From sequence record PX393110.1: a stretch of 64,000 bases of DNA. The stretch is one strand, 5' to 3'. Positions within the stretch are counted from its first letter, which is position 1; the number at the start of each line of letters is the position of its first letter. Positions 1-64,000 of this stretch are shown in pieces. This stretch comes from a phage. The notes below the pieces were generated by a model. The model was not told the DNA's origin. It did not search any database and saw nothing but the letters and a program-made list of their open reading frames with translations. A program made the position numbers and the translations under genes.

Positions 1-1675
1 CCAGCTCAGGAGCATGGATGAGGAAGATTGAACTGATGAGATTACTGATGTGCTGACCATCCACATCCAGGTCAGTCATAATGATGACCTTACCGTAGCG
101 TGCTTTATCCAGGTCGAACATAGAACCCATGCCGCAGCCGATAGTGTTAATGATCGCCAGCAGTTCTGGGTTATTCACGAACTCCATAATATCCATGGAA
201 GCCGAGTTACGCATCTTACCACGGAGCGGAAGCACCGACTGATACTCGTTACGCAGTTTGATGATGTTACCCGAAGCAGACGGACCCTCTGTGATGAACA
301 GTTCACGAAGATCCCAGCGGTCAGACGGAGATTCGTAGATCTTCGCCATGTCTCCGTCCATAGCGGCCTTACGATGATCGTCACCCATCACCAGCTTGGA
401 TTTAATGAAGTCCATGTTGGAGAGTTTATTCAGGCTGGCTTTGTAAGCCAGGATCTTGGCAATCAGAGCATCGAAGAACTGCTTATTCTGCTCATAAACC
501 AGGCTGAAGTAGAATGTGAGCTGACTAAGGCATTCTTTCTCATAGAAGAAGTACTCGCCATAATAGTCGTAATCATTGATCTGCTCATCATCCAGCATCA
601 GCTGATTCTTGGCATAGATTTCCCAGTCGCTCCAGGACATACCGAGACCAGTCAGCTTCTCCTTAGTCTGGGAGGAGAATGCAGTACGGTAGCTGGAGAA
701 GACGTTAGTGAACACGATCAGACCCAGCTTAGCATCACCAACAGTGATGGCCGAGTTGATTTTATTCAGCATGCCGCCGAGCGCTCTCGTGACCAATTTC
801 TCATGCAGACCACCATGCGGGTTATTGATCAAGTTGATCATGTCCACGTGGGAGTAAGACATATTCTTATCAGAATAGCCCAGCTCTCCGGAGAATGTCA
901 GACGATCGTTGAACGAGAACTCATACTTAACAGTAGAGTCCAGGAACAGCTTCTCATTTTCGGCAACATCCGCACGGAAGTCCCAGGTAGCCAGAGCTTC
1001 ACCATTTACGGTGATAGTGGCATCTCGACCAATCAGGGAGATCTTCAGAGGAACCGTGTCCACATCAGACCAGATGCTGCGGTACAGAGTAGCATCAGGA
1101 ACCAGGAAGACTGCTGTAGAGAAGTCAGTAGCCTTTAAGGTCTCCAGCACTTCATCCGGAATACCGTCATCGTGAAGATCGTTCAGATCATTGATTACGG
1201 CATCAATCTGCATGATACCACGACGGAAGCCAAGCACGTAGAACTGACCAGGCTCCATAGGGATGTGTGCCTTATCACCCTGCATAACACGGCGAATCAC
1301 GATAAAGCGCTCAGACACTGCGTTAACAGCAGAGCTACCTACACCGTGAGTACCGGAAGTGATTTCGCGGTTATCACCCAGCTTGGAACCTGCGTGAAGA
1401 TCTGTTACAGTAGAGAACAGGATTGACTTAGTCGGATCTTCCGGATCAGCGTAGATAGGAATGCCGCGACCGTTGTCGGTAACCAATTTATAGGATTCAC
1501 GGTTAATGATCTGCACCAGGTTGGCATGACCATTAAGCAGCTCATCCTCCGCGTTATTGATTATTTCCTGGAGAGGATGAGTGTAGTTAATCGGGTCGCC
1601 CAGATACATCGACACGTTCTGACGAACGTTATCAGGGTAACGCAATCTTGTGATTTCAATAGCATGTTCTGACAT
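1..1675 (-). CDS. DNA topoisomerase II ATPase/Toprim subunit (GyrB / T4 gp39-like); 3' end lies outside the window
   Basis: Minus-strand ORF open to the window edge, so absent from the ORF track. ATG at 1675-1673 preceded by GGAGAA. Translation MSEHAIEITRLRYPDNVRQNVSMYLGDPINYTHPLQEII... verified by hand at both ends; contains DNGRGIP (GHKL ATPase), EGPSASG (Toprim), PLRGKMRN and IMTDLDVDGQHI motifs. Confidence 0.8.
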   Translation of the reverse strand, partial: MSEHAIEITRLRYPDNVRQNVSMYLGDPINYTHPLQEIINNAEDELLNGHANLVQIINRESYKLVTDNGRGIPIYADPEDPTKSILFSTVTDLHAGSKLGDNREITSGTHGVGSSAVNAVSERFIVIRRVMQGDKAHIPMEPGQFYVLGFRRGIMQIDAVINDLNDLHDDGIPDEVLETLKATDFSTAVFLVPDATLYRSIWSDVDTVPLKISLIGRDATITVNGEALATWDFRADVAENEKLFLDSTVKYEFSFNDRLTFSGELGYSDKNMSYSHVDMINLINNPHGGLHEKLVTRALGGMLNKINSAITVGDAKLGLIVFTNVFSSYRTAFSSQTKEKLTGLGMSWSDWEIYAKNQLMLDDEQINDYDYYGEYFFYEKECLSQLTFYFSLVYEQNKQFFDALIAKILAYKASLNKLSNMDFIKSKLVMGDDHRKAAMDGDMAKIYESPSDRWDLRELFITEGPSASGNIIKLRNEYQSVLPLRGKMRNSASMDIMEFVNNPELLAIINTIGCGMGSMFDLDKARYGKVIIMTDLDVDGQHISNLISSIFLIHAPEL

Positions 1676-1710
1676 AGTTTCTCCGGTCAGGTTTAAATAA
1701 GCTCGCACAG

Positions 1711-1742
1711 TTTAACAGCCTTTGGAGGGCTCAAAGGAGCGG
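1711..1742 (-). promoter_or_regulatory. Conserved promoter-like motif, copy 1 (TTTAACAGCC...AAAGGAGCGG on plus strand)
   Basis: About 35 nt upstream of the topoisomerase ATG at 1675; on the minus strand reads TGTTAAACT, an extended -10-like element. Confidence 0.5.
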
Positions 1743-1994
1743 TTCTGGAAGAGCGTACCAACCAGACAGCTCAAAGAACTCATCCAGAGTTCCATTAAAG
1801 AAGGAGTCCAACTCCTTAGCCATTTCCCTGGCGAAGCGACCAGATTCGGTCGACATAACCACACGAGCTTCCTTCATGGGCTCCTTAACCACTTCGTACT
1901 GATCCTGGTTAGGGTAATATACAATGGCGCATTTCAGGTTTACCGACATAACCACCACCGTATTGAATTTAGTGACTTCGAGAAGCTTAACCAT
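1731..1994 (-). CDS. hypothetical protein (87 aa)
   Basis: ORF track; co-oriented with neighbours, abuts the next ORF; no recognisable motif. Confidence 0.4.
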   Translation of the reverse strand: MVKLLEVTKFNTVVVMSVNLKCAIVYYPNQDQYEVVKEPMKEARVVMSTESGRFAREMAKELDSFFNGTLDEFFELSGWYALPEPLL

Positions 1995-2236
1995 TATGCA
2001 GCTTCCCCTGTGACTTTCAGGAACTCGGCCACTTCTTCTGCATCAAATTTGCAGGAAAACTTAGCGCATTCCATAACCGCTTCGAACAGGGTATTGAAGC
2101 TGGAGTCATAACCACCGATTTGGCTAGAGAAGTGAACATTGAACTTTGTATCGAGGCCTGGGGTGTGCTGAATTTCAGCAGAGTTAGCGATTGCAACCAG
2201 AACAGCACCACCACGTGAACTTTTGATTATAGCCAT
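1994..2236 (-). CDS. hypothetical protein (80 aa)
   Basis: ORF track; co-oriented; start/stop overlap with the downstream ORF at 1994. Confidence 0.4.
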   Translation of the reverse strand: MAIIKSSRGGAVLVAIANSAEIQHTPGLDTKFNVHFSSQIGGYDSSFNTLFEAVMECAKFSCKFDAEEVAEFLKVTGEAA

Positions 2237-2354
2237 GATTTTATCCCAAATTAGAAGAGCCGCAGCGGGAACGCCCCGCCACCCAAAAGAACGGGCTTAA
2301 AGACGGCTCATAAATCGTTTTATTTTTCATTATTTGAAAAATAAAATAATCTAC

Positions 2355-2378
2355 ACAAAAATGGGGTCCGAAGACCCC
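2355..2378 (-). terminator. Rho-independent terminator (GGGGTC-loop-GACCCC with T-run on minus strand)
   Basis: Perfect 6-bp GC-rich stem 2363-2368/2373-2378 with a 4-nt loop, followed on the minus strand by ATTTTTG; lies directly 3' of the 921-aa gene. Confidence 0.6.
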
Positions 2379-2384
2379 ATCTAA

Positions 2385-5150
2385 CTACTCTTCCATAAAC
2401 GTAGTTACGTTATTGGAAAGGTAGGCACCGATTTTAGTATTATATCTCTGGAACGTAGGTACATGAGTAACCAGGATGATGTGATTAACCGGAATGTCCT
2501 GGAGAGCATCGATAGCTATGTCCAGAGTATTCACATCCAGATTCTTCAACGACTCATCCAGAATCAGGCATCCAGCACCTTTACTAAGGCTAATCAGCTT
2601 ACCGATGAACAGTACGTCCACCAGGTTCTGCTGACCACCAGAGAGATCAGAATACGGAATCAGGAACTCACCGACTTTGTATTGAACATCAAAGTCAATC
2701 TTGATATTTCCATTAGCCTGTTCACGAACGGTAGAGATGACCATATCACCACCAGTCATCATCGCAGCCACTTCCTTAAAGATAGAAGCAGTTACGTCAC
2801 CGCTATTAGTGAACAGATTCTGATACTCCACCAGCTTCTGATACTTAGGCTGAAGAGTAGCCAGCTCAGAGTTAGCCTTATCCAGCTTCGTCTGAGCATC
2901 GTCCATACGAGACTTAAGACTACGAAGAGTAGCCATAGCTCCGATAGTGGAGTTAATCTCGATAAGCTCTTGTTCCAGCTTAGCGACTTCCTCTTCCAGA
3001 ACTTGCACGGAGGAATAGGACTTAGTCTTATTCTTAAGCACTTCCACATCGCTATTGACGGTATGAATCTTCTGGCGAAGAGTGGCCACATCGTTTAGCA
3101 GACCGGACTTACGACGGAGTTCGACTAATTCGTTATTCTTAAGAGCCAGCTTCTGTCGGATTTCATCAGACTTAGGAGCCTTACTTATCTCAGCTTCCAC
3201 AGCATCCAACTTAGACACAGATACAGATCCCTGTGTCTCGAGCTCATCCATCTTACTTCTGATAGAGCTCTGTACCTGCTTAATGTCCTCTTCCTTAAGA
3301 GACTGTTTACAGGTAGGACAGGTAGTGGGAATATTCCGCATTTCTGTCTCTAACTTAGTCAACTCCTGTTCCAGACGAGTCAACTCCTTAGTTAGAGATT
3401 CGCTCTGGTTATGGAGCGAACGAATATTCCCTTCTACTTCCGACACTTCGGCATCTAGCAGAGTAATTTCGCCACGGACATTAGCGAGTGCGGAGTTAAC
3501 CTCTTCTTCGCTAAAGTCTATATTGAACGCAGCCAGCGAGTCTTCCAACATCTGAAGACTCTGTAGCTTACTATCCAAATTACCCAGCTCCCGGATCTTC
3601 TGACGAATATCATCAATCTGAGGAAGGATTCGGGATTTAGCCTCTTCCAGATCACTTACGTCCTTGAGTCTGGAGAAATCGTGATCCTCCATCGTCTTAA
3701 GGACTTCTTCCTGAGCAGTAACCTGAGTCTGGAGATTACCGATCTCTACCTTACAGTTCTTAGCCGAGGCCTTTGCGACAGCTTCGTACTGGTTAATTAC
3801 GGTAAGACCAAGCATCTTCGTTATCAGGTTGATACGCTCGTTGAATCCGAACTGGCTAAGGAACGGAGGACTGTTCTGGGAGCGGTACAGAAGATCGAAG
3901 TGTTCGAGGAATGGCAGCATCTCCCAGAGCTTAGCTTCACGCTCACGAATACTTCCGCCATCCATCTCATCGCCATCAATCCAGACTCGGAACGTCTGAC
4001 CACCAGCCCAATGGCGACTGATCAGGAATTCACGACCACCATACTCCAGCATCACTTCTACCAGAAGATGGTCCTGACCGAGTCTCACCACGTTACGAGG
4101 ACTGTCGCTACCAGTTAAGCAGTAGTTCAGAGCTCGTAACAGCGAGGATTTACCATTACCGGTTTCGCCGTAGAGATAAGTCAGACCTTTCTTAAAGTCC
4201 AGCTCCAACTTATCGATGCTACGGAAGTTCTCTACCTTAATGCTATTTAAGGTAAAGTTGAGGTCGAATACCGACTCGGAACGATCAACGTGGGTAGACA
4301 TCTCATCATGGATATCTTTAAGACCTTTAGCCCGAACGACTTTATCGATAACTTCTTCGACATCAATAGACTTAACCGAGATGCGTGAAGCATCCATCAT
4401 CTGAGCTCGTTCACGAACTACCAGATGTGGGTAATTGTCCAATCCGACAGGAACCTCATCTTCCCAGTACATCTTTAAGTACTTAAAGGAATCAGACTCT
4501 ACCGGAACCCGCTGCCAGGAAAGATCTTTGAGATCCAGCAGTACCAGACTGCCTTCCTGACTATCACCCATCCCATGAGGAATAGGCACGTTCACCGAGT
4601 GAGTATGACCGATGCTGATAGGACGGTGGATGTCACCCGCAAATCCCAGATCGTACTTAGTATCGTCGAACTCCTGACCGAACATCGAGGACAGGGTAAT
4701 ATGGCCGATTAGGACATCTACTTTATCCTGGATGAAGCTAAAGTCCTGAGTCGGACGCCAGTCGCTGAAGGCGACCTTACGGCCACCTAAGTTCAGGATC
4801 TTACCATCGACATACTCCGCCTTACCAGCCAGGATCGGCACCAGCGAGTTCTGATAGTGATCAGCATCTACCGATTTGGAGTTAATGTCGTGGTTACCCA
4901 GAATGTAGTAAATCTCGGAGAACTGCTCACCGAGGATGTCCATAAACTGGGAAGTAGCATGTGCAATCTTAGGCTCGTGCTGAGCCTTATGCACCAAGTC
5001 GCCAGCGATAGATAGGCAAGTAACTTTATGTTCCTTACCCATCTCCACCATACGATGAGCCAATCTGATAAACTGCTTTAGCCGAAACCCTTCCGAGTTA
5101 TGTTGCTGAAACTCATGAATATGAATATCAGCAGCAATTAACATTTTCAT
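2385..5150 (-). CDS. Fused Mre11/SbcD-like nuclease and Rad50/SbcC-like ATPase (single 921-aa polypeptide)
   Basis: N-terminal calcineurin-like phosphoesterase motifs (DIHIHE, GDLVH, GNHD, GDIHRP, GHTH); then Walker A GETGNGKSS, a long heptad-rich region with a CPTC zinc-hook, ABC signature LSGGQQ, Walker B CLILDE and H-loop VTHV. RBS GGAG before the ATG at 5150. Confidence 0.75.
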   Translation of the reverse strand: MKMLIAADIHIHEFQQHNSEGFRLKQFIRLAHRMVEMGKEHKVTCLSIAGDLVHKAQHEPKIAHATSQFMDILGEQFSEIYYILGNHDINSKSVDADHYQNSLVPILAGKAEYVDGKILNLGGRKVAFSDWRPTQDFSFIQDKVDVLIGHITLSSMFGQEFDDTKYDLGFAGDIHRPISIGHTHSVNVPIPHGMGDSQEGSLVLLDLKDLSWQRVPVESDSFKYLKMYWEDEVPVGLDNYPHLVVRERAQMMDASRISVKSIDVEEVIDKVVRAKGLKDIHDEMSTHVDRSESVFDLNFTLNSIKVENFRSIDKLELDFKKGLTYLYGETGNGKSSLLRALNYCLTGSDSPRNVVRLGQDHLLVEVMLEYGGREFLISRHWAGGQTFRVWIDGDEMDGGSIREREAKLWEMLPFLEHFDLLYRSQNSPPFLSQFGFNERINLITKMLGLTVINQYEAVAKASAKNCKVEIGNLQTQVTAQEEVLKTMEDHDFSRLKDVSDLEEAKSRILPQIDDIRQKIRELGNLDSKLQSLQMLEDSLAAFNIDFSEEEVNSALANVRGEITLLDAEVSEVEGNIRSLHNQSESLTKELTRLEQELTKLETEMRNIPTTCPTCKQSLKEEDIKQVQSSIRSKMDELETQGSVSVSKLDAVEAEISKAPKSDEIRQKLALKNNELVELRRKSGLLNDVATLRQKIHTVNSDVEVLKNKTKSYSSVQVLEEEVAKLEQELIEINSTIGAMATLRSLKSRMDDAQTKLDKANSELATLQPKYQKLVEYQNLFTNSGDVTASIFKEVAAMMTGGDMVISTVREQANGNIKIDFDVQYKVGEFLIPYSDLSGGQQNLVDVLFIGKLISLSKGAGCLILDESLKNLDVNTLDIAIDALQDIPVNHIILVTHVPTFQRYNTKIGAYLSNNVTTFMEE

Positions 5151-6004
5151 GCCGACTCCAGTATCTTAGCCGTAACGCATCTGTTGTACTTACCCAGTAC
5201 ACCATGGAAATACGGAGGAAATCTGTGACCTGGACAGAACTCTTCCAGAGTCGGTAAGATACGCTGTTGCATCTGTACCTTAGACTCCTGCTCCTTAATG
5301 ATGTTGTGGACTTCGGTATCAGTCAGAATCCTGTCGAGTCGCATTAGCTCCATATTGGAACGAACACGGAACTCTACCGATTGGCTTAGCGAACCATCTT
5401 TGTAAGCGTTAATCGCTTCCTTAACAGTCTTCAAGCCAGTAGCCACTCCTGGAATGTTGTCGGAGCCGTCCCCGACGATGGCTTTGTAGATGAGGTAATC
5501 CTTATGATCATCCAGATCGTAGGTCTTCATCAACCAGGGAAGATCTACTAAACCATCATCCGGATTCAGGACACAAGTATTCTCATTAATGGATAAGTAC
5601 CAGTCTCGGTCTCGTGAGTGTAACATGACCGGACGACCAGAATGAGCATAGTAGTAGCCTAAATCATCGGCTTCCACACCAGACACCTGGATACATTTAA
5701 TACCCAGCGACGGGAAGATCTGCTCGTGAAGAACATTCATAGCAGCCCACAATGCTTCGAAACTCTCGTCGTACTCACGATTGGCCTTATACTCTGGATT
5801 CTTATCCTTAGGTCTGTATCGCCACTTACCCCGATCGTACAGCATGATTAGTTCGGAGCTATATCCGTCTTCCTTAATCAACTTCGCTACACTACCGATA
5901 GTAGAGGCGACTGTAGGACCTAAATCCTGAGACTTACCGGCTGCGAACCAGTTACGAAGCGTCAACCACTGACAATCGACTGGTATTAACGGTATATCAT
6001 TCAT
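5147..6004 (-). CDS. 5'-3' exonuclease / flap endonuclease (RNase H-like, FEN family)
   Basis: GVEADDLGYY and GDGSDNIPGV motifs typical of Pol I-type 5' nucleases (T4 RNase H / T5 D15 class). Confidence 0.75.
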   Translation of the reverse strand: MNDIPLIPVDCQWLTLRNWFAAGKSQDLGPTVASTIGSVAKLIKEDGYSSELIMLYDRGKWRYRPKDKNPEYKANREYDESFEALWAAMNVLHEQIFPSLGIKCIQVSGVEADDLGYYYAHSGRPVMLHSRDRDWYLSINENTCVLNPDDGLVDLPWLMKTYDLDDHKDYLIYKAIVGDGSDNIPGVATGLKTVKEAINAYKDGSLSQSVEFRVRSNMELMRLDRILTDTEVHNIIKEQESKVQMQQRILPTLEEFCPGHRFPPYFHGVLGKYNRCVTAKILESA

Positions 6005-6020
6005 AGTCTACCTAGAGCGT

Positions 6021-6047
6021 CAAAAATAAAGGGACCGAAGTCCCTTT
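6021..6047 (-). terminator. Rho-independent terminator (AAAGGGAC-loop-GTCCCTTT)
   Basis: Hairpin 6028-6047 with a 4-nt loop; T-run on the minus strand; directly 3' of the 6061-7095 gene. Confidence 0.6.
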
Positions 6048-6060
6048 ATTAGTTAATTAA

Positions 6061-7095
6061 TTATTTACGGAATTTGGCGAAGCGAGAGGCAGCACCACCT
6101 TCTTCTTTGTCTTCGTCAGACTTATCGTCGCCGGCATCTTCAGTTTTATCTTCAGATTTGGCGTCAGATTTGTCGTCAGCAGCGTCTTCTTTAGACTCGC
6201 CTTTATCTTCAGACTTATCTTCGGCAGAGCTCGCGTCGGACTTAACATCAGACTTAGCGTCAGATTTGTCGTCGGCTTTCTGATCACCGGACTCTTCCTT
6301 AGATTCTTCGGCCTTAGCCTCTTCTTCAGCTTTAAGCTCTTCGAAGCCATCTTCGCCAACCAGCGGCAGACCTTTAGCCTTACGCTGGGAACGAATTTCG
6401 TCCAGATCTTTACGGACACGCTTGACCAGACCTACGTATTTGTCTTTGTCGAAGCCTTCACGGATGTACGCCTGAGCCAGCGGCTGGTAGGTCTGATCTG
6501 CAACTACCGGATCAGCTTTGCTGAACAGCGGAGTGAAGGTTACAGAACCCTGATTACCACGTACTACGGTAATCTTAACCGGAGAGCCTTTGATGTCTTT
6601 ATCCAGCATACCTTCCAGAACTTCCGGAGAGTCTTCCGCCAGCGCCGTAATGAAGTCGGTCAGTGCGTTAGCCACCTTACCGTTACCGATCACCGCATAC
6701 AGAGTATTCGGCTTCCAGTTATCAGACGGAGTGTCGGTTTTCTGCAGGAAGAAGTAGAACAGGATGTTGTACTTCAGACCGTATTTCCAGTGATTGTATT
6801 CGTTCAGCTCGTCGAGCATGTCATCCAGCTCGGCATAGTTGAAGTTTTCCGGCAGATCTTCACAGTCGGACGGAGTCTGAATACCATAGCTGAAGTAACC
6901 GTGAGTACGGACTTCACGATACAGGTTACCGACGGGGTCAGTTATGATACGACCCTGATGGCTACCTTCCGGAAGGAAAGTCGCGTTAGGGAAGTTACCG
7001 GTACCACCGGATTTCTCTTTACGCTCTTTCATTTTACCTGCGAGGGCTTTGATACCAGCTACGTCTAACTTCTTAACTTGAACTTGTTCAGTCAT
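6061..7095 (-). CDS. Putative ssDNA-binding protein with a long acidic K/D/S/E low-complexity C-terminal tail
   Basis: 344 aa; position between nuclease and helicase genes; C-terminal 90 aa is a repetitive KSD/KSE acidic tract like SSB tails. No zinc-binding motif seen, so function is inferred. Confidence 0.35.
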   Translation of the reverse strand: MTEQVQVKKLDVAGIKALAGKMKERKEKSGGTGNFPNATFLPEGSHQGRIITDPVGNLYREVRTHGYFSYGIQTPSDCEDLPENFNYAELDDMLDELNEYNHWKYGLKYNILFYFFLQKTDTPSDNWKPNTLYAVIGNGKVANALTDFITALAEDSPEVLEGMLDKDIKGSPVKITVVRGNQGSVTFTPLFSKADPVVADQTYQPLAQAYIREGFDKDKYVGLVKRVRKDLDEIRSQRKAKGLPLVGEDGFEELKAEEEAKAEESKEESGDQKADDKSDAKSDVKSDASSAEDKSEDKGESKEDAADDKSDAKSEDKTEDAGDDKSDEDKEEGGAASRFAKFRK

Positions 7096-7154
7096 CTTTG
7101 TGATCTCTATTTAAACAATGTTTTAACAATCTTAATCAGAGTTGCCCTCTGACA

Positions 7155-7187
7155 CCTTAACAGCCTTTCGACCCTCCAAAAGAGCGG
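7155..7187 (-). promoter_or_regulatory. Conserved promoter-like motif, copy 2
   Basis: CCTTAACAGCCTTTCGA...AAAAGAGCGG; intergenic, about 60 nt upstream of the ATG at 7095. Confidence 0.5.
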
Positions 7188-7191
7188 CGGA

Positions 7192-8232
7192 CTACACCTT
7201 ACGCAGTCGGTCTATCATTTTAGCCCGATGCTGCTCTTCTGTATTGATGATCGAGTACATACGAACCAATACTGACGGATCATTATCTACTCGGTTGGCT
7301 AACTTATCCAGAGCACCTAAGTAGATACTGGTCTCTTCCTTGATTACCTTACGAACTGAGTCAGCAAAGGTAAATCCAATACTGTCTGGGTTGAACGTAA
7401 TACCGTCCAGCATCACAGCCAGCATCACATTGTCCTGGAAGATGTCCGATTTAATAGAATCCAGTACACTATTCTTGCGGACTGTTTCCAATATCGAGAC
7501 GACCTTAGACACCTTCGGGAACCCTTTCCGGCCATTCAGTAGTTCCAGGAAGGTAAAGAATTTGCCTATGTCTTTGATAGATGTAAGCAGCAGGAATAGT
7601 TCAGGATGGTGCTCTGCCAGAATCGACAGGAACATCATCTTCTCTGTATTCGTCTTAGGAATCAGATCCTGTATCGCTTTAATATCTACGTCGGTCACGA
7701 TTGCTCCCATATGTTCGAGTATACGAGTCACGATGATCCTGTCTGTCAGATCAAGATGCTCGACCATAACCACTCCCCAGTCTAAATATAGCTGGATGAT
7801 AGGTTTGAATCGGTTAGGGAGGAACTGATTCCAAAGATTAACATAGCGATGGACAGCCACTTCCTGTCTAACGCTGTAACTATTGCCTAACTCCAGAGCC
7901 TTGTAAAAATCTGAGTTCTCGGCTAATTCGGGTTCTAGCATGTCGATCGATACTTGCTTTACTTCTTTCTTAATTATCGACTCGAGATGATCCCGTGTAA
8001 CTTCTTCTGTGGTAGTGAGCAGCATGTAGGTTAAGCTGGTCACTGCAGAAGATAATGCCTCTTCGGTCTGTCCTCTGAATTTATAATAGGTACACACCCG
8101 TCGGACTATGGCTAGTGATAAGGTGAATAGGGTACGAGAATCCCTCTTCACAGAATTGATCTCCCTATTCACCAATTCAACTAGCTTTTCGACGGTAGCG
8201 TTCTCGAGGATCTCTACCATCTCTTTTATCAT
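7192..8232 (-). CDS. hypothetical protein (346 aa), replication-module context
   Basis: ORF track; RBS GGAAGA; no diagnostic motif recognised. Confidence 0.5.
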   Translation of the reverse strand: MIKEMVEILENATVEKLVELVNREINSVKRDSRTLFTLSLAIVRRVCTYYKFRGQTEEALSSAVTSLTYMLLTTTEEVTRDHLESIIKKEVKQVSIDMLEPELAENSDFYKALELGNSYSVRQEVAVHRYVNLWNQFLPNRFKPIIQLYLDWGVVMVEHLDLTDRIIVTRILEHMGAIVTDVDIKAIQDLIPKTNTEKMMFLSILAEHHPELFLLLTSIKDIGKFFTFLELLNGRKGFPKVSKVVSILETVRKNSVLDSIKSDIFQDNVMLAVMLDGITFNPDSIGFTFADSVRKVIKEETSIYLGALDKLANRVDNDPSVLVRMYSIINTEEQHRAKMIDRLRKV

Positions 8233-8456
8233 TTAAATATCTTCCTCAGACCAGCATCCGGATCACCCTCATCCACGAAATCCTGCTTAATGCTAACTGC
8301 ATCGTTGATAGATATTTTGAACTCCTCGTCGGAAACACGAGTAATAGTTCCGTATTTACTCTCTATGGAGTTGCCTGGACTTATGGAACTCAGCACCATA
8401 AATACCATGGCTTCGTTGGGTAGGGTACCTACGATATCGGACAGCTTTACACTCAT
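8229..8456 (-). CDS. hypothetical protein (75 aa)
   Basis: ORF track; overlaps downstream gene by 4 nt; N-terminus MSVKLSDIVG resembles the N-terminus of the helicase at 11818. Confidence 0.4.
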   Translation of the reverse strand: MSVKLSDIVGTLPNEAMVFMVLSSISPGNSIESKYGTITRVSDEEFKISINDAVSIKQDFVDEGDPDAGLRKIFK

Positions 8457-8459
8457 ACA

Positions 8460-8909
8460 TTACCCCATACTTGATAAAGAGATAGACTTTTCGTCTAGTT
8501 CGCATACCTCCGTGATTAAAATCAGGTATTCGTAATTATCTTTATCATTGATTAGTTTATCCATATTCAAGGTGATCGTGAATCGATCATCTATGCTAAT
8601 AGCTTCCTTGACCGCATCTTCCACTGCTTTAATCAGGTTAGATACATCGCGAGTCCAGAATGATTGGCTGAACGAGAATATCATGCGGATATTCAACATC
8701 ACGGACTTACCTTTATATGGCAGAAATGCTTCTCTAGCTCCCTGCATATCTAAGGAGGATTTCACCCACTCCTTAAAGTCCTTGATGCTAGGGTCGAGAT
8801 AGACCCACGATCTTCCTCCACGAGCCCTCCCGACTTTATACATTTCGTTCACGGAGGGGAAATTCCCTCCGTATTGCAGAATGTAGTTATGAGTTCCTAA
8901 TACTTCCAT
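8460..8909 (-). CDS. Possible RusA-like Holliday junction resolvase
   Basis: 149 aa; NEMYK and RDVSNLIKAVEDAVKEA...IDDRF segments resemble RusA catalytic-region motifs, but the D-x-D is D-x-S here. Strong RBS GGAGGAA. Confidence 0.4.
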   Translation of the reverse strand: MEVLGTHNYILQYGGNFPSVNEMYKVGRARGGRSWVYLDPSIKDFKEWVKSSLDMQGAREAFLPYKGKSVMLNIRMIFSFSQSFWTRDVSNLIKAVEDAVKEAISIDDRFTITLNMDKLINDKDNYEYLILITEVCELDEKSISLSSMG

Positions 8910-10168
8910 TAGTTCCTCCGACCACCTCTGCCACCATAAGTCTGTAGGCGAGAATACACATCACGAGTAATCTGTTCGATTTCACCATGAGCTCTCATGA
9001 TCCAAGGTGAGCTAATTCCGTCCTTACCACGACGGCACTTAGCCACTTTAAGAATACCGCAGTGCTTCTCACTACGAGGACTCAGACCGACCGTAACCAT
9101 CATATCTACGTTCTGCTGCTTACGAGCAGATTCACCAGCAGAATCGATATTCAGTTCTTCCTCTCCCCAGTATTGAATCTTAGGCTGAGAGGCAACGAAC
9201 ACCAGGCGAGCAGGTTCGTAGATAGGTTTAGCTATGGAAGTCAGGATGTCATAGATATGACCACCATCGTCATACATACTTCCTGTTTCCGGACGCTTAA
9301 GGTTGGAGTCATAGTCCACTACCAGACAGTCGTAGCGCTTCTTACCTCGACAACTATCCAGGTATTCTTCCAGATCTTCAGCACCGAGACTACGAGAAGG
9401 CACTGTAATCAGGTCGATATAGTTCAGGATCTCACGAACGTCGTCGGTAAGGTGTTTATTCAGTTCGGCGACAACCTTAGCATAAGGAGTACCGGTGATC
9501 ACCGCCGTAGCACGAGATAAGAAGTCGTAGCGAGTTAAGTCGCCAAGAGCTACCCATAAAGTGCGACGACCCTGTGTAGCGAATCCGAGGACTTCCTGTA
9601 GCATGATAGCAGATTTACCACCACCAGGACGACCTACGAACTGAATTACCTGACCAGGAATATAGCCATTAAATACCGAGGCTTCAGTAACCACATCCAG
9701 AGTAGACTGGAATACGCCATCTAAGCCACCGATGTCATGTTCCATTACAGTATCTACATCCAGACCACCCAGAGTATGTACCGGAATAGTCGAAGTCAGA
9801 CTACGTGGAATATCACGAATCAGATCAATCAACATACCGGTATCTTCGGAGTTAGCTTTCATGATCTCTGTCAGTTTACGCTCCTGATAGAATCGGAAGA
9901 AGTTATTCACAATCTTCTCAATTTCTTTAGGATCGTTAACCAGACGGAAATTCTCGGCCAACTCAACAAAGTTAGATATGTCCTCTGCAGGACATACCTC
10001 ACCAAGTATCGAGTGAATTACAGCTGGGGTGGCATCCTGTAACTTAATACCGGACTCCACGAGGGTTCTTGCAATCTCAGTAGACCAGGGAAGATCATTA
10101 ATCGTGAGTCCCATAGACTCTTTGATCTTAGGGTTAAACAAACTTGCTACGTGTGTGATCTCTGACAT
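8909..10168 (-). CDS. DnaB-like replicative DNA helicase
   Basis: Walker A GRPGGGKSAIML, Walker B-like CLVVDYDSNL, RecA-fold C-terminal domain. Confidence 0.7.
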   Translation of the reverse strand: MSEITHVASLFNPKIKESMGLTINDLPWSTEIARTLVESGIKLQDATPAVIHSILGEVCPAEDISNFVELAENFRLVNDPKEIEKIVNNFFRFYQERKLTEIMKANSEDTGMLIDLIRDIPRSLTSTIPVHTLGGLDVDTVMEHDIGGLDGVFQSTLDVVTEASVFNGYIPGQVIQFVGRPGGGKSAIMLQEVLGFATQGRRTLWVALGDLTRYDFLSRATAVITGTPYAKVVAELNKHLTDDVREILNYIDLITVPSRSLGAEDLEEYLDSCRGKKRYDCLVVDYDSNLKRPETGSMYDDGGHIYDILTSIAKPIYEPARLVFVASQPKIQYWGEEELNIDSAGESARKQQNVDMMVTVGLSPRSEKHCGILKVAKCRRGKDGISSPWIMRAHGEIEQITRDVYSRLQTYGGRGGRRN

Positions 10169-10177
10169 TTCTATGTC

Positions 10178-11818
10178 CTATTTGCGAAATGATACCTTAG
10201 TGTGACTGATTACTTTCAGTCTACTTTTAATAGTTTCCATCTTGGACTTCATCTGCTTATTCAGCATATAATTATGCTTATCGAAGAAGAGTCCTACCTT
10301 AACCGCATCACCACGAGCCGAACGACCGATAGTCTGGATTACGCTCTTGTATGACTTGCCAGTTAAGGGTATAATAGAATCTAAGTTAGGGATGTCGATC
10401 CCTTCGGTACCAACGGAAGTAGTGATCAGCACTTTGAATGCTAAATCCTCAGCCAGTTCCTTGAGCTCGTCAAGTCCTAACCCTTCCGCTTCGCCTACAG
10501 GTGTCCAAACTACCGAACTCGAGAAGAATACAGTATCGATACCGATAGCATTCAGATTTCTAGCCATCTGAACACCATCTTCGACCTGAACCATCGGGAT
10601 ATAGGTTATACCTTTACCACCGAATACTTCATTATAAGTTCGTTTAATAGCCTCAGCAGTCATCATGCTACCCATATGCAGGTACAAACTACCTAACATA
10701 TACTCGGGTCGCTCTTTCTGATACTTGGCAATAACAGATCTGTCTTCTGACATCTCAACTAATATTTCGGTTAACTCTACCGGAACAGGTAGGTCATGCT
10801 CGATAATAGATGGTCCACAGTATGCTAATACCGCCATCCCCTTACTCGAAGCACCAAACTTAAATCCCTCGACGAGTAAACTGACGCCCTCCAGAGAATC
10901 CCCAGTGGCCGTAGTTCCCCAGATATACTCGGGATCGATAAGTTCTGTAAGTCTCTGCCAACCAGATGCAGAGAAGTGGTGAGCCTCGTCGGCTATAATA
11001 CAGTTAACCTGATTAAAGAACTCGGAGTACTCACCTTTCTTGTACTTATTGGTTCTCTGGAGTCCCGCCGGATTAATAACGTTAATCGGACTATTTACAT
11101 CCAGATCCCACGGAATAGTTACCCCGTACTTAGCAGCACGTAGAATAATCTCTTCCTTAACTCGGTTAGCGAAAGTATAGATCAACACTTTCTCTGTCAG
11201 ACCCGCTTCCAGTACAGACTCAGCAGTACCGATCAGCAGTTCTGTTTTACCAGCACCCGTATATAACCCGATGATCCCGAACTTAGAGTGACAGATAGCA
11301 TCTGCCGCACTCATCTGAATCTTACCCTTTTCAGGCTTAGGGTGATTTTCGAATACATCCAGCCATTTACGACTGAACTCGAATGCTGGCTCTTCCAGAC
11401 TATTATCGAACTGGGTAGGATCATCAGACGTAGCTATCGCAGTAGCACCAGGAATTACCTGAGCTCCTGAGTTGATCAGCTGATATAACATCTGACCTAC
11501 ACCGAGCTGGCAATTAACTTCACCAGCAAATAGACTCGTATATTTAATCTCTTTACGAGTCGGGAACATCCGTTTCATTCTCCAGTTATATTCCATCACA
11601 TCTTCGATGGCTGTGGAGAACATATGAATCTGTTTCAGTGCTTCCTGATCGTCAGCTGTGATCTTGCACAACATCCGAGACTCACGAGTAAAGTGTATAG
11701 TATACTCTTTACCAGCCGACTCGTTCTGAATCTTGGCTAATTCCATACGAATGGCTTTAGACACATCCGGATTTACCTTAGCCTTCTTCCCTACAAGATC
11801 CTCTAGCTTTACAGACAT
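10178..11818 (-). CDS. SF2 DEAH-box helicase (UvsW-like)
   Basis: Motif I GAGKTE, motif II IIADEAHH, motif III TTATG, motif V TTSVGTEGIDIP, motif VI QTIGRSARG; RBS AAGAGGAG. Confidence 0.75.
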   Translation of the reverse strand: MSVKLEDLVGKKAKVNPDVSKAIRMELAKIQNESAGKEYTIHFTRESRMLCKITADDQEALKQIHMFSTAIEDVMEYNWRMKRMFPTRKEIKYTSLFAGEVNCQLGVGQMLYQLINSGAQVIPGATAIATSDDPTQFDNSLEEPAFEFSRKWLDVFENHPKPEKGKIQMSAADAICHSKFGIIGLYTGAGKTELLIGTAESVLEAGLTEKVLIYTFANRVKEEIILRAAKYGVTIPWDLDVNSPINVINPAGLQRTNKYKKGEYSEFFNQVNCIIADEAHHFSASGWQRLTELIDPEYIWGTTATGDSLEGVSLLVEGFKFGASSKGMAVLAYCGPSIIEHDLPVPVELTEILVEMSEDRSVIAKYQKERPEYMLGSLYLHMGSMMTAEAIKRTYNEVFGGKGITYIPMVQVEDGVQMARNLNAIGIDTVFFSSSVVWTPVGEAEGLGLDELKELAEDLAFKVLITTSVGTEGIDIPNLDSIIPLTGKSYKSVIQTIGRSARGDAVKVGLFFDKHNYMLNKQMKSKMETIKSRLKVISHTKVSFRK

Positions 11819-11820
11819 AA

Positions 11821-12339
11821 TTACTCCTCTTTACTCTGGTAAAGTAACTGGACATCTGCCGCATTCTCGACATATTCCTGAGCTATACGAATAGCCCTAA
11901 CGACCATAGCCTTCTCTCCCCAGCTTAAGAACTCAGGAGTAGCGGCCATCTTAACGATCAACTCACGAGACAGATCTTCGATACACTTAATCTTGTTCGA
12001 GACCTTAGGAAACGCGAGTCTGTTATTGATGGTGATACGATCAGCAGGAATCTGGGTGAAGGTCTCGCCGAACAGTCTATCGAAATCTCCGATGTCGAGT
12101 TCAGTGAAGTAACCCTTACCTTCTTCCGTATCAAATATCCCATGAACTACTACGTTCTGTCGGATAGACACATTTAGTAAGTACTTAGAGTTCAGTAAGA
12201 TAACGTAGATACTCGAATAGCTTCGGAGATCACGTTTCCATGCTGATAACGACTCAGTAGGTGAGCCTTTGTATTCTACTCCCGAATTAAGAAGCATCTT
12301 AGCAAATGGGTCTAGGCTGTTAATTACTACAGTACTCAT
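11821..12339 (-). CDS. hypothetical protein (start refined to the ATG at 12339)
   Basis: Track ORF begins at a GTG at 12360, which would abut the promoter-like motif; the in-frame ATG at 12339 has an AAGGAG RBS 7 nt upstream. Confidence 0.45.
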   Translation of the reverse strand: MSTVVINSLDPFAKMLLNSGVEYKGSPTESLSAWKRDLRSYSSIYVILLNSKYLLNVSIRQNVVVHGIFDTEEGKGYFTELDIGDFDRLFGETFTQIPADRITINNRLAFPKVSNKIKCIEDLSRELIVKMAATPEFLSWGEKAMVVRAIRIAQEYVENAADVQLLYQSKEE

Positions 12340-12362
12340 TGTATTCTCCTTGGGTGCCACAG

Positions 12363-12395
12363 TTTAACAGCCTTTCGACGCTAATTAAAGGTGGT
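12363..12395 (-). promoter_or_regulatory. Conserved promoter-like motif, copy 3 (upstream half degenerate)
   Basis: TTTAACAGCCTTTCGA conserved; the AAAAGAGCGG half is replaced by AAAGGTGG. Confidence 0.4.
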
Positions 12396-12696
12396 CTTTA
12401 ACAGTTCCCAGAATATTATCTCTGGTATGGATTACGCCACTACGATTGGCTTCAATACGTGTGGTAGCTACTATTTCAAATACTTCTAATTGGATAGTAG
12501 GATGAATCATGCAAGTACGGATCAACATAGACAGAGCATCTTCGTAGCTCTGATAACCAGTCGCGTTCTTGTGATTATCCTGCCAAAGTCTATCTGTCGC
12601 CTGAGCTCGCTCCGAGATGTAAGAGATCTTACCATCTTTCATCTGACCAACACAATACTTAGCTTCAGAACTATCTGAAATATGTAACGTTTCCAT
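12385..12696 (-). CDS. hypothetical protein (103 aa)
   Basis: ORF track; co-oriented. Confidence 0.4.
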   Translation of the reverse strand: METLHISDSSEAKYCVGQMKDGKISYISERAQATDRLWQDNHKNATGYQSYEDALSMLIRTCMIHPTIQLEVFEIVATTRIEANRSGVIHTRDNILGTVKDHL

Positions 12697-12739
12697 AATT
12701 TCTCCTAATGGGGAGTTTTACCTCCCCTGAGTAAACATA

Positions 12740-12988
12740 TTAGAATGGGCGGTGACGAGATTCCGTTACCTGAAGACCTTCGAAGATCTTACCAACGAAG
12801 TCAAAGCTTACACCATCTTCTACCGATGTAATCTTGACACTATTGGTATCATCGATCTTCTGACCAGTCGCCAGGAGGCCGTTGGGGAGGACTACGCCTA
12901 CGAATTCACGAGTATCAGGTGGTCTACGGAAGTGTTTCTTCCCAGCAGGTTTCTTGTGTCTCGAGAACGGATTATTATTATAAGGCAT
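12740..12988 (-). CDS. hypothetical protein (82 aa, basic N-terminus)
   Basis: ORF track; co-oriented. Confidence 0.35.
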   Translation of the reverse strand: MPYNNNPFSRHKKPAGKKHFRRPPDTREFVGVVLPNGLLATGQKIDDTNSVKITSVEDGVSFDFVGKIFEGLQVTESRHRPF

Positions 12989-13349
12989 TGTCTAGCTCCT
13001 CTTTTATAGTATGATCTTTGTACATTCTTAAACTATACGGGTTCTCTATCTCTTCGAATTGAAGACCATCGAATCCATGTATCATGTTAGCGAATCGCAT
13101 ATTATACATGGTAATCCTGATCTGCCAAATCATAGAATTAGAGGCTTTACGGAATACTTTACACGGCTCACTAACTACAGCACCCTGGATCTTCTTTAGC
13201 TCGTTAACGATGTTCGACACATCTTCAAGTTCGCAATATGACTGAAAGATCCGTGATGGACATCGTCTTATTTGACTAACGTCTGAACCATACATAATTT
13301 TTACACAACGAGTAGATTGAACACAGAAGGACGTTGGATACGCCTCCAC
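12978..13349 (-). CDS. hypothetical protein (start uncertain)
   Basis: ORF track; the GTG start abuts the promoter-like motif, and an internal ATG at 13295 lacks a clear RBS. Confidence 0.3.
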   Translation of the reverse strand: MEAYPTSFCVQSTRCVKIMYGSDVSQIRRCPSRIFQSYCELEDVSNIVNELKKIQGAVVSEPCKVFRKASNSMIWQIRITMYNMRFANMIHGFDGLQFEEIENPYSLRMYKDHTIKEELDNAL

Positions 13350-13352
13350 CGC

Positions 13353-13383
13353 TTTAACAGCCTTTTAGGTCATTAAAACGGCG
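13353..13383 (-). promoter_or_regulatory. Conserved promoter-like motif, copy 4
   Basis: TTTAACAGCCTTTTAGG...AAAACGGCGG. Confidence 0.45.
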
Positions 13384-13392
13384 GAGTTCAGA

Positions 13393-14184
13393 TCAATACC
13401 GTGGGTCGGTATCCTGATAATCGCGAATCAAGTCATAGACGAGCACATCCAGACGAGTAGCATCTTCACGCTTCATGCGGGTAGGTCTGTACATATGAAT
13501 ACATACACAGTGCTTAGACCATACCTTAGCAGTCTGACGTTCCGTAAGTTCTTTACGGTCGACGATGTACTTCTCGAATGCGTGATAAGAGATAGGCTTT
13601 GATACTTCGATATATTGGCACATATCGAGGAATTGCGGGTAGTCGTCAGTCAGGTAACGACTGAATACATCCTGGTAATAGGAGTAGTTAGGGAACTTAC
13701 CACCATTTTCCAGAGATAAAGCATGAGTCTCTATCTCCTTCAGCATCAGAGACATGAATGCCTGATTATTGCTGGGGGAGGTCCACATGTTGATTTCGCA
13801 GTAGTCTAACCGAGGGGAATAAACGCGTACCTGAGTCTCGTGAGGAGTGTAGGTTTCGTGAGGGCTTCGGATAAAGAGTGTATCAGCATCAACATAGGAG
13901 TAACCACGAAGATCCATCATTACCTGAATCTTGAGTCGCAGGTAATCACATACAGAGGCCATCTTAGCCTTAGTCTTCAGGATATTATACGCTTTCTCCA
14001 TGATAGGATCTCTGGCGAATAAATCCTGGATCATAATGCATCGGCACCCTTCGATAATGTTTTCAGTATTATCGATCACCAGCACATGGTCCTTAGGTCC
14101 ATATTTCTGTAAGGATTTAATGCATTCCCGAACATGGATAGGCATCTTTGGTCCTACCCAAAGCTGGAAATAATTCTGACTCAT
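13393..14184 (-). CDS. Putative glycosyltransferase (GT32 / Gly_transf_sug-like)
   Basis: SVCDYLRLKIQVMMDLRGYSYVDADTLF matches the D-x-x-R-x-x-x-L...G-x-Y-x-D-x-D signature of GT32-type sugar transferases; RBS AGAGGTAA. Confidence 0.5.
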   Translation of the reverse strand: MSQNYFQLWVGPKMPIHVRECIKSLQKYGPKDHVLVIDNTENIIEGCRCIMIQDLFARDPIMEKAYNILKTKAKMASVCDYLRLKIQVMMDLRGYSYVDADTLFIRSPHETYTPHETQVRVYSPRLDYCEINMWTSPSNNQAFMSLMLKEIETHALSLENGGKFPNYSYYQDVFSRYLTDDYPQFLDMCQYIEVSKPISYHAFEKYIVDRKELTERQTAKVWSKHCVCIHMYRPTRMKREDATRLDVLVYDLIRDYQDTDPRY

Positions 14185-14817
14185 AGTTACCTCTATGTTA
14201 TTTATTTTAAACTGGATAGGGACCTAATAGAGTAAATTAGTAAATAAATACTTATTAGTTACCTCTTACCTATGCTAAGGGAAGCGTACTCGAGGAGTAC
14301 AGAGGCTTAGCGAAAGAGCGGAGTAACACCTTTATCCCAATTAGTCAAAGTAGAGAGCGAAGGAGTCGCGCCCGCTTGAGGCGGCGCGACCTCCGCTTCA
14401 CCAATCCTACCGGATGAGCGCCTGCGACCACCCGAGCCTACCCCTGCATCACTCTCTAAAGCCACTTCGGGCTTTACCTCGTTCTGCTACGCGATACGCA
14501 GGCGATAGCTACACTAAGTCCCCTGGAGATGGCTAGTAAGCATCCGCTACCAGTCATATCCAACCTAACATTGGCGAAGCCAGGGACTAGGCACTCCGCG
14601 CCAATAAGCTACATTAGGATTTATGTCCGTATTCGAAGATAGGCCGATCGGTGAGACTATGCATTCATCTCTGCTCAACCAGGAAGCGCCGATTAGGGTA
14701 AATACCCAAACTACCTTCTTAATGTCACTCCTCCCAGACCGCTTCGGGACTTAGCTTAAGTCATATCCGAATAATCTGGCATCTACGACGGACCGTAGTG
14801 TATGGAGCGTACTGCAA

Positions 14818-14849
14818 TTTAACAGCCTTTCGATTCATCAAAAGAGCGT
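14818..14849 (-). promoter_or_regulatory. Conserved promoter-like motif, copy 5
   Basis: TTTAACAGCCTTTCGATTCATCAAAAGAGCG; faces about 600 nt of ORF-free sequence before the glycosyltransferase gene. Confidence 0.5.
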
Positions 14850-14978
14850 AATTAGGGACCCGATTATTCCACTTAGCTGCCATCCGTTCGGGTCAACACA
14901 GATCGTTCCAGGTCTTAGGCATCATACCAGACCGTTTCAGTACACTCGGATTATTAGTTCCCGGTGACCATTTAAAGA

Positions 14979-15054
14979 TGGTGGCCCATACTGGTTTCGA
15001 ACCAGTGACCAATCGATTATGAGTCGACTGCTCTCACCACTGAGCTAATGGGCC
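14979..15054 (-). tRNA. tRNA-Met (anticodon CAT; elongator-type, or Ile2 if lysidinylated), CCA encoded
   Basis: Hand-folded cloverleaf: acceptor GGCCCAT/ATGGGCC, D-stem GCTC/GAGC, anticodon stem GTCGA/TCGAT, loop CTCATAA, T-stem ACTGG/CCAGT, T-loop TTCGAAA, 3' ACCA; 76 nt. Confidence 0.85.
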
Positions 15055-15199
15055 GAACTGGTCGGGACCGTGGCCCACACTAGAGGATTTGCCAAACTCC
15101 CCATTATCATGGCCTAAGCCATCCAGACAGCCGTGACTACCCTGCTCCGGTACATGTGATAATGGGGACGTATCCAAAAATGTGGAGATCCCGTTAAGG

Positions 15200-15276
15200 T
15201 GGTACTCCCTACAGGATTCGAACCTGTGACCAATAGCTTAGAAGGCTACTGCTCTATCCAGCTGAGCTAAGGGAGC
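15200..15276 (-). tRNA. tRNA-Arg (anticodon TCT), CCA encoded
   Basis: Hand-folded cloverleaf: acceptor GCTCCCT/AGGGAGT (G1-U72), D-stem GCTC/GAGC, anticodon stem GTAGC/GCTAT, loop CTTCTAA, T-stem ACAGG/CCTGT, T-loop TTCGAAT; 77 nt. Confidence 0.85.
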
Positions 15277-15457
15277 TTATTAATTCTTCTACCTGCTTAA
15301 CAGATTTATTCATGCCTGTTCCGTGACACTCCCCGCAGACCCAAGTCCGACAGAAGATATCACCAGGCTCAGCATCGTCACACTCTCCTAAACCTCCACA
15401 TTCTGGACATTTAGCTTCATTAACAATACTTCTTAGCTTATGAAAAGTAGTTTCCAT
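15254..15457 (-). CDS. Small zinc-ribbon protein (CPEC...CGEC)
   Basis: 67 aa with two CxxC pairs; RBS GGAGGA before the ATG at 15457; the 3' end overlaps the tRNA-Arg 5' end by 23 nt. Confidence 0.45.
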   Translation of the reverse strand: METTFHKLRSIVNEAKCPECGGLGECDDAEPGDIFCRTWVCGECHGTGMNKSVKQVEELISSLSSAG

Positions 15458-15473
15458 AAATCCTCCATTTTAG

Positions 15474-15541
15474 GATGACCTCTTAGCTTACCATCGCGAA
15501 AAGCTACATGGAGTGTAGTTAACGTGAACTAAGAGGTCATC
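15474..15541 (-). promoter_or_regulatory. Structured element closed by a 13-bp perfect inverted repeat
   Basis: GATGACCTCTTAG (15474-15486) pairs with CTAAGAGGTCATC (15529-15541); the enclosed 42 nt hold two further hairpins (TAGCTT/AAGCTA and CTACA/TGTAG). Lies directly 5' of the RBS of the zinc-ribbon gene. Confidence 0.4.
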
Positions 15542-15547
15542 ATAAAA

Positions 15548-15649
15548 TCAGCTATTGAAAGCTAATATAATACTGTCCCAACCATCTACATAAATTGCGT
15601 TGGCTACATATAATACGAAGAATATAGCAACGACTATTGGATTAATCAT
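15548..15649 (-). CDS. Possible small hydrophobic membrane peptide (33 aa)
   Basis: Track ORF 15548-15757 has an Arg-rich N-terminus with no RBS; the internal ATG at 15649 has AGGAGAG 7 nt upstream and encodes MINPIVVAIFFVLYVANAIYV..., a single predicted TM helix. Confidence 0.3.
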   Translation of the reverse strand: MINPIVVAIFFVLYVANAIYVDGWDSIILAFNS

Positions 15650-15989
15650 CGTACTCTCCTGAGAAATATTATCCTGCTTACTGTTACAGGGACGCCGTTC
15701 GTCGCGCCAGATTACCAATCGGCGATTAAGCCGATCTCGCCAACCGCGTAACGCCATTGGCTGGTATCACATAGGCTTGTAGCCCTCAGTCAACCTGTCC
15801 TGAGGAGGTAGGAAGAGCCATACGCCAAATCCGGGATTGATAGTCCCATATAGCTTCCTACTTTGCCATTCTCGTATGGCCTCGGATACGACTGTCTCTG
15901 GGTAAGGAGTCCCGACAGCTGATACGGTTTAGTTTATTTTTAATTTGAGTCCCACTCATACCTTACAGACTCAAGCACTGCAGACCACC

Positions 15990-16019
15990 GAAAAACCGAC
16001 TGGTACGCTAGCAGTCGGT
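15990..16019 (-). terminator. Rho-independent terminator about 30 nt downstream of promoter-like motif copy 6
   Basis: Stem ACCGACTG/CAGTCGGT (8 bp) with a 9-nt loop, followed on the minus strand by TTTTT. Confidence 0.5.
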
Positions 16020-16049
16020 CCCACGGATCCCATGAACAACTTATGACAA

Positions 16050-16080
16050 TTTAACAGCCTTTCGAGTCATCAAAAGAGTG
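16050..16080 (-). promoter_or_regulatory. Conserved promoter-like motif, copy 6
   Basis: TTTAACAGCCTTTCGAGTCATCAAAAGAGTG; no ORF of 60 aa or more within about 290 nt downstream. Confidence 0.5.
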
Positions 16081-16231
16081 TTAAGTTGCCCGCTCCCTAT
16101 CACCGAGCACTGTGATGATGGGAAATAGGGAGCGAAACGATTCCTAAGTTTTATCTTCTTCTCTAAGTGATTAACCGTTACATACGATATACCTTCTTAG
16201 TTAGATAAGCCGGAATTGGCACTTCGAACAC

Positions 16232-16263
16232 TTTAACAGCCTTTCGACCGTACAAAAGAGCGG
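16232..16263 (-). promoter_or_regulatory. Conserved promoter-like motif, copy 7
   Basis: TTTAACAGCCTTTCGACCGTACAAAAGAGCGG; tandem with copy 8, 58 bp apart. Confidence 0.5.
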
Positions 16264-16268
16264 CGTAA

Positions 16269-16811
16269 TTAGACGCTCGCCTCAGACACTTTAACAGCCT
16301 TTGGAACTGTAAAAAGAGCGGGTTTATACCATTCGGGAGTGCGGTAGAAAGTAATGGTACGACCCTCTTTCTCCCAGATATAGTATTTATCGTTCAGGTA
16401 GTTACGATACTTCTCGTAAACTGTTTCGCCAGGAGCACCTGCCACACACGCATAAGGTGTCATGTCAGTCTCCGGACCGACCTTCAAGTTCTTAGGCAGT
16501 TTGCTGAGTCGCGACAGAATAATATCTGTGGCATGCATACGACCGGTACGTTCATAGAACAGGATACACAGATAGTTAGCCAGCTCTTTAACGAAGTTGT
16601 AGTTACCGGAAGATTCACGGACCCAGCGTGCTGATGGGTGATTTACGTGAGTCTGTTTGTAAATACCCTCGATAGCTTGATCGCCATCCAGAACATGATG
16701 AGCTGTGGACAACAGCTGAGCACATTCGATAATCATTTTATTCTGGTGCATTGGCATACAATGGTCCATAGCACATTCTAACGCATCTTCGTGAGTACGG
16801 AAAATATTCAC
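16269..16811 (-). CDS. hypothetical protein (180 aa; GTG start)
   Basis: ORF track; AGGAG 8 nt upstream of the GTG at 16811. Confidence 0.5.
   Translation of the reverse strand: MNIFRTHEDALECAMDHCMPMHQNKMIIECAQLLSTAHHVLDGDQAIEGIYKQTHVNHPSARWVRESSGNYNFVKELANYLCILFYERTGRMHATDIILSRLSKLPKNLKVGPETDMTPYACVAGAPGETVYEKYRNYLNDKYYIWEKEGRTITFYRTPEWYKPALFTVPKAVKVSEASV
16290..16321 (-). promoter_or_regulatory. Conserved promoter-like motif, copy 8 (overlaps the 3' end of the upstream CDS)
   Basis: TTTAACAGCCTTTGGAACTGTAAAAAGAGCGG; the last codons of the 16269-16811 ORF read through it. Confidence 0.45.
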
Positions 16812-16896
16812 TATAATTACTCCTAACGTGGTTTGCTTACTTTAAGTCTCTCGTAAAAGATTTAGAGTAAGCATCGGAGGTAACCACCTCCGACAC

Positions 16897-16928
16897 TTTA
16901 ACAGCCTTTCGACGGTACAAAAGAGCGG
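16897..16928 (-). promoter_or_regulatory. Conserved promoter-like motif, copy 9, followed by a 5' hairpin GGAGGTGGTTACCTCC
   Basis: TTTAACAGCCTTTCGACGGTACAAAAGAGCGG; the hairpin at 16876-16891 would sit at the predicted 5' end of the transcript. Confidence 0.5.
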
Positions 16929-16930
16929 TT

Positions 16931-17086
16931 TTAAATCTTACATGCGTCCCCGCAGTCGTCGTCACCAGGCTGGCTGATAACTTCGTCTACGTTAACCATG
17001 CGATCTTCGACACGCTTAGATGCTTCGTCGAGTTCTTCCTGAGAAGGAATATTATTGAAGTCCAACTCTTCAGCAGATTTGCTCAT
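16931..17086 (-). CDS. Small acidic protein (51 aa; start refined)
   Basis: The track ORF 16931-17299 overlaps the neighbouring gene in another frame; the ATG at 17086 has GAGGAA upstream; product MSKSAEELDFNN...DDDCGDACKI. Confidence 0.4.
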   Translation of the reverse strand: MSKSAEELDFNNIPSQEELDEASKRVEDRMVNVDEVISQPGDDDCGDACKI

Positions 17087-17093
17087 AGTTTCC

Positions 17094-17429
17094 TCATAAG
17101 AACATTTTGACAAGATGTTTAGTACCGTTGATAGCAGCTTTCTTAGCAGCCGACTTAACATGAGCTTTAACTTTCTTATGTAAAGTCTTGGACTTAGCCT
17201 TATTTTTAAGGAGTCGTCCGGCAGCTTTAGCCCTACGCTTGATTCTGTTAGCTGATTCGGAAATAGCAATACCTTCCTCATCAGTAACATCATCAACATT
17301 AGACGAAGCTATCATCAGTAACTGATCATCGGTTAAACCAGCTGCTATGGTTTTGACGAATATTCCTTCATCGACATCACCAACAGCATTAAGGAGATCC
17401 TGTGATTTTGACATAATCTTCCCATACAT
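17094..17429 (-). CDS. hypothetical protein (111 aa, lysine-rich C-terminus)
   Basis: ORF track; AAGGAAG 7 nt upstream of the ATG at 17429. Confidence 0.45.
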   Translation of the reverse strand: MYGKIMSKSQDLLNAVGDVDEGIFVKTIAAGLTDDQLLMIASSNVDDVTDEEGIAISESANRIKRRAKAAGRLLKNKAKSKTLHKKVKAHVKSAAKKAAINGTKHLVKMFL

Positions 17430-17883
17430 TAATTACTTCCTTACCCAGAGATTTAGCATGGGTTACACAGTTACCTGTACCACCCTTGCTGCCATCCCAT
17501 AAGGCTAATCCCTTCTGACTACGGTTAACCATGTAACGGTTACGCACCATCATCTTGAAAGAATCATACCCAGGCTCGGAAACTATAATTGTGCGACGAC
17601 TTCTCCTGCAGAGCTCAGTCCATTTTTCTACATCTGCAGATCGCCACATCTTGGGCTGGTCAATCATAGGGACTGCTGCGAAATATGGTATTCCGAGGTT
17701 AGCACATGCTTGAGCACATGCCATGTCCCATCCTAAAGCCATACCCACGAACCAGCAGTCGACCTTATTTTCTTCGGTCAACCTCTGGATATGATGTTCG
17801 GCAAACTGGGTAAGCTGATCATGGCTAAAGATATCCCAGCCACCCAGTTTATCTGGCCTATGACCAGTGACGAACATAAACAT
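17389..17883 (-). CDS. Possible SLOG/YpsA-like Rossmann-fold protein
   Basis: 164 aa; TGHRP near the N-terminus and WDGSKGGTGN near the C-terminus, recalled as typical of YpsA/DUF1273-type SLOG domains; assignment from memory only. Confidence 0.3.
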   Translation of the reverse strand: MFMFVTGHRPDKLGGWDIFSHDQLTQFAEHHIQRLTEENKVDCWFVGMALGWDMACAQACANLGIPYFAAVPMIDQPKMWRSADVEKWTELCRRSRRTIIVSEPGYDSFKMMVRNRYMVNRSQKGLALWDGSKGGTGNCVTHAKSLGKEVINVWEDYVKITGSP

Positions 17884-18224
17884 TACTTCTTCTCTATCTT
17901 GGCCTGCTTAGCCTTAACTAAAGCCAATGCGTTAGCCAGTTTAGCAGAAGTATCCTGCGGACCATCTTCTTCGAGCTGTTTCTTCAGGGACTCCATACGA
18001 TCGGTAGTCCCTTTAGTATCCATCTCGATTAATTCGTTGATGGTCGACCCGCCGACGTTAGGTAACTTGCCGAGTTGCGACAAATCCTTAACTTCGGGGA
18101 TCTTAACGTGAAGTTGAATAGACTGGGATGCTCTCGCGAATGACCCAGCACGACGATTGTCTCCTACCTTATTATATAGGGAAGATAGGTTACCCAGGAA
18201 CGTAATGATATCAGCAGTTTTCAT
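17883..18224 (-). CDS. hypothetical protein with a helix-hairpin-helix-like motif (start refined)
   Basis: Track start at 18239 is a TTG; the ATG at 18224 has GGAGGA 6 nt upstream; LGKLPNVGGSTINELIE is HhH-like. Confidence 0.45.
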   Translation of the reverse strand: MKTADIITFLGNLSSLYNKVGDNRRAGSFARASQSIQLHVKIPEVKDLSQLGKLPNVGGSTINELIEMDTKGTTDRMESLKKQLEEDGPQDTSAKLANALALVKAKQAKIEKK

Positions 18225-18242
18225 ATTTGATTCCTCCAACGG

Positions 18243-18274
18243 TTTAACAGCCTTTGGACCTTACAAAAGAGCGG
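18243..18274 (-). promoter_or_regulatory. Conserved promoter-like motif, copy 10 (at the strand-switch region)
   Basis: TTTAACAGCCTTTGGACCTTACAAAAGAGCGG, about 20 nt upstream of the ATG at 18224. Confidence 0.5.
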
Positions 18275-18420
18275 TTTTTATTCAAAAAGAGTGTTAAAAT
18301 TAGGTTTTTGAGCTTTACAGGACGCCCCTGCGCTCTAAAGATAGGCCTCAAAAGGGTGTTTTTGTGAAGGTTGTCCGAGCCCCGTCCGGGACGTCTTCAA
18401 CTATAAACAGGAGAAATACA

Positions 18421-18894
18421 ATGGGCGAGTTAGCTAAGCAAAACTTAAGTACTATTCAAAAGGGTCTTTCCTTAGTTAATTCGGAGGGTTCTGAATCCGT
18501 TAACGTCAAAGCCCTACAAGGTAAAGAGATAGGCTTACAGATTCTCCAGCTAGGTCTGGCTGAGTCTGAGGCTAACCGAGTAGCCAAGCTTAACGGGATT
18601 ATCGAGATCCTCGAAAAGAAAATCTTTGATCCTGAGCGTCTGGACAGACTCACCGAGAAGGAGCAGATCGAGAGATATCAACTGGCATTAGCTAGTGCAT
18701 CTCAGTCGGCAGCATTCGTTAAATCGACCATTGGTTCGATTAACTGGACAGCTATCGAAGTATCTCTGCTGAGTCTGGCTTCCGCCATAGAGACTGCCAA
18801 TGAAGGTCAGTCTCCTAAGGATCGTAAAGATATGTCTACTATCGCCAATAACTTGATTAAGCAATTGGCGGAAGGCATTGGTCCTAAGGGGTAA
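18421..18894 (+). CDS. Putative terminase small subunit (by position)
   Basis: First gene of the plus-strand block, immediately upstream of the large terminase; ATG at 18421 with AGGAGA RBS (the track start at 18364 lacks an RBS). Confidence 0.35.
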   Translation: MGELAKQNLSTIQKGLSLVNSEGSESVNVKALQGKEIGLQILQLGLAESEANRVAKLNGIIEILEKKIFDPERLDRLTEKEQIERYQLALASASQSAAFVKSTIGSINWTAIEVSLLSLASAIETANEGQSPKDRKDMSTIANNLIKQLAEGIGPKG

Positions 18895-18897
18895 ACC

Positions 18898-20724
18898 ATG
18901 ACTGATGCATTAGATGAGTTTATTGAAGCATGTGGCTCTAGACTCGAAGCTATGCATCAGTTAGCGTTGATGAGTGGCTACGAGGAGCGGGTTCCGACGA
19001 TCCAGGATTTCATAATGGATCCGTACTACCTGGGTAAGTCTCTGGTAGATGCTGACGGTGTCTGCTCGGTCTATCCTATATGGATGGATGCTCTAGCTAA
19101 GATTTACCCTACTCCTTACACTTCACCAGCTGTAGAGATTTATCTAACTGGTGGTATCGGTCTGGGTAAGTCAACTGCTGCTAAGATTATCACTCTCTAC
19201 GACCTGTGCAAATTGCTATGTCTTAGAGATCCTCGCGCTCATTTTAAACTTCTGCCATCCACAGTAATTCGTTGGATGTTGATGAACGCCACTAAAGGTC
19301 TATCCTACGATGTACTCTACGCAGAGATCATCGAGTGGATAGAGAACAGTCCATTCTTCAAAGGTAAGATGACTGGTGGTAAGAATCCTCGTACTTTGTT
19401 CATTAAGAATGTGGACTTAGGATTCGGTTCTCGTGGTCAGGATGCTCTGGGGCAGGCTACCGTAGGTGCTATCTTCTCAGAGATAAACGACATGACCGTA
19501 GTTCATGGTCAGGCAGAAGATAACTTCGACACCATCTATACTCGTATGAACTCTCGTTTCGGGGGTAAAGGGGTAGAGATGATTGGCCACTTGATTCTAG
19601 ACTCTTCGAATAAGGGAAACCGTTCCTTTATCGATGTTCGTCTAGAGGATAAAGCCAAGAAAGGAATTAACGACTATCTGTTATTCAGATATGCCCACTG
19701 GGAAGCTAAATGGCACCTCGGAGGGTATTCTGGGGAAATGTTCTACGTCTATGCTGGTGACCAGTATCGAGATCCGTTTATCTTTGATGAGAATACTCTC
19801 AAGATTAAAGACGGTCTGGAGCCATCTCGTATTATCTCTGTACCTGTTGAACATAGACAGGAATTCGAGACTAACATTGTTAAGTCTCTCAGGGATCTTG
19901 CTGGTGTGTCTACATTCGGTACATGGTCGTTCATCTCGTCCTACGAGGTGCTTAACCGAGCAGCTGACCACATTAACCCTACTGAATCTAACGTGGTAGT
20001 TCTGGACTTCTTCGATAAGGAGCAGACTCTTCACCAGACTATAGATGTCCCCAGACTTGCCTTCCTTAATAAGAAGGATCGGTTCATCCATATTGACTTG
20101 GGTCTTAAGAACGACTCAACTGGTATAGCCTGTTCTTATCTCGATGGTTATGTAGACCAAGAGACCTATGATCCTCTGACCAGTACTCGCATGGTTACTC
20201 GTGAACCTAAGATTGTTACTGAGTGGGCATTAGAAATTACCTGCCAGCCTGGTCAGGAAGTCCCTATCTACAAGATTAAGAACTTCTTAATAGAAGCATC
20301 TCAGCAAGGTTACCCAATTAAAATGGTAACCACAGATGGATACCAATCCACGAACTTACGTCAGGATTTAACTCTGGCTGGGTTCGAGACTGCTCTGCTA
20401 TCTGTAGACCGGACTAAAGACCCGTATAACTACTTAAGAAACTCGATTCTCGAAGGTCGCAGCACTATTCCTGCTGTACCTAAACTGATCAAGGAGCTTA
20501 AAGAGTTGGAGGAAGGAGAAGGTAAGTTCGACCACCCTCCGTCGGGGAGTAAAGATATCGCGGATGCTGTCTGCGGATCTCAGTGGTCAGTTAAAGAGAA
20601 TATCCATAAGATAGGGTCTACTGCCACGGTTGAAGATCTTCAAGTTGCACTCCACGAACTTAATAAGTCTAGGGATGCGAAGGAGATGTTTCGGAACATT
20701 ATTAAGCAACGAGTGGGTGGCTAA
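18898..20724 (+). CDS. terL: Terminase large subunit
   Basis: 608 aa; Walker A GGIGLGKST in the N-terminal ATPase domain; C-terminal nuclease-like domain with conserved acidic residues (HIDLGLKNDSTG, VTTDGYQS). Confidence 0.8.
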   Translation: MTDALDEFIEACGSRLEAMHQLALMSGYEERVPTIQDFIMDPYYLGKSLVDADGVCSVYPIWMDALAKIYPTPYTSPAVEIYLTGGIGLGKSTAAKIITLYDLCKLLCLRDPRAHFKLLPSTVIRWMLMNATKGLSYDVLYAEIIEWIENSPFFKGKMTGGKNPRTLFIKNVDLGFGSRGQDALGQATVGAIFSEINDMTVVHGQAEDNFDTIYTRMNSRFGGKGVEMIGHLILDSSNKGNRSFIDVRLEDKAKKGINDYLLFRYAHWEAKWHLGGYSGEMFYVYAGDQYRDPFIFDENTLKIKDGLEPSRIISVPVEHRQEFETNIVKSLRDLAGVSTFGTWSFISSYEVLNRAADHINPTESNVVVLDFFDKEQTLHQTIDVPRLAFLNKKDRFIHIDLGLKNDSTGIACSYLDGYVDQETYDPLTSTRMVTREPKIVTEWALEITCQPGQEVPIYKIKNFLIEASQQGYPIKMVTTDGYQSTNLRQDLTLAGFETALLSVDRTKDPYNYLRNSILEGRSTIPAVPKLIKELKELEEGEGKFDHPPSGSKDIADAVCGSQWSVKENIHKIGSTATVEDLQVALHELNKSRDAKEMFRNIIKQRVGG

Positions 20725-22302
20725 ATGGCAGAAAACGAAGTGGTCTCTAAGCAAGACTTAGATGACAAACCTGGTTCTCGCCAGGAGGTCTTAGCAAAGT
20801 TGCTAGACGATACCATCACTATGAAGCATAGCGATGGATTGTTGGGCACGGTACAGGCTTACCTTACCGATCGCCTTACCAATATGGTAACCACTCGTGA
20901 AAAGTATTTCAACGAGCTGGCGAGATTTCGCTATAACTATATCACAGCTGGTATCTATGATATCATCTGTAATGACGTGCTCACCAATACGGATGATGGT
21001 GGATTCGTCATAGAAATTGAAGGTGATGAAGAACTGACTCGGGAGGCAAATGAGCTAATTAAAGCTCTAGCTATCCCAGACTTCCTCACTTCCATTTTGC
21101 CGGAGTTACTGCATTATGGATCATACCCCTTAAGACCGTCACTGGAAGATGGCGAGGGATTGATTGGGTTGGTGGATGATTTTGATCCTCGTGATGTTAT
21201 CGCAGTAACTGATTCATCCGGCCTTCCTATTTTCTTCTTCGTAAACTATACGACGAAGGATGCTGGGTATATAGACTATGAGTCTCGTCAGAAAATGGAG
21301 TATCTAGGCCCTCAAGAGGTATCTTACCTCTCTCTGGATCAGAACTTCATTAAGCTGCCGATTCCCGATAAAGTCACTGCCCAGATGAAGCGTAAAATCA
21401 CGGAAGAGCTGGGTGAAGATGAACCCATGGTTAAGCTCATGGGTAAGTCGATTAAAATTCGTTCGTCCTTATCATTCTTATGGGGATCTCTGGATAAGCT
21501 CAAGAATATCTTGATGCTGGATAAGGTTAACGTCTATAAGACGCTGGCTAACCTCCTAAGTCCGTCTGTAATCGGTGTTCCTCTTCCGAACAATAACGAC
21601 ATTAAGCAGATGAAGTCTATAGTCAACGACTATGACCAAATCATTAACAGTACTAACCTGTTTGCTGCTGATATGAGTAACCTCCAGTTTAATCTGCAGG
21701 ATATCGTATCAGTTAAAGTCGTTCCTATCTCTGGAGATCGGTCTGTACCTCAGATCCTGGATACTGGTAAGTCGGATAACACTATCGATCCGGAGAAGAT
21801 CAGATCCGAGTTAGAGGTTCTGTTACAGTCCTATGGTATTCCTCTGGAATTATTCCTTGGAAGCCTTTCCTCTAAGGATAACCTAAGGACGAATATTCGT
21901 TACGCTAAGAAGATCAAGCGCATCGGTAAGAGTCTGTGTAAATGGCTGCAGTATCTGCTGCTGTTACACTTCGGCTTTAAATACGAAAATCTGGATCTAG
22001 AGTTATCTGAAATTAAGGTAACCCTGAAGTCCTCGATTAACGTAGATGCTCTTGAGAATATGGAGACTCAAGATCTTCTTATCACAAGTATTAATGGTAT
22101 GACTGGAATGCTGGATTCTCTGAAGAACGAGATCGAGAACTCCAATTATACTATTGATAACGATGCTCTGCTTAAGGTAGTCGCGGATACTCTCGCAGAT
22201 ATAGGCTCTCCGTTCCATGGAGTAATTAAGCTTAAGTCTGAGGTACCAGTAACCCAGCAGACTCCTCCTGCTCCCCCAGAAGATGGTGAAGAGAATGAAT
22301 AA
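20725..22302 (+). CDS. Portal protein
   Basis: 525 aa, directly downstream of the large terminase with start/stop overlap; acidic C-terminus; assignment by size and synteny. Confidence 0.6.
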   Translation: MAENEVVSKQDLDDKPGSRQEVLAKLLDDTITMKHSDGLLGTVQAYLTDRLTNMVTTREKYFNELARFRYNYITAGIYDIICNDVLTNTDDGGFVIEIEGDEELTREANELIKALAIPDFLTSILPELLHYGSYPLRPSLEDGEGLIGLVDDFDPRDVIAVTDSSGLPIFFFVNYTTKDAGYIDYESRQKMEYLGPQEVSYLSLDQNFIKLPIPDKVTAQMKRKITEELGEDEPMVKLMGKSIKIRSSLSFLWGSLDKLKNILMLDKVNVYKTLANLLSPSVIGVPLPNNNDIKQMKSIVNDYDQIINSTNLFAADMSNLQFNLQDIVSVKVVPISGDRSVPQILDTGKSDNTIDPEKIRSELEVLLQSYGIPLELFLGSLSSKDNLRTNIRYAKKIKRIGKSLCKWLQYLLLLHFGFKYENLDLELSEIKVTLKSSINVDALENMETQDLLITSINGMTGMLDSLKNEIENSNYTIDNDALLKVVADTLADIGSPFHGVIKLKSEVPVTQQTPPAPPEDGEENE

Positions 22303-22549
22303 ATCTGAGCTGCTTATGCAAGCTGTTGATGAGTCTGCTGCTACTACGTACACGCTGACTCGCCTTGCAAAAGATAACAGCGATACCGTAAATGGTGTGC
22401 TGGATAACTTCCTCCGTGACGTGCAGATCCACGATGCTGGCGCTACTGCATCTATCGATGACAATGGCGATCTCATAGTAACTACTCGCCTCGGCGATGG
22501 TCTGACTTATATCATGGAAAAGTACGGCTTCGGCTACACTAAGTCGTAA
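22295..22549 (+). CDS. hypothetical protein (84 aa; start refined)
   Basis: ATG at 22295 overlaps the portal stop; the track ORF begins upstream inside the portal gene. Confidence 0.4.
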   Translation: MNKSELLMQAVDESAATTYTLTRLAKDNSDTVNGVLDNFLRDVQIHDAGATASIDDNGDLIVTTRLGDGLTYIMEKYGFGYTKS

Positions 22550-22561
22550 TAAGGAACCGCT

Positions 22562-23998
22562 ATGGAAGTAGTAGACTCGGTCAATGCTGTTGACTTAGTT
22601 GAGGTATCCGAGGCAGTCCAATTCGACGTAGTTGAAAATGCATCCGAAGTTGATGGAAAATACGTCCTAGCTAAAGCCGTAGGTCCTGCGTTCTTTCCTG
22701 GTCAAACCTCTGGTAATAAAGTTTATTACCCAGAGGCGCTCTGGGAAAAAGTGCTGGCTGATGGGGACGTTAATTCCCGGCTGCAAAACCGTACCATGTT
22801 TGGTACGATTGGTCACGACATTGAAGATATCAATGACGAGGTCATCCGTCGAGGCGAACTGTCTCATATCGTAACTAAACTTTTTGTAGATGATGCTGGT
22901 GTAGGTCGAGCTGAGTATCTGGTAGTCAATACCCCGACTGGTCAGATTCTCAACACGCTACTCCGAGCAGGCTCTAAGCTGCGGGTGTCTACAAAGGCTA
23001 AGGGAGCGCTATCCCATCCAGATGAGAATGGGGTCAAAACTCTCAGAAGCTACTATCTTAAAAGGATAGACTTCGTACTTACCCCCGGATTCGAGCAGGC
23101 ACTGCCCGAAGTAGCAGAGTCTCTGAACAAAATCCGTAACCAACTACCAGATCCCGTCGAGGAGAGTAAAATGGAACAGAACGAATTCATTGAGCACCTT
23201 AAGACTGAGAATGCTCAGCTGAAGGCTCAGGTTGATGAATCTAAACAGGCCAATACGGTCCTGAAAACTCAGCTGGAAGAAGCGAAGACCCAACTGGCTA
23301 CCGCTACCACCCAGCTGGCCGAAGTTAGCGAGTCCCTGGCTAAATACCAGACTCTGGGCACCTTCGAGCAGGTAGATGAGGCATTGACTAAAGGTGCTGA
23401 AACTATCACTTCTCTGAAAGAATCTCTGAACGAGACTATTGAAGAGTCTGCTCACGACATCCACGATCTGGAAGTCGTAGAAGAAGCTCTGGAGAAATAT
23501 AAAGAGCTGGGTACTCCAGAAGAGATCTCTGAAGCTATCGCCACCCTGAATGGACTGATCGAAGAGAAAGAGACCCAGGTCTGCGAATCTCTGGCCAAGA
23601 AATTCAAACGTAGCCCTAACATGATTAAAACCATGCAGACTGCGTTGGGTGGTCTGGATAAAGTCGAAGAAGCTCTGTTAGCCGAAGCTGCTGAACTGGG
23701 CATCAAAATCGACGAATCCGACGATGGCGAAGATAAAGGCGACGGTAAAGACGATAAGGGTGATGACAAATCCGACAAGAAAGATGGTGGGGATGACAAA
23801 GGCGACGACGCTGATGAATCCAAGAAAACTCCATCTAAAGTCGAAGAGTCTCTGAATCGCGTAAATCGCCTGGGTTCTCTGATGTCTACCAGACAGATCC
23901 GTACCAATCTGATTAATACTCAGAAAGTAGACGAGTCTGCCGGTAAAACTGCCGACGCACCTCAATCTCGTGCCGGTAAACTGATGTCTCGTCGATAA
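22562..23998 (+). CDS. Prohead protease / scaffold protein (N-terminal protease-like domain, C-terminal coiled-coil and acidic repeats)
   Basis: 478 aa; position between portal and capsid; central heptad-rich helical region; D/G/K-rich repeat DKGDGKDDKGDDKSDKKDGGDDKGDD. Confidence 0.5.
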   Translation: MEVVDSVNAVDLVEVSEAVQFDVVENASEVDGKYVLAKAVGPAFFPGQTSGNKVYYPEALWEKVLADGDVNSRLQNRTMFGTIGHDIEDINDEVIRRGELSHIVTKLFVDDAGVGRAEYLVVNTPTGQILNTLLRAGSKLRVSTKAKGALSHPDENGVKTLRSYYLKRIDFVLTPGFEQALPEVAESLNKIRNQLPDPVEESKMEQNEFIEHLKTENAQLKAQVDESKQANTVLKTQLEEAKTQLATATTQLAEVSESLAKYQTLGTFEQVDEALTKGAETITSLKESLNETIEESAHDIHDLEVVEEALEKYKELGTPEEISEAIATLNGLIEEKETQVCESLAKKFKRSPNMIKTMQTALGGLDKVEEALLAEAAELGIKIDESDDGEDKGDGKDDKGDDKSDKKDGGDDKGDDADESKKTPSKVEESLNRVNRLGSLMSTRQIRTNLINTQKVDESAGKTADAPQSRAGKLMSRR

Positions 23999-24053
23999 CA
24001 GACTCAGTATCCGTAAGTGTAATTTGACTTTCCATGATTAAGGACTAATTTTC

Positions 24054-25481
24054 ATGACTAAGCAGAATATCGTGCTGTCTAACGTCGACGAGGCTTCCGC
24101 AGATGTAATGGCTAACGCCTACTTCGACAAATACAGCGAACAAATGGATGCATACGCATCTAACTCCATCCTGGCTCGCGTTAACGAAAGCCTGTCTCCG
24201 TTCGAAATGATCGCTGTAGGTCAGACTCTGGACCAGTACCAAGGTTACCAGAAGTATGTCAACGAATCCATGAGCGGCCTGGCATCTATGGGTGCTATTC
24301 CGGCAATCGCTCTGGATGTTATCACCGCATCTGTCGGTAACTCTATCCTGCCTCTGGTCTGCTCTATCCAGCCGATCCCTGAAGAGCATGGTATTGTTTA
24401 CTATCGCCAGATTAAAGCATCCCAGACCTCCGGCGGTTACACTGCAGGCGACGTGATCCGTGATCCGCTGTCTCGTGATAATCCTGGTGAAGGTACCCTG
24501 GGTGCCCAGCGTCGTCAGCAGGTAATTGGTACCGGTAACGGCAGCGAAACTAACTTCGCCGCTACTCTGGAACTGTATCCGGTTCGTCCGAACATGGTCT
24601 TCGTCAACATCCCTGGTGTTGGTAACGGTCAGGACGACGGTAACGGTAAGATCCTGGGCTTCGGCTTCGATGGTACCATCAACTACAAAACTGGCGCGAT
24701 CACTATCGCAGCTAAAGCAGCTGTTCCTAACACTGCTCAGGTTGCTGTTCGCTTCGACGTTGATGTTGATCTGCTGGATAACCTGGATAAAATCCAGGCT
24801 GGCCTGATCTCCAAAGATATCCGTGCGGAAATCTGGACCCTGGCTGCTGATATCGGTACCTTCGCTAACTTCGCCTTCCAGAACCGCTTCGGTCGTTCTG
24901 CAGAAGATGAAGTCGCATCCGATCTGTCCAACGAAATCACTAACGTTCTGAACGTTCGTGCTATCAAACAGATCGCTGCGATGGCTATCGGCGAAACTAT
25001 CTGGGATCAGACTCCTCCTGCTGGTGTTTCCTATGCGGAACACAAACTGACTCTGGTTGATACCTTCGCTCGTGCTGAATCCGTGTTGCACAACAACGCT
25101 GGTGTAGGCTCGGTGAACCGTATCATCTGCGGTCGCTCTGCTGCTGCGGTATTCCGTGGTATGCCTGAGTTCACCCCAGCAGGTCAGTCTGTCGGTACTT
25201 CCGTATCTCTGTATGGCTTCTACGACGGCGTGCCGGTAATTCGTGCAACTGGTGTTATCGAAGATAACGCTGCTTATCTGATCTGCAACCCGGACGGTTA
25301 TTTCAACTGCCCGCTGGCATACTCTCCGTTCATGCCGCTGATCGTTACCGATACCATCCAGAACCCGAACAACCCGTTCCGCGGTACTAAAGCTGCTGGC
25401 GTTTGGGCTGGTATGACCCAGCTGAACCCGAACCTGGTAACCAAACTGACCTTCAAACTGGCTAACTTCTCTGGTAGCTAA
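24054..25481 (+). CDS. Major capsid protein
   Basis: 475 aa immediately after the scaffold and followed by a strong terminator; codon usage biased toward a highly expressed gene. Confidence 0.7.
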   Translation: MTKQNIVLSNVDEASADVMANAYFDKYSEQMDAYASNSILARVNESLSPFEMIAVGQTLDQYQGYQKYVNESMSGLASMGAIPAIALDVITASVGNSILPLVCSIQPIPEEHGIVYYRQIKASQTSGGYTAGDVIRDPLSRDNPGEGTLGAQRRQQVIGTGNGSETNFAATLELYPVRPNMVFVNIPGVGNGQDDGNGKILGFGFDGTINYKTGAITIAAKAAVPNTAQVAVRFDVDVDLLDNLDKIQAGLISKDIRAEIWTLAADIGTFANFAFQNRFGRSAEDEVASDLSNEITNVLNVRAIKQIAAMAIGETIWDQTPPAGVSYAEHKLTLVDTFARAESVLHNNAGVGSVNRIICGRSAAAVFRGMPEFTPAGQSVGTSVSLYGFYDGVPVIRATGVIEDNAAYLICNPDGYFNCPLAYSPFMPLIVTDTIQNPNNPFRGTKAAGVWAGMTQLNPNLVTKLTFKLANFSGS

Positions 25482-25507
25482 GATTTGATGCGTTAAGTTG
25501 GCATTAG

Positions 25508-25537
25508 CTACGGCCTCTTATTGAGGCCGTAGTTTTT
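25508..25537 (+). terminator. Rho-independent terminator after the capsid gene
   Basis: Stem CTACGGCCTC / GAGGCCGTAG (10 bp), loop TTATT, followed by TTTTT. Confidence 0.75.
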
Positions 25538-25630
25538 CTTGTTTTAATTTACTTTGACATATCTCGATTAGTCAAACTAAATTTAGTCAGGACGACACAC
25601 TAGCACTAACCACCAACCAAAGAGGTAGAT

Positions 25631-26341
25631 ATGTATAAGGTAACTAATAAGTCCGAGTACACTGTTCAAGCTAACCTGTCCGCAGACGGTCCGGTAAGCA
25701 TCGCTCCTAAAGAGAGTCTGACCATTCGTAACCCGTCTCGCGATTTCGTTAAAGAGATCGGTCGCGTATCTAACCTGCTTTCCTATACGGAAGTAAGTGG
25801 TGATGCGTCTGGCGATCAGACCGATAAAGACGAAGTGGTCGCAGCTGAGCCTGAACATCCGAACTCTCTGGACAAAGAGCCAGGTACTGTTATCCAGGGT
25901 ACTGCTCTGACCAAAGAAGAAATTAACACTGCTGCTGAGCGCTCTGATCATAAGATCAATGACAAAGTGCCCGATACTGCGGTAGTTGGCGCTAACCAGG
26001 ATGCTGCTGCACCTAAAACTGGTGGCGAGTCTAACGTCGCTCCTAAAGAAGTGACCGACGCAGAATTAAATAACGCTGGCGCTGCTGCTGGTGGTGAAGA
26101 TCAGGGTGCTGGTAATGCGGAAGATGCTTCTGCAGATAAATCCGACTCTGGCATCCGTCAGTTTACCGGTGAAGAACCCACCAAATCTGAAGAAGATGGC
26201 GAAGGTGAGCAGTACACTCGCGAAGAGCTGGAATCTACTCACTGGGCCACCGTTAAGAGCATCGCGGAATCTAACGGTATTGATTACACCAACAAAGGTG
26301 AAGCGATCACCGCTATTCTGGATGCTAAAGTAACCAAGTAA
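25631..26341 (+). CDS. Acidic low-complexity structural protein, possibly capsid-associated
   Basis: 236 aa; Ala/Asp/Glu-rich; C-terminal ELESTHWATVKSIAESNGIDYTNKGEAITAIL resembles a small helical Rho-N/SAP-like module. Confidence 0.35.
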   Translation: MYKVTNKSEYTVQANLSADGPVSIAPKESLTIRNPSRDFVKEIGRVSNLLSYTEVSGDASGDQTDKDEVVAAEPEHPNSLDKEPGTVIQGTALTKEEINTAAERSDHKINDKVPDTAVVGANQDAAAPKTGGESNVAPKEVTDAELNNAGAAAGGEDQGAGNAEDASADKSDSGIRQFTGEEPTKSEEDGEGEQYTREELESTHWATVKSIAESNGIDYTNKGEAITAILDAKVTK

Positions 26342-26374
26342 TAGCTAAAATTCAACGAGCCTACGGAGCATAGT

Positions 26375-26911
26375 ATGGATATTCGCAGTTTAGTTCTCCA
26401 GGGAACAGATACTCTCAGGAAGAATCAATATCCTACTGGTAAAGTAGGCTCGTTCGATTTTAACTATGTTATGAGAAATAAACAGCTCATCGTTAAATCT
26501 CAGGCACGCCCTTCCAGTGGTGAATCGTATTCGGCATATCAGTCCCAGATTGTATTCTCTGGAGTAGGTTATTCTGATGTTCCGTCTCCTGATTTCCCTC
26601 TGACGTACAATTCTCCTAACGGGAAGATTTATCTTCAGAAGCCTACCACTCGGAATACTGTCCAGATCAGATGTTCTTGTAAGGACGATTATTTCATGTG
26701 GCAGTACCCTAATAAGTCTAAGGGTGCTCTCCTGGGTAGATTTAAGCCGTATGTACGTAAAACAACGGATCGTCCTCCTAGAAACCCAGGCAACGTACCA
26801 GGAATGTGTAAACATGCTCTGGCTCTCGTGAAGAATCTGTTTTCTATGGGAGTTCTCCAGCCTGATTCTCAGGTACAAGAGTACTTATCAAGACCAACTA
26901 GGAGTATATAA
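26375..26911 (+). CDS. hypothetical structural protein (178 aa)
   Basis: ORF track; RBS; head-to-tail packing with neighbours. Confidence 0.45.
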   Translation: MDIRSLVLQGTDTLRKNQYPTGKVGSFDFNYVMRNKQLIVKSQARPSSGESYSAYQSQIVFSGVGYSDVPSPDFPLTYNSPNGKIYLQKPTTRNTVQIRCSCKDDYFMWQYPNKSKGALLGRFKPYVRKTTDRPPRNPGNVPGMCKHALALVKNLFSMGVLQPDSQVQEYLSRPTRSI

Positions 26912-27198
26912 TGGTAACTGCAGCAGAAGTTCTTTCGTCTGTTGACGAAGCCACTTATACGATCAAGCGCATCAAACAGATTCGTGACGGTCGTCTGGTG
27001 ATTCGTCAGAAGCGTCAGTACGCTGGTCCGGCACCTAAGCCAGGATTTAAGCGTAATCCTCAGACTGGCAACATCGAGAAGATGACAGCTACTGAGCACC
27101 GTAAGCGTTCTAAAGCTGTCCGTAAGGTACAGCGTAAGGCCACGGTTAAGCTGAAACGCGCTAAATCAATTCGTCGCAGAGAGGCTATGGGGTTATGA
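26911..27198 (+). CDS. hypothetical protein (95 aa, basic)
   Basis: ORF track; start/stop overlaps on both sides. Confidence 0.45.
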   Translation: MVTAAEVLSSVDEATYTIKRIKQIRDGRLVIRQKRQYAGPAPKPGFKRNPQTGNIEKMTATEHRKRSKAVRKVQRKATVKLKRAKSIRRREAMGL

Positions 27199-27824
27199 GT
27201 CTGAGCTATGATGAACTCGTTGAATCGTTCCTGTTAGAATCAGGGCAATTTATTCTGGATAGTCTGGATGATACTGCTCTTACGCAGGACCGAGTGGAGC
27301 TTATCATAGCTAAAGAGCTGGCCACCTACTCCAGATATAAACCTAATCTGGTTACTGGAGCTTTGAATCTCTGGAATAACCGAAGATTTACTGGTAAGGA
27401 TGAGCACGGTAATCCTGAGCCCATCCCTATCGTAATTCACCGACTATTCGTTAATGGTGGTTTTACTCGCTTGATCACCAACAATAGATTCGGTACCATC
27501 TCCCAGAACTACTGGCGCTTCGATAACGGGGTGTTCAATATGTATATGGAAGATGGGCAGTACTTGTGTGAGTATGCAGTAGCGCACGCCTATAATAAAG
27601 AAACTAAGTTAATCGACTCCTTAGACTTAACAGCAACTACGTTCATGAGCATGGTTCATGGTAAGATGATGCAAGTCTTAGGCAGGTCCCGACGAGCCTT
27701 CCAGATTAGTGATAGTCCTATACTGATGGATGGTGATGCACTAATAGCGGACGGCCAACAGATGTATGATCAGGCTATGGAAGATCTTAAAACCCAGAGC
27801 GATTACATGTTGGCTTCTATGTAA
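27195..27824 (+). CDS. hypothetical structural protein (head-tail connector region)
   Basis: ORF track; ATGA overlap with the upstream gene. Confidence 0.45.
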   Translation: MSLSYDELVESFLLESGQFILDSLDDTALTQDRVELIIAKELATYSRYKPNLVTGALNLWNNRRFTGKDEHGNPEPIPIVIHRLFVNGGFTRLITNNRFGTISQNYWRFDNGVFNMYMEDGQYLCEYAVAHAYNKETKLIDSLDLTATTFMSMVHGKMMQVLGRSRRAFQISDSPILMDGDALIADGQQMYDQAMEDLKTQSDYMLASM

Positions 27825-27833
27825 GAGGCTTTT

Positions 27834-28397
27834 ATGGAGAAGAGAACTCACCAGGATAGACTGGAGGAGGCTTCCCGCAAGTTCGCATTAGTTCAAATAC
27901 CGTTAGCAGTGAAAACTGCTGGTATATATTGTCGGTTGTACCGTAAAGTCAACGACCTACGTGATGAGGTCTACGGCAATTACGGCGGAGTCGACGAACT
28001 AATCCCCATTACAGCGAACTCGGTGTATTCTGGCATGGATAATGCCGTTGCATCGGCATCAGGTTCGTCGCTGGACTTATCCAGCTTGGGTACTTTAGAG
28101 GACGGTGCGCTAGCTCAGAACGAAATAGACGTCTCTTCTGGCTACGAAGTAGAAGACGAGTTCCGAGTACTGCTTACCGCATCTCAATGGCGAATAGTAG
28201 CGGGCTATGAGGGAGGCTTCCTCGAGGATAGCGGATATGCTTTTGCTCTTACCTCAAAGGACTTAAAGACAGGTGATGTCGTAGAGTTCGATAGGAAAGA
28301 CGGAGCTCTCGCGAGATTCCGAGTAATTAAGCCGGTATCTCTTGGTCGTAAGGTGGATATCGTAACCAGATTTCAATTATCGAACATAGGGGATTGA
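27834..28397 (+). CDS. hypothetical structural protein
   Basis: ORF track; RBS AAGAGG. Confidence 0.45.
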   Translation: MEKRTHQDRLEEASRKFALVQIPLAVKTAGIYCRLYRKVNDLRDEVYGNYGGVDELIPITANSVYSGMDNAVASASGSSLDLSSLGTLEDGALAQNEIDVSSGYEVEDEFRVLLTASQWRIVAGYEGGFLEDSGYAFALTSKDLKTGDVVEFDRKDGALARFRVIKPVSLGRKVDIVTRFQLSNIGD

Positions 28398-28398
28398 T

Positions 28399-29064
28399 AT
28401 GTCTAGCTTGTCAATTACCCCAGCTGATGTAGTGGCTGCTCTTAATAAGTGGATAGCTTTAAACTATAAAACTGTTAGGAGTATTGTGTTCGATCCTATG
28501 GCTGGTTACGAGACTTCCATAGAGAATGTAAGGTCCACGAGTGTCCAGCTGAATAAATATCGTGAACCTAAATCCACGATGCCTATTCTGTCGTGGAACC
28601 GGACGCCCTTCCGCAGAGGAGATATGGGTAAGACCATAACTCAGAAGATGAAAGGTGCCGATGGCAAATGGTACAACGTAACTGTAGCCATGATGAAGAT
28701 GGACTACAGATTCGTATTCTTCGCCACGAATATGAAAGATGTTGAGCAGTTTGAGGTTGACTGGTTAACGCAGCGTGGGTTAAACGGGATTACGAATGCT
28801 ACAGTGAACATGGGGCAGTCGCTAGGTGAATTTACCTTCGCCTTAAACTGGGGCATGTCTCTGGAAGATATAACCTTTAATCTGGAGACTAATTACTACA
28901 AAGCCTTAACTGGCTCTGCGGAGATTAGTGGACCGGTTATATCAGCCACGGAACTGGGTGAGGATGACCTCAATAACCTTATCGAGGTGGTTGAGTTCCA
29001 ACTCCAGTCCTGTAATGGCGGAGTACTTCCGGATAAGTTTACAATTACAGATCTCGGAGATTAA
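28399..29064 (+). CDS. hypothetical structural protein (neck / tail completion region)
   Basis: ORF track; RBS AGGGGA. Confidence 0.45.
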   Translation: MSSLSITPADVVAALNKWIALNYKTVRSIVFDPMAGYETSIENVRSTSVQLNKYREPKSTMPILSWNRTPFRRGDMGKTITQKMKGADGKWYNVTVAMMKMDYRFVFFATNMKDVEQFEVDWLTQRGLNGITNATVNMGQSLGEFTFALNWGMSLEDITFNLETNYYKALTGSAEISGPVISATELGEDDLNNLIEVVEFQLQSCNGGVLPDKFTITDLGD

Positions 29065-29066
29065 GA

Positions 29067-29257
29067 TGTCTGAACAAAATAAAACCGACGCCCCAGTTAG
29101 CGAAAAGGTTCGCCTGTTCTCTATTGTGGATCATGACGTCGAGATCACCATTAAAGGTGGTCAAACTATCCTCGTTCCTCCGAAGGGCATCCTGAAAGAT
29201 GTTCCTAAAGAGTGGCTGGAAGATGTCAAACTTCCCGCTGGCGTTAAGATGAAATAA
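29067..29257 (+). CDS. hypothetical small protein (63 aa; start refined)
   Basis: The track ORF begins inside the upstream gene; the ATG at 29067 follows the upstream stop and has a GGAGA RBS. Confidence 0.4.
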
Positions 29258-29267
29258 GGAGATTTAA

Positions 29268-31067
29268 ATGTCTGCACCACGCGTAAGCTATGCGGAGCGC
29301 GATCTGAGTGCGTACGTTCCTGCTACTGAGACTATTTATGCGGCTATCGTAGTTGATGCTGTTAAAGGTCCGGTAGAGAAACCGATCGTGCCTGGCAATG
29401 CTCCCAACTTCCTGAAAATCTTTACGCCAAATGAGCAAATCGACATCGGTATGTCTACTGCGCACTTCTCTGCGCTGACCGTGTTGGAGAAATACTCCAG
29501 CGTGGTAGTAGTCCGTGCTGCCTCTGCTGATGCTCGCTATTCCGGCGCTCTGGTAAATAACGACGGTACCGTCGTTACCGCCAGTGATATTAAAGATCCG
29601 TCTGCAGTGGATATGGACGATGAGTCCTTCCTGATTGCCGCAGCTAACCAGGGTCTTTGGGGTGATGAACTCCGCTTCCAGGTACTCGGCTATAAAGCTA
29701 CTGAGACTGTCTCTGTAACTGGCGGTATTCTTAAGTCTACCCAGAAATGGGGTGCTGGTTATCCGGTTAAGTTGGCTGGGTCTAACCTGCCTGCTGAAGT
29801 AAATGATTATACCACTTACTTCGCAGTTCCGGCTACCGGTGGTATTAAACTGGCTACCAGCCGAGCTAATGCTACTGCATCTACTCCGGTCACACTGACC
29901 GTGTCCGATGCCACTGGCGTTATCGTATCTCCGGCTGTGGAGTACACCAAGACTCCTAATACCTTCAATCTGCGGGTATTTAAAGCAGACGATCTGGTTA
30001 ATCCGGTGCTGGATGTAATCGGTTCTAAGATCAATGGTCTTAAGGATCCGGACAATAAGTCTCTGTACATCGAAGATGTTACTGCCGACAATATCTATGC
30101 TCAGGTGTTTAACAACCCTCTGAATACTGATCCGGTAGCCGACATCGTTATCCCAGCAGCATTGGGTGGTGGTTCTAACGGATCTCCGGTTACCGATGGC
30201 GACTGTATTCGTGCTCTGAACAAGCTCAACAACCCTCGTGAATTCGCCATTAAAGTGATCATGAACGGTGGCCGTACTTCTCAGGCTTACGGTTCGGCAA
30301 TCATCGCTCTGGCAGAGTCCCGTGCTGACTGCGTCGGTATTACCTCGGTTCCTCTGACTGCACAGGGTGGCGTATCTCCTGCTCAGTCTATGGTTAACTA
30401 TCGTAAGCACGACACTAACTGGGATACCAGTTATGCTGCCATGTATGCGCCTCACGTTAAGATCTACGATCGTTACAACGACCGTAATCTGTGGGTATCT
30501 CCGGACGGTGTTGCGACGAAGGCTATCTTCGATACTGCGTCTAACTTCGAGATCTGGTACCCAGTTGGTGGTAACAAGCGCGGTGTGGTTAACGTGCTGG
30601 ATACGTACGTACACCTGCTCGATTCTGACCAGGATCTTCTGTATGATGCGGGTATTAACCCTATCGTATTCGAAGAAGGCGAAGGTATCAAGATCTGGGG
30701 TCAGAAGACTCTTCAGTATGCCAGCTCCATGCTGGATCGTCTGAACGTCCGACTCCTGCTGGTTACCATCGGTCCGGCTATCCGTAAACTGTTGGCGAAC
30801 TTCCTGTTCGAATTCAACGATGCGGATACTCGTGCACTGGCTAAAGGTATGGTCGATACCTATATGGATTCGATCATGGCTCGTCGTGGTGTTACTAAGT
30901 ACGTCACTATCTGTGATGATACCAACAACACTGCAAGCGATGTGGATAACCATATCCTGAGAGTAAGCCTGCTGGTTTGCCCGAATAATTCGACCGAATA
31001 CATCCCTCTGACTATTGGTATTACCAATAACAGTGTGGACTTCGATCTGGCCGCGGAAGCACTGTAA
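29268..31067 (+). CDS. Tail sheath protein
   Basis: 599 aa, strong RBS AAGGAG, immediately upstream of a 174-aa tube-sized protein; myovirus synteny. Confidence 0.6.
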   Translation: MSAPRVSYAERDLSAYVPATETIYAAIVVDAVKGPVEKPIVPGNAPNFLKIFTPNEQIDIGMSTAHFSALTVLEKYSSVVVVRAASADARYSGALVNNDGTVVTASDIKDPSAVDMDDESFLIAAANQGLWGDELRFQVLGYKATETVSVTGGILKSTQKWGAGYPVKLAGSNLPAEVNDYTTYFAVPATGGIKLATSRANATASTPVTLTVSDATGVIVSPAVEYTKTPNTFNLRVFKADDLVNPVLDVIGSKINGLKDPDNKSLYIEDVTADNIYAQVFNNPLNTDPVADIVIPAALGGGSNGSPVTDGDCIRALNKLNNPREFAIKVIMNGGRTSQAYGSAIIALAESRADCVGITSVPLTAQGGVSPAQSMVNYRKHDTNWDTSYAAMYAPHVKIYDRYNDRNLWVSPDGVATKAIFDTASNFEIWYPVGGNKRGVVNVLDTYVHLLDSDQDLLYDAGINPIVFEEGEGIKIWGQKTLQYASSMLDRLNVRLLLVTIGPAIRKLLANFLFEFNDADTRALAKGMVDTYMDSIMARRGVTKYVTICDDTNNTASDVDNHILRVSLLVCPNNSTEYIPLTIGITNNSVDFDLAAEAL

Positions 31068-31077
31068 GGAGATCAGG

Positions 31078-31602
31078 ATGCCGCCTATTACTTTGGATCA
31101 AGTCCGCAATCTGGGAGACTTCGCCACGATCGTCGACTGGGAATTACAGTTCATCACTGTACCTTCCGGCCTGAATAATCTGTCGGATGCAGTCTTCCTG
31201 CGTTGCGAATCTTCGGATATTCCGAAAAAGACTGGTACTTCCACATCTATCCAGATTCGTGGTCTGGTACCGGTTAAACAGCCTGGGATTTACGCTCCTC
31301 CGCAGACTCTTACACTCACCTGTAACGAAACTGTGGATAACGCAATCGCTCAGCAGATTGCTAACTGGCGTGAAATGTGCTATCAGACTGGTACTGGCGT
31401 TGCTGGTCGTACTCAGGATGTTAAGGCGAAACTGCGTCTTAAACGTCTGAATCGTCAGAAAGTCGGTATCTGGTATTATGATCTCGAAGGTGTATTCCTG
31501 GAAGATTATGATGCTGGTGGCCAGCTGGGCTCTACTTCGGCTGACGTACTGAAACCAGTCCTGACGTTGTCCTACGACGACTTCAAGGAAGGAGCTCTTT
31601 AA
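31078..31602 (+). CDS. Tail tube protein
   Basis: 174 aa from the ATG at 31078 (RBS AGGAGA); the track start at 31015 lies inside the sheath gene. Confidence 0.5.
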   Translation: MPPITLDQVRNLGDFATIVDWELQFITVPSGLNNLSDAVFLRCESSDIPKKTGTSTSIQIRGLVPVKQPGIYAPPQTLTLTCNETVDNAIAQQIANWREMCYQTGTGVAGRTQDVKAKLRLKRLNRQKVGIWYYDLEGVFLEDYDAGGQLGSTSADVLKPVLTLSYDDFKEGAL

Positions 31603-31616
31603 TAGAGAGGTAGACC

Positions 31617-32093
31617 GTGTTTTTGAATAATGTTCAACAAGTACGGTCTATCGAATGGGGACAAATGCACTTATGGGATGTAAGATTCCCTGATGCTCCG
31701 TCCCCATTCTCCGACTGGTTTCCTGCTACGGATTATCAGTTGAACTCAGTAACTGGGCTAGCTATGTCTCAGCAGTTTTACATGCGAGATTTTAAGTTCC
31801 CCCAGAGTAAAGGATCTCCGGATTTAACTTTCCAGGTATTGGACGATGAGAAGATGACACTCCACGAGTGGTATCATCATTGGTTCGACGAAATATACCA
31901 GGAGTCTTCCGGAGTACTTACTTTAGCTGAGTGCGTTAGACCAGTTATAGTAGCTACCCTAAATCGTCAGAGACAGAGAGTGTTGTTAGAGACATTCTAT
32001 GTATTCCCAGACGGTGCGGTAAATAGAAGTGGCTCGTCCAATTCGGACCAAGTCAACTTCACAATGAACTTCATCATAGCAGGTAAGAACTAA
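31617..32093 (+). CDS. hypothetical protein, possible tail assembly chaperone (GTG start)
   Basis: Position between tube and tape measure. Confidence 0.35.
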   Translation: MFLNNVQQVRSIEWGQMHLWDVRFPDAPSPFSDWFPATDYQLNSVTGLAMSQQFYMRDFKFPQSKGSPDLTFQVLDDEKMTLHEWYHHWFDEIYQESSGVLTLAECVRPVIVATLNRQRQRVLLETFYVFPDGAVNRSGSSNSDQVNFTMNFIIAGKN

Positions 32094-32099
32094 GGATCA

Positions 32100-32930
32100 A
32101 TGATGGAAACTGTATCTCGTGAAGAATTAGCGTCCCAGAAGGCTTCCGAGGAAGTCGTTGCTGCGACTCCTGTAGTCGATCCGGCTACGTCAGACTCTAC
32201 TGGTATTCTGATTACCGCGGAACAGCTTCCGTCTAGGTTCTTAGCTTACCCTGCTGGTACCACTATTTCGTATAAGCCCTACAGCTTCGGCGAAGTAGAA
32301 AGATGGTCCCACGGTAAGATGACTCTTGAGCAGAAGATTGAACTAACCTTCGCCAACATCGAAACTCGCGGTATCACTAAGGGACAGATCGTATTCGAAG
32401 ATCTCCTCCTTATTATGGTACTCCGTAAGTTAACCACGTTTTCTAAGAACGAGTGGCGTCTTTCCTACACATGCCCAGGTTGCCAGGAATATATCTCCTC
32501 TAGCCGTAGCTTAAGCGAGATTATCTTCCAGGACTTAACCGAAATAGAAGAATTGCCTATTATCCTCGATCTTCCTAATGGGGATACTCTGGAATTCACT
32601 CCGTTTACTGTTGATGATATGATGGTGTGCCGTCGTATCTCTCCAGAGCGCTCTGCGGAAGTAGAGTTGCCTAAGATGGTCCGTAATAAGACCTACGAAG
32701 AAGCCAAGAAGATTATCCTCGAGAATAAAGACTCTGATGTAATTCAGGCTCTCCAGATGATCGACGAAATTCTTGACTTTGGTCGCCAGTATATCGAATG
32801 TGCTTGCCCTAAGTGTGGACATAAGGCCGAAGTAACGGTCAAGGGGGTAAGCCAGCTGGCGGAACCGTTTCGTAGAGATGAAGTCTCTATTAAACATCTC
32901 ATCTCTTTTGGCAAGAAGAAACATGGTTGA
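32100..32930 (+). CDS. Zinc-ribbon-containing protein, possible tail assembly chaperone
   Basis: CPGC and CPKCGH pairs; position immediately upstream of the tape measure. Confidence 0.35.
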   Translation: MMETVSREELASQKASEEVVAATPVVDPATSDSTGILITAEQLPSRFLAYPAGTTISYKPYSFGEVERWSHGKMTLEQKIELTFANIETRGITKGQIVFEDLLLIMVLRKLTTFSKNEWRLSYTCPGCQEYISSSRSLSEIIFQDLTEIEELPIILDLPNGDTLEFTPFTVDDMMVCRRISPERSAEVELPKMVRNKTYEEAKKIILENKDSDVIQALQMIDEILDFGRQYIECACPKCGHKAEVTVKGVSQLAEPFRRDEVSIKHLISFGKKKHG

Positions 32931-33008
32931 TCTTTACCACGTGAAAAGGATGGACTTTTCCGAGGCATTCCACCATTATCAAGAAATAGTTGCTGCGGAG
33001 AGTAAATA

Positions 33009-35930
33009 ATGGTTAGCATAGTTAGAGGCATATCTGGGATTGCTCGTACAGAAGCTACCGATCCGGTTAAGGATGCCTCTGATTACGAGCATGCCAGGTC
33101 TAAATTGGAAGAAGATCTTATCGGGATTCGTTCTACTGTTAAGATACTCTCCAGCAACGATGTAGATGTAGGTCTTAGCTCTGATGAAGTTAAGACCCTG
33201 AATACACTGATGGGTAAGTTTTATGGTAGGGCTAAGTTCTCTACCCAGGAAGCTGAGCAGCTGATCTCCTTAAGAGATAAAGTCGGCCAGGTTGCGGATA
33301 TGTACGCTACTGCCGAGGATCAAAAGGCCATCGCTGCAGAATCTTTACTCGACACCTATCAGTCAATACTGAATGACTCTAGACTTACTCGTGGCGTCCG
33401 TATGACTGCTATGAGAGAACTGAGTGGGTTACTTCGGGTACTTAACGTATCCAATTCCTCACTCAGTACTATCAATATGCGGAAGAATAACCGCATTATT
33501 GAGCAAGCTAGAGCCGAGTTAGCCAACCAGAACGTAAAGATTAAGTATTCTGATACGGTAAAAGTTGCTAACTTAACGAACAGGAGTAAGGATGAGAGGG
33601 ATACTCTTGACAGATTTAACATACGTCAAACTGGCCGTAATTTAAGGGACTCGTTCCTTAATACCCCATCGCAGTTTTCCGTAGGTTCTGTCCGCAAGGA
33701 AGCACTCTCATCTGGTCTAGGTGCCCTAGGTTTAGGAGACCTGGATAGTGTATTCGGTATATCTGATAAATTGGATGGTGCTATATCATCCATGTTCCGT
33801 AAAAGGAAAGATGAACCGGATACTACTGACGAAGAATTAAAGGCCATATCTCGAGAGATTCTTAAATCGGAAAATAAGCCCGATGGAGAATCTTCCACTG
33901 AGGCCTCTGCTAAAGTTGACGGTAAAGAGACTAAGGTCGAGATTACCACTCCAGATGCTACTGTAAATCCAAAACCCAGTTTCGGCCCTACTCCAGAAGA
34001 GGAGCAGAATCAGAAGCTGGATGAGATTAACAATAGCATTCGAGAGTTAATTAATGAGACTAGGTCTGGTCAGGACGAAATGTCCCGTAAGCAGACTCAG
34101 CTAATTAATGGTCAGTCTACTTTGGTGGATATCGACGAGCAATTGGTGTCGGTAACCAGAGCTAATGGAAGAGCTAACCATGAAGAAATTGATCCTTTCG
34201 CTAACGAACAGAAGCAGGGTGCTGCTGATTCTATCTTTGATGATCTTCTCGGTGGTGATGAGCGTGGCCGTAGAGGTAGAAGAGGTCGTGGAAGAAGAGG
34301 CAGGACTCGTCTCGGTCGTGGACTCAGTAAGTTCGGTAGACTCGGTAGGATGGCAGGCGGAGCAGTCGACGCAGCTGCCACCGGAGGACTTGCGAGAGGT
34401 GCTGCTCGTGGAGGCGGCGCGCTTCTGAGAGCTGGTCTTAAGGGAGCTAAGTTCATCCCAGGAATAGGGTTAGCCGTAACTGCTGGTATGGGAGTTTACG
34501 ATGCTGTCTCTGGATGGGATGGAGATAAGGCTAAAGAGCTATTCGGTAGGGACGATAACTGGGCTAAGGCTGGCTCGTCGGCAGCTTCATTAGCGTCTGG
34601 GTTAACTTTCGGGTTAGCATCTCCAGAGGATGTGGTGAATGTCGCTAAGTCTGCTGTAGATACTGTACAGAAGACATACGAAGGTGCGGTTAATATTGCA
34701 AATAACCTGACGGCATCATTCTCGGGGATGTATAAGAATGCATCTGACTGGCTTTCCCAGACCGCCTCCGATACATCTAAGTGGTTCTCCGATAAGTATA
34801 ATGATTCAGCTAACTGGTTATCCAGTAAGATGGATGATACGACTAAATGGTTTTCCGATAGTTACGATTCGGTAACCAAGTCCATAACAGGAGAAATCAG
34901 TGAATTATCTAACTTGGTTACAGAATTTATCAATGACCCTATGAAGTCTATAGGCGAGGGTATTGGTGGATTGTTCGACTGGCTATCAGACTTACCAGTA
35001 GTCGGTGACTTCTTTAAAGGACTTAAGAAAGGAGCTGCTGCGGTATCCAATGGGATTATCGGAGCAGGTGCCTCCATAGTTAATGGCGCAAGAACTGTTG
35101 GTGGTATAATCTCCAATGGTTATGATAGTGCTGTTGATGCTGGTGGCGGTATCCTACAGTCCGCTATGCAGAATGCCTCTCGATACCTCCCCAGCTCTAA
35201 AGAGCAGACGGAGCGTAAGAATAATCTGGCAGAGTATGCTAAGCAGCAAGGAATCGACGATAAAGAACTGGCTCTATTCATGGGTCAGGTTCAGCACGAA
35301 TCTGGTAACTTCCGTTATAATAAAGAGCTAGCCTCTGGTAGAGCGTACGAAGGTCGTAAAGATCTGGGTAATGTAAATGCTGGTGACGGGGTTCGTTATA
35401 AGGGTCGTGGATGGATACAGCTGACTGGTAGAGCTAATTACCAGAAATATGGTAAGATGCTGGGTATAGATCTCGAGAATAATCCTGAGATGGCCGAAGA
35501 TCCCGAAATCGCCAATAAACTGGCGGTCGCATACTGGAAAGACCGTGTGCAACCTCAGCTGGAGAAGAAAGGAGCTACTGTTGAAGTGGCAACTAAGGCA
35601 GTCAATGGTGGGTATAATGGGTTAGCAGACCGTGCTGCATACACTGCAGAATGGATGAAGAATGGCTCTGATGCTGAGGCATCTAAGTCAGGAGCTACCC
35701 AGGTTGCTCAGAACGTACCTCTCGAGGTTCCTAAAGCTCCTACCCCTACAGACGATGTTAATAAACAACGTCAAGATCAGAATAATCAATTGGCTGCTAT
35801 GGCTGCTGGTTCCACCAGGAACCAGGATCCTGCTGCTACAACTCCTAACGTACCATCAGTGGTTACGGATAAGAGTGACACTATTGATGACTATGGTCTG
35901 GCGTTCTTCAACAAGATGGTGTTCTCATAA
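33009..35930 (+). CDS. Tail tape measure protein with a C-terminal GH19-type lysozyme-like domain
   Basis: 973 aa; long helical region; Arg/Gly tract GRRGRRGRGRRGRTRLGRG; internal repeats (SKWFSDKYNDSANWLSSKMDDTTKWFSDSYDS); C-terminal QVQHESGNF...YKGRGWIQLTGRANY matches the GH19 catalytic region. Confidence 0.65.
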   Translation: MVSIVRGISGIARTEATDPVKDASDYEHARSKLEEDLIGIRSTVKILSSNDVDVGLSSDEVKTLNTLMGKFYGRAKFSTQEAEQLISLRDKVGQVADMYATAEDQKAIAAESLLDTYQSILNDSRLTRGVRMTAMRELSGLLRVLNVSNSSLSTINMRKNNRIIEQARAELANQNVKIKYSDTVKVANLTNRSKDERDTLDRFNIRQTGRNLRDSFLNTPSQFSVGSVRKEALSSGLGALGLGDLDSVFGISDKLDGAISSMFRKRKDEPDTTDEELKAISREILKSENKPDGESSTEASAKVDGKETKVEITTPDATVNPKPSFGPTPEEEQNQKLDEINNSIRELINETRSGQDEMSRKQTQLINGQSTLVDIDEQLVSVTRANGRANHEEIDPFANEQKQGAADSIFDDLLGGDERGRRGRRGRGRRGRTRLGRGLSKFGRLGRMAGGAVDAAATGGLARGAARGGGALLRAGLKGAKFIPGIGLAVTAGMGVYDAVSGWDGDKAKELFGRDDNWAKAGSSAASLASGLTFGLASPEDVVNVAKSAVDTVQKTYEGAVNIANNLTASFSGMYKNASDWLSQTASDTSKWFSDKYNDSANWLSSKMDDTTKWFSDSYDSVTKSITGEISELSNLVTEFINDPMKSIGEGIGGLFDWLSDLPVVGDFFKGLKKGAAAVSNGIIGAGASIVNGARTVGGIISNGYDSAVDAGGGILQSAMQNASRYLPSSKEQTERKNNLAEYAKQQGIDDKELALFMGQVQHESGNFRYNKELASGRAYEGRKDLGNVNAGDGVRYKGRGWIQLTGRANYQKYGKMLGIDLENNPEMAEDPEIANKLAVAYWKDRVQPQLEKKGATVEVATKAVNGGYNGLADRAAYTAEWMKNGSDAEASKSGATQVAQNVPLEVPKAPTPTDDVNKQRQDQNNQLAAMAAGSTRNQDPAATTPNVPSVVTDKSDTIDDYGLAFFNKMVFS

Positions 35931-36565
35931 TGGCAGTATTAGACATCGAGAAGCTATACGCGAATCCAGATGCTAGAATTGTCTTAGTCCATCCTGGTAA
36001 CAAAGCCCGTACTGTAGGTCTGATAGAGACGGATTTCGGATTCGATATTTCGTCTCTGTTTGAATCTGGTGAGAACCTGATGGCTGGCACCTTAACTCGT
36101 GGTGCTAATGCGGTAGCTAATACCGTAGGTATGGATCAGATGGTTATACGAAATATTCGTGAGACCATCGCTCAGTGGCGTGGGAGTACTAAACCGGTAT
36201 TCCCTATACCTCTGACAATTATCTCATACAATCCATCCATCAGACCTCTGGACATAGTTAAAGAGTTCCTGGCTGGGGTAACTTACACCACCAGGAACGG
36301 ACTTATGTTCGGAGCTCCTAATGGGTACTCTGTAACCAAGGCGACTGGTAATTTCAATCCGGATACCGCTATAACAGGTACATGGACTCTGCAGATCGGC
36401 CAGTGGTTCAGGGCAACTAGCCTTATACTCGTGAACGTGTCGACTCAGTACAGCAAGGAAATAGCTCGCTCTACTGGTCAGCCGTTATGGGCTAAGGTTC
36501 AACTGTCCTTTACCCCAGCATATCTGCCGGATGAGGATCATGTAAGATCCTGGTTTATTAAATAG
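35930..36565 (+). CDS. hypothetical baseplate/tail protein
   Basis: ORF track; start overlaps the tape measure stop. Confidence 0.45.
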   Translation: MAVLDIEKLYANPDARIVLVHPGNKARTVGLIETDFGFDISSLFESGENLMAGTLTRGANAVANTVGMDQMVIRNIRETIAQWRGSTKPVFPIPLTIISYNPSIRPLDIVKEFLAGVTYTTRNGLMFGAPNGYSVTKATGNFNPDTAITGTWTLQIGQWFRATSLILVNVSTQYSKEIARSTGQPLWAKVQLSFTPAYLPDEDHVRSWFIK

Positions 36566-36572
36566 GTGACTT

Positions 36573-36950
36573 ATGTTCAAGATAGACTCAGACAAATTGG
36601 CTCAGAGATATGATATCTCTAAATTCATGTCTAATGAGAATGGGTCTATCTTGGACTCTGTCGATTCTGAATTTATGTACAAACTGAAGAATCTTTCTCG
36701 GTATGGTACATATACAGTGATCTCAGAAGTGGGTAGACCCGACCTCCTCTCAGAACGAATCTATGGTGCTGGATTGACTCAGTACTGGTGGATTCTTATG
36801 ATGGTGAATGAGTTGCGGTTCCCATGGGACTTAACCATGAACTTAGTTCTGAGATATCCACTGATTGACGATCTGGAAGATATTTACTTCTCGCTAACTC
36901 CAGATGTGTCATCTGTCTCCGCTACTGCTAAAGTGGAGAGCTTATCATGA
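36573..36950 (+). CDS. Possible LysM-like tail protein (P2 gpX-like)
   Basis: YTVISEVGRPDLLSERIYGAGLTQYWWILMMVNEL resembles a LysM fold segment; baseplate synteny. Confidence 0.3.
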   Translation: MFKIDSDKLAQRYDISKFMSNENGSILDSVDSEFMYKLKNLSRYGTYTVISEVGRPDLLSERIYGAGLTQYWWILMMVNELRFPWDLTMNLVLRYPLIDDLEDIYFSLTPDVSSVSATAKVESLS

Positions 36951-38071
36951 TAGGTGTAAAAGGTCAATATGTTGCCATGTTCAAGATTGGCGACTTTAAA
37001 GACTTCATCGGCCCTAGAGATCTTATCCAGTTTAAGATCATCGAAGAGGCTGGTAACGTTATGCCTACATATGAGCTAGTTTTCGAGTGCCGAGATGAGC
37101 AAATAGTTTCGGTACTTAAGGAAGGTAACTTCATTTATGCTAGTTTCGGTCGTAACGAAGCCAGCATGATTAACGTTAAGTTAGCTATCCTAAAACGTCA
37201 GAAAACTAATTTCGGCGTAGGGTCTCAAATCCTCAGAGTCCTGGGAGTCTTCGGAGCTGTTCCGTACAGAATAGATTCCCAGGCAGCAAGTCATACTGGT
37301 ACCTCGATAGAGGTAATGAAGTCTATAGTCTCTAAGTATTTTAAGGCTGACTTCAACTGCCCAGCATCTGATAACAAGATGAACTGGTTGCAGAATAACA
37401 TTAACGATCGAGATTTCGTTAACCAGTTATGGCTTCACAGTAATTTAAACTCCGATACGCCATTGGTGGGTATTACTACCGATGGTTTGTTTAGGGTCCG
37501 GTCTATCTCTACAGCAGTGGACAGGAATAATCCTAACTGGAAGTTAACTTCCCTAGAGACCAAAGATGCTGGTGCTATCTATTATGACAAGCCACCTAAC
37601 ATCTATAGCGATTCAGGGGCAGTAAATGCTCTTGGTGGCTATGCCAAATCCAGGATTGTTCACAATCAGAGCGACAATCAGTCGTTCTACTCCACTCCTC
37701 AGGGATCCCCTATCCTATCAGTATCGAGTAATCAGGAAGTCTCGGATACGGGACGGCGTCTGGGAGGAGTGTCTATCCTTAATGAGAATGTACATTCTTC
37801 CTACCATTCGTCCTTCGATTACAACATCCGAAACCTCCTCCGATTATCCATGATGAAAGCTAAAGTCGAGATTACTGGGTATTATTTCAACATCCGAGTT
37901 CTCGATTCTGTATTACTTAAAGAAGACTCCGATGCTCGTCGTAAGGAAGCCAACATGGATTCGTCAGGTCTTTGGCTAACCCAGAAGGTGTGCAGGATCT
38001 TCACTAATAAAGACTTATGTACCGTCCTTACGTTGTGCAGAGATGGGATGAATAATTCCAGAGAGGTTTAA
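36947..38071 (+). CDS. Baseplate hub / late-control-D-like tail protein
   Basis: 374 aa; located between the gpX-like and gpV-like genes as in P2-type baseplate clusters. Confidence 0.35.
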   Translation: MIGVKGQYVAMFKIGDFKDFIGPRDLIQFKIIEEAGNVMPTYELVFECRDEQIVSVLKEGNFIYASFGRNEASMINVKLAILKRQKTNFGVGSQILRVLGVFGAVPYRIDSQAASHTGTSIEVMKSIVSKYFKADFNCPASDNKMNWLQNNINDRDFVNQLWLHSNLNSDTPLVGITTDGLFRVRSISTAVDRNNPNWKLTSLETKDAGAIYYDKPPNIYSDSGAVNALGGYAKSRIVHNQSDNQSFYSTPQGSPILSVSSNQEVSDTGRRLGGVSILNENVHSSYHSSFDYNIRNLLRLSMMKAKVEITGYYFNIRVLDSVLLKEDSDARRKEANMDSSGLWLTQKVCRIFTNKDLCTVLTLCRDGMNNSREV

Positions 38072-38073
38072 GT

Positions 38074-38733
38074 ATGATAAATATGATAGACCTCATGCGC
38101 AATGGTCAGGATCCTCTGAAGGCCATCCATAAGGGAGTAGTCGTTGATAATAACGATCCTGCCCAAAAGTGTAGAGTAAAGGTTAGGGTTCCTGGGGTAC
38201 TCGATGGCGAGGGTATCCCATGGGCCATGCCTATTGCATCTGCATTCCTGGGGGATGGGGAATCTGACCGTGTGGAAATACCAGAAGTAGGTACCGAGGT
38301 ATCTGTATCGTTCCCCACGGGAGATCAGCATTTCCCATTCTACACTGGGAGATGGCACTCTAAGGAAGTGCCAGAAGAGTTTAAAGAGAATTATCCTAAC
38401 AGGTACGGATTTAAGGATTCTACCGGCACTGTATTCTATATAGATAAAGTGTCTAAGGAAGTTCATTTTAAGCACTGTTCTGGATTTCAGTTCGATATTG
38501 ACCAAGAGGCTAATTGGACTCTCACCACTCCAGGAGGAGGTAAGGTCGATATCGCTAAAGCTCTGGAGATAATCGCCAAAGAGCATATCAAACTGGATAC
38601 TCCTCTTGTCGATGGAACAGGAGAGATCAAGGACAAGGTTCGCAAGATGTCGGAAGATCGCGCTATCTACAACGGTCACGATCATGTTGGCGATAGTGGT
38701 GGTAGCACATCTCCGCCTAACTCTAAACAGTAG
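38074..38733 (+). CDS. Baseplate spike protein (gpV / gp5 OB-fold-like)
   Basis: N-terminal GVVVDNNDPAQKCRVKVRVPGVLDGEGIPWAMP matches the conserved gpV/Mu gp45 spike N-terminus. Confidence 0.55.
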   Translation: MINMIDLMRNGQDPLKAIHKGVVVDNNDPAQKCRVKVRVPGVLDGEGIPWAMPIASAFLGDGESDRVEIPEVGTEVSVSFPTGDQHFPFYTGRWHSKEVPEEFKENYPNRYGFKDSTGTVFYIDKVSKEVHFKHCSGFQFDIDQEANWTLTTPGGGKVDIAKALEIIAKEHIKLDTPLVDGTGEIKDKVRKMSEDRAIYNGHDHVGDSGGSTSPPNSKQ

Positions 38734-38737
38734 GTTC

Positions 38738-39109
38738 ATGATGGTTCAGCCAATTTATCGAGATATAGACCAGACTCTTAAGCGTAACTCGCTTAAGGAT
38801 GGTGATGCAGTATTTCAGTCCATAGTTAATGTACTGAAGACTCGCAAAGGTACCAGAATGTTTAATATGGAGTTTGGTTCTAATCTCGAAGATATCATCA
38901 TGGAACCATGCGACGATATAACTGGTCTGCAGGTTTACGCAGAGGTGGTCGACGCTGTTACGAGATGGGAGCCAAGAGCCCTGTTAGACAGAGGTAAAAC
39001 TAAGGTTACTCCTGATCCGGATAATCACATATTCTGGGTAGACTTATGGTTCTCTGTTAAAGGAATCGATGGTCAAGAATTTAACTATGAGGTGGGTCTG
39101 AAACGATGA
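38738..39109 (+). CDS. Baseplate wedge protein (gp25 / gpW-like)
   Basis: 123 aa from the ATG at 38738; KGTRMFNMEFGSNLEDIIMEP resembles the GPW/gp25 core motif; the track start lies inside the upstream gene. Confidence 0.5.
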   Translation: MMVQPIYRDIDQTLKRNSLKDGDAVFQSIVNVLKTRKGTRMFNMEFGSNLEDIIMEPCDDITGLQVYAEVVDAVTRWEPRALLDRGKTKVTPDPDNHIFWVDLWFSVKGIDGQEFNYEVGLKR

Positions 39110-40479
39110 ACATAATTCAAGATTCCTCTCTATCCTTCGACCAGATCAGAACGGATTTAGAGAACTATATTAAGTCTCTGCCAGATTATGAGACTAAGTG
39201 GAAGGACTTCTACGAAGCTGGTGCTGGTGAAACGGTACTTAATACTGGTGCTGGTATTACCGCATTCCTGGCCTATGCTGCCTATATGAACCGCCGAGAT
39301 TCATTACTGGATTTCGGCAACATGACTTCGACCATCGTGTCGATTGGTTCAGCATTAGGTTATGTATATAATCGTAAATCTGCTCCTCTTCTCCAGATTA
39401 CGTTCACATCTACGGAGCAAGTTTACTGGGATAAGGAAGATCCCATCGGTAACTACATGGGCCGCTCCATGGTTCTCACCAGCTCTACCCAAATAGAAGT
39501 CGGTGTGAATACTATTGTAGTTGCTATCGGTGATTGGGTCTCTCAAGAGATAACCATCACAGATGCTAAGGATTTTAAAGGTATCAACGTACCTATCCAG
39601 CCTGATAACAACCTGGTTAACCTGTATATTGATGGAGAGAAGATCTCCTACACTACAGCTGCTGAAGATATGGATTCGGATAATGTCCTAATTCGTTCTT
39701 ACTTCTCGGGAATATTCATTATCTTCGGGAACGGCGCACTGGGCAGGAAGGCTGCTGTTAACCAGGTACTTAAGATAGAGTACGTTGCTCCTGCTGATAA
39801 ATTAGATGGGTTAACTCTGGATCCTACCAAGATTCAGTTATACGTTGAAAATACGAGTAACTCATCTGAAGTTAAATACCCTGGATCAGATCCTGATAGT
39901 CCTGAGAAAATCGTCGCTATTGCTCCTGGTTATTATTCAGCCAAGAGACGTCTGGTTACTCTGGACGATTACGCCTCGATAGGTGCTTCTTATCAGGGTG
40001 TGGTAAGTGCTAACGCTGCTCTTCCGACTACTTCTTGCTGCTCGGTTAACGTCTCGTACCTACGAGCCGACGAATTAACCATGAATGATGCTATGAAGGC
40101 AGATTTCGAGAAGTACATGCTTCAGTACGCCATGTTGGGTTCTAATATAAATGTTATAGACCCTATCAGGATCATGGTCGATGTTAAGATGCGAGTGGTT
40201 ATTGATTCCGGAGCTGATACGGACGCCATTACCAAGAAGATTCGCGAAACCATCAATAAAAAGTGCATGACTAGCGGTGCATTCTTTACGGTTAACGATA
40301 TGACTCTGCCAGAGTCTCTTCGCGTTAGACGTATCTACATTAAGCAGCCTATTCTCGACAGACAGGCTAAGTACAATGAGTACTATAAGCTCCGCAAACT
40401 GGAGATAAGTTATACGGAAGATCGAACTCTGGTAGATTCCGGAGGCACAGATAAGAATGCGGGGTATGAGTATGGCTAA
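39106..40479 (+). CDS. Baseplate wedge protein (gpJ / gp6-like)
   Basis: 457 aa directly after the gp25-like gene with ATGA overlap. Confidence 0.45.
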   Translation: MNIIQDSSLSFDQIRTDLENYIKSLPDYETKWKDFYEAGAGETVLNTGAGITAFLAYAAYMNRRDSLLDFGNMTSTIVSIGSALGYVYNRKSAPLLQITFTSTEQVYWDKEDPIGNYMGRSMVLTSSTQIEVGVNTIVVAIGDWVSQEITITDAKDFKGINVPIQPDNNLVNLYIDGEKISYTTAAEDMDSDNVLIRSYFSGIFIIFGNGALGRKAAVNQVLKIEYVAPADKLDGLTLDPTKIQLYVENTSNSSEVKYPGSDPDSPEKIVAIAPGYYSAKRRLVTLDDYASIGASYQGVVSANAALPTTSCCSVNVSYLRADELTMNDAMKADFEKYMLQYAMLGSNINVIDPIRIMVDVKMRVVIDSGADTDAITKKIRETINKKCMTSGAFFTVNDMTLPESLRVRRIYIKQPILDRQAKYNEYYKLRKLEISYTEDRTLVDSGGTDKNAGYEYG

Positions 40480-41950
40480 GTTCAACACTCTAGATTACTT
40501 CTCTCCTAACCTTAGAGGGAACGAGTTATATAAGTTCTTCTCGCAGGTGCTGGATCATGGTCTAGAGACTGTTGTCTTTCCGGAGATGGATAAAAATACG
40601 GCGATTTATGATCCTAGTAAACCGTCGTATGATCCGATTTACATCCTGGAGCTACTGGGTCAACCAGACTTAGCAGATCTCATAACTACCGAGGTAGACC
40701 AGAACTCAGTATCTGTACTCCTCCCAAGTATCCTAGATAATAAGGGTATGAAGGATGGGGTTGATCTTATCTTTAAACTGATAAATGTAGAGATAGACGA
40801 GATCCTGTATCAGAAGACTCCGGAAGGGTGCTCACTAGCAACCATCCTGCTTCCTAAGAACGTGATCTTGTCTACTCGACAAATTAAGCTAATTGATCGT
40901 CTGTCGCGTAAGGTATTTCCGATATGCGTCAGACTTACCGGTATCGCTAACTGTCTTCCAGATGGTGTTGAGTCTCTCGGAAGCGCCTCGCTGGACACCA
41001 GCTGGTTGTTGGACACATCAATCCTGGATGGTTCGGTAGGTATACGAGTACCTGATATTTCAGATACTCTATGGTTAAGATTCTGTCTCGACATTATGTC
41101 AGAGATGGAAGTACCTCTTGAAGTGCTGATTGATCGCTTCTCGGATCGTCTGATTAACTCTTATCTGACCGTATTCGACAGAAGAACTATCAGATTGGAT
41201 AATGGTCTTATTCTGGACATGGGTACGTACTATGATCTCCAGAATACTGACACTACTCATAGCAGGCTTTATAGCTCATTAGCTGAGTTTAATGTCGATT
41301 TAAGCACCGACTCTAGAACTACCGAGATTGAGTCCTTACTGGACTTATCAGACCTGGTAGCTGGTCTGGAGTTTAAGTCCTCTATGCTGCGTGAGATCTT
41401 CCTATTCTTGGATATCGACCTCTCAGAGTTCGGATTCGGGAATTACATGGATAGGAAGATAGAGCACTTATCCAAGGGGATAGAGCAAGTAAATTACGGC
41501 TATGAGGGTGGTAATTACGCTGATGGTTACGATTTAACTAACTATCAGAGTTTCGAATACGAGAACTTATACGTAATCCAATCTCATCATGATGGCCAAA
41601 CTCAGCGTAGCGGGATGGCTTATTACGGATTGCCGGAAATAGACTGGCTACACTTCGAAGGTATGGACTTCATTAATGGGTCTTACCTGCTGGATGGTAC
41701 TCGCTATCTTCACCAGGAGTTCATTAAAAAGATCAAAGTGTACGATTGGTATACTCATTGGTCTAGCTACCGAGAAGCTATGTTCCTAACCACTCATAAG
41801 ACCGAAAGACTCTTAGAGAAACGGGATGGGACTATTCTCCATGACGGAACTTATAATCGCGGTGAGAAAGTAACTCGTTACGGATTCGAACCTCTGTACA
41901 ACGACGTTATTAGTCACGATGATACTTACTATCGCGATGCCAATCTATAG
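40457..41950 (+). CDS. Baseplate/tail fibre-associated protein (start uncertain among ATGs at 40457, 40466, 40472)
   Basis: 497 aa; position between baseplate genes and fibre genes. Confidence 0.4.
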   Translation: MRGMSMAKFNTLDYFSPNLRGNELYKFFSQVLDHGLETVVFPEMDKNTAIYDPSKPSYDPIYILELLGQPDLADLITTEVDQNSVSVLLPSILDNKGMKDGVDLIFKLINVEIDEILYQKTPEGCSLATILLPKNVILSTRQIKLIDRLSRKVFPICVRLTGIANCLPDGVESLGSASLDTSWLLDTSILDGSVGIRVPDISDTLWLRFCLDIMSEMEVPLEVLIDRFSDRLINSYLTVFDRRTIRLDNGLILDMGTYYDLQNTDTTHSRLYSSLAEFNVDLSTDSRTTEIESLLDLSDLVAGLEFKSSMLREIFLFLDIDLSEFGFGNYMDRKIEHLSKGIEQVNYGYEGGNYADGYDLTNYQSFEYENLYVIQSHHDGQTQRSGMAYYGLPEIDWLHFEGMDFINGSYLLDGTRYLHQEFIKKIKVYDWYTHWSSYREAMFLTTHKTERLLEKRDGTILHDGTYNRGEKVTRYGFEPLYNDVISHDDTYYRDANL

Positions 41951-41958
41951 GTGATTAG

Positions 41959-42726
41959 ATGAGCAATTATACTGGGGCATTTAACTTCCCTGCTCAGGTG
42001 TACCAATTTGAAGAGAGTGATGTGGTTAAAGGTGGTCCGGACGGCGTTGATAACGTGCCTCTTACCCAGCTTTCCGACCGTACGTTTTATCTTAAGGCTC
42101 TTGCAGATTTCACATTCCTTAAGCTGTTCAATCTGAACCCTCTCGGATCATTCAAAGAAGGATTCCAGATTAACGTGGCTGGGTATGCAGTCTTCGACGA
42201 GGCCTCCGGTAAGTGGTTTAAGTGGACAGGATCTCTGCCTAAAGTGGTGGTTAAGTCTTCTAAGCCCGAAACTACTGGCGGTATCTATGATCCGGTCACT
42301 AATCCGAGCGGTAAGTGGGTGGCTATTGACTTCAGTGTTCTAGACCTTGGCGCTGGGGTTAAGATCCCTACAGCAGCTGCTCTTGGTAATCTGTATAGCG
42401 GTAAGTACAATCCTGCCTTCGTTAAGATTGAGAATGTCTCCAATCTGGACATAGCAGAAGCTACATATACCCGACTCGGGAATGTAGTTACTGTTAATGG
42501 CAAGATCACTGCTTCTGCTACTGATGCTGGAGAAGTAATGAAAATCGGAATTGGCTTACCTATTAACTCTACCTTCTCAGATGACTCAAGTCTCTCAGGA
42601 GTTGGTGTTGGTGTAGTAGCTGGTCAGATTTATGCCGATGTGGACAGTAGCGTGGCTGTTCTTGAGATTAATCAGGGTAGTACAGACGAGCTGTCTCTGA
42701 GATACACGTTCTCTTACACTGTATAA
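41959..42726 (+). CDS. Tail fibre protein carrying the shared N-terminal module
   Basis: N-terminal segment (GGPDGVDNVPLTQLSDRTFYL...SGKWFKWTGSLPKVVVKSSKPETTGGIYDP) is shared with the 42739 protein. Confidence 0.55.
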   Translation: MSNYTGAFNFPAQVYQFEESDVVKGGPDGVDNVPLTQLSDRTFYLKALADFTFLKLFNLNPLGSFKEGFQINVAGYAVFDEASGKWFKWTGSLPKVVVKSSKPETTGGIYDPVTNPSGKWVAIDFSVLDLGAGVKIPTAAALGNLYSGKYNPAFVKIENVSNLDIAEATYTRLGNVVTVNGKITASATDAGEVMKIGIGLPINSTFSDDSSLSGVGVGVVAGQIYADVDSSVAVLEINQGSTDELSLRYTFSYTV

Positions 42727-42738
42727 TAGGATATCGAA

Positions 42739-45648
42739 ATGGGTGCTTATCAGGGTAAAAATCAGTACGTAGAGGACATCTATACCTTCGAACGTACTGA
42801 CAAAGTGTCGGGTGGAGATGACGGTATTGATAACGTACCCATTAAGAATCTCACCGACAGAACTACATATCTCCGTAGTTTAGCATTGAATTCATTCCTG
42901 GATATCTATGGGGTTAATCCTGTAGGTACTTTCGGAATAGGGTTTGATCTTCAGGAATCTGGGGACGGAGTGTACGATGAGGTATCTGGCAAATGGTATT
43001 ACTGGCTGGGCTCCTTCCCCAAATCTGTTGCCGAGAACTCATCTCCGGAAGATACTGGAGGTATTTTCGACCCAGAAAGTAATCCTGATGGGTTATGGAC
43101 TGAGGTAATTCCGGTAAACCAGCGTCAGGTGGACATGATAGCTCGGGCATTCAGAGTTAAGACAGAGGAAGTCCAGTTCATGAAAGTAGGTCGTCCTCTC
43201 GACGGCTTTCGTGTACTGTATGACTTAACTTCTCAGGAAGCCTATCGTTTGCCGATGGATATTCCAGAAGGATCAACTGTCGTCAGTCTAACAGCTGGTG
43301 GATGGCTCGTACACAGCAATGGTGGGGTGGACTTATCTGCCTATGCTGTTGAATTAGAAGAGTACAAGCACTTTACTGGGGGAGACTTCAGTACTGGCTT
43401 TACTCTACGTCAGAACCACTGCGTAGTTATGTATGACGGTGTTATGTATCGCTGGGATGGGGATTTTCCTAAAACAGTAAATGACAACAGTACTCCCGAA
43501 GAAGATGGTATCGGTGAAGGTAAATGGGTGGCGGTGGGTCCAAATTCCAAATTGCTTTATAACATTACCTGGGATGGATCATATCCAGATCAACCAGTTA
43601 TGGACGACCGCACCCAGAGATTAAATCTACCACTACCGGTTCAAACTAATAAACTGGTGGATGACGTTGTACGTCTGCGCGAGACCATTTCAACTCTGGA
43701 CGAGAAGGTGGCTACCGTTGGAAACGATGGTAAGATCCCGGTCGAGCAGATCCCAGCAGTAGCTATAACTGAAACATTTCCTGTCTCGAGCCAGGATGAG
43801 ATGTTGGCTCTCAATGCCCAGAAGGGAGACATTGCCATCCGTGACGACAATAGCCTGAGCTACATTCTGATGAATGAGCCAGCTTCCACGTTGGAAAACT
43901 GGAAGAAGTTCAAGAATGACGCTCTGGTGCAGTTAGGTAAGAACGGCGGTGTGAATCTGGTTAGTGGAGCTATCCATGCAGCCACGGATCAGGATTCACT
44001 TACTTTCGAGAACATAACAATTTCCGGTGAAGTATATAGTCACGACCCTAGCATATCTGGATTGGTTGAAGGATTCTCTGTCTATAACGGTAATTTATAT
44101 CTCACTCGCAATCAGATATCTTACAAGCTGTTGTCCAAAAGAAATAAGTTGCGCTGGCCTGGTCTGTACCTCTCTGGTGTAACTGATATGAAATCTTCGA
44201 TTGAGGCCATTATGAGCCATGGCCTCCACGTTGATCTTGATGGGAATGCTATCAGCGTATCTACCTTAAATATCACCAAAAATCTTTATAATGGTGAAAT
44301 CATTGCTACTGGAGATACCGGCTCGTTCATTACTGTGAACTCGTGCAAGCTGCTTAGAACCAGGATCAACTGTAACAATAAGGCTATACGCCGTGCTGTG
44401 CATCTGAAAACTGGTTCAATCCGTCCTACTTTGAAAAACACTGAGATTTTTGACAGTTCCGGAGCTACTAATGCAAATGGTGTCTTTATTGACGCGAATA
44501 ACATCACCGATTTCCTAGTAGAGGGCGTGTATGTCCATAATCTCACCTCTGTAGCTAATGGATCACAGGGAGATGCAGATGGTCCGTGCCGTGGGATTAT
44601 CGTTGGCACGGCTCTTGACCCAGCGCCATCTGAGGCCACGGTATCTAGCGGAGAAATTAATAATGTACGTATCCGCGACTTGGCACCTTTCGAGGACTGC
44701 GATGGTGTTGTGGTTCAGATTTACGATGCCTCGTCTGTAATGCTTAGAGCATCTAAAATCCGCGTCAAAAACGTTGATACTCACAATGTCAGGAAGAGAG
44801 CCGTCAAGATTCAGGCGAACGATGTCACCGTGAGCAACGTCTATGCTTATTGCGATACAACCGATACAGCAATGTATTCAATCGTCAGTCTATATGGTGA
44901 TAATGGGTATGCTGAGAATGTCACCGGACGAGGACGCATCAGTAATGGCATAGATTGCGCTTACGGCTTCAACAGAGTTAGCACACTTCACCTTAAAACC
45001 GAACGCACGGGTGCCGATACCCTTGCTGGGATTGGAGCAGGGTTGCTTATCAACTCCGGGCAAGTGGAAGCCAGTGGTATCTATTCCGAAGGTGCGGAAT
45101 ATGTTCTTGCTATCAGGGATGCCCTTGGCGTGACACCTTACGTCAAAGTCTCTGGTCTTCGCGGGCAGGGTTACAGCGGAGTGGCTCGTTTCCAGATACG
45201 AGCCGGAAACTCTATCGGCAGCGTTTACATTGACGACGTTTCGGCAAATTCCTCGGCAACAAATAAATCGGCGATATCCGTAGACATAACGTCCAATGGA
45301 ATAGGACTGGTAAATATCTCGGACGTGAAACGACTAAGTCAGCCATTCACCGGAGCAGACATTAATATGTCTGGGGCTGTCACGGAGGCAATTTTCCGCG
45401 ATTGTATTCTAAATTCTGGAAGCTCTACTGTTGGTATTTCCATGGCAACAGGAAAACTGACTGTTGAGAATATCAGTGCCCCTAGTAAGACGTATGCAGT
45501 TCAAGCTGTTCAGACGAGTAATTCATGGCTGAATAATATCGACGGAATAGTGCGTCTTGAGAATACGGCGAACACCAGACTTGGCCTCTATCGCGGAGTT
45601 TCTTCAGCTGGCACAAACACTGGTCTTCTCACGTTGAATTATGCGTAA
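42739..45648 (+). CDS. Tailspike protein (969 aa) with shared N-terminal module and beta-helix-like C-terminal region
   Basis: N-terminus GGDDGIDNVPIKNLTDRTTYL...SGKWYYWLGSFPKSVAENSSPEDTGGIFDP; long repetitive region consistent with a depolymerase-type spike. Confidence 0.55.
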   Translation: MGAYQGKNQYVEDIYTFERTDKVSGGDDGIDNVPIKNLTDRTTYLRSLALNSFLDIYGVNPVGTFGIGFDLQESGDGVYDEVSGKWYYWLGSFPKSVAENSSPEDTGGIFDPESNPDGLWTEVIPVNQRQVDMIARAFRVKTEEVQFMKVGRPLDGFRVLYDLTSQEAYRLPMDIPEGSTVVSLTAGGWLVHSNGGVDLSAYAVELEEYKHFTGGDFSTGFTLRQNHCVVMYDGVMYRWDGDFPKTVNDNSTPEEDGIGEGKWVAVGPNSKLLYNITWDGSYPDQPVMDDRTQRLNLPLPVQTNKLVDDVVRLRETISTLDEKVATVGNDGKIPVEQIPAVAITETFPVSSQDEMLALNAQKGDIAIRDDNSLSYILMNEPASTLENWKKFKNDALVQLGKNGGVNLVSGAIHAATDQDSLTFENITISGEVYSHDPSISGLVEGFSVYNGNLYLTRNQISYKLLSKRNKLRWPGLYLSGVTDMKSSIEAIMSHGLHVDLDGNAISVSTLNITKNLYNGEIIATGDTGSFITVNSCKLLRTRINCNNKAIRRAVHLKTGSIRPTLKNTEIFDSSGATNANGVFIDANNITDFLVEGVYVHNLTSVANGSQGDADGPCRGIIVGTALDPAPSEATVSSGEINNVRIRDLAPFEDCDGVVVQIYDASSVMLRASKIRVKNVDTHNVRKRAVKIQANDVTVSNVYAYCDTTDTAMYSIVSLYGDNGYAENVTGRGRISNGIDCAYGFNRVSTLHLKTERTGADTLAGIGAGLLINSGQVEASGIYSEGAEYVLAIRDALGVTPYVKVSGLRGQGYSGVARFQIRAGNSIGSVYIDDVSANSSATNKSAISVDITSNGIGLVNISDVKRLSQPFTGADINMSGAVTEAIFRDCILNSGSSTVGISMATGKLTVENISAPSKTYAVQAVQTSNSWLNNIDGIVRLENTANTRLGLYRGVSSAGTNTGLLTLNYA

Positions 45649-45653
45649 CAGTG

Positions 45654-45673
45654 CCCCCGCTGCTTGGCGGGGT
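45654..45673 (+). terminator. Possible terminator or structural hairpin after the tailspike gene
   Basis: CCCGC-TGCTTG-GCGGG hairpin immediately after the stop; no clear U-run. Confidence 0.3.
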
Positions 45674-45863
45674 CCCACCAACCGGAGGTCAACTACACTT
45701 ATGAATAAGGTATCCATAAAGTTTAGTAGCCTGATTTATGGCAGGTTCACGCTATCTACAAAAAGTGAAAATCATAGTCATAATGTAGGTGATTATGATT
45801 TTAACCAAGAGGAACTTACTCTCTGGTTTGGGAATTAGTATATAATATATTATAGGTGAATAA

Positions 45864-48848
45864 ATGTCTTATAATCCGATCTTAGAAGGATCAACCTGGC
45901 CGGAGACTATTCGTCGCTTAGAAAAGACGGATAGGGCGGAAGGTGGGCCACTAGTTACTAATTCTGAGGATGAACCAGTATCTGGACATATTAATCATCC
46001 AATAACTCAGTTAGCTACCAGAACTTCCATTTTAAAAAAGTATAATTTATCGATAATTAATAACACTAAAGAACAGTGGAAATTATTACTCGGTGACTTA
46101 GGACTAACTCTTGTTGGTACTTTTGAAGAAGGCGCTACTACTAACAGCAAGACTGATGCTGTTTGGCATATTGCTGGTGGTCAGTGTTACGTGTGGGGTG
46201 GTTTACTCCCTAAGACTGTATATGCTAACTCCACACCGCTAACTACTGGTGGTATCTCTGCTGATGCTTGGGTTAGTATTGGTGATGCCGCACTGCGAGG
46301 GCAAATATCAGACCCGGACGGTGCGACAAAATACCCTGAATTGCAGATTGCTAGATGGCGTGACACTTTTGACCCTCGCGGTTGGGGAGCTAAAGGTGAT
46401 GGATTAGTTGATGATACTGTGGCTCTTAATAATCTGTTAAACGCTGCGCCAGTGGGTCAGAAAATTAATGGTAACGGTAGAACCTATAAAGTATCTGTGC
46501 TTCCAGATATTAGCCGATTCGTCAACACTCGTTTCGTTTATGAGCGTATTCCTGGCCAGACGCTTTATTATGTGTCTGACGAGTTTGTTCAGGGTGAGTT
46601 AATTAAAATAACCGACACGCCTTATTACAATGCCTGGCCGCAGGATAAAGCGTTCGTTTACGACGATGTTATTTACTGTCCGTTCATGGCTAGCGATCGG
46701 CACGGGGTTAGCAGGCTGCATGTATCCTGGGTTCGCTCAGGTGATGACGGACAGACCTGGACGACCCCGGAGTGGCTAACCGACCTGCACCCTAATTACC
46801 CGACAGTTAACTATCACTGTATGAGTATGGGTGTGATGCGCAACCGCCTATTTGCGATGATTGAAACCCGTACATTGGCATCTAACGCACTGGTGACTTG
46901 CGAGTTATGGGATCGGCCCATGTCCCGTAACTACCATCCGACAGGTGGCATCACAAAAGCCGCCAACCAGCCTGTGGCTGTAATTACCATCCCTGAACAC
47001 GGTCTTTTTGCTGGGGATTTTGTTAACTTCTCAAACTCTGGGGTGACTGGCGTTTCAGGGAATATGACTGTAACTTCAGTTATTGACCGCAACACGTTTA
47101 CAGTTACCACGCCAAATCAACAAGCATTCGACCAAAATAACTCTACCAGCCGCTGGCATATGGGGACATCGTTCCATCAGTCACCATGGCGTAAAACCAG
47201 CCTTGGATTGATCCCCATGGTTACCGAGGTTCACAGTTTTACCGCCATCAATAACGATTCATTCATGATGGGATATCACCAGGGTGATGTTGCTCCGCGT
47301 GAAGTCGGTATGTTGTATTTTCCGGATGCGTTCAACAATCCTGGGCTTTATCAGAAACGGCATATTCCTGCTGAATATGAGCCAGATGCGGCAGAACCCT
47401 GCGTTAAGTATTTTGACGGTGTTCTTTATGTTGTAACCCGTGGAACCAGGTCTGATCGTCTTGGTAGTTCTCTGCATCGCAGTAGCGACCTGGGGATTAC
47501 CTGGCAATCACTGAGGTTTCCGAATAACGTCCACCACTCTACCCTGCCATTCGCTAAGGTAGGAAACGAACTGATTCTTTTCGGCACCGAACGCGCCGAC
47601 AACGAGTGGGAAGCAAACGCACCGGATCAACGATATTTCAGTTCTTACCCACGGACGTTCTACACGAGAGTGAACCTCGACACCTGGAACCTGAATAATA
47701 CTCAGTGGGTAAATATCACTGATCAGATTTATCAGGGTGGTATTGTTAACTCTGGCGTCGGTGTCGGATCGGTCGTCGTGAAAGATAGTTATATCTATTA
47801 CATGTTCGGTGGGGAAGACCATCTGAACCCATGGACATATGGAGATAACTTAGAGAAAGACCCATTCAAATCAGACGGTCATCCCTCAGATTTGTATTGT
47901 TACAAAATGCAGATCGGTCCAGACAATCGTGTTTCTCGTGATTTCAGGTACGGTGCTGTACCTGACAGAGCGGTTCCAGTGTTTTTTGATACGAATGGAA
48001 TTCGCACTGTTCCTGCGCCTATGGAGTTCACCGGTGATTTAGGGTTAGGTCATGTGACCATTAGAGCCAGCACCAGTAATAACGTTCGCTCTGAAGTTTT
48101 AATGGAAGGTGAGTATGGGTTTATTGGGAAATCTGTACCTACTAATAACCCAGCAGGACAGCGCACCATATTTTGCGGTGGCGAAGGAACCAGTTCTTCT
48201 ACTGGTGCACAGATTACGCTTTATGGTGCTAATAACACAGCTTCTCGCAGGATAGTTTACAACGGAGCTGAGCATCTGTTCCAGACTGCTGACGTTAAGC
48301 CTTATAACGATAACGCGATTGCGCTCGGTGGGCCTAGCAACCGATTCACTACTGCATACCTCGGAAGCAACCCTATTGTTACTTCTAACGGGGAGAAGAA
48401 AACAGAGCCGGTATTTTTTGACGATGCTTTTTTAGATGCTTGGGGCGACGTTCATTACATCATGTACCAGTGGTTGGATTCTGTACACTTGAAAGGAAAT
48501 GACGCTAGAATTCATTTTGGCGTAATTGCTCAGCAGATCCGCGATGTATTCATTGCTCACGGTCTGATGGATGAGAATAGCACGGATTGCCGCTATGCCG
48601 TTCTGTGTTACGACAAATATCCTCGCATGACAGACATGGTGTTCTCTCACAATGAAATCGTTGAACACACTGACGAGGAGGGTAATGTAACTACCACGGA
48701 AGAACCTGTATACACCGAGGTGGTTATTCACGAAGAGGGTGAGGAGTGGGGTGTGCGGCCTGATGGAATTTTCTTTGCTGAGGCAGCATTCCAGAGAAGA
48801 AGACTGGAGAGAATCGAAGCCAGACTTTCCGATCTTGAAAAGAAATAG
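45864..48848 (+). CDS. Endosialidase-like tailspike with C-terminal intramolecular chaperone domain
   Basis: 994 aa; N-terminal W-G-P-K module variant (GQCYVWGGLLPKTVYANSTPLTTGG); two Asp-box (BNR) repeats SGDDGQTW and SSDLGITW; C-terminal DDAFLDAWGDVHYIMYQW...IHFGVIAQQIRDVFIAHGL typical of peptidase S74-type chaperone domains. Confidence 0.65.
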   Translation: MSYNPILEGSTWPETIRRLEKTDRAEGGPLVTNSEDEPVSGHINHPITQLATRTSILKKYNLSIINNTKEQWKLLLGDLGLTLVGTFEEGATTNSKTDAVWHIAGGQCYVWGGLLPKTVYANSTPLTTGGISADAWVSIGDAALRGQISDPDGATKYPELQIARWRDTFDPRGWGAKGDGLVDDTVALNNLLNAAPVGQKINGNGRTYKVSVLPDISRFVNTRFVYERIPGQTLYYVSDEFVQGELIKITDTPYYNAWPQDKAFVYDDVIYCPFMASDRHGVSRLHVSWVRSGDDGQTWTTPEWLTDLHPNYPTVNYHCMSMGVMRNRLFAMIETRTLASNALVTCELWDRPMSRNYHPTGGITKAANQPVAVITIPEHGLFAGDFVNFSNSGVTGVSGNMTVTSVIDRNTFTVTTPNQQAFDQNNSTSRWHMGTSFHQSPWRKTSLGLIPMVTEVHSFTAINNDSFMMGYHQGDVAPREVGMLYFPDAFNNPGLYQKRHIPAEYEPDAAEPCVKYFDGVLYVVTRGTRSDRLGSSLHRSSDLGITWQSLRFPNNVHHSTLPFAKVGNELILFGTERADNEWEANAPDQRYFSSYPRTFYTRVNLDTWNLNNTQWVNITDQIYQGGIVNSGVGVGSVVVKDSYIYYMFGGEDHLNPWTYGDNLEKDPFKSDGHPSDLYCYKMQIGPDNRVSRDFRYGAVPDRAVPVFFDTNGIRTVPAPMEFTGDLGLGHVTIRASTSNNVRSEVLMEGEYGFIGKSVPTNNPAGQRTIFCGGEGTSSSTGAQITLYGANNTASRRIVYNGAEHLFQTADVKPYNDNAIALGGPSNRFTTAYLGSNPIVTSNGEKKTEPVFFDDAFLDAWGDVHYIMYQWLDSVHLKGNDARIHFGVIAQQIRDVFIAHGLMDENSTDCRYAVLCYDKYPRMTDMVFSHNEIVEHTDEEGNVTTTEEPVYTEVVIHEEGEEWGVRPDGIFFAEAAFQRRRLERIEARLSDLEKK

Positions 48849-48968
48849 TAAATAAAGCTTTTTTACCGTAGGTAGGGGGGCTTCAATTTAAGATTTAACT
48901 TAAACCAATTACCACTCTAAAGTTACTAAGTATTTGTACATCATGTAATATTTTTATGGAGATCACCA

Positions 48969-51590
48969 ATGGGCGGTCGTTCTAGGTTATTTAGCGAACT
49001 GGGCGGAGCTCCTCTTAATACTTATCAGCATGATAATCAGACTCTCGATATTCGCGAGTTAGAGAGTCAGCAGAAAGTATTAGACGAGACTCTTGCCGAA
49101 ACAATCGGCGATGTTAGCGAACTACAGCAGACTGCTGGACAGTCTATGTATATCCTCGGTAACTACGCTGCTGGAATGGTGATCGAGAACGACCGCCAGT
49201 ACGTCAGACATGAGAATCTGCTGTACTACTGGACTGGTCCTGTACCGTTTACCACTACTGGTAACTTCTACGAAGAATCCTACTGGACTGGTGGGGTGCA
49301 GAGTGGTATCGAATGGAGCTACGAAGTACAGGAAGATGGTGAGTTTGAGTTTGAAGTACCATACTCCTTCACCAGCGTACGCCTGTTCGTGGGTGGCGCT
49401 CGCCTTACTCGCGTAGAAGATTACACTATCGATGTGATTAATCGCAAGATCACTCTGACTAAGATTAAACTGTCGAAGGGCGTCCTGGTAACTGCCGAGC
49501 TGAATTCTCGTGATGCTCTCAGCGTTACCCAGGATCGCATCGATAGCCTTACCAGAGAGATCTCAGAGAAAGTAGGCTTTGTTAACTACAAACTTACTGA
49601 TCTGTCGGAAGGTCAGAGCCTTACCCTAACTACCAGAGTTCAGACTGTAAGCTTCTCACTAAATGGGGAGTATTACAAATGGGATGGTGTTCTTCCTAAA
49701 GTCGTTAACTATGGAGATCCGGAACCAGCTCAATCTGAGCAGGGTACTGGTAAGTGGATTCCTGTAGGTTCTGGCGCCTTGAAATCAGAACTGGGCAAAG
49801 TCAGCGACACTACTGGAGCGGTTCTTGTAGCTCTACCACAAGGCGGTAACGTGGCGAACGGTATTCGCTATGTAACTCCCGAAATGGCTGGTGCTAAAGG
49901 AGATGGTACCACTGATGACACCACAGCCGTTCGTAACGTTGTAGCTCTCGCCAAATTAACTGGTCTTAAAATCACCGGTGGAGCGAACTATAAGATCTCG
50001 AATGCTTCAATCGATATCTCTGGTACTGTCATTGAGAACCTACGTCTTAAAGGAAGTGGGTCTAGCTCTATACTGCTAGTTAATGGCAATACTGCCATAT
50101 CTAATCTAACCCTAAATAGGGTAGGTATTAGACACACTAACGGTATCTTAAACCTGGACAAATTTGAGATCAATGACTGTAGTGCTACTGCGGCTATTTT
50201 AAGCCTTCAGCTAACATCACCTGGACAAATATTTCTCACCAATGGTGTTATGCGTCGTTGTAATTACGGTTACCTTCGTCAGGGATCTCCAGCTTCTTCC
50301 CAGCCGCTGACTACTTCATTACTTCGGAATTTACAATTCTTCGATATGAAGGGTGATCCAATCGAGATCAATCTGGCGATAGCTGATACCAACACTACTA
50401 TCGATCAAATAACCATAGATAACGTGGACTCCACAGCTACCGGGAATACTAACTGGGGTATTGCTATAGGCTTAGCTGGGATGGGTAACTACTCACCCAC
50501 TGCCGCAGACTCAGAGTACATGTCTGATGTAACCATAAGTAATATTAAGATTACCGGAGCCAAACAGTGTCTGCACTTGGAGAAATGCAGAAACATTAGA
50601 ATCAGAAATATCGACATACATCCGGATTCCACTAAGTCAACCGGAGTTGGGTTGGATACTGGTGGTTTCATAGCTTATGGATGTAAAGAGATATACGTGG
50701 ATGGTGTAACTGGGTCTCCAACCAACGGAACGGAAGATATGATTCGTTTCGCTTGGGGATCTGTTAACAATGCGTTTACCTTCGCTCATCGAAATGTGCA
50801 CTTAAGAAACGTCAATGTAACAGGTACTGTTAAAGTGGAGGTTAGCTGTTCTGATACCCTAGCTTCGACTGTAGAGATGAGAAATATCAATGCAACAACG
50901 ATATCTCTCCAAGGCATGGCGTCTGAATACCAGCTGTCAGATTGGTCCGCTGAGAAGATGGTGTTGGATTTCAGATATGTTAGCGGAGATGCTAGAGATA
51001 ATTACCGTAGAAATGCGTGGTCAATTGCTACCATCAGTAATTTGAAATGCCTGAATTCTAACACTGGCGCTCCTGAGGTTACTGTACAGAACATCACTGT
51101 GGATACATTGGAAGTTTCTGGGTGTAACTTCCCTATCCAGAAGACTTTAACTGCTACCCATTGGAGAGGAACTCCTGCATGGCGGCAGAATGGTATTATT
51201 TACCACTCTAAGACCGGAACTCCTTATGGCATGGCTCTTCTTGCTGGTGACACTATCGTTGCTAGTGACGGAACTATGTTCACGGTGACCTCCCCTGGAG
51301 CTCTGTTCTACTCAAACGAAACTGTTGCGGCCGCTACTGCTGGGTCTAACGCTATTCGTTCTAAAACTAACCTTAACTGGACTGGTCAGTATTATAAGAC
51401 TGCTGGGTGTAAGGTTAAAATAGCAGGAGGTGGAGGTGCTGACGGCTCTGATTACATCGGTACTATTGTCCGCAGTGGTTATATTAACAGTGGTAATTAC
51501 TACTTTGATGTTTACCCACCACTTCAGTCTAACGTACCTGATGGCGCAGTATTAACTTCCGTAGAAGTACCAGCCTTTAAAACAGTTTAA
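48969..51590 (+). CDS. Tailspike / tail fibre protein (873 aa), beta-helix-like
   Basis: W-G-P-K motif (YYKWDGVLPKVVNYGDPEP); repeated short beta-rung-like segments. Confidence 0.5.
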   Translation: MGGRSRLFSELGGAPLNTYQHDNQTLDIRELESQQKVLDETLAETIGDVSELQQTAGQSMYILGNYAAGMVIENDRQYVRHENLLYYWTGPVPFTTTGNFYEESYWTGGVQSGIEWSYEVQEDGEFEFEVPYSFTSVRLFVGGARLTRVEDYTIDVINRKITLTKIKLSKGVLVTAELNSRDALSVTQDRIDSLTREISEKVGFVNYKLTDLSEGQSLTLTTRVQTVSFSLNGEYYKWDGVLPKVVNYGDPEPAQSEQGTGKWIPVGSGALKSELGKVSDTTGAVLVALPQGGNVANGIRYVTPEMAGAKGDGTTDDTTAVRNVVALAKLTGLKITGGANYKISNASIDISGTVIENLRLKGSGSSSILLVNGNTAISNLTLNRVGIRHTNGILNLDKFEINDCSATAAILSLQLTSPGQIFLTNGVMRRCNYGYLRQGSPASSQPLTTSLLRNLQFFDMKGDPIEINLAIADTNTTIDQITIDNVDSTATGNTNWGIAIGLAGMGNYSPTAADSEYMSDVTISNIKITGAKQCLHLEKCRNIRIRNIDIHPDSTKSTGVGLDTGGFIAYGCKEIYVDGVTGSPTNGTEDMIRFAWGSVNNAFTFAHRNVHLRNVNVTGTVKVEVSCSDTLASTVEMRNINATTISLQGMASEYQLSDWSAEKMVLDFRYVSGDARDNYRRNAWSIATISNLKCLNSNTGAPEVTVQNITVDTLEVSGCNFPIQKTLTATHWRGTPAWRQNGIIYHSKTGTPYGMALLAGDTIVASDGTMFTVTSPGALFYSNETVAAATAGSNAIRSKTNLNWTGQYYKTAGCKVKIAGGGGADGSDYIGTIVRSGYINSGNYYFDVYPPLQSNVPDGAVLTSVEVPAFKTV

Positions 51591-51614
51591 TAGATTAAAC
51601 TGAGGAGATTATTG

Positions 51615-53066
51615 ATGTCCACCCAATTGCCAGATAGTCTGCAGCCAAGCAGCCTTAAGTATAAAGGTGACTATGCGGCTGGTATTTACCTTAACGGAAA
51701 CCACTGCATCCTTCGCTTTGTACGCACTGATGGTAAGAAGGTGTTGGTTAAGTGGGTGGGGGAAGTCCCCCACACCACCGACGGCGAGACTCCGTATACC
51801 GATACCGACCAAACTACTCTTAAAGCTGGTTACGAGCTCTTCTCCCAGACGAATGCAGTAGACTTCATTATTTCAATGTTCAGTTCCTCCACATCCTGGC
51901 GCTATATCGGCCAGGTTAACTCTGTGGAAGATCTGAAGACTATCACTCCTAAGGATGGCGATCGAGTGATAGTTAAAGGCTACTTCGGGGAAGGTACTCC
52001 CGGAGGTGGTGAGTTCCGAGTTAAGACTACCAATGACTCTATTCCTTCGGACAGTAAGGATGTAGTCAATGGTTGGGTACGAGTTCGTCGTAGCAAGGAG
52101 TATCACGCTACCGAGTTTGGTGCTGTTCCTGATAAGTTAACTGACTCTACTGGTCAGGTTCAGGATATGCTCACTACTATCACCACTGGTCTGGCTATAA
52201 TTGATCCTGGTGTTAAGTATACCCTAGCTAACTTAACTATCAAGCCTGGCGTCCAGATTCTGGATATGTCTGGATGGGACGGTAGTTCATGGACGGCTGC
52301 AGTGAGATTCATCAGTAACTCTACTGATGGGTTGATAATCTCTTCTGCATCCAATGCTAACCTTAACCTCAACAGTAACAACGGGTTAGCCAGAGCTAAG
52401 GTATCTTACAGCGTAAGCGGAACTAAGATCTGGGAATCGGGTATGAGCGATGACTCTAACCGAGACTGGCATGTTCTTCGAGGATCTGAGTCTCGTTACC
52501 GTGTGGTATCTGCTTCCCAGGCTCACGCATGGAACAGAGATACCATAGTTGAAGGTGTCGATTACCACTACGGTAAGAGAGCATCTGAGAATCATGTTCT
52601 TCGCTACGATGCAGTGAGTACTGGCTATGATATCATTCATACCTATTACCACGGTACCACTCTCACCTCTAAGATAACCCATAAAGGCGATGGATCAGTA
52701 ATCCTGACCCAGAATGGTAAGGATACCATCAAGATAGTAGATGGTGTAATGACTGGTGCCCTGAAGAAGATCATCACGTCTACAGCTAACGTAACTCTTA
52801 CTGCAGCTGATACTGGTGCTATTTGCACTACTGATGGTGCCACTTCTTCGGTTACCATTACCCTGCCAGTAGCTGTTCCTGGTATGACCTATGATGTACT
52901 CGTAGGTGCCAACTACAGCGTATCAGTGAAAACTGGCGGTACAGATCTCTTCCGTAATGGGAACGCTACTGTTTCTAACTCGGATAAGGGATCCTGGTTA
53001 CGCTTAGTTTGCGCTATCTCCGGTTACTGGGAGATGGATACTGTTCAGGGTACCTGGGCAAGTTAA
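51615..53066 (+). CDS. Tail fibre protein (484 aa)
   Basis: ATG at 51615 with GAGGAG RBS (the track begins 3 nt earlier at a TTG); Ser/Thr/Gly-rich fibre-like composition. Confidence 0.45.
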   Translation: MSTQLPDSLQPSSLKYKGDYAAGIYLNGNHCILRFVRTDGKKVLVKWVGEVPHTTDGETPYTDTDQTTLKAGYELFSQTNAVDFIISMFSSSTSWRYIGQVNSVEDLKTITPKDGDRVIVKGYFGEGTPGGGEFRVKTTNDSIPSDSKDVVNGWVRVRRSKEYHATEFGAVPDKLTDSTGQVQDMLTTITTGLAIIDPGVKYTLANLTIKPGVQILDMSGWDGSSWTAAVRFISNSTDGLIISSASNANLNLNSNNGLARAKVSYSVSGTKIWESGMSDDSNRDWHVLRGSESRYRVVSASQAHAWNRDTIVEGVDYHYGKRASENHVLRYDAVSTGYDIIHTYYHGTTLTSKITHKGDGSVILTQNGKDTIKIVDGVMTGALKKIITSTANVTLTAADTGAICTTDGATSSVTITLPVAVPGMTYDVLVGANYSVSVKTGGTDLFRNGNATVSNSDKGSWLRLVCAISGYWEMDTVQGTWAS

Positions 53067-53082
53067 TTAAACGGAGACTACT

Positions 53083-53904
53083 ATGTCCTTTATGGTATTG
53101 GCCGAAAGTGGCCACATAGCTTTAGCTAAAACGGTGCATGATGCAAATCTGCACTTTGCATGGGGCACCATCCCAGATGCTGTAGCTGCTCCAGAAACCA
53201 TGTCTGCCTCCGCGGTAGATGGTGGTACTCTGGATCCTGCCACGTATACTTATGTGGTTACTGCAGCCAACAAATTCGGTGAAACCACCGCATCCATGGC
53301 TGCTACTGCTACTATCGTTGCTTCGGCTTCTCAGCAGTCTATTCAGTTAAACTGGGGTGCATCTGCGAATGCTGAGAAATACATCATCTATCGCCAGGGC
53401 ACCAACTCCTATGATAAAATTGGTGAGTCTACTTCTAATACTTTTACTGATAACGGCAGCACTACTCCAGATAGCTCGGTTAATCCTCCTACGACGAACA
53501 CTACATTCCCGTCTGCATGGACTAAACCAGCACCTAACCCGGACCCGTCGCTACCTGATATGTATGCTGAAGTCGGACGCCGTAAGATCCTCACCAAGGA
53601 ATATGTGAAACAGGATCCTAATGGTACCATCGAGACTTCAGAAGGAAAGTGGTCTATCTCCGATAAGCCAACTAAGCATCTGTATCTGCATGTTCAGTTT
53701 AACTATACTGATGCTCCAGATGACATGATCTACCAGTTCGCTATCTTCATAGGGACTGTACCTACTGATGGTAATGAGAATGCTCTTTACCTCACCCCAG
53801 ATATGATTAAGGAAAAGGGAGAGATGCTCGGAATTGAGAACCATACCCTGATTATTCGTGAGTCCACTACCCGCGAAGGTCATTCCGTCATCCTCACGTT
53901 CTAA
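53083..53904 (+). CDS. Tail fibre-associated protein with an FN3-like segment
   Basis: 273 aa; YTYVVTAANKFGETTAS...QSIQLNWGASANAEKYIIYRQ resembles a fibronectin type III beta-sandwich. Confidence 0.35.
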   Translation: MSFMVLAESGHIALAKTVHDANLHFAWGTIPDAVAAPETMSASAVDGGTLDPATYTYVVTAANKFGETTASMAATATIVASASQQSIQLNWGASANAEKYIIYRQGTNSYDKIGESTSNTFTDNGSTTPDSSVNPPTTNTTFPSAWTKPAPNPDPSLPDMYAEVGRRKILTKEYVKQDPNGTIETSEGKWSISDKPTKHLYLHVQFNYTDAPDDMIYQFAIFIGTVPTDGNENALYLTPDMIKEKGEMLGIENHTLIIRESTTREGHSVILTF

Positions 53905-53915
53905 CGGAGTAATAA

Positions 53916-56900
53916 ATGGCAACTTTACCGTCTGATTACTTTAACAGATTCGCGGCTAAGAAGAACTATGCCAAGCATCTGTTTATCGCGGACAGACCGC
54001 TCCAGAGCTCGGAGCTAAATGAAATTCAGGATCAGCAGCTCAATAACGTCTCTACACTGTCCGGCTTCTTGGTCGGTGATGGTGCCATTACTGATGGGGC
54101 GGATATTTCCGCTCTTGGGGACGGTGTGATCTCTATCACTGAGGGTACGTTAATCTATGCCGGTATGGCTATGAACGTACCCGCTGTTACGGATGCATCG
54201 TTCCCGACTGCTGGAGAGGCTGTTTTAGGTGTATCTATCTCTGATAAGGTAATCACCTATCTCGATGATCCTGAGCTTCTCATGCAGTATCAGAACTCTC
54301 CGAGCTATGGTTCAGCTGGTGCTGACCGTCTCCAGAAGGTGACTACTTGGCTGTTAGCCGATGATGTCCCAGAGGGAGATACCTTCTTCCCAGTATTCTA
54401 CTTCAAGAATGGCGTACTGGTAAAAACCACTAAGTCTCGTAACGATCTCGACCAGTTCTCTGGTCTTCTGGGTCGCTACGACTCTGATACCCATGGTAAC
54501 TACGTACTGGATGGCCTTACTCTGTCCTATGCAGGTATCGATGGTTCCACCCAGCAGATCATGTTGAACATGGCTGCGGGCAAGGCTCGTGTACTTGGCA
54601 ACGAAGCACTGTTCGCCTATGAAAGTACCGTGCGTCTGGACCCTATCAACGATACCGGTAACGTAGCTTCCGAGCCGTATGTGTTTACAGCAGGTACTTA
54701 TACCTATCAATTGCGCTACTCTGTAATTGATCAGGTAACTGCTGTTTCTGGTACTAAGCAGGTAACTCGTACGGTAACTCATGGCTCCGCAACGGGTTCG
54801 TCTGACTTACTTCCGGATACTCCTGTTCTGCAGATTATTTCTGTGCAGCAGGGTGGTACTGTCTACGTTAAAGGTAGTGACTATGTACAGAACGGGGACT
54901 CTGTAGACTGGTCACCTACTGGTAACGAACCATCTCCTGGTTCTACTTATCAGGTTACGTACCAGTACATTGACCAGTTCATCCCGACCTGGAACGATAC
55001 CTCTATCACTATTTCCACCAGTGATGCTCTGGTATCTGGGTCTACGTTCTACGTAACCTACTCTTACTTCCTGTCTCGCTATGACCGTGTATCTATCGAT
55101 GCCTCCGGCGCGGTGCAGATTACTAAGGGTATTCCAGCAATCCTGGCGAATGCTCAGTTGCCAGGTACTTCCGCTACGTTGCTGTCCATTGCAACTATTC
55201 GTCTGACTAAAGGTCAGGATCCGGTCATCAACAATGATCGTATCGAAGTAGTTACTTATAATGAGCTGAAAGATCTGATGTCTCTGGTAAGCGACATGCA
55301 GTACAACATCGCCCAGCTTTCGCTTCGTGATGAAACTCGCTCTACCGATCCGACTACGACTAAGAAAGGTGTGGTAGTTGACTCTCTGCTTAACGGTAAC
55401 ATGCGTGATGATGGTCTTACCAACAACGCCATCGTTGATGAAGGTCAGCTGTTCATCGGAGCATCTTTCTCTCGTCAGTCTAGCCTGGCTCCTGATGGTC
55501 TTATGTTATCGTTTACCGATACCGTAATTCAGTCTCAGGAATTCCGTACCAAGGATACTCGCATCAACCCGTATGCTGGTTCCGGCCAGGTACCTCAGGC
55601 GATGATCTCTGTGTCTCCAGCTAAGATCGATACTCGTGGCTTCTGGTCGTACTTCCATGGTGGATTCCTGCCAGTGGATACTACGATTACGATTAAGCTG
55701 TCTGGGTATGCTGCTAATGAGCAGATTGATCTTACGTTCCGTAACCTCGCAGTGGTTACCTTGGTTGCGGATGACAACGGTACAGCACAGTATGCTCATA
55801 TGCTATCTGGTGGCTTGATTAACGGTACGTATCAGTATGTTGCTACCGGTAAGACTACTAAGGCTGTGACTCGCGGTACAGTAACCATCTACAACTCCGG
55901 TAGGGTCGACTACGGTCAGAACTGGACTGGTGGTGCTGTGCCATGGGGTTACGACCCAGTAGCTCAGACTTTCACTATCCAGGCTACTCGTGATATTAAC
56001 GCAGTGTCTATCTACCTAACTGAACTGCCTACTAACACGCTCCAGATTAAACTGGTTCCGACTAAGGTCGGTATTCCGGACTCTACCCAGCTTTACGGCT
56101 TCGGTGAAGTTCCGGCTAATAAATGCGTGCTGGGATGGAACAAGATCAATCTTCGTTATCCAGTAACGGTAACTGGCGGTACTGAGTACTCCATCATCGT
56201 CGCTACGGCTAACTATCAGGGTAAGGTGGCTACAGCTAAGATTAACGGGTACGATACCGATAAGAAACAGTATGTAGTGAATCAGCCAGCGCAGGGTGTA
56301 CTGTTAACTTCTGCGAACGAATCTACCTGGTCTCCGGTTCAGGATGAAGACTTGATGTATCGTCTCCATGCCACTAACTATGGCTCTACCCGTACCGTGA
56401 ACTTAGGTTCTGTAACAGTAGCTAGCAATACCAACAGTCTGTCACTGACTGCTGATATTGAGACTCCGGCAAATACCTCCGTGAGATTCTACCTCACTAA
56501 CGGTACTGATAACATTAACCTCAACGTTAACTCTGAAACGTACACTGAGAACTTCTCTGGTACTTTCAGTCTGATGGCAGAGTTTAATACTGGTGATCCT
56601 ACTGTATCTCCGAAGGTCTTCGGTGGCGTCATCTTCCGTTCTGGCACTACTGATACTCCTGGGGTATATACCCAGCGTCAGTTCAGTATTCCTAACGGTA
56701 ACGTTACTCCGGTAACGCTTAACGTCATCCTGGATCAGTATGTGCCATCTGGTGCCAGCGTAACTGTTCAGTACCAGAATGGTAGTAACTGGGTAGCCTT
56801 GACTGGGGGCACCGGAACCGCTCTGGGAGATGGGTGGTATACCGTACCTTACAAACTGTCAGGAGTCAATGTGGCTAATACCCGCATCCGTATCATCCTG

Positions 56901-56960
56901 TCTCTGTCTAACCCAGTTAACCGTCCGTTCGTTAAGAACGTTCGCGCATACTTTAGCTAA
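53916..56960 (+). CDS. Large tail fibre / tailspike protein (1014 aa)
   Basis: Largest ORF of the fibre cluster; Thr/Ser/Gly/Val-rich beta-type composition. Confidence 0.5.
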   Translation: MATLPSDYFNRFAAKKNYAKHLFIADRPLQSSELNEIQDQQLNNVSTLSGFLVGDGAITDGADISALGDGVISITEGTLIYAGMAMNVPAVTDASFPTAGEAVLGVSISDKVITYLDDPELLMQYQNSPSYGSAGADRLQKVTTWLLADDVPEGDTFFPVFYFKNGVLVKTTKSRNDLDQFSGLLGRYDSDTHGNYVLDGLTLSYAGIDGSTQQIMLNMAAGKARVLGNEALFAYESTVRLDPINDTGNVASEPYVFTAGTYTYQLRYSVIDQVTAVSGTKQVTRTVTHGSATGSSDLLPDTPVLQIISVQQGGTVYVKGSDYVQNGDSVDWSPTGNEPSPGSTYQVTYQYIDQFIPTWNDTSITISTSDALVSGSTFYVTYSYFLSRYDRVSIDASGAVQITKGIPAILANAQLPGTSATLLSIATIRLTKGQDPVINNDRIEVVTYNELKDLMSLVSDMQYNIAQLSLRDETRSTDPTTTKKGVVVDSLLNGNMRDDGLTNNAIVDEGQLFIGASFSRQSSLAPDGLMLSFTDTVIQSQEFRTKDTRINPYAGSGQVPQAMISVSPAKIDTRGFWSYFHGGFLPVDTTITIKLSGYAANEQIDLTFRNLAVVTLVADDNGTAQYAHMLSGGLINGTYQYVATGKTTKAVTRGTVTIYNSGRVDYGQNWTGGAVPWGYDPVAQTFTIQATRDINAVSIYLTELPTNTLQIKLVPTKVGIPDSTQLYGFGEVPANKCVLGWNKINLRYPVTVTGGTEYSIIVATANYQGKVATAKINGYDTDKKQYVVNQPAQGVLLTSANESTWSPVQDEDLMYRLHATNYGSTRTVNLGSVTVASNTNSLSLTADIETPANTSVRFYLTNGTDNINLNVNSETYTENFSGTFSLMAEFNTGDPTVSPKVFGGVIFRSGTTDTPGVYTQRQFSIPNGNVTPVTLNVILDQYVPSGASVTVQYQNGSNWVALTGGTGTALGDGWYTVPYKLSGVNVANTRIRIILSLSNPVNRPFVKNVRAYFS

Positions 56961-56969
56961 GGAGTAAAC

Positions 56970-57146
56970 ATGTCTAGCAACGAACCATGGTTCAAGACTG
57001 GATTCGAAACCGAGATACCGGCCGTAGCGCCGGTAAACTCAATCTTCCAGTCCTTACAGGGTAAAAGATGGAGATTTGATGGCCAGGGATGGGTCGAAAT
57101 AGAGTCTCTACAGGCGGCTCTCCAGAGAAAACAGGCTCAGAAATGA
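56970..57146 (+). CDS. Small protein (58 aa), below the ORF-track threshold
   Basis: ATG at 56970 preceded by AAGGAGTAAAC; translation MSSNEPWFKTGFETEIPAVAPVNSIFQSLQGKRWRFDGQGWVEIESLQAALQRKQAQK; fills the gap between the fibre and endolysin genes. Confidence 0.4.
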   Translation: MSSNEPWFKTGFETEIPAVAPVNSIFQSLQGKRWRFDGQGWVEIESLQAALQRKQAQK

Positions 57147-57170
57147 GTCTTAACTAGGTAGGGGTATAAT

Positions 57171-57818
57171 ATGGGCGTTACACTTGACCAGCTGAAGAAG
57201 TTCCTCCCAACGACTTCAACGGAAGTACTGGAAAAGCTACTGCCTGCCATTAATACTACTATCGAGCGTTACGGTATCAATACCAATCGTCGTCTGCGCT
57301 ATTTTATGGCGCAGACTGCTTTTGAAACTCGGGACTACACTAAATTTGTGGAGTCCCTGTATTATACCACTGCGTCTCGTCTGGTAGATGTATGGCCGAG
57401 CAGATTTACTCTTCGTGGCGAGCCTGGGAAGCTTAATGCGACTGCTTATATACGCGATTCAGAGAAATTGGCTAATCAGGTATATGCTAATCGCATGGGT
57501 AACGGGAATCCGGCCAGTGGTGATGGGTACAAGTACATTGGTCGTGGCGCGATGCATCTAACTGGCAAAGCAAACTATCGTGAAGCCTCATTGGATATCT
57601 TCGGCGATGACCGTTTGGTAGAAGACCCAGAGTTAGTCGCGACGGATTTCGAGACGATCATGCTTACTGCAGGATGGTTCTGGGATAAAAATAAATTAAA
57701 TCAATTAGCAGATCAGGACGCATTCACCAAAGTAACCCAGAAGATAAATGGGTCTGCTGCGACCGTACCTGACCGACTGCCTGTACTACGCAGAGCAAAT
57801 CAGACTTTAACTCTTTAA
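57171..57818 (+). CDS. Endolysin, GH19-type (chitinase-class lysozyme)
   Basis: FMAQTAFETRDY and GDGYKYIGRGAMHLTGKANY match the GH19 catalytic core. Confidence 0.7.
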   Translation: MGVTLDQLKKFLPTTSTEVLEKLLPAINTTIERYGINTNRRLRYFMAQTAFETRDYTKFVESLYYTTASRLVDVWPSRFTLRGEPGKLNATAYIRDSEKLANQVYANRMGNGNPASGDGYKYIGRGAMHLTGKANYREASLDIFGDDRLVEDPELVATDFETIMLTAGWFWDKNKLNQLADQDAFTKVTQKINGSAATVPDRLPVLRRANQTLTL

Positions 57819-57832
57819 TATGGTGATCAATA

Positions 57833-58249
57833 ATGGACAATATCCTGGATGTAATTGATGGCACCAAGATCGATGATTACATCGCTCTTGCACTAGCCAT
57901 CATCGGCTTCGCATCAGTGCTGGTGCAAGCTCTGGAGAAGATCGCTAAGATCACTCCTAATACTAAAGACGACGAATACATTGGGGTAATTAAGAAATAC
58001 CTCGGTTATGCATCGTCCATCTTAAACTTCGTCGCTCTGAACTTGCCTAAATCAGCTGCCAGGGTAGATAAGAAAGCTGCCGCTCAGGATGAGCAGAAAG
58101 TGCAGACCATGGATAAAGCTAAGCAGGTTCTTTCCGACGTAGTCCAAACTCAGGATGATCCGCACCTAGTGAGTAAGGCTACCCAGGCTATTGATGCCCT
58201 TGATTACGGTAAGTCTCTGATCAAAAATCCAGAGGGTAAAAAGGAGTAA
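57833..58249 (+). CDS. Membrane protein, holin candidate
   Basis: 138 aa with one hydrophobic segment (YIALALAIIGFASVLVQAL); directly downstream of the endolysin. Confidence 0.35.
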   Translation: MDNILDVIDGTKIDDYIALALAIIGFASVLVQALEKIAKITPNTKDDEYIGVIKKYLGYASSILNFVALNLPKSAARVDKKAAAQDEQKVQTMDKAKQVLSDVVQTQDDPHLVSKATQAIDALDYGKSLIKNPEGKKE

Positions 58250-58252
58250 GGT

Positions 58253-58483
58253 ATGAAAGCTCTTACTCTTATTCTTCAGCTTATTACCCTACTCGTATCT
58301 GCTATGCAGACTCGCTCTCGGGAGAAGAAAGATGAAGAAATTAAAAATGACCCTACTGGTGCTTGGGAGTCTAAGTTTGGTAAGCTGCAACAGCCTACCG
58401 GTACAGATGCAGACGCCGAAGGTAAGGTGCGACCGTCCACCGATAGCAGCGATAGCGGAAAAAGACGGGATCAGGATTCCTAA
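58253..58483 (+). CDS. Putative i-spanin (N-terminal TM segment)
   Basis: 76 aa; N-terminal hydrophobic helix ALTLILQLITLLVSAM; strong RBS AAGGAG; overlaps the lipoprotein ORF in another frame. Confidence 0.4.
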   Translation: MKALTLILQLITLLVSAMQTRSREKKDEEIKNDPTGAWESKFGKLQQPTGTDADAEGKVRPSTDSSDSGKRRDQDS

Positions 58484-58541
58484 CGCTGAATTAGCTAAAT
58501 TGGTATCTTATATAGATTGCCTAGAGAGCAATCAGAAGTGA
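58332..58541 (+). CDS. Putative o-spanin (lipoprotein, lipobox LVSC)
   Basis: 69 aa; signal peptide MKKLKMTLLVLGSLSLVSC with lipobox cysteine; starts inside the i-spanin candidate in the +1 frame and extends beyond it. Confidence 0.45.
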   Translation: MKKLKMTLLVLGSLSLVSCNSLPVQMQTPKVRCDRPPIAAIAEKDGIRIPNAELAKLVSYIDCLESNQK

Positions 58542-58551
58542 GGAATCTTGT

Positions 58552-58884
58552 ATGCGCGAGAGGGAAGAGTCTGAGTTCGGTGGACACCAACTCGATAGGC
58601 TAGCGAGACTTGAATCTAACCAGAAGTTTCAGGGAGTAATCCTTGATCAACTTATGGAGTCTTCTCGTAAGCAGACGGAGATATTAGCGGATATCCGTGA
58701 GCTAGTCGTTGCACAGAATTTCATGTCTAAGAAGATTTCTGACCTTGAAGATGAGCAGGATGATCTAAGGAAGGAGATTAAGGAAGTAAATGACAAGATT
58801 AAATTCTGGAGTGGTGCGTTAGCAATTATTAGTGTACTGGTAGGATTGTTTAACGACGCCATCATCGGCATCTTTAAGCACTAA
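58552..58884 (+). CDS. Coiled-coil protein with C-terminal transmembrane anchor (lysis-associated?)
   Basis: 110 aa; heptad-rich N-terminal region, C-terminal hydrophobic segment WSGALAIISVLVGLF; last gene of the plus-strand block. Confidence 0.35.
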   Translation: MREREESEFGGHQLDRLARLESNQKFQGVILDQLMESSRKQTEILADIRELVVAQNFMSKKISDLEDEQDDLRKEIKEVNDKIKFWSGALAIISVLVGLFNDAIIGIFKH

Positions 58885-58890
58885 ATAAAT

Positions 58891-58925
58891 GGGACTCACT
58901 CGTGATAGAGTGAGTCCCATTTTTG
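58891..58925. terminator. Bidirectional rho-independent terminator at the convergent junction
   Basis: 11-bp stem GGGACTCACTC / GAGTGAGTCCC with a 7-nt loop; TTTTT on the plus side and an A-rich run on the other side. Confidence 0.7.
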
Positions 58926-58936
58926 TGTAGATTAAT

Positions 58937-59179
58937 TTAGTTATGACGATTCCACATCTCGACCATAAGCCCCAGCTCACGATCAGCAACTGCTTCATCT
59001 TCCATATCTAAATCAGTAACCACTTCATGGTCGTCCCATTTACAGTTAGGACACTCCAGATGTAAGTGGTTATTCTCGTCAAGACGTAGAGTGGGGTGCT
59101 CTTTACAGTTATAGCATACCTTCACTATCCCTGCCTTACACACTCCCTCTAGTTTGATGTTTAATTTCATCAAGTCCAT
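58937..59179 (-). CDS. Small zinc-ribbon protein
   Basis: 80 aa; CYNC...CPNC pairs. Confidence 0.45.
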   Translation of the reverse strand: MDLMKLNIKLEGVCKAGIVKVCYNCKEHPTLRLDENNHLHLECPNCKWDDHEVVTDLDMEDEAVADRELGLMVEMWNRHN

Positions 59180-59733
59180 CAGATACTCCGTACAAATAAT
59201 TCCCGGAATGGTTTAATTACCTTCTCTACTTCAGCATCCATCTTGGTTTCTGACTTACCAGATAAGATATTGAAAAGAGATACACGAACGGCCTCCCGAA
59301 CCGACTCTTGAGTCATATCGACCTTGCCTTCATACGCTGAATAAATAGTCTGGCAGTTGCTAAGTAAAAATACTAGCTCTACCGCCTGATGAACGACTTC
59401 TTGATACTGCTGGTCGCGCTCGATAGCTTCGTTCATCTTAGGAGTGTGTGGATTATCGCAGATTTCCCAGGTCTTTACGATATCAGGATTAGCGAATACA
59501 TCGGACGATTTAATACCTATCGACACTTTAAGTAGACGGTGCTTAATACCGTTATTGGTAATAGTCAGATCGTGCATAGCATGACGAAGAGCTTGCTCGA
59601 ATTCAAAGCTAGACTCTCGGACTACTATATCATAGCTCTCAGCCTGGTCGATAGGACGGACTGTTAGAACGAGTACTGCTGTACCTCCCAACATACCGAT
59701 TAGGTTGTCTATATCCATATTACTCAAAGTCAT
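59179..59733 (-). CDS. hypothetical protein (184 aa)
   Basis: ORF track; start/stop overlaps with neighbours. Confidence 0.45.
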   Translation of the reverse strand: MTLSNMDIDNLIGMLGGTAVLVLTVRPIDQAESYDIVVRESSFEFEQALRHAMHDLTITNNGIKHRLLKVSIGIKSSDVFANPDIVKTWEICDNPHTPKMNEAIERDQQYQEVVHQAVELVFLLSNCQTIYSAYEGKVDMTQESVREAVRVSLFNILSGKSETKMDAEVEKVIKPFRELFVRSI

Positions 59734-60092
59734 TTCTTTACCTTCTTATAGAACTTGTGGTCGCCTATTCTGGCTGTCATTCTATAGCCCTTCCAGTTAG
59801 GCCTAACCTTTACATTATGAAAGTGAGTAGCCCCGAATGTGGGATCTTCACTGTATTTAACTCTTGCCGCAATATGAATAGCAGATGCCTTAGATTTAGG
59901 ATCTTTCATATTCTGGTAAGAGATGTGACGGTACCACGGAAAGGTATTCCTGTTTTTAACTACCTTACATGGGCTTATACCGTATTTCTTCGCTCGGTTG
60001 AGTACCACGTGGGCTACAGCTAACTGCCCACGTTCCGACTCTCCCCTGGCCTCATAGTAGACGACCATAGCTACGCAATCGGCAGAAGTCAT
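59730..60092 (-). CDS. Cell-wall hydrolase, SleB/CwlJ-like (Hydrolase_2 family)
   Basis: MVVYYEARGESERGQLAVAHVVLNR matches the conserved N-terminal motif of SleB-type hydrolases. Confidence 0.55.
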   Translation of the reverse strand: MTSADCVAMVVYYEARGESERGQLAVAHVVLNRAKKYGISPCKVVKNRNTFPWYRHISYQNMKDPKSKASAIHIAARVKYSEDPTFGATHFHNVKVRPNWKGYRMTARIGDHKFYKKVKK

Positions 60093-60123
60093 AGTTCATT
60101 CCAAATTAATCATCCGTGACGGA

Positions 60124-60501
60124 TTACAGAGATTTCTCTGTGGTGGGCTCTTCCAGTAGCCCACCCAGAGCTGAGAATACCATGTTCACCGAGTCGTCAA
60201 TCTCTTTGATTAACGATTGGAGATTATTGGTATCTGCGACCATGCCTCTGACCTGGTCGCTAATATCAGCCGCACCCAACTTAGTACCTTCACCAGCCAG
60301 ACTGTCGATTAAACGAACTTTGGCCTTATTTAACTGGTCGATTTTATCCTGGATAGCAGCTTTACGCTGATTACATGCCAGAACTATGATTTGTTTTAAA
60401 TCAACCTGGCTAGCATAGCTCTCGCGGAAGCGCTTTACCAGATTAGCTTCGTCGATTACCGGCAGAGCCTCTGGATGAGGTCCGTTGAATGCGTTGTACA
60501 T
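60124..60501 (-). CDS. hypothetical protein (125 aa)
   Basis: ORF track; co-oriented. Confidence 0.4.
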   Translation of the reverse strand: MYNAFNGPHPEALPVIDEANLVKRFRESYASQVDLKQIIVLACNQRKAAIQDKIDQLNKAKVRLIDSLAGEGTKLGAADISDQVRGMVADTNNLQSLIKEIDDSVNMVFSALGGLLEEPTTEKSL

Positions 60502-60513
60502 AATTTCTCCTAA

Positions 60514-61137
60514 TTAGAAACGATCGCGACCTATGATTGGTGCGACTGGTTTAAAGTCAGTCTGGTCGTAACCTTTGTAAAGGTCGTAGCCACCACCAGC
60601 AACCTCAGTAAAGTAAATCTGACCGATGCGCATGTTAGAACGCAGTCGGATAGTGTTAGGGCTTAGGTTAACAATCTCTAGAGTAAATGCTCCCTTGAAT
60701 CCAAAGTCCCCGAAACCTGCACTGACATGGCTCAGTATTCCCAGACGACCCATAGTGCTGCGACCGTCGTAATGCTGACAGAATGCCACACCACGGTCTA
60801 CAGTGCTGTTACGGTATCGTGGGTCATAATGCTCGAACCACTTCTCAGGCAACATGGTAGTACAGTCGATACGTTCAGATGCTGAGCCTAAGATGAACTC
60901 CCCAGGTTTAAGATCGTAGTATAGTGCCTCTACCTCGCGATACTCCGGAAGAGTACATGGTTTATAGGGATCTACTACATGGCCATCAGGCATCTTTTGA
61001 GGAACCAGGAAGAACGGAGCTAAGCGTACATCTACACTATTCTGTCCGATTCGTGGTTCCTGATTGTCCAGATAACTGTGATAGGTCCATAATCCTTGAG
61101 TAATTGCCTGCTCAATATAAGATTTACCAAGGATCAT
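60514..61137 (-). CDS. dcd: dCTP deaminase family protein
   Basis: VDVRLAP and GRSTMGRLGILSHVSAGFGDFGFKGAFTLEIVNLS align with the dCTP deaminase/dUTPase-fold signature. Confidence 0.65.
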   Translation of the reverse strand: MILGKSYIEQAITQGLWTYHSYLDNQEPRIGQNSVDVRLAPFFLVPQKMPDGHVVDPYKPCTLPEYREVEALYYDLKPGEFILGSASERIDCTTMLPEKWFEHYDPRYRNSTVDRGVAFCQHYDGRSTMGRLGILSHVSAGFGDFGFKGAFTLEIVNLSPNTIRLRSNMRIGQIYFTEVAGGGYDLYKGYDQTDFKPVAPIIGRDRF

Positions 61138-61340
61138 TACGGATGCTCCAGCATGTTCTTAACAGATTCTTCATCTGTAGCTTCTACAGTAGCATTATTA
61201 TTATTATTATTATTATTATTCTTGAATGTGCCCCAGATATCATCAGACACGATCATAGTCTTGGGAGCTAAGTGCTCCGAACGAATAACCGTAATCTGGT
61301 TACGATTAAGATCCTTAGTTAGTTGCTCAATATCCATCAT
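61137..61340 (-). CDS. Small protein with a 9-residue poly-Asn tract (start refined)
   Basis: The track ORF begins at a TTG at 61391; ATG-ATG at 61340 has GAGGAA upstream; the poly-N is encoded by (AAT)9. Confidence 0.35.
   Translation of the reverse strand: MMDIEQLTKDLNRNQITVIRSEHLAPKTMIVSDDIWGTFKNNNNNNNNNATVEATDEESVKNMLEHP
61184..61210 (-). repeat. Perfect trinucleotide repeat (AAT)9, i.e. (ATT)9 on the plus strand, inside a CDS
   Basis: 27 bp of uninterrupted ATT units read directly from the sequence. Confidence 0.95.
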
Positions 61341-61422
61341 ATTCCTCGGTTCTATGGTAGAATAACATTGACCTCTCCGCAAAGAGGTCAATAGTAATTA
61401 CCGTAGTCTAACTACCCCAGGA

Positions 61423-61893
61423 TTACTTAATCCCGGAATGGCCAAACCCACCGTCGCCACGTTCAGAAACATCAGAGAATTTATCCACAAGCTGGAGCTC
61501 TGGATGGATAACGGGAAGAAACACCATTTGAGCGATACGGTCGCCGTGGTTAATAACGAAAGATTCGTTACTACGGTTCCACACAGACACCATCAGTTCT
61601 CCTTGATAGCCGGAGTCGATAAGACCAACCAAGTTACCCAGTACGATGCCATTTTTATGGCCGAGGCCGCTGCGGGGAAGAATCACAGAAGCGATGTTCG
61701 GATCGCCGATGTTGATCGCTAGACCGGTAGGGACCAGGATAGTTTCGCCAGGATTTACAGCGATTTTATCGATTTCGTCAGTCTTAATCATCGCACGAAG
61801 ATCAAGACCAGCATCACCAGCTTTAGCGTATTTCGGTAACTCCAGAGAGTCGTCCCAGTTAATAGTTTTCTTTACTTGAACTACGGTCATCAT
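61423..61893 (-). CDS. dut: dUTPase (deoxyuridine 5'-triphosphate nucleotidohydrolase)
   Basis: Canonical motifs [30 protein letters not shown] and C-terminal [10 protein letters not shown]. Confidence 0.9.
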
Positions 61894-62270
61894 GATGCCC
61901 TTTTGTACTGTTTAATGAATGCTGCGCAGATGCTGGTGAAGAGGTGATCTTTGACTCGATGCTCTTCCGGCAACCGTGAATATGGAACCATACACGGGTG
62001 CGTCTTAGCTGCGAGATCTTTGATTTCTCCATACTTCCAGCCCTGCTCCTTTTTAGTTTTAACCCAGAATTCATGGGACTCTTCTGGGCTGATACGGTTA
62101 TTGTGTAAGCAGTTATACGCTCCATCAATAGCCGACTGTTTTATTTCATCGGATGTTGCTTCCCAGCTTAATTGGGTGAAGTCTCCGATAGAATGGCAGT
62201 ATGCACGATTAGCTTCGTGACACACCTTAGCCACCATCAATACGATTTCTTCTCGGGTCATATGAGACAT
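61890..62270 (-). CDS. hypothetical protein (126 aa)
   Basis: ORF track; ATGA overlaps on both sides. Confidence 0.45.
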
Positions 62271-62494
62271 TATTTACCCTTGTGACGTTGCTTATTAACC
62301 TTACGGCCTTTAGCCTTCTTAGCCGCACGCTTTAATGCAGATGCTGTAGTAGTCTTAGGGCAGCTTACCTTGGTACAGGCGCGACGGAATCCGTCATAGC
62401 CTTTAGCAGACACTGCTGGGGTGGGCCACATATGACCTAATCCAGCCAGAACCATACCGATACCGCTTAACAAACCAATACGACGTGATTGCAT
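62270..62494 (-). CDS. Small basic protein with N-terminal hydrophobic segment
   Basis: 74 aa; RBS AAGGAAA; promoter-like motif directly upstream. Confidence 0.45.
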   Translation of the reverse strand: MQSRRIGLLSGIGMVLAGLGHMWPTPAVSAKGYDGFRRACTKVSCPKTTTASALKRAAKKAKGRKVNKQRHKGK

Positions 62495-62514
62495 AGAGAT
62501 TTCCTTTCCAACAG

Positions 62515-62546
62515 TTTAACAGCCTTTGGAGGCTACGAAAGAGCGG
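62515..62546 (-). promoter_or_regulatory. Conserved promoter-like motif, copy 11
   Basis: TTTAACAGCCTTTGGAGGCTACGAAAGAGCGG; its -10-like element lies about 25 nt upstream of the ATG at 62494. Confidence 0.5.
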
Positions 62547-62856
62547 AATCTTCGTCAGGTAATGAATTAACGAAGTCAGCTATAACTTGAGCATGACATG
62601 GTAACGGTAAGCAGGAGCACCCTAAAGTCTTACCCTTAAGAGTCCGTAAGTAGGAGATGCTTATGTGGCCATCTTTTACTTGCTGGTGGAACCATAGTCT
62701 GTATTTCGCGATGGCTAATGTTCGGGAACCTACGTTAATAGCGTTAGGTAAATCTTTATGGCTCCACTTATTCCCGAATATAGTACCTCTCCCAACATAT
62801 AAATCGTAGTTAGGATTGGTACGTATATTAACCACCCGACAAAGCTTACTCTCCAT
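62533..62856 (-). CDS. Possible DUF4326-like protein (start uncertain: ATG 62856 or TTG 62883)
   Basis: YDLYVGRG...GNKW...LGCSCLPLPCHAQVI pattern recalled from DUF4326-type phage proteins; the 3' end overlaps promoter-like motif copy 11. Confidence 0.3.
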   Translation of the reverse strand: MESKLCRVVNIRTNPNYDLYVGRGTIFGNKWSHKDLPNAINVGSRTLAIAKYRLWFHQQVKDGHISISYLRTLKGKTLGCSCLPLPCHAQVIADFVNSLPDEDSALS

Positions 62857-63559
62857 CTTCCACAGAGTTACCCTGCATAGCAATCATGGTATTCACCTCG
62901 TGCTCCAGATCCTGTAACTCTTTTACACGATTGATGGTGCGAACCCAAGTCTTAGCTTCCAGCATCGCATCGAACAATGCATGGTGATCAGACATAGACT
63001 CGTGCTGGCTACTCAGTTCTTCTTTAATCATGCGACGATCATCGAATGAGATCAGCTGCAGACTAGCCAGAGTGCGGTAATCTCGATTCATCCAGTGTAG
63101 GAACGGGGTCTTACGTCCTTTAGCCTTAAAGTACCAATCCAGGAATCCCTGGTCGAACTCTGGTGCGTTACCGATGAAGTTCAACATCTGGCAACCAGGA
63201 TCCTGTAGTACCTTAGCTACGTACTCTTCGATGATATCCAGAGCTTCGTCAACAGATACTGGATTAGCATATGCAGCATCACGGACGGGTTTCGGGAGAG
63301 TGTTGAGCCATTCAACTACGTTAGGGTCAGACTTCATACCCAGAGCCAGCGACTCTTCTCGATCAATAGTGAAGTAGACGTGGGAGTAGTGATCAGGACC
63401 AACCGTCACCATACCTACAGATAGAACTACCCCAGGCTCTTTAAAATCGAGATACTCGGTCTCGATGTCAATTGCGCAGTGGTAGGAGTCGTGATATGAC
63501 AGGAATCGGTTAAACAGTTTATTCGGAGCCAGATGGTGTGGCATCATCTTAGTAGACAT
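62846..63559 (-). CDS. DEDDh-type 3'-5' exonuclease (DnaQ/RNase T-like)
   Basis: Exo I motif AIDIETE near the N-terminus and Exo III-type HHALFDA near the C-terminus; RBS AAGGATAA. Confidence 0.55.
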   Translation of the reverse strand: MSTKMMPHHLAPNKLFNRFLSYHDSYHCAIDIETEYLDFKEPGVVLSVGMVTVGPDHYSHVYFTIDREESLALGMKSDPNVVEWLNTLPKPVRDAAYANPVSVDEALDIIEEYVAKVLQDPGCQMLNFIGNAPEFDQGFLDWYFKAKGRKTPFLHWMNRDYRTLASLQLISFDDRRMIKEELSSQHESMSDHHALFDAMLEAKTWVRTINRVKELQDLEHEVNTMIAMQGNSVEDGE

Positions 63560-63588
63560 CGGTTATCCTTATCAGTTGAGGTGCAACA

Positions 63589-63620
63589 ATTTAACAGCCT
63601 TTCGAGGGTAAGAAACGGCG
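63589..63620 (-). promoter_or_regulatory. Conserved promoter-like motif, copy 12
   Basis: TTTAACAGCCTTTCGAGGGTAAGAAACGGCGG, about 30 nt upstream of the ATG at 63559. Confidence 0.5.
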
Positions 63621-63623
63621 GAA

Positions 63624-63977
63624 TTAATCCTTATCCACAGTATACCCTAGACTGGTTAATAATGTATCTACTTCAACGGCATCATATACTGGAGATGCCT
63701 TACCTATTGTGATATGATCTGTGTAATGAATTTTAGGGGTAGTTACTTTACGCTCTCTACCCGATAGGAATTTTACTGCATCCTCAACATTACTATTATG
63801 ATCACCAGTCCAGCCATCATCAATAGCCATCTGAATAATACGATGATGCATAGCTCGGTTTTCAGCATTCTCTACTCTAGCCTTACTCAGATTAGCCTTA
63901 GTAGTGTCTAATTCCTGTCGTACTGAGTTATATCGATCTTCCCAGCGTCCGTCATGAATCCCAGTATCTTCAGCCAT
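63624..63977 (-). CDS. hypothetical protein (117 aa)
   Basis: ORF track; RBS AAGAAGG upstream of the ATG at 63977. Confidence 0.45.
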   Translation of the reverse strand: MAEDTGIHDGRWEDRYNSVRQELDTTKANLSKARVENAENRAMHHRIIQMAIDDGWTGDHNSNVEDAVKFLSGRERKVTTPKIHYTDHITIGKASPVYDAVEVDTLLTSLGYTVDKD

Positions 63978-64000
63978 TACGTGCCTTCTTAAGATGCCAT

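Follow-up and report, generated by a model that had tools for sequence, protein, structure and literature searches.

A 64,000-nt stretch of phage DNA (hereafter the window), a relative of the rare myovirus vB_EcoM_IME392, contains a gene that very probably encodes a functional endoNF-type endo-alpha-2,8-sialidase tailspike of an IME392-like E. coli myovirus, modular in build and vertically inherited since the split from IME392. The case is built on direct observation of the domains, conserved residues, synteny, and module borders of the gene, together with its composition and dN/dS. The gene is real and, judged by homology, almost certainly functional, with a predicted product that degrades the K1 capsule. 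As a virion-borne spike, this product would bind and depolymerise the alpha-2,8-polysialic acid of the K1 capsule, allowing the phage to reach the outer membrane. The gene and its flanking features are listed in Table 1.

Table 1 Features of the endosialidase tailspike gene and its flanks (window coordinates)
Feature	Coordinates	Strand	Properties and evidence
Upstream 215-bp spacer	45649..45863	+	GC 0.39; no IME392 counterpart up to 45846
7-bp G+C hairpin, 6 nt past stop of upstream 969-aa tailspike gene	45655..45672	+	-15.5 kcal/mol; z only -0.75; U-run absent
14-bp A/U-rich hairpin or inverted repeat, 62 nt 5' of ATG	45768..45802	+	z -5.3; repeat search, folding
TATAAT hexamer	45841..45846	+	No matching -35; not called a promoter in consensus scan
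Shine-Dalgarno-like AGGTGA, 4 nt 5' of ATG	45854..45859	+	Sequence; IME392 similarity begins at 45847
Endosialidase tailspike precursor gene (predicted)	45864..48848	+	ATG start; 994 aa + stop; ORF list, Pfam, PDB matches
Putative lineage-specific virion or branch anchor	45864..46097	+	aa 1-78; GC3 0.30; EP_H11 comparison
Tail_spike_N (PF18668)	46116..46286	+	aa 85-141; Pfam, 55.7 bits
5' junction of DNA module common to K1F (from 46265) and YX22 (from 46244)	46244..46265	+	At conserved AWVSIGDAALR motif; alignment
Endosialidase N-terminal extension (PF12218)	46389..46589	+	aa 176-242; Pfam, 116 bits
Catalytic six-bladed beta-propeller (PF12217)	46590..47915	+	aa 243-684; Pfam, PDB, K1F alignment
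Asp-box 1, SGDDGQTW	46737..46760	+	aa 292-299; motif search
Beta-barrel inserted in propeller (PF12195)	46923..47171	+	aa 354-436; Pfam, 136.8 bits
Asp-box 2, SSDLGITW	47481..47504	+	aa 540-547; motif search
Stalk, triple beta-helix (PF12219)	47922..48383	+	aa 687-840; Pfam, 256.9 bits
C-terminal intramolecular chaperone (Peptidase_S74)	48384..48845	+	aa 841-994; Pfam, PDB 3gw6, K1F alignment
Ser841 codon, nucleophile of predicted autocleavage site T840/S841	48384..48386	+	K1F alignment; K1F record; PMC3742443
Downstream 120-bp spacer	48849..48968	+	GC 0.30; conserved with IME392; last 23 nt also with EP_H11
13-bp hairpin with G-U pairs, directly 3' of stop	48855..48883	+	z -3.5; tail T-rich but interrupted

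Domain content and predicted activity

The complete set of four endosialidase Pfam domains is found in the 994-aa product (End_beta_propel, E 9e-204; End_tail_spike, 1e-76; End_beta_barrel, 2e-40; End_N_terminal, 5e-34), along with Tail_spike_N (E 5e-15) and Peptidase_S74 (2.5e-8). The propeller match reaches 676.7 bits (cut-off 24) and covers profile positions 1 to 366 of 367. In a PDB search, the endoNF chains 1v0e and 3gvl from phage K1F match with E=0 over aa 171/176-840, and aa 171 to 994 are 79% to 94% identical to solved structures. An earlier reading made from the sequence alone had described a 994-aa tailspike with the beta-propeller of an endosialidase and, at its C-terminus, an intramolecular chaperone; the gene is indeed a single ATG-initiated open reading frame of this length, and the Pfam matches, PDB matches, and K1F alignment all bear out the functional call. 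By these similarities, the product belongs to the endoNF-type endosialidases, a well-known protein type. It comprises four modules: an anchor (aa 1 to ~78), Tail_spike_N (aa 85 to 141) with a linker, an endosialidase unit (aa 176 to 840), and the chaperone (aa 841 to 994). In the endosialidase unit, the N-terminal extension is followed by the six-bladed propeller, which contains both Asp-boxes and the beta-barrel insertion, and then by the triple-beta-helix stalk.

From the linker onwards, the domains follow one another as they do in EndoNF, gp17 of Escherichia phage K1F (1v0e, 3gvl, 3ju4; C-terminal domain 3gw6). The two proteins share 78% to 79% of amino acids over the N-terminal extension and propeller, 92% over the stalk, and 94% over the C-terminal domain, while the two genes are only 78% identical at the nucleotide level. 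The key catalytic residues of the K1F enzyme are H350, R549, E581, R596, and R647 (PMC13564897), all of which are identical in the window protein (H280, R479, E511, R526, and R577). K1F residues Q330, D331, H527, S528, K585, and N699 are likewise conserved, as are R837, S848, and Q853 of the stalk (R767, S778, and Q783 here). Both previously proposed Asp-boxes fit the strict S-x-D-x-G-x-x-W pattern (aa 292 and aa 540), which arises 0.008 times per sequence in shuffled proteins. Each domain has a dN/dS of 0.03 to 0.13 in comparisons with phages IME392, YX22, UE-S5a, and K1F (0.03 in the propeller). We predict the activity, its specificity (O-acetylated K1, K92), and the cleavage from 79% to 96% identity to the characterised enzyme and close relatives; the low dN/dS of the propeller also enters the prediction of a homotrimer with alpha-2,8 endo-cleavage.

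The S74-like C-terminal domain is confirmed by a Peptidase_S74 (PF13884) match at aa 852 to 901 (34.5 bits, cut-off 22) and by the endoNF C-terminal domain structure 3gw6 (E 3.4e-174 over aa 720 to 994), and 144 of its 154 residues (94%) are identical to those of K1F. The cleavage serine had been considered not obvious by eye; on the K1F alignment it is plain, at T840/S841, with the context NPIVT/SNGEKK here and NPIVT/SNGERK in K1F. The GenBank record of K1F places the mature peptide boundary at 910/911 (mature gp17*, residues 2 to 910; C-terminal domain, 911 to 1064). A Ser-Lys catalytic dyad has been described for the chaperone domain (PMC3742443), and its S-x4-K spacing is retained at the domain boundary, where S841 and K846 are the counterparts of S911 and K916 in K1F. 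The chaperone domain would drive trimerisation and folding of the stalk, and the Ser841/Lys846 dyad would then cut at T840/S841, freeing a fragment of ~17 kDa and leaving an 840-aa mature spike. Release of the chaperone after trimer folding is a prediction from sequence, and for this tailspike we infer enzymatic activity, autocleavage, trimer formation, mode of attachment, and a K1 host alike.

Virion anchor, relatives, and module borders

The receptor-binding protein at the equivalent position in phage EP_H11 has an N-terminus 52% identical to aa 1 to 60 and a different distal part. A structure search with aa 1 to 78 found no solved relative, the databases contain next to no relatives of this anchor, and a word-indexed search with aa 1 to 140 returned one weak match only. 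The nearest full-length matches to aa 15 to 140 are tailspikes of Justusliebigvirus and Phapecoctavirus, at ~40% amino acid identity. The region of aa 85 to 141 matches the structures of CBA120 TSP1, 3, and 4, and the neighbouring 255-, 969-, and 873-aa products likewise bear Tail_spike_N. The domain is present both here and in the adjacent tailspike genes, the pattern of branched multi-tailspike complexes of the CBA120, G7C, and phi92 type, whose tailspikes bear it towards their N-termini. The endosialidase is probably one of at least three tailspikes in a branched receptor-binding apparatus and may dock on another tailspike or on the baseplate through its N-terminus, for which the similarity of aa 1 to 60 to the EP_H11 protein is indirect evidence. 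None of the three tailspike proteins has an exact match in a collection of 15 billion proteins.

Similarity to K1F is absent before aa ~80. At its N-terminus the K1F protein has a particle-binding domain like that of T7 gp17, ~150 aa long; the window spike, unlike K1F, has the 78-aa lineage-specific anchor and belongs to a myovirus of the ~110-kb class with several tailspikes. Phages YX22 (Ackermannviridae, Aglimvirinae) and UE-S5a (Schitoviridae, Gamaleyavirus), each of which also encodes several receptor-binding proteins, have closer copies of the enzyme (96% amino acid identity in the propeller, 94% to 97% in the stalk and C-terminal domain, 87% to 88% at the nucleotide level). Their anchors differ and are of their own family's type, with junctions at aa ~127 (YX22) and ~172 (UE-S5a, where similarity joins at 46377). 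The DNA in common with endosialidase genes of other phage families starts inside the reading frame, between 46244 and 46377 (aa ~127 to 134 for the 5' start), and ends at 48856 to 48867, 8 to 19 nt past the stop codon. With these borders, neither of the intergenic gaps flanking the gene is part of the module.

The gene has an orthologue at the equivalent position in IME392 (AXY86125.1 in MH719082, annotated as "putative tail fibers protein" with no mention of an endosialidase), with 96.5% amino acid and 93.5% nucleotide identity, followed by the same downstream spacer and next gene. The host in the IME392 record is given only as "Escherichia coli". Nucleotide identity is 95.4% in the flank on one side and 89.7% over the aligned block 45847-58000 that contains the gene, so that the alignment describes a syntenic gene about as diverged as the surrounding genome. 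Upstream, IME392 differs, with ~5 kb of fibre and tail-fibre-assembly genes in place of the C-terminal two-thirds of the 969-aa beta-helix tailspike and the 215-bp gap. Similarity resumes only at 45847; the upstream gap, having no counterpart in IME392, goes with this variable block (43530-45846), which also takes in the 3' portion of the tailspike gene before it. Compared with the copies in other phage families, dS ranges from 0.3 to saturation (>1.7), giving no sign of recent transfer. The enzyme module and the local anchor were probably joined by recombination at the conserved AWVS(I/V)GDAALR junction before the IME392 split, with vertical inheritance under strong purifying selection since then.

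Composition, flanking spacers, and alternative histories

The sequence-only reading had also held that the gene is compositionally distinct, with more A/T-ending codons than the adjacent fibre genes. For the gene as a whole this fails: GC3 is 0.436, compared with 0.446 in the upstream tailspike gene and 0.411 in the downstream one, z is -0.6 (mean of 54 window ORFs 0.464, sd 0.047), and by codon usage (distance of 0.102 from the remainder of the window) it is the 7th most typical among 24 long genes. A GC3 computation without any difference was the outcome that the sequence-only reading had itself named as refuting it. As a whole, the gene is not compositionally foreign to its genome, and its third-position GC now matches that of the genome. 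The impression of distinctness came from the first 200 codons alone, where it does hold: GC3 falls to 0.28 to 0.33, and when 134-codon windows are slid along all 64 kb (1144 in total), the ten with the lowest values lie here. The IME392 copy has the same AT3-rich 5' part. The endosialidase part has a GC3 of 0.467, equal to the window mean; its counterparts in K1F, YX22, and UE-S5a have lower values (0.365 to 0.428).

The AT3-rich first 200 codons are unaccounted for by simple vertical inheritance and count against the favoured explanation. It is possible, though doubtful, that only this 5' third (aa 1 to ~200, comprising the anchor, Tail_spike_N, and the linker) is foreign, derived from the tailspike of a low-GC phi92-like myovirus and fused to a composition-matched endosialidase module. 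Consistent with this, the Justusliebigvirus and Phapecoctavirus genes nearest to aa 15 to 140 have a GC3 of 0.21 to 0.38, and neither the paralogous N-termini of the neighbouring genes nor the EP_H11 ortholog is AT3-rich. However, ~40% amino acid identity to phi92-like proteins identifies no donor, and aa 135 to 200 are also AT3-rich despite lying within the module common to K1F and YX22. The tailspike N-termini of YX22 (0.27) and of one SFN6B-like contig (0.31) have a low GC3 as well, which may therefore be typical of the domain family and not a mark of transfer.

Both flanking gaps are as AT-rich as had been claimed, against a GC content of ~0.46 for the window. Their description as unusually long is correct for the 18-kb baseplate/tailspike block (39106-56960), where they are the sole gaps above 21 bp, but gaps of 120 to 370 bp are common elsewhere in the window. 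Their isolation in this block, the most AT3-rich stretch of the window in the first ~200 codons, and the movement of endosialidase modules across families (K1F, Autographiviridae; UE-S5a, Schitoviridae; YX22, Ackermannviridae) are the points in favour of the earlier proposal that the gene was recently acquired as a cassette together with both flanks and a foreign A/T-ending codon signature. That proposal is largely refuted and now improbable, given the typical whole-gene codon usage, an endosialidase part at the window mean, module borders that leave the gaps out, an upstream gap that belongs with the neighbouring variable block, synteny with IME392 at genome-typical identity, and the high dS relative to heterologous copies.

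The upstream spacer folds better than shuffled sequences (z -3.1), and the 14-bp A/U hairpin, unique within the window, is equalled by none of 200 shuffles. The previously noted TATAAT hexamer is present, but a sigma-70 and terminator consensus scan of 41.5-58 kb yielded fewer promoter-like sites than shuffled sequence, with no convincing candidate in the two gaps, and no copy of the T4-type late promoter TATAAATA occurs anywhere in the window. Rfam gave no match at E <= 1 in 45-49.5 kb and only two tRNAs in the whole window. The upstream gap has a short reading frame of 65 aa (45641-45838), or of 45 aa if counted from the ATG at 45701; Pfam gave no match to it, nor did tblastn in phages at E <= 1, and it is probably non-coding. 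Searches of the phage collection ("distant" blastn) and of viral contigs (exact-pattern scan) found no homologue of this spacer. Downstream, the hairpin 3' of the stop codon is a candidate for a weak terminator or mRNA end, and IME392 has a hairpin of different sequence at the equivalent site. There is a slight chance that the AT3-rich 5' 600 nt and the structured 215-nt spacer form a functional unit, either a cis-regulatory leader or translational "slow ramp", which would tune expression or co-translational trimerisation of the tailspike, or a recombination hotspot through which the phage lineage could swap receptor-binding modules. Either way, if true, this 5' unit would not be just a neutral relic of mosaic descent.

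Phage phi92 (endoN92, 4hiz), with its multi-tailspike "Swiss-army-knife", resembles the window in being a myovirus with an endosialidase beside another tailspike, although the window backbone is of the IME392/EP_H11 type and not that of Stephanstirmvirinae. A K92-type or dual alpha-2,8/alpha-2,9 specificity like that of endoN92, or a catalytically dead polysialic-acid-binding spike, is very unlikely; K92 was named in the sequence-only reading and the surroundings are phi92-like (the adjacent tailspike, whose IME392 homologue is annotated as colanic acid-degrading, and the anchor), but the enzyme is far closer to endoNF (1320 bits) than to endoN92 (776 bits), with all catalytic residues conserved and strong constraint on the propeller.

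Significance for IME392-like phages

As a predicted endoNF-type tailspike on a local anchor, the gene product has practical value rather than conceptual novelty: it would provide a K1-capsule depolymerase for a rare lineage of ~110-kb-class E. coli myoviruses, where GenBank relatives of the gene carry only the label "putative tail fibers protein". At least four virion anchors that are unrelated to one another carry the endoNF-type module (T7-like, G7C-like, Ackermannviridae, and IME392-like), and the position of the conserved recombination junction is useful in engineering tailspike swaps. E. coli K1 causes neonatal meningitis, sepsis, and urinary-tract infection, so another phage specific for K1, as this one is predicted to be, with several tailspikes would be of some therapeutic interest.

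Domain architecture and predicted autocleavage

The 994-aa product carries the complete endosialidase domain set in Pfam. In the PDB, residues 171/176 to 840 match the crystal chains 1v0e and 3gvl of endoNF, the endosialidase gp17 of phage K1F, at E=0, and the endoNF construct 3gw6, which comprises stalk and chaperone, covers residues 720-994 (E 3.4e-174). A weaker match is the endosialidase 4hiz of phi92 (776 versus 1320 bits for endoNF). Aligned with K1F gp17, the protein is 78-79% identical over the N-extension and propeller, 92% over the stalk, and 94% over the C-terminal domain. The key catalytic residues of K1F from a deep-mutational scan (H350, R549, E581, R596, and R647; PMC13564897) are identical here (H280, R479, E511, R526, and R577). 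The supporting residues Q330, D331, H527, S528, K585, and N699 are also identical to K1F in the alignment. Positions matching K1F R837, S848, and Q853, which we take to be the stalk polysialic-acid binding site, are conserved as well. The endosialidase tailspike function proposed in the sequence-only reading is thus borne out by the Pfam set, the endoNF matches, and the retained catalytic residues, and both of its Asp-box repeats are present (SGDDGQTW at aa 292 and SSDLGITW at aa 540; mean 0.008 motifs per shuffled protein).

The cleavage serine of the chaperone domain, previously described as not obvious by eye, was located by alignment to K1F. In the K1F GenBank record AM084414, residues 2-910 are annotated as mature gp17* and residues 911-1064 as gp17-CTD. 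The aligned context is NPIVT/SNGEKK in the window protein versus NPIVT/SNGERK in K1F, and the predicted scissile bond is therefore T840/S841, with Lys846 five residues on. Endosialidase chaperone domains use a Ser-Lys dyad mechanism (PMC3742443). The C-terminal domain (CTD) differs from that of K1F at 10 of 154 residues. The gene product is predicted to be the precursor of an endoNF-type K1 capsule depolymerase with its autocleavage site intact. It belongs to a very well known kind of tailspike enzyme, with IMG/VR relatives at 65 loci, mostly on ~40 kb contigs.

Features of the endosialidase gene, its flanks, and other parts of the window
Feature	Position	Strand	Remark
Endosialidase ORF, 994 aa, ATG start	45864..48848	+	single long ORF inside 45649-48968
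Shine-Dalgarno AGGTGA	4 nt ahead of ATG	+	
Tail_spike_N	aa 85-141		Pfam
End_N_terminal	aa 176-242		Pfam
End_beta_propel	aa 243-684		Pfam, E 9e-204
End_beta_barrel	aa 354-436		Pfam; insert within propeller
End_tail_spike	aa 687-840		Pfam
Peptidase_S74	aa 852-901		Pfam
Variable block	43530-45846		distal two-thirds of 969-aa beta-helix tailspike + 215-bp gap; unaligned to IME392
Upstream gap	45649-45863		215 bp, GC 0.39
G+C hairpin	45655-45672		right after upstream gene's stop codon
14-bp A/U-rich hairpin/inverted repeat	45768-45802		62 nt 5' of endosialidase ATG; z -5.3 vs shuffles
Downstream gap	48849-48968		120 bp, GC 0.30
13-bp hairpin	48855-48883		start of downstream gap; z -3.5
5' start of shared DNA, YX22	46244		Ackermannviridae
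5' start of shared DNA, K1F	46265		Autographiviridae
5' start of shared DNA, UE-S5a	46377		Schitoviridae
AAAGGCTGTTAA motif ends	1723, 7168, 12375, 13365, 14830, 16062, 16244, 16302, 16909, 18255, 62527, 63602	-	
tRNA-Met (CAT)	14979-15054	-	
tRNA-Arg (TCT)	15200-15276	-	

Neighbouring tailspikes and other elements of the window

Tail_spike_N is also found in the adjacent 255-, 969-, and 873-aa products, and structural matches predict a gene arrangement for a branched, multi-tailspike apparatus like that of CBA120, G7C, or phi92. The 873-aa tailspike (48969-51590) additionally has a sub-threshold End_N_terminal match at aa 309-345. It shares 83% identity with a 'putative colanic acid-degrading protein' of the sister phage vB_EcoM_IME392 (IME392); its first ~200 aa are kept in EP_H11, a second related phage (48% aa), with the remainder swapped. 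Further 3', window positions 53083-56960 encode a 273-aa match to BW3TFN (baseplate wedge 3 tail fibre network component; E 8e-25) and a 1014-aa match to DUF4815 (E 1e-129), conserved baseplate components that follow the variable tailspike genes and are common to IME392 and EP_H11.

Elsewhere, AAAGGCTGTTAA occurs in 12 exact copies on the minus strand (0.3 expected by chance), mostly 10-40 nt ahead of gene starts on that strand and with a CCGCTCTTTTG-like box ~9 nt upstream of every copy; the plus-strand structural block contains none. Motif and box together look like a putative bipartite phage-specific early/middle promoter with an extended -10-like element (TGTTAAAnT). Several promoter-like motif copies and both tRNA genes lie in a 2-kb stretch without an ORF of at least 100 aa. 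The minus-strand ORF at 60514-61137 is collinear with, and equal in length to, the 'putative dCTP deaminase' gene of IME392. IME392 is among the phages with a YerA41-like DNA polymerase that were checked for 5hmdU pathway genes (PMC12686479), and the phage lineage may carry hypermodified thymidine.

Composition of the gene

The gene had been proposed to be a compositionally distinct cassette, richer in A/T-ending codons than its neighbours. Its GC3 is 0.436 (z = -0.6; mean 0.464 and sd 0.047 for the 54 window ORFs), between 0.446 in the upstream 969-aa and 0.411 in the downstream 873-aa tailspike genes. A scaled chi-square comparing its synonymous codon use with that of the remaining window places it 7th most typical among the 24 genes with 250 aa or more. 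Neither proposal is supported; over the entire gene, the result is the one that the sequence-only reading itself had named as refuting it.

Composition is nevertheless non-uniform within the gene. GC3 is 0.28-0.33 in codons 1-200 (45864-46460), and the ten lowest values among 1144 sliding 134-codon windows over all window ORFs come from this stretch. This AT3-rich piece spans anchor, Tail_spike_N domain, and linker; the enzyme is not AT3-rich, with the endosialidase part (0.467) and CTD (0.474) both at the window mean. Homologous parts have lower GC3 in K1F (0.365) and in two other phages with endosialidase tailspikes, YX22 (0.428) and UE-S5a (0.414). The IME392 gene shows the same AT3-rich 5' pattern. 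Low-GC phi92-like phages supply the nearest full-length relatives of the 5' third, in the N-termini of their tailspikes (~40% aa identity), which suggests that this module may have a separate ancestry. Unlike codons ~1-200, paralogous N-termini in the adjacent genes are not AT3-rich. The AT3-rich 5' third of the gene is the sole unexplained feature.

Module boundaries and flanking gaps

Among 50,697 phage records, the only relatives of the window are IME392 (116 kb) and EP_H11 (111 kb). Identity to IME392 is 95.4% across the stretch 36000-43529 and 89.7% across 45847-58000; the two do not align in the variable block, where IME392 instead has fibre and fibre-assembly genes (~5 kb), and the upstream gap is accordingly assigned to that neighbouring block. 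IME392 shares the first 263 aa of the 969-aa tailspike (93% aa) but has other genes in place of the distal beta-helix part and the gap. Shigella phage vB_SboS_Gloob has a beta-helix gene with 65.5% nt identity, the only other similarity to the block. Synteny with IME392 covers the endosialidase gene from 17 nt 5' of the ATG (93.5% nt and 96.5% aa) and the downstream gap. EP_H11 differs in its receptor-binding genes across 41231-53048. Its receptor-binding protein (RBP) at the equivalent position is 52% identical over the N-terminal 60 aa to window aa 1-60, which argues for a putative position-specific docking segment.

Endosialidase genes from other phage families become similar to the window DNA inside the ORF, with the 5' junction coinciding with the conserved peptide AWVS(I/V)GDAALR, and the DNA common to YX22, K1F, and UE-S5a ends at 48856-48867, just beyond the stop codon. 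These limits, and the absence of the upstream gap from IME392, do not support the earlier proposal of a cassette moved with its AT-rich flanks. The dN/dS is 0.03-0.13 for all domains in all comparisons, and dS to copies other than that of IME392 ranges from 0.3 to saturation, which indicates that the exchange is old and that purifying selection is strong. Against K1F, dS in the stalk (47922-48383) is 0.51, far below that of the propeller (46590-47915, saturated) and CTD (48384-48845, 0.88), suggesting that further recombination may have occurred within the module.

The long AT-rich flanks themselves are present as described, as is the upstream TATAAT (45841-45846), although the latter lacks a usable -35 and gave no promoter call in a consensus scan. 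That scan found no convincing sigma-70 site; there was no T4-type late promoter, and neither gap matched an Rfam family. Elsewhere in the 18-kb baseplate/tailspike block (39106-56960), adjacent genes overlap by up to 23 nt or lie at most 21 nt apart, so both gaps are locally exceptional; gaps of 120-370 bp are frequent across the whole window. Folding of the upstream gap beats shuffles (z -3.1) because of its two hairpins. The A/U-rich hairpin occurs once in the window, and no relative of it or of the rest of this gap was found in the collections searched. IME392 has a hairpin at the same downstream place but of different sequence. The three genomes of the lineage all have such spacers around their variable RBP genes. 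Most economically, the gaps can be read as transcript-end or stability hairpins and as recombination seams between exchangeable tailspike genes.

Follow-up and report, generated by a model that had tools for sequence, protein, structure and literature searches.

A putative lysis cassette built around a conserved three-gene block at the end of the late operon of an Escherichia coli phage

Organization of the locus

The window, a 64,000-nucleotide stretch of phage DNA (sequence record PX393110.1), carries five ORFs on the plus strand between positions 57171 and 58884, all of them confirmed exactly where the first-pass annotation had placed them. The features of the locus and the main evidence for each are as follows.

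57171..57818, plus strand: GH19 endolysin, 215 aa (Pfam, PHROG and PDB matches)
57833..58249, plus strand: X (TM138), phrog_9685 membrane protein, 138 aa (phrog_9685 match)
58253..58483, plus strand: Y (ORF76), small partner protein in i-spanin position, 76 aa (SD sequence, family motif)
58332..58541, plus strand: Z (ORF69), predicted o-spanin-type outer-membrane lipoprotein, 69 aa (lipobox, PHROG spanin matches)
58552..58884, plus strand: ORF110, predicted tail-anchored cytoplasmic protein, 110 aa (AF2 model, heptads)
58887..58927, no strand assigned: terminator, hairpin with T-run (folding energy, kept stem)

Each of the five starts is preceded by an SD-like sequence (in gene order AGGGG, GGTGA, AAGGAG, GGGAG and GAGG), and X starts 15 nt past the endolysin stop. 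The cassette had been placed at the end of the late operon, and the strong hairpin found directly after the last ORF bears this out. It is a 15-bp stem-loop followed by a T-run, with a folding energy of -27.4 kcal/mol (z = -7.6), and it sits between the late plus-strand operon and convergent minus-strand genes. A consensus terminator scan did not list this hairpin, which was confirmed by folding; its stem is retained in Escherichia phages IME392 and EP_H11, with a compensatory stem change in the latter.

Four relatives retain the five ORFs intact: IME392 and EP_H11 (96% and 92% nucleotide identity to the window, respectively) and the metagenomic L007 and L008. The BME3 paper that mentions IME392 is about an unrelated phage. 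Compared with L007, the single-coding genes are 22-26% diverged, mostly at third codon positions; the substitutions by codon position number 32, 19 and 91 in the endolysin, where the skew to third positions is clear, and 19, 8 and 58 in ORF110. The substitution patterns indicate purifying selection on every one of the five ORFs and show that the arrangement is not due to chance. The region is read as a five-gene lysis cassette transcribed at the tail end of the late operon, and the cassette is judged to be genuine.

The endolysin

The identification of the first gene as a GH19 endolysin is upheld by Pfam (PF00182, Glyco_hydro_19, at 8.2e-9; 36 bits against a 25.5-bit cut-off, above the gathering score), by PHROG (phrog_181, endolysin, at 6.5e-60) and by full-length matches to solved phage GH19 endolysins (PDB 9eoi at 9.5e-29 and 4ok7 at 1.7e-16), with further matches to GH19 chitinases. 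It is homologous over its full length to the GH19 phage endolysins (Salmonella phage SPN1S 4ok7; 9eoi, 9ms6), has their soluble architecture with a single domain, differs from them in nothing notable and is an ordinary family member. The protein has no SAR or signal sequence and no transmembrane domain (TMD; Kyte-Doolittle maximum 0.95). Without an export signal, it therefore needs a membrane lesion to reach the wall, as endolysins of the soluble, holin-dependent type do.

A predicted outer-membrane lipoprotein gene overlapping Y

The first-pass annotation had described a lipoprotein with the lipobox LVSC at 58332-58541, and this description stands. Z begins with the lipoprotein signal MKKLKMTLLVLGSLSLVSC, in which the lipobox cysteine is Cys19 and the +2 residue is Asn. 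LVSC is conserved in five relatives and a lipobox is present in every Z homologue, where Asp does not occur at +2 and the residue there is N, S, Q, A or L. Besides the lipobox cysteine, Z contains Cys33, Cys63 and five prolines; its homologues in X29-like phages have zero or one periplasmic Cys. The C-terminal helix motif ELxxY[IL]xxLE is kept in all lineages. Z itself matches the Rz-like spanin family phrog_3198 weakly (6e-4) and mostly over the signal peptide, and some of its homologues match the Rz-like spanin families phrog_8971 (8e-8) and phrog_456 (4e-5). Pfam and NCBIfam scans of X, Y, Z and their homologues returned no families. The prediction that Z is an outer-membrane-sorted lipoprotein of the o-spanin type is well supported. 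A unimolecular spanin of the T1 gp11 type was considered for Z and rejected, since Z has no C-terminal TMD and ends in an amphipathic acidic helix.

Z begins 514 nt downstream of the endolysin gene, at codon 27 of Y and in the +1 frame, overlaps Y by 152 nt and extends 58 nt past the Y stop. The overlap is 13% diverged from L007, with no position bias in either frame, and the Z-only segment is 6.9% diverged. The DNA shared by Y and Z is under dual-coding constraint. The arrangement is that of the overlapped two-component spanins (P2 LysB/LysC type, with lambda Rz/Rz1 as the prototype), in which the lipoprotein gene starts within the small gene before it, in the +1 frame, and extends beyond its end. 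Further points of likeness are the position of the pair after the endolysin and, in the o-spanin, the lipobox, the outer-membrane sorting residue and the periplasmic Cys. Of the classic overlapped i-spanin/o-spanin pair proposed by the first-pass annotation, the lipoprotein and the +1 overlap are thus retained, whereas Y as a classic i-spanin is not.

The partner protein Y

Y has a strong SD sequence, begins 3 nt after the X stop and is paired with an o-spanin-type gene. Its N-terminal helix is amphipathic and marginally hydrophobic, and the protein further comprises a charged segment, the motif DPTGAWESKFG and a tail that is disordered; the motif D[PA]xxxFxxxF is common to Y family members in other phages. 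The helix reaches a Kyte-Doolittle value of 1.9 over 17 residues, with a transmembrane free energy (dG19) of +4.5 here and a dG17 of -0.56 in L007. Across the Y family the hydrophobic moment is 0.33-0.68 and dG19 runs from +2 to +14.6, a TMD of the i-spanin kind is lacking (dG19 +6 to +14.6, charged residues inside the helix) and in most lineages the helix is not TM-competent; a lambda Rz control gave -2.5. Of residues 21-76, 9% are hydrophobic and 86% promote disorder, and the segment shows no heptad pattern and no coiled coil. The protein has no Cys and is balanced in charge (13 K+R versus 13 D+E). It matches no i-spanin family, only the unknown-function PHROGs 9219, 24056, 24944 and 21600, and an hhalign comparison with the phrog_1026 i-spanin of Shewanella phage 1/4 gave a probability of 1.5%. 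From the amphipathic, non-spanning helix of most lineages and the disordered tail we infer that Y is not a classical i-spanin.

Y had been read as an N-terminally anchored and unusually short i-spanin. Its position is indeed that of an i-spanin, but the helix is borderline and neither a coiled coil nor a family match was found; and at 76 aa it is short, although shortness alone is not disqualifying. The i-spanin of phiP27 has 64 aa, with a combined periplasmic length of 62 aa, and in T4 PseT.3/PseT.2 Cys occurs solely in the o-spanin (PMC6139136), so that a 76-aa or Cys-free i-spanin falls within known limits. No sequence relationship to either system was found, however, and those i-spanins are recognised by a bona fide N-terminal TMD. 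Y also differs from the overlapped spanins in general, having no coiled-coil periplasmic domain, a TMD that is marginal here and absent family-wide, and no i-spanin match. A disulfide rule has been proposed for two-component spanins (PMC6139136); the X29-like phages depart from it, with no or one periplasmic Cys in Z and none in Y. The phiKT gp28 disruptin, a small non-TM amphipathic protein that breaks up the outer membrane once the wall has been degraded (bioRxiv 10.1101/515445), resembles Y in size and in its amphipathic helix; it acts alone in a spanin-less phage, however, whereas Y always occurs with a lipoprotein and is not strongly cationic. Secretion of Y by the Sec pathway was rejected, since the cleavage-like site (VSA followed by M) is confined to the window lineage.

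The membrane protein X

X has an acidic N-tail and one clear TMD at residues 16-34, followed by amphipathic helices. Within the TMD lies a motif of small residues, which reads GFAS in this phage and GGAS in the consensus of the family, and the protein carries the conserved motif IAKITPNTKDDEY plus an amphipathic helix. Its dG19 is +0.2 (family range -0.9 to +1.0). The N-tail has a net charge of -4 and the C-terminal part is net positive; in 11 lineages of the family the corresponding charges are -1 to -4 and +1 to +5. X is predicted to be N-out/C-in, all topologies here being derived from charge counts and a simple hydrophobicity sum. It matches phrog_9685 (5.2e-16), a family of uncharacterised function, and all 252 of the 252 homologues found are annotated as 'hypothetical'. 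The homologues are 63-80 aa long and ~33-52% identical across backbones, which makes X the best conserved member of its block (~19% for Y and ~25% for Z). Residues 78-138 form a helical extension found solely in the window lineage. The AF2 model of X is of low confidence (pLDDT 53) and was used for secondary structure only; it has helices at 12-40, 44-69, 81-106 and 110-131. The X stop is coupled to the Y start. A read-through fusion of X and Y was rejected: the two share a frame here and in JA-1, and differ in frame in five other lineages.

Lcc6 of the Shewanella prophage LambdaSo has 65 aa, a TMD at 5-22 and about 43 cytoplasmic residues; lysis depends on it at the holin step, and by itself it is not lytic (bioRxiv 10.1101/2024.01.23.576932). 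Compared by architecture only, it has the same size and predicted topology as the 63-80 aa members of the X family. Unlike X, Lcc6 (SO_4795) is encoded far from the lysis genes, and the X of the window has the extra 60-residue extension.

A conserved block in unrelated phages

The X-Y-Z block occurs in at least seven phage backbones, from E. coli, Aeromonas, Vibrio, Shewanella and marine phages. Its carriers include Aeromonas phiARM81mr and prophages, Vibrio phages phi 2, X29 and XM1, Vibrio phage 252E42.2, the N4-like Vibrio phage JA-1 and the marine contigs L009 and L031; an X-profile search of genome contigs found only two Aeromonas prophages. Every lineage with a Y has X and Z alongside it (12 distinct loci). 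Across backbones, the Y start lies -4 to +8 nt relative to the X stop and Z overlaps Y by 89-152 nt in the +1 frame, except in X29-like phages, where Z is 552 nt away; the overlapped +1 geometry is shared by 10 of the 12 distinct loci in which Z was located.

The X family is always found directly upstream of a short spanin-type pair, a third conserved gene that sets the block apart from the overlapped two-component spanins. In JA-1 and in Shewanella phage 1/4 it lies far from any endolysin. In the latter it precedes an unrelated pair (phrog_1026/phrog_1275) whose i-spanin has a proper TMD (dG19 -2.0); homology of Y and Z to that pair was rejected at an hhalign probability below 2%. The supplements of the 2018 spanin census contain neither the Y/Z motif strings nor the phages JA-1 and VBP47 by name, and the literature searched gave no precedent for a 'three-component spanin' or similar. 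By its sequence, X-Y-Z is a so-far undescribed conserved three-gene block beside predicted outer-membrane lipoprotein genes in unrelated phages. Since the would-be 'holin' and 'inner-membrane spanin' both belong to this block, the textbook roles fit only in part.

ORF110

The description of ORF110 as a coiled-coil protein with a C-terminal membrane anchor agrees with the AF2 model (a single unbroken helix at 2-109, pLDDT 89), a continuous heptad register and a TMD at about 88-108, after which two residues remain. The N-domain of 87 residues has about 37 charged residues, a net charge of -5 and no signal peptide. ORF110 is 85% identical in L007, with substitutions biased to third positions. Neither a word-index search, which gave one coiled-coil false friend, nor a full HMMER search of 1.84 billion representatives found homologues outside the lineage. 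XhlA of Bacillus PBSX, a protein needed alongside XhlB, the holin, and the endolysin (PMC5589764), and the staphylococcal phage DUF2951 share with ORF110 an N-terminal coiled coil, a C-terminal TMD and a place in the lysis cassette; they come from Gram-positive phages, however, and ORF110 scores far below threshold (12.2 bits against the 34.7-bit cut-off of XhlA, PF10779; phrog_1193 at 0.0057). To judge from its charge and hydrophobicity, ORF110 is almost certainly a tail-anchored, cytoplasmic protein and therefore cannot span the periplasm, which makes the suggestion that it supplies the periplasm-spanning element far less likely.

Holin candidates

X had also been taken as the holin. It has the generic holin traits, being small and endolysin-adjacent with a TMD and a charged C-terminal part, but it matches no holin family in Pfam, NCBIfam or PHROGs. 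In all four of the four backbones where an endolysin adjoins X, a holin-like membrane protein is encoded upstream of the endolysin. That of phiARM81mr matches phrog_785 (4.5e-29), that of 252E42.2 matches phrog_175 (6e-6), that of phi 2 matches phrog_14453 weakly (9e-4), and that of L009 is a 48-aa TMD ORF with no holin-family match. With a separate holin-like protein upstream of the endolysin elsewhere, X as 'the holin' is doubtful.

The window lineage has no other TMD protein near the endolysin and no separate holin upstream of it, and a whole-genome scan of EP_H11 found no PHROG holin. Outside the window, EP_H11 encodes at 48842-49069 a 75-aa two-TMD holin-like protein with a charged tail, which matches no holin family. 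Its gene lies among many small genes on the strand of the replication block (gyrase, polymerase), opposite the late operon. This protein may be the true holin. The lineage without an upstream holin is also the only one with ORF110 and with the X extension, and X and ORF110 are the best holin candidates; ORF110 may have an antiholin or a holin-level role.

Proposed mechanism and alternatives

The best explanation, in our view evenly balanced between right and wrong, is that the endolysin, the X-Y-Z block and ORF110 form a lysis cassette with the following roles. Since no separate holin lies upstream of the endolysin here, X, with its 60-residue cytoplasmic extension, and ORF110 would be the likeliest providers of hole formation and timing. 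With its basic amphipathic cytoplasmic tail, X may be an inner-membrane lysis factor tied to the spanin pair rather than a generic stand-alone holin; Lcc6 is a precedent for so small a protein, with a TMD and a cytoplasmic tail, being essential at the holin step. After degradation of the wall, Z and its partner Y, together providing about 107 periplasmic residues, would disrupt the outer membrane in a spanin-like manner, the Y helix of the window lineage being perhaps hydrophobic enough for a weak inner-membrane anchor. It counts against this proposal that the Y helix is not TM-competent in most lineages, where it is hard to see how Y would meet periplasmic Z, a difficulty that extends to the window. 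The lack of a holin-family match for X, the remote two-TMD protein and the departure of the X29-like phages from the disulfide rule also speak against it.

A possible but on balance unlikely reading is the textbook one, with X as holin, Y (type II) and Z as a self-sufficient short classical spanin and ORF110 as antiholin or timing regulator. The order of endolysin, TM protein and overlapped pair is that of many cassettes, the Y helix is moderately hydrophobic in the window lineage, the combined periplasmic length falls within the known 62-300 aa and an i-spanin as short as that of phiP27 exists (PMC6139136), and the soluble endolysin has no other TMD protein nearby. This reading has to accommodate the holin-like proteins that accompany X elsewhere, three of them with holin-family matches where X has none, the X blocks far from any endolysin, and a Y family that is neither TM-competent nor coiled-coil. 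Another reading is a module of three components for outer-membrane disruption. In it X anchors in the inner membrane or gates access, Z acts in the outer membrane, and Y, an amphipathic adaptor that is not itself an integral membrane protein, is tethered by X or let into the periplasm through holin lesions; the holin is ORF110 or lies elsewhere. The constant company of the three genes wherever Y is found, the coupling of the X stop to the Y start, the amphipathic helix of Y, the greater conservation of X than of Y or Z and its being the sole single-TMD protein near Z in those cassettes all argue for it. It is nevertheless an unlikely reading: X is predicted to expose just 5-15 residues to the periplasm, the i-spanin of Shewanella phage 1/4 has its own TMD and does not need X as an anchor, and the searched literature offers no parallel. 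The broader proposition, that X-Y-Z is a new outer-membrane disruption module in which Y is tethered by X or passes through holin lesions, and that X is a widespread lysis factor, is tentative and rather doubtful.

A holin encoded elsewhere, for example at EP_H11 48842-49069, with X as an Lcc6-like accessory and ORF110 in a non-lysis function such as exclusion or host takeover, is quite improbable. The remote protein has the two TMDs and charged tail of a holin, Lcc6 provides the precedent of a factor essential at the holin level though not itself lytic, and ORF110 has no homologues that would tie it to lysis. Set against these are the place of the remote gene on the replication-gene strand, its want of a holin-family match, and the translational packing of ORF110, which is strongly constrained, into the cassette before the terminator. 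That ORF110 is an i-spanin of reversed topology, with a periplasmic coiled coil and a C-terminal anchor, is the least credible reading by far. Its helix of about 13 nm is followed by a TMD and the gene lies directly after that of the o-spanin, but so charged an N-domain, lacking a signal peptide, cannot get through the membrane on its own, the TMD is followed by just two residues, and no other X-Y-Z phage has ORF110, so that the module works without it.

Implications for phage lysis

Current spanin identification rules demand an N-terminal TMD in the inner-membrane subunit, and phages whose partner protein has none would go unannotated or be counted as lacking spanins. One phage on the published spanin-less list, Shewanella phage 1/4, nevertheless has X and a spanin-type pair. 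X, a small and conserved membrane protein, accompanies short spanin pairs in phages of E. coli, Aeromonas, Vibrio and Shewanella, and it resembles Lcc6, the sole described extra factor at the holin step. For annotation, IME392 gains three genes that had not been annotated, and functional labels are corrected in six phage groups or more. As the host is E. coli, the lambda S and Rz/Rz1 complementation platforms are applicable gene by gene, and if the three-gene module is true, this phage would be a tractable system for a spanin without a classical i-spanin.

Organization of the lysis cassette

The lysis genes lie at the end of a plus-strand operon. The five ORFs of the first-pass annotation are all present exactly as it described them, on the plus strand; each start is preceded by a Shine-Dalgarno-like sequence and the intergenic gaps within the cassette are 3-14 nt.

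Features of the lysis cassette
57171-57818, plus strand: endolysin, 215 aa
57833-58249, plus strand: X, the TM138 membrane protein, 138 aa
58253-58483, plus strand: Y (ORF76), 76 aa
58332-58541, plus strand: Z, the ORF69 lipoprotein, 69 aa, in the +1 frame relative to Y
58552-58884, plus strand: ORF110, a coiled-coil protein, 110 aa
58887-58927: hairpin with a T-run, 15-bp stem, -27.4 kcal/mol, z = -7.6

Y and Z overlap by 152 nt, and Z reaches 58 nt past Y. The hairpin ends the operon, facing convergent minus-strand genes. No terminator is present between the 1014-aa DUF4815 structural gene, a conserved 58-aa soluble ORF (56970-57146, plus strand) and the endolysin that follows. The 58-aa ORF has no family match; it is annotated in Escherichia phage EP_H11 and unannotated in Escherichia phage vB_EcoM_IME392. 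X and Y share one reading frame (57833-58483) with only TAA GGT between them, as they also do in the N4-like Vibrio phage JA-1, but not in five other lineages. A read-through design was considered and rejected, since the shared frame looks coincidental.

The endolysin scores above threshold against Pfam Glyco_hydro_19, matches phrog_181 (6.5e-60) and aligns over its full length with solved phage GH19 endolysins (9eoi, 9.5e-29; 4ok7, 1.7e-16), so its assignment to this family holds. As it has no hydrophobic N-terminus, it is a soluble enzyme, dependent on a holin-type lesion for access to the wall.

A second putative peptidoglycan hydrolase, of 120 aa, is encoded about 850 bp away from the cassette in the convergent minus-strand operon (59730-60092); its Pfam match is Hydrolase_2 (SleB-like cell wall hydrolase), 2.5e-20. 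A dCTP deaminase-like gene (60514-61137) and a dUTPase gene (61423-61893) are also found on the minus strand. Both IME392 and EP_H11 are listed with 5hmdU-pathway genes and a YerA41-like DNA polymerase (PMC12686479, 2025), which suggests thymidine-hypermodified DNA in this phage group.

Relatives and selection on the overlapping genes

Within the phage collection, close relatives were limited to IME392 (96% nucleotide identity) and EP_H11 (OP688485; 92%). Homologues of Y, Z and ORF110 are present but unannotated in the IME392 record (MH719082, 6154-6784), as is Z in that of EP_H11. Two more diverged metagenomic relatives, L007 and L008, keep all of the ORFs, with 65-68% amino acid identity over full-length X. 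Relative to L007, single-coding genes are 22-26% divergent, chiefly at third codon positions (substitutions at positions one, two and three: 32, 19 and 91 in the endolysin; 16, 3 and 42 in the X core; 19, 8 and 58 in ORF110). The Y/Z overlap diverges by 13%, without codon-position bias in either frame, and the Z-only tail by 6.9%. Given this low and unbiased divergence, both frames of the overlap are real genes.

A conserved X-Y-Z block

Over its first ~75 residues X belongs to phrog_9685, an uncharacterised family of proteins 63-80 aa in length that was found on several phage backbones.

Backbones carrying X
Aeromonas phiARM81mr and many Aeromonas prophages
Vibrio phi 2, X29 and XM1
Vibrio podophage 252E42.2 and about 100 relatives
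N4-like Vibrio phage JA-1
Two marine IMG/VR contigs
Shewanella phage 1/4

Wherever X is found, the next gene begins -4 to +8 nt from its stop. In most cases the lipoprotein gene overlaps that gene in the +1 frame by 89-152 nt; in X29-like vibriophages it lies 552 nt downstream, past an inverted gene. The endolysins adjoining the block are of at least four enzyme types. In JA-1 (KC438282, 1640-2156) the neighbour of the trio is thyA and no endolysin lies close by; the record leaves X (1640-1840) and Z (1926-2156) unannotated. X is the best conserved of the three (33-52% identity), with G25, S28, I37, A38, T41, P42, D46, D47, L64, A68 and N70 invariant or nearly so. Conservation of Z is intermediate (~25%); its invariant residues are the lipid Cys, one Pro and, within the C-terminal helix (ELxxY[IL]xxLE), Y60 and L64. 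At ~19%, Y varies most; what its members have in common is a helix at the N-terminus, a charged segment and the motif D[PA]xxxFxxxF. Each of the 252 X homologues found carries the label hypothetical, none of these proteins is in the 2018 spanin census, and the literature searched gives no description of a third spanin-linked component.

The lipoprotein and its partner

Z has the lipobox LVSC followed by a non-Asp residue at +2, contains two more Cys and five Pro, and its gene shows the canonical geometry. It matches a PHROG spanin family weakly (6e-4), but its homologues match more strongly (phrog_8971, 8e-8; phrog_456, 4e-5) and that of XM1 is annotated as 'Rz-like spanin'. The earlier call of an overlapped +1-frame lipoprotein is borne out, and on its sequence features Z can be accepted as a predicted lipoprotein of the o-spanin type, the best supported part of the interpretation.

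Y had been proposed as the i-spanin. Its position and length agree with this: combined periplasmic lengths in the 2018 census span 62-300 residues and the phiP27 i-spanin has 64 aa (PMC6139136), so the shortness of Y, which with Z gives ~107 residues, is no obstacle. Its other features do not agree. Transmembrane propensity was scored with the Hessa biological hydrophobicity scale, summed across the most favourable stretch of 19 residues. This sum is -0.9 to +1.0 kcal/mol for every X and -2.5 for lambda Rz, used as a control. The Y proteins score +4.5 (window), +2.0 (L007), +6 to +8 (Aeromonas and Vibrio) and +12 to +14.6 (L045 and the marine contigs L009 and L031); the helices of this last group contain Lys, Asp, Glu and Arg. 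Amphipathicity of the helix is strong (hydrophobic moment 0.33-0.68). Residues 21-76 are 9% hydrophobic and 86% disorder-promoting, a composition that leaves no coiled coil, and Y has no i-spanin family match. Y sits in the i-spanin position, perhaps weakly anchored in this lineage, and is no classical i-spanin.

Outside the window, EP_H11 carries at 46492-46870 an unannotated 69-aa ORF with an N-terminal transmembrane domain (TMD), coiled coil and Cys-rich tail. A 72-aa protein that has a signal peptide but lacks a lipobox overlaps it. This arrangement resembles that of spanins, although the two genes sit among small replication-strand genes, away from the late operon.

X, ORF110 and their possible part in the inner-membrane lesion

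X had been put forward as a holin candidate, Y and Z as a spanin pair, and ORF110 as a possible periplasm-spanning element or antiholin. In general terms X does resemble a holin: it is a small protein encoded beside the endolysin, with a charged tail and a single TMD that bears a small-residue motif. No holin family matches it. An endolysin adjoins X on four backbones, and each of them encodes a holin-like membrane protein upstream of that endolysin; three of these proteins fall in holin families (phiARM81mr, phrog_785, 4.5e-29; 252E42.2, phrog_175, 6e-6; phi 2, phrog_14453, a weak 9e-4), and the fourth, a 48-aa TMD ORF in L009, has no such match. The X of Shewanella phage 1/4 (phrog_9685, 1e-31) is followed by a spanin pair of other families, phrog_1275 and phrog_1026, the latter having a proper TMD; homology of this pair to Y or Z was not detectable. 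These findings argue against X as the holin, and the last shows X to be a conserved companion of short spanin pairs, one not inherited only with Y and Z.

Shewanella phage 1/4 (NC_025436, 2489-3784) is on the published spanin-less list, yet carries X (S14_170) and a spanin-type pair: S14_171 (68 aa, i-spanin-type, phrog_1026, 6e-16) and an unannotated overlapped lipoprotein (2816-3028, phrog_1275, 6e-13). S14_172 (106 aa, N-terminal TMD and coiled coil) and the multi-TMD S14_173 follow.

The N-tail of X is acidic in 11 of 11 lineages (net -1 to -4, short forms having no Lys or Arg) and the C-terminal part is net positive (+1 to +5), from which an N-out/C-in topology is predicted that would place the conserved motif and the amphipathic helix on the cytoplasmic side. 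X resembles in this architecture Lcc6 of the Shewanella prophage LambdaSo (65 aa, TMD and cytoplasmic tail), which is essential for lysis at the holin step and not lytic alone (bioRxiv 10.1101/2024.01.23.576932). A helical extension of 60 residues is found in this lineage only and evolves fast (46% nucleotide divergence from L007).

ORF110 is modelled by AF2 as a single continuous helix (residues 2-109, pLDDT 89) with an unbroken heptad register. Its TMD (about residues 88-108) contains an invariant Asn-Asp and is followed only by Lys-His. With no signal peptide and ~37 charged residues (net -5) in the N-domain, ORF110 is almost certainly tail-anchored with a cytoplasmic coiled coil, a topology that rules out the proposed periplasm-spanning role. 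Between this phage and L007 it retains 85% identity, against 65-67% for full-length X, and it has no homologue outside its lineage among 1.84 billion representative proteins. Its likeness to XhlA, DUF2951 and phrog_1193 is architectural, with scores below threshold; XhlA is the PBSX membrane protein that is needed alongside the holin XhlB (PMC5589764).

The small TMD proteins near the endolysin in the window are X, ORF110 and, marginally, Y. The X extension and ORF110 are both confined to this lineage, which also has no upstream holin. In our preferred reading, to which we give roughly an even chance, X and ORF110 would supply or time the inner-membrane lesion, and Y and Z would then disrupt the outer membrane. 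The textbook assignment of X as holin beside a Y/Z spanin pair is doubtful. We regard it as unlikely that X, as anchor or gate, forms with Y and Z a true module of three components acting on the outer membrane. A holin encoded elsewhere, with X as an accessory like Lcc6, seems rather improbable. Scanning the complete EP_H11 genome gave no match to a PHROG holin. Its only other holin-like protein (48842-49069, outside the window; 75 aa, two TMDs, charged C-terminal tail) has no PHROG holin family match and lies on the replication-gene strand (gyrase, polymerase), opposite the late operon. These readings partly overlap.

Lysis cassettes that combine a GH19 endolysin with an overlapped lipoprotein gene are of a known kind. 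New here are the conserved, unannotated X-Y-Z block, a lipoprotein partner without the defining i-spanin features, and an orphan tail-anchored coiled-coil protein. The anatomy of the cassette is solid, the mechanistic roles of X, Y and ORF110 are those we infer, and the cassette is open to experiment in E. coli.

Follow-up and report, generated by a model that had tools for sequence, protein, structure and literature searches.

A lone (AAT)9 microsatellite in a small conserved gene of a mid-GC coliphage, and its probable origin by slipped-strand expansion

We analysed a stretch of 64,000 nucleotides of phage DNA (sequence record PX393110.1, hereafter the window) and found in it a single microsatellite, a perfect (AAT)9 repeat that encodes a run of asparagines inside a small conserved gene. 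This tract is probably the product of a lineage-specific, in-frame expansion by slipped-strand mispairing. The expansion would have taken place in a linker that tolerates changes in length, would have been neutral or nearly so, and would have turned the site into one of raised in-frame length mutation. We are fairly confident in this account, and weigh the alternatives below where the evidence bears on them.

A single microsatellite in the window

The repeat is a 27-bp perfect (ATT)9 on the + strand, at positions 61194-61220 of the window. It was retrieved by TRF (period 3, 9.0 copies, 100% matches) and by a regular-expression check, in agreement with the initial annotation, which had described a perfect and uninterrupted ATT/AAT repeat of this length. 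The coordinates proposed there (61184-61210) were nevertheless wrong by 10 positions, being too far to the left. Read on the - strand, the interval is (AAT)9, in frame with the open reading frame at 61137-61340, and thus encodes the nine consecutive asparagines that had been predicted (table 1).

We searched the whole window for simple sequence repeats (SSR) of at least 7 units for mononucleotides, 5 for dinucleotides, 4 for trinucleotides and 3 for tetra- to hexanucleotides. The tract was the only one found, and all the other trinucleotide repeats of the 64 kb have at most 3 units. The longest trinucleotide repeat in 200 first-order Markov simulations had 3 units in 163 runs, 4 units in 35 and 5 units in 2, and the expected number of 9-unit trinucleotide repeats of any kind in the window is approximately 3e-10. 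Hence, the tract is real and far beyond chance. The window has a GC content of 45.8%. All nine Asn codons of the tract are AAT, versus 48% of the 1017 Asn codons in the window's genes (0.477^9 = 0.0013), and the next-longest run of one amino acid in the same gene set has 4 residues. No secondary structure was predicted in the DNA of the tract (minimum free energies of -0.6 and -0.7 kcal/mol for the two strands).

Table 1. Features at and around the (AAT)9 tract (positions in the window).
Feature	Position	Strand	Details
dCTP-deaminase-like gene, 207 aa	60514..61137	-	downstream of the small gene; PF22769 DCD E=9.5e-24; phrog_1663 dCTP deaminase E=4.8e-25
TAATG overlap	61135..61139	-	one base in common between the stop codon at 61137-61139 (small gene) and the ATG at 61135-61137 (dCTP-deaminase-like gene)
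Small protein-coding gene, 66 aa	61137..61337	-	ATG at 61335-61337
(AAT)9 microsatellite	61194..61220	-	encodes Asn40-Asn48 of the 66-aa protein
Alternative upstream ATG of the small gene	61338-61340	-	would give 67 aa
Shine-Dalgarno-like GAGGAA	61342..61347	-	read from the sequence, 5' of the start of the small gene
Terminator-like hairpin, 12-bp stem	61366..61393	-	terminator scan; in the spacer between dUTPase and small gene (61341-61422)
dUTPase gene, 156 aa	61423..61893	-	upstream of the small gene; PF00692 E=1.9e-35; phrog_135 E=2.2e-58

The small gene, its neighbours and the wider window

The open reading frame that contains the tract reads ...DDIWGTFK-NNNNNNNNN-ATVEATDEESVKNMLEHP, with the Asn run inside. 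A gene at 61137-61340, between those of a dCTP deaminase and a dUTPase, had been proposed from the outset. Pfam confirmed both neighbours, and the interval is correct when counted from the first of two successive ATG codons. The second ATG is more likely to be the true start, because the codon alignment shows ATA in place of the first ATG in one relative (L008) and the spacing of the GAGGA motif suits the second. This motif lies 5-6 nt upstream of the ATG and is kept in 13 of 13 sequences, including the divergent L008.

We found homologues of the small gene in the Escherichia phages vB_EcoM_IME392 and EP_H11 and in ten Logan/ENA contigs, always with the same two neighbours. These 12 relatives form our comparison set, which holds 9 distinct DNA alleles when the window is included and 8 when it is not. 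The homologous proteins (P0001-P0006) are 77-86% identical, and pairwise Nei-Gojobori estimates for the 36 pairs of the 9 distinct DNA alleles gave a dN/dS between 0.05 and 0.25. At the 3' end of the gene, the TAATGAT that contains the overlap with the dCTP-deaminase-like gene is invariant in the 13 sequences, and the Pro codon just before it ends in G, A or C. The overlap has the geometry of translational coupling, which would run from the small gene to the dCTP-deaminase-like gene. Judged by its sequence, the open reading frame is a real protein-coding gene, and we infer its expression from the purifying selection, the Shine-Dalgarno-like motif and the coupling geometry. Two + strand open reading frames that run across the tract and would encode poly-Leu or poly-Ile (61096-61365 and 61104-61271) were rejected, since they are broken in the relatives. 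In public records, the IME392 genome (MH719082.1, about 106784-106969; positions 1738-1920 of our locus L001) has a conserved 60-aa gene that is present but unannotated between dCTP deaminase and dUTPase, and the counterpart in EP_H11 is annotated as a hypothetical protein (WBU87718.1).

The genes for dUTPase (dut), the small protein and the dCTP-deaminase-like protein (dcd) are all on the - strand. Directly upstream of dut, with overlapping stop and start codons, there is a gene for a RyR-domain protein of 126 aa (61890-62270, - strand; PF02026, E=5.8e-13), and this arrangement is kept in all relatives. The spacer between dut and the small gene contains a hairpin, TATTGACCTCTT-loop-GAGAGGTCAATG followed by TTATTCT, which was found once in the window. 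Its stem is invariant in 13 of 13 sequences and its loop of 4-5 nt varies (TGCG, TGAG, TACG, TAAG, TTCG, CATC). The spacer RNA folds at -30.8 kcal/mol (z=-4.4), and none of 200 shuffled sequences folded as well. A search of Rfam gave no match for this hairpin. Placed between these two genes, it is probably a terminator or attenuator, or else a site of processing, and it is not part of the repeat.

The position of the tract, 57 nt upstream of the dcd start codon in a coupled gene pair, raises the question of whether it acts on the DNA or RNA rather than on the protein. It could serve as a promoter-like -10 or UP element, or as a translational pause at nine AAU codons, and, given that the repeat has TAA stops in its -1 frame, modulate the coupled dcd-like gene. 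There are indeed sigma-70-like matches at 9 of 12 positions in which the tract provides the -10 element (ATGATA-17-AATAAT on the - strand and TCTACA-16-TATTAT on the + strand). However, matches of this quality are close to background (7 in the 2-kb region, versus 3.8 +/- 1.7 in its shuffles), and we rejected an internal promoter at the tract for this reason. Moreover, the relatives, none of which has the tract, keep the same operon layout, and the tract DNA forms no structure. We regard a regulatory role of this kind, including one through the -1 frame stops, as very unlikely.

The small protein has a conserved N-terminal part (residues 1-35), a variable linker (approximately residues 36-50) and a conserved acidic C-terminal tail (VEATDEESVKNMLEHP). 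In the alignment of the relatives the N-terminal part is invariant around ITVIRSEHLAPKTM-VSDDIW, as is the acidic tail. The linker has a dN of 0.24-0.41, i.e. 5-10 times that of the flanks (0-0.08 on both sides). An AF2 model built from a six-sequence alignment has a mean pLDDT of 59, with values below 50 over residues 43-54, a stretch that takes in the last two-thirds of the Asn run (residues 40-48). The tract thus sits in the least-constrained segment of the protein, a linker that is probably disordered. We also considered a prion-like domain. Such domains are extended low-complexity regions rich in Q and N that span tens of residues. This assignment was rejected, given that the protein has only 9 Asn in the tract among its 66 residues and that the flanks are not rich in Q or N.

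Searches for the function of the small protein retrieved one weak match, to PHROG 23599, a family of unknown function (E=7.1e-6, 26.9 bits, residues 15-64 against profile positions 6-54 of 60). Pfam gave no match even at E<=10, and neither did PDB sequence profiles, PADLOC or a search of the region in Rfam. We assigned no fold, because the AF2 model has low confidence and Foldseek found nothing below E=0.5 for it among viral structures. The sole credible distant homologue retrieved by a profile search of 1.84 billion representatives is a protein of 59 aa (P0009), which also matches PHROG 23599 (E=4e-7). The two proteins share the core I-x-V-I-R-x-x-H-L-A-P-x-T-M-x-V-S-D-D-I, but neither the Asn-rich linker nor the acidic tail of the small protein is present in P0009. 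The neighbourhood of its gene has no informative annotation and contains neither dut nor dcd. Four other candidates (P0007, P0008, P0010 and P0011) were rejected as spurious, being long repetitive proteins with many short repeated stretches, e.g. TVTVQQSEHLSPIS. They have 779-4641 aa, and each aligns to the small-protein profile over 7-16 short stretches, with E-values as low as 1e-20; the two that we read have repeat units with TVTVQQSEHLSPIS. This illustrates how scores summed over repeats can mimic homology.

Some observations concern the rest of the window. Two long open reading frames lie antisense to structural genes, in the codon-aligned antisense frame. One, of 569 aa (29244-30953, - strand), is opposite a tail-sheath-like gene (29268-31067, + strand), and the other, of 348 aa (24045-25091, - strand), is opposite a major-capsid-like gene (24054-25481, + strand). 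These two genes have no TTA, CTA or TCA codons, versus 15-34 per 1000 in the other large genes, and this strong codon bias explains why the antisense frames are open. Both are most likely mirror artefacts and not genes. Further along (42739-51590, + strand), there are three consecutive large tail-spike or tail-fibre genes, one of them with a colanic-acid-degradation domain (phrog_6117, E=4e-170). This set suggests a myovirus that uses several receptors and targets capsules.

The orthologous site and the origin of the repeat

The 12 relatives all have 3-4 mixed codons at the site of the tract, following the pattern AAT-[C/T]AT-(AAT)-AA[T/C]. The IME392-type allele is AAT CAT AAT (N-H-N) and is followed by the codon GCT. 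A second type is AAT TAT AAC (N-Y-N), and the EP_H11 type is AAT/AAC CAT AAT AAC (N-H-N-N). Only the window, among the 13 sequences, has (AAT)9, which makes its site longer by 18 nt than that of the IME392 type and by 15 nt than that of the EP_H11 type. The flanks of the tract are collinear with those of the relatives and the codon alignment has no other gaps. The initial annotation had expected in-frame length variation between isolates. This holds in part, since the site has 3, 4 or 9 codons and is always in frame. Hence, the relatives do not share one length, which would have counted against the expectation. What we did not find is a pure (AAT)n of another length, and the variation of the repeat itself amounts to one lineage-specific expansion.

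We looked for further alleles more widely. There were no other pure (AAT)n alleles of this site in the phage collection (phages/INPHARED), in the Logan and ENA assemblies, in IMG/VR, in the JGI metagenomes or in the GTDB genomes. A gapped pattern anchored in the flanks and a pattern for the conserved 3' end retrieved no further relatives in IMG/VR, the JGI metagenomes and the GTDB genomes. The exact protein of the window is absent from a collection of 15 billion proteins. Trinucleotide repeats of at least 4 units are also absent from 50 kb of IME392 and from the other loci. This last result indicates that the phage group is not generally prone to slippage. Because no relative has an intermediate or otherwise different pure (AAT)n, the case for recurrent slippage comes down to a single event.

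The history of the region has to be read in the light of recombination. The nearest relatives are approximately 92-94% identical over the dut-dcd block, and mismatch profiles against L001, L005, L006 and L009 indicate that this block, including the small gene, is a recombination mosaic. The window best matches the IME392 type at approximately 61320-60920 and the L006/L009 type at approximately 60820-60620, where it has 2-6 mismatches per 100 nt with the latter and 18-25 with the IME392 type. Around the tract and the small gene, the closest allele is that of the IME392 type, and therefore the simplest history is that CAT changed to AAT and six units were then gained. Both the ancestral state and the timing of these events are parsimony guesses, because the nearest relatives have only this level of identity and the region is mosaic.

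In this history, the ancestral site would be the AAT-CAT-AAT (Asn-His-Asn) that is still present in IME392-type alleles. A single C-to-A change would then have given (AAT)3, a perfect repeat of 9 bp, and slipped-strand mispairing during the replication of the phage DNA would have added six more units. Simple misalignment is the likely route because the tract DNA has no predicted structure, and for the same reason we rejected instability driven by hairpins. The expansion would have persisted because the unit is one codon, leaving the reading frame, the conserved N- and C-terminal parts of the protein and the TAATG coupling unaffected. It would have been tolerated because of its location in the least-constrained and probably disordered segment, and is probably neutral or nearly so, since this segment evolves fast and is predicted to be unstructured. 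The outcome would be a site of raised in-frame length mutation and a polymorphic marker.

Several features of the tract agree with this account. It is a perfect repeat beyond chance expectation, it uses a single codon throughout, and it differs from the relatives by whole units with collinear flanks, as slippage-made microsatellites do. Single-codon purity is the usual sign of an origin by slippage at the DNA level and not by selection on the amino acids. Assembly of the run by point mutations under selection on the protein is unlikely, because a mix of AAT and AAC would then be expected. What we infer is the slippage mechanism, the order of events, the neutrality of the expansion and the present-day instability of the tract.

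Selection on the length of the linker is the alternative that concerns the protein itself. A longer or more flexible polar spacer may have been favoured because it alters the activity of the small protein or its binding to partners, possibly in the setting of the neighbouring enzymes of dUMP supply, with slippage acting as a rapid tuning knob. The tract does lie exactly where the relatives already differ in length (3 or 4 codons) and in sequence, the dN of the linker exceeds that of the flanks by the factor given above, and the coupling geometry with the dCTP-deaminase-like gene is present in all relatives. Yet, relaxed constraint in a short linker would produce a high dN just as well, the expansion is found in one genome only, and the purity of the codon suggests a recent mutational origin. 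The small protein has no match in Pfam, PDB, PADLOC or by fold that would point to such an activity, and its distant homologue P0009 is not encoded beside dut or dcd. We thus consider adaptive tuning improbable. A stronger version, in which the tract is an actively unstable dial of linker length, in frame, in a small protein coupled to the dCTP deaminase of a dUMP-supply module, deserves next to no credence. If it were true, the repeat number would tune the handling of the nucleotide pool or counter a host factor from host to host, and the tract would report naturally on how an unusual polymerase slips when it copies a modified, T-rich template.

One may also ask whether the tract, or its length, is absent from the phage DNA and results from an artefact of sequencing, amplification or assembly. 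A single sequence carries it, and library preparation by PCR can introduce stutter at low-complexity AT repeats. Modified bases could add to this. The paper on phage Carin-5 lists IME392 among the phages with a YerA41-like DNA polymerase, and Table 1 of that paper gives dCTP-deaminase and thymidylate-synthase-like genes for 5-hmdUMP synthesis (PMC12686479). Because of the place of IME392 in this list, we suspect by analogy that the phage group of the window may carry hypermodified thymidine; in the relatives this might hamper amplification (PMC12686479). However, 27 bp is far below the length of a read, making collapse or expansion in assembly unlikely, and the insertion keeps the frame exactly, with orthologous sequence that is perfectly collinear on both sides. 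Furthermore, stutter shifts the length by a unit or two and cannot make a repeat from AAT-CAT-AAT. An artefact therefore seems highly improbable, and slippage in the phage lineage is the account that we retain.

Significance and comparison with known repeats

The slippage account involves no new mechanism, as the in-frame expansion of a triplet in a disordered linker is textbook behaviour. Its interest is that it would provide a clean and datable case of the birth of a microsatellite in a phage genome otherwise free of SSR, in which a point mutation completes a short repeat that then expands. It also indicates that the middle of the small protein tolerates a doubling of the length of the linker. 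The tract would be a ready hypervariable marker with which to distinguish stocks or lineages of the phage, even if the practical value of this is modest, and assemblies, primers and variant callers may give conflicting results there. Finally, it points to a small conserved gene that is unannotated in IME392.

Tracts of this length had been described in the initial annotation as rare in phage genomes. This is accurate for the genome studied here and for its relatives, where 50 kb of IME392 and the other loci have no trinucleotide repeat of 4 units or more, and it fits a survey of mycobacteriophage genomes in which the highest trinucleotide iteration reported is 9 (PMC6426759). Given this maximum, the tract is at the extreme for phages yet not unprecedented (PMC6426759). 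The description does not extend to viruses at large, where the tract is not unique: (AAT)9 is present in at least 120 IMG/VR contigs, which are mostly AT-rich and include many giant-virus MAGs (GVMAG). Among the matches listed, the median GC content of these loci is 27%, and it reaches 40% or more in 7 of 120.

In AT-rich eukaryotes such as Plasmodium and Dictyostelium, runs of AAT give rise to poly-Asn tracts. Those of eukaryotes and giant viruses resemble that of the window in being pure AAT runs in low-complexity and probably disordered segments, and they are made by slippage, as we propose for the window. They differ in their genomic context, since they occur in AT-rich genomes that have many such tracts, whereas the window, at its intermediate GC content, has exactly one.

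Another well-known class is that of contingency loci, the phase-variable SSR of Haemophilus, Neisseria and Campylobacter, in which slipped-strand changes in repeat number produce heritable and reversible variants. Like them, the tract is a simple repeat inside or near a gene. But contingency loci switch expression on and off through frameshifts or promoter spacing, whereas the unit of the tract is a codon. Every repeat number keeps the reading frame, and hence the tract is not an on/off switch; nor did we see a set of length alleles. We did not classify it as a phase-variable contingency locus, given the in-frame unit of 3 nt and promoter-like matches at background level.

A further likeness is with the SSR of other phages. 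In phages of the T7-group type these are mostly short, with 2-4 units. The study by Lin (2016) catalogues insertions and deletions of SSR units between the closely related phages T7M, T3, phiYeO3-12 and phiSG-JL2 (PMC4956903). As we propose for the tract, the gain and loss of units in these phages, also inside genes, is attributed there to slippage and adds to their divergence (PMC4956903). The tract differs from them in being a lone and pure trinucleotide repeat of 9 units in a genome otherwise without SSR. Among mid-GC coliphages it is thus out of the ordinary, yet its class is a familiar one, that of coding microsatellites that give rise to runs of a single amino acid.
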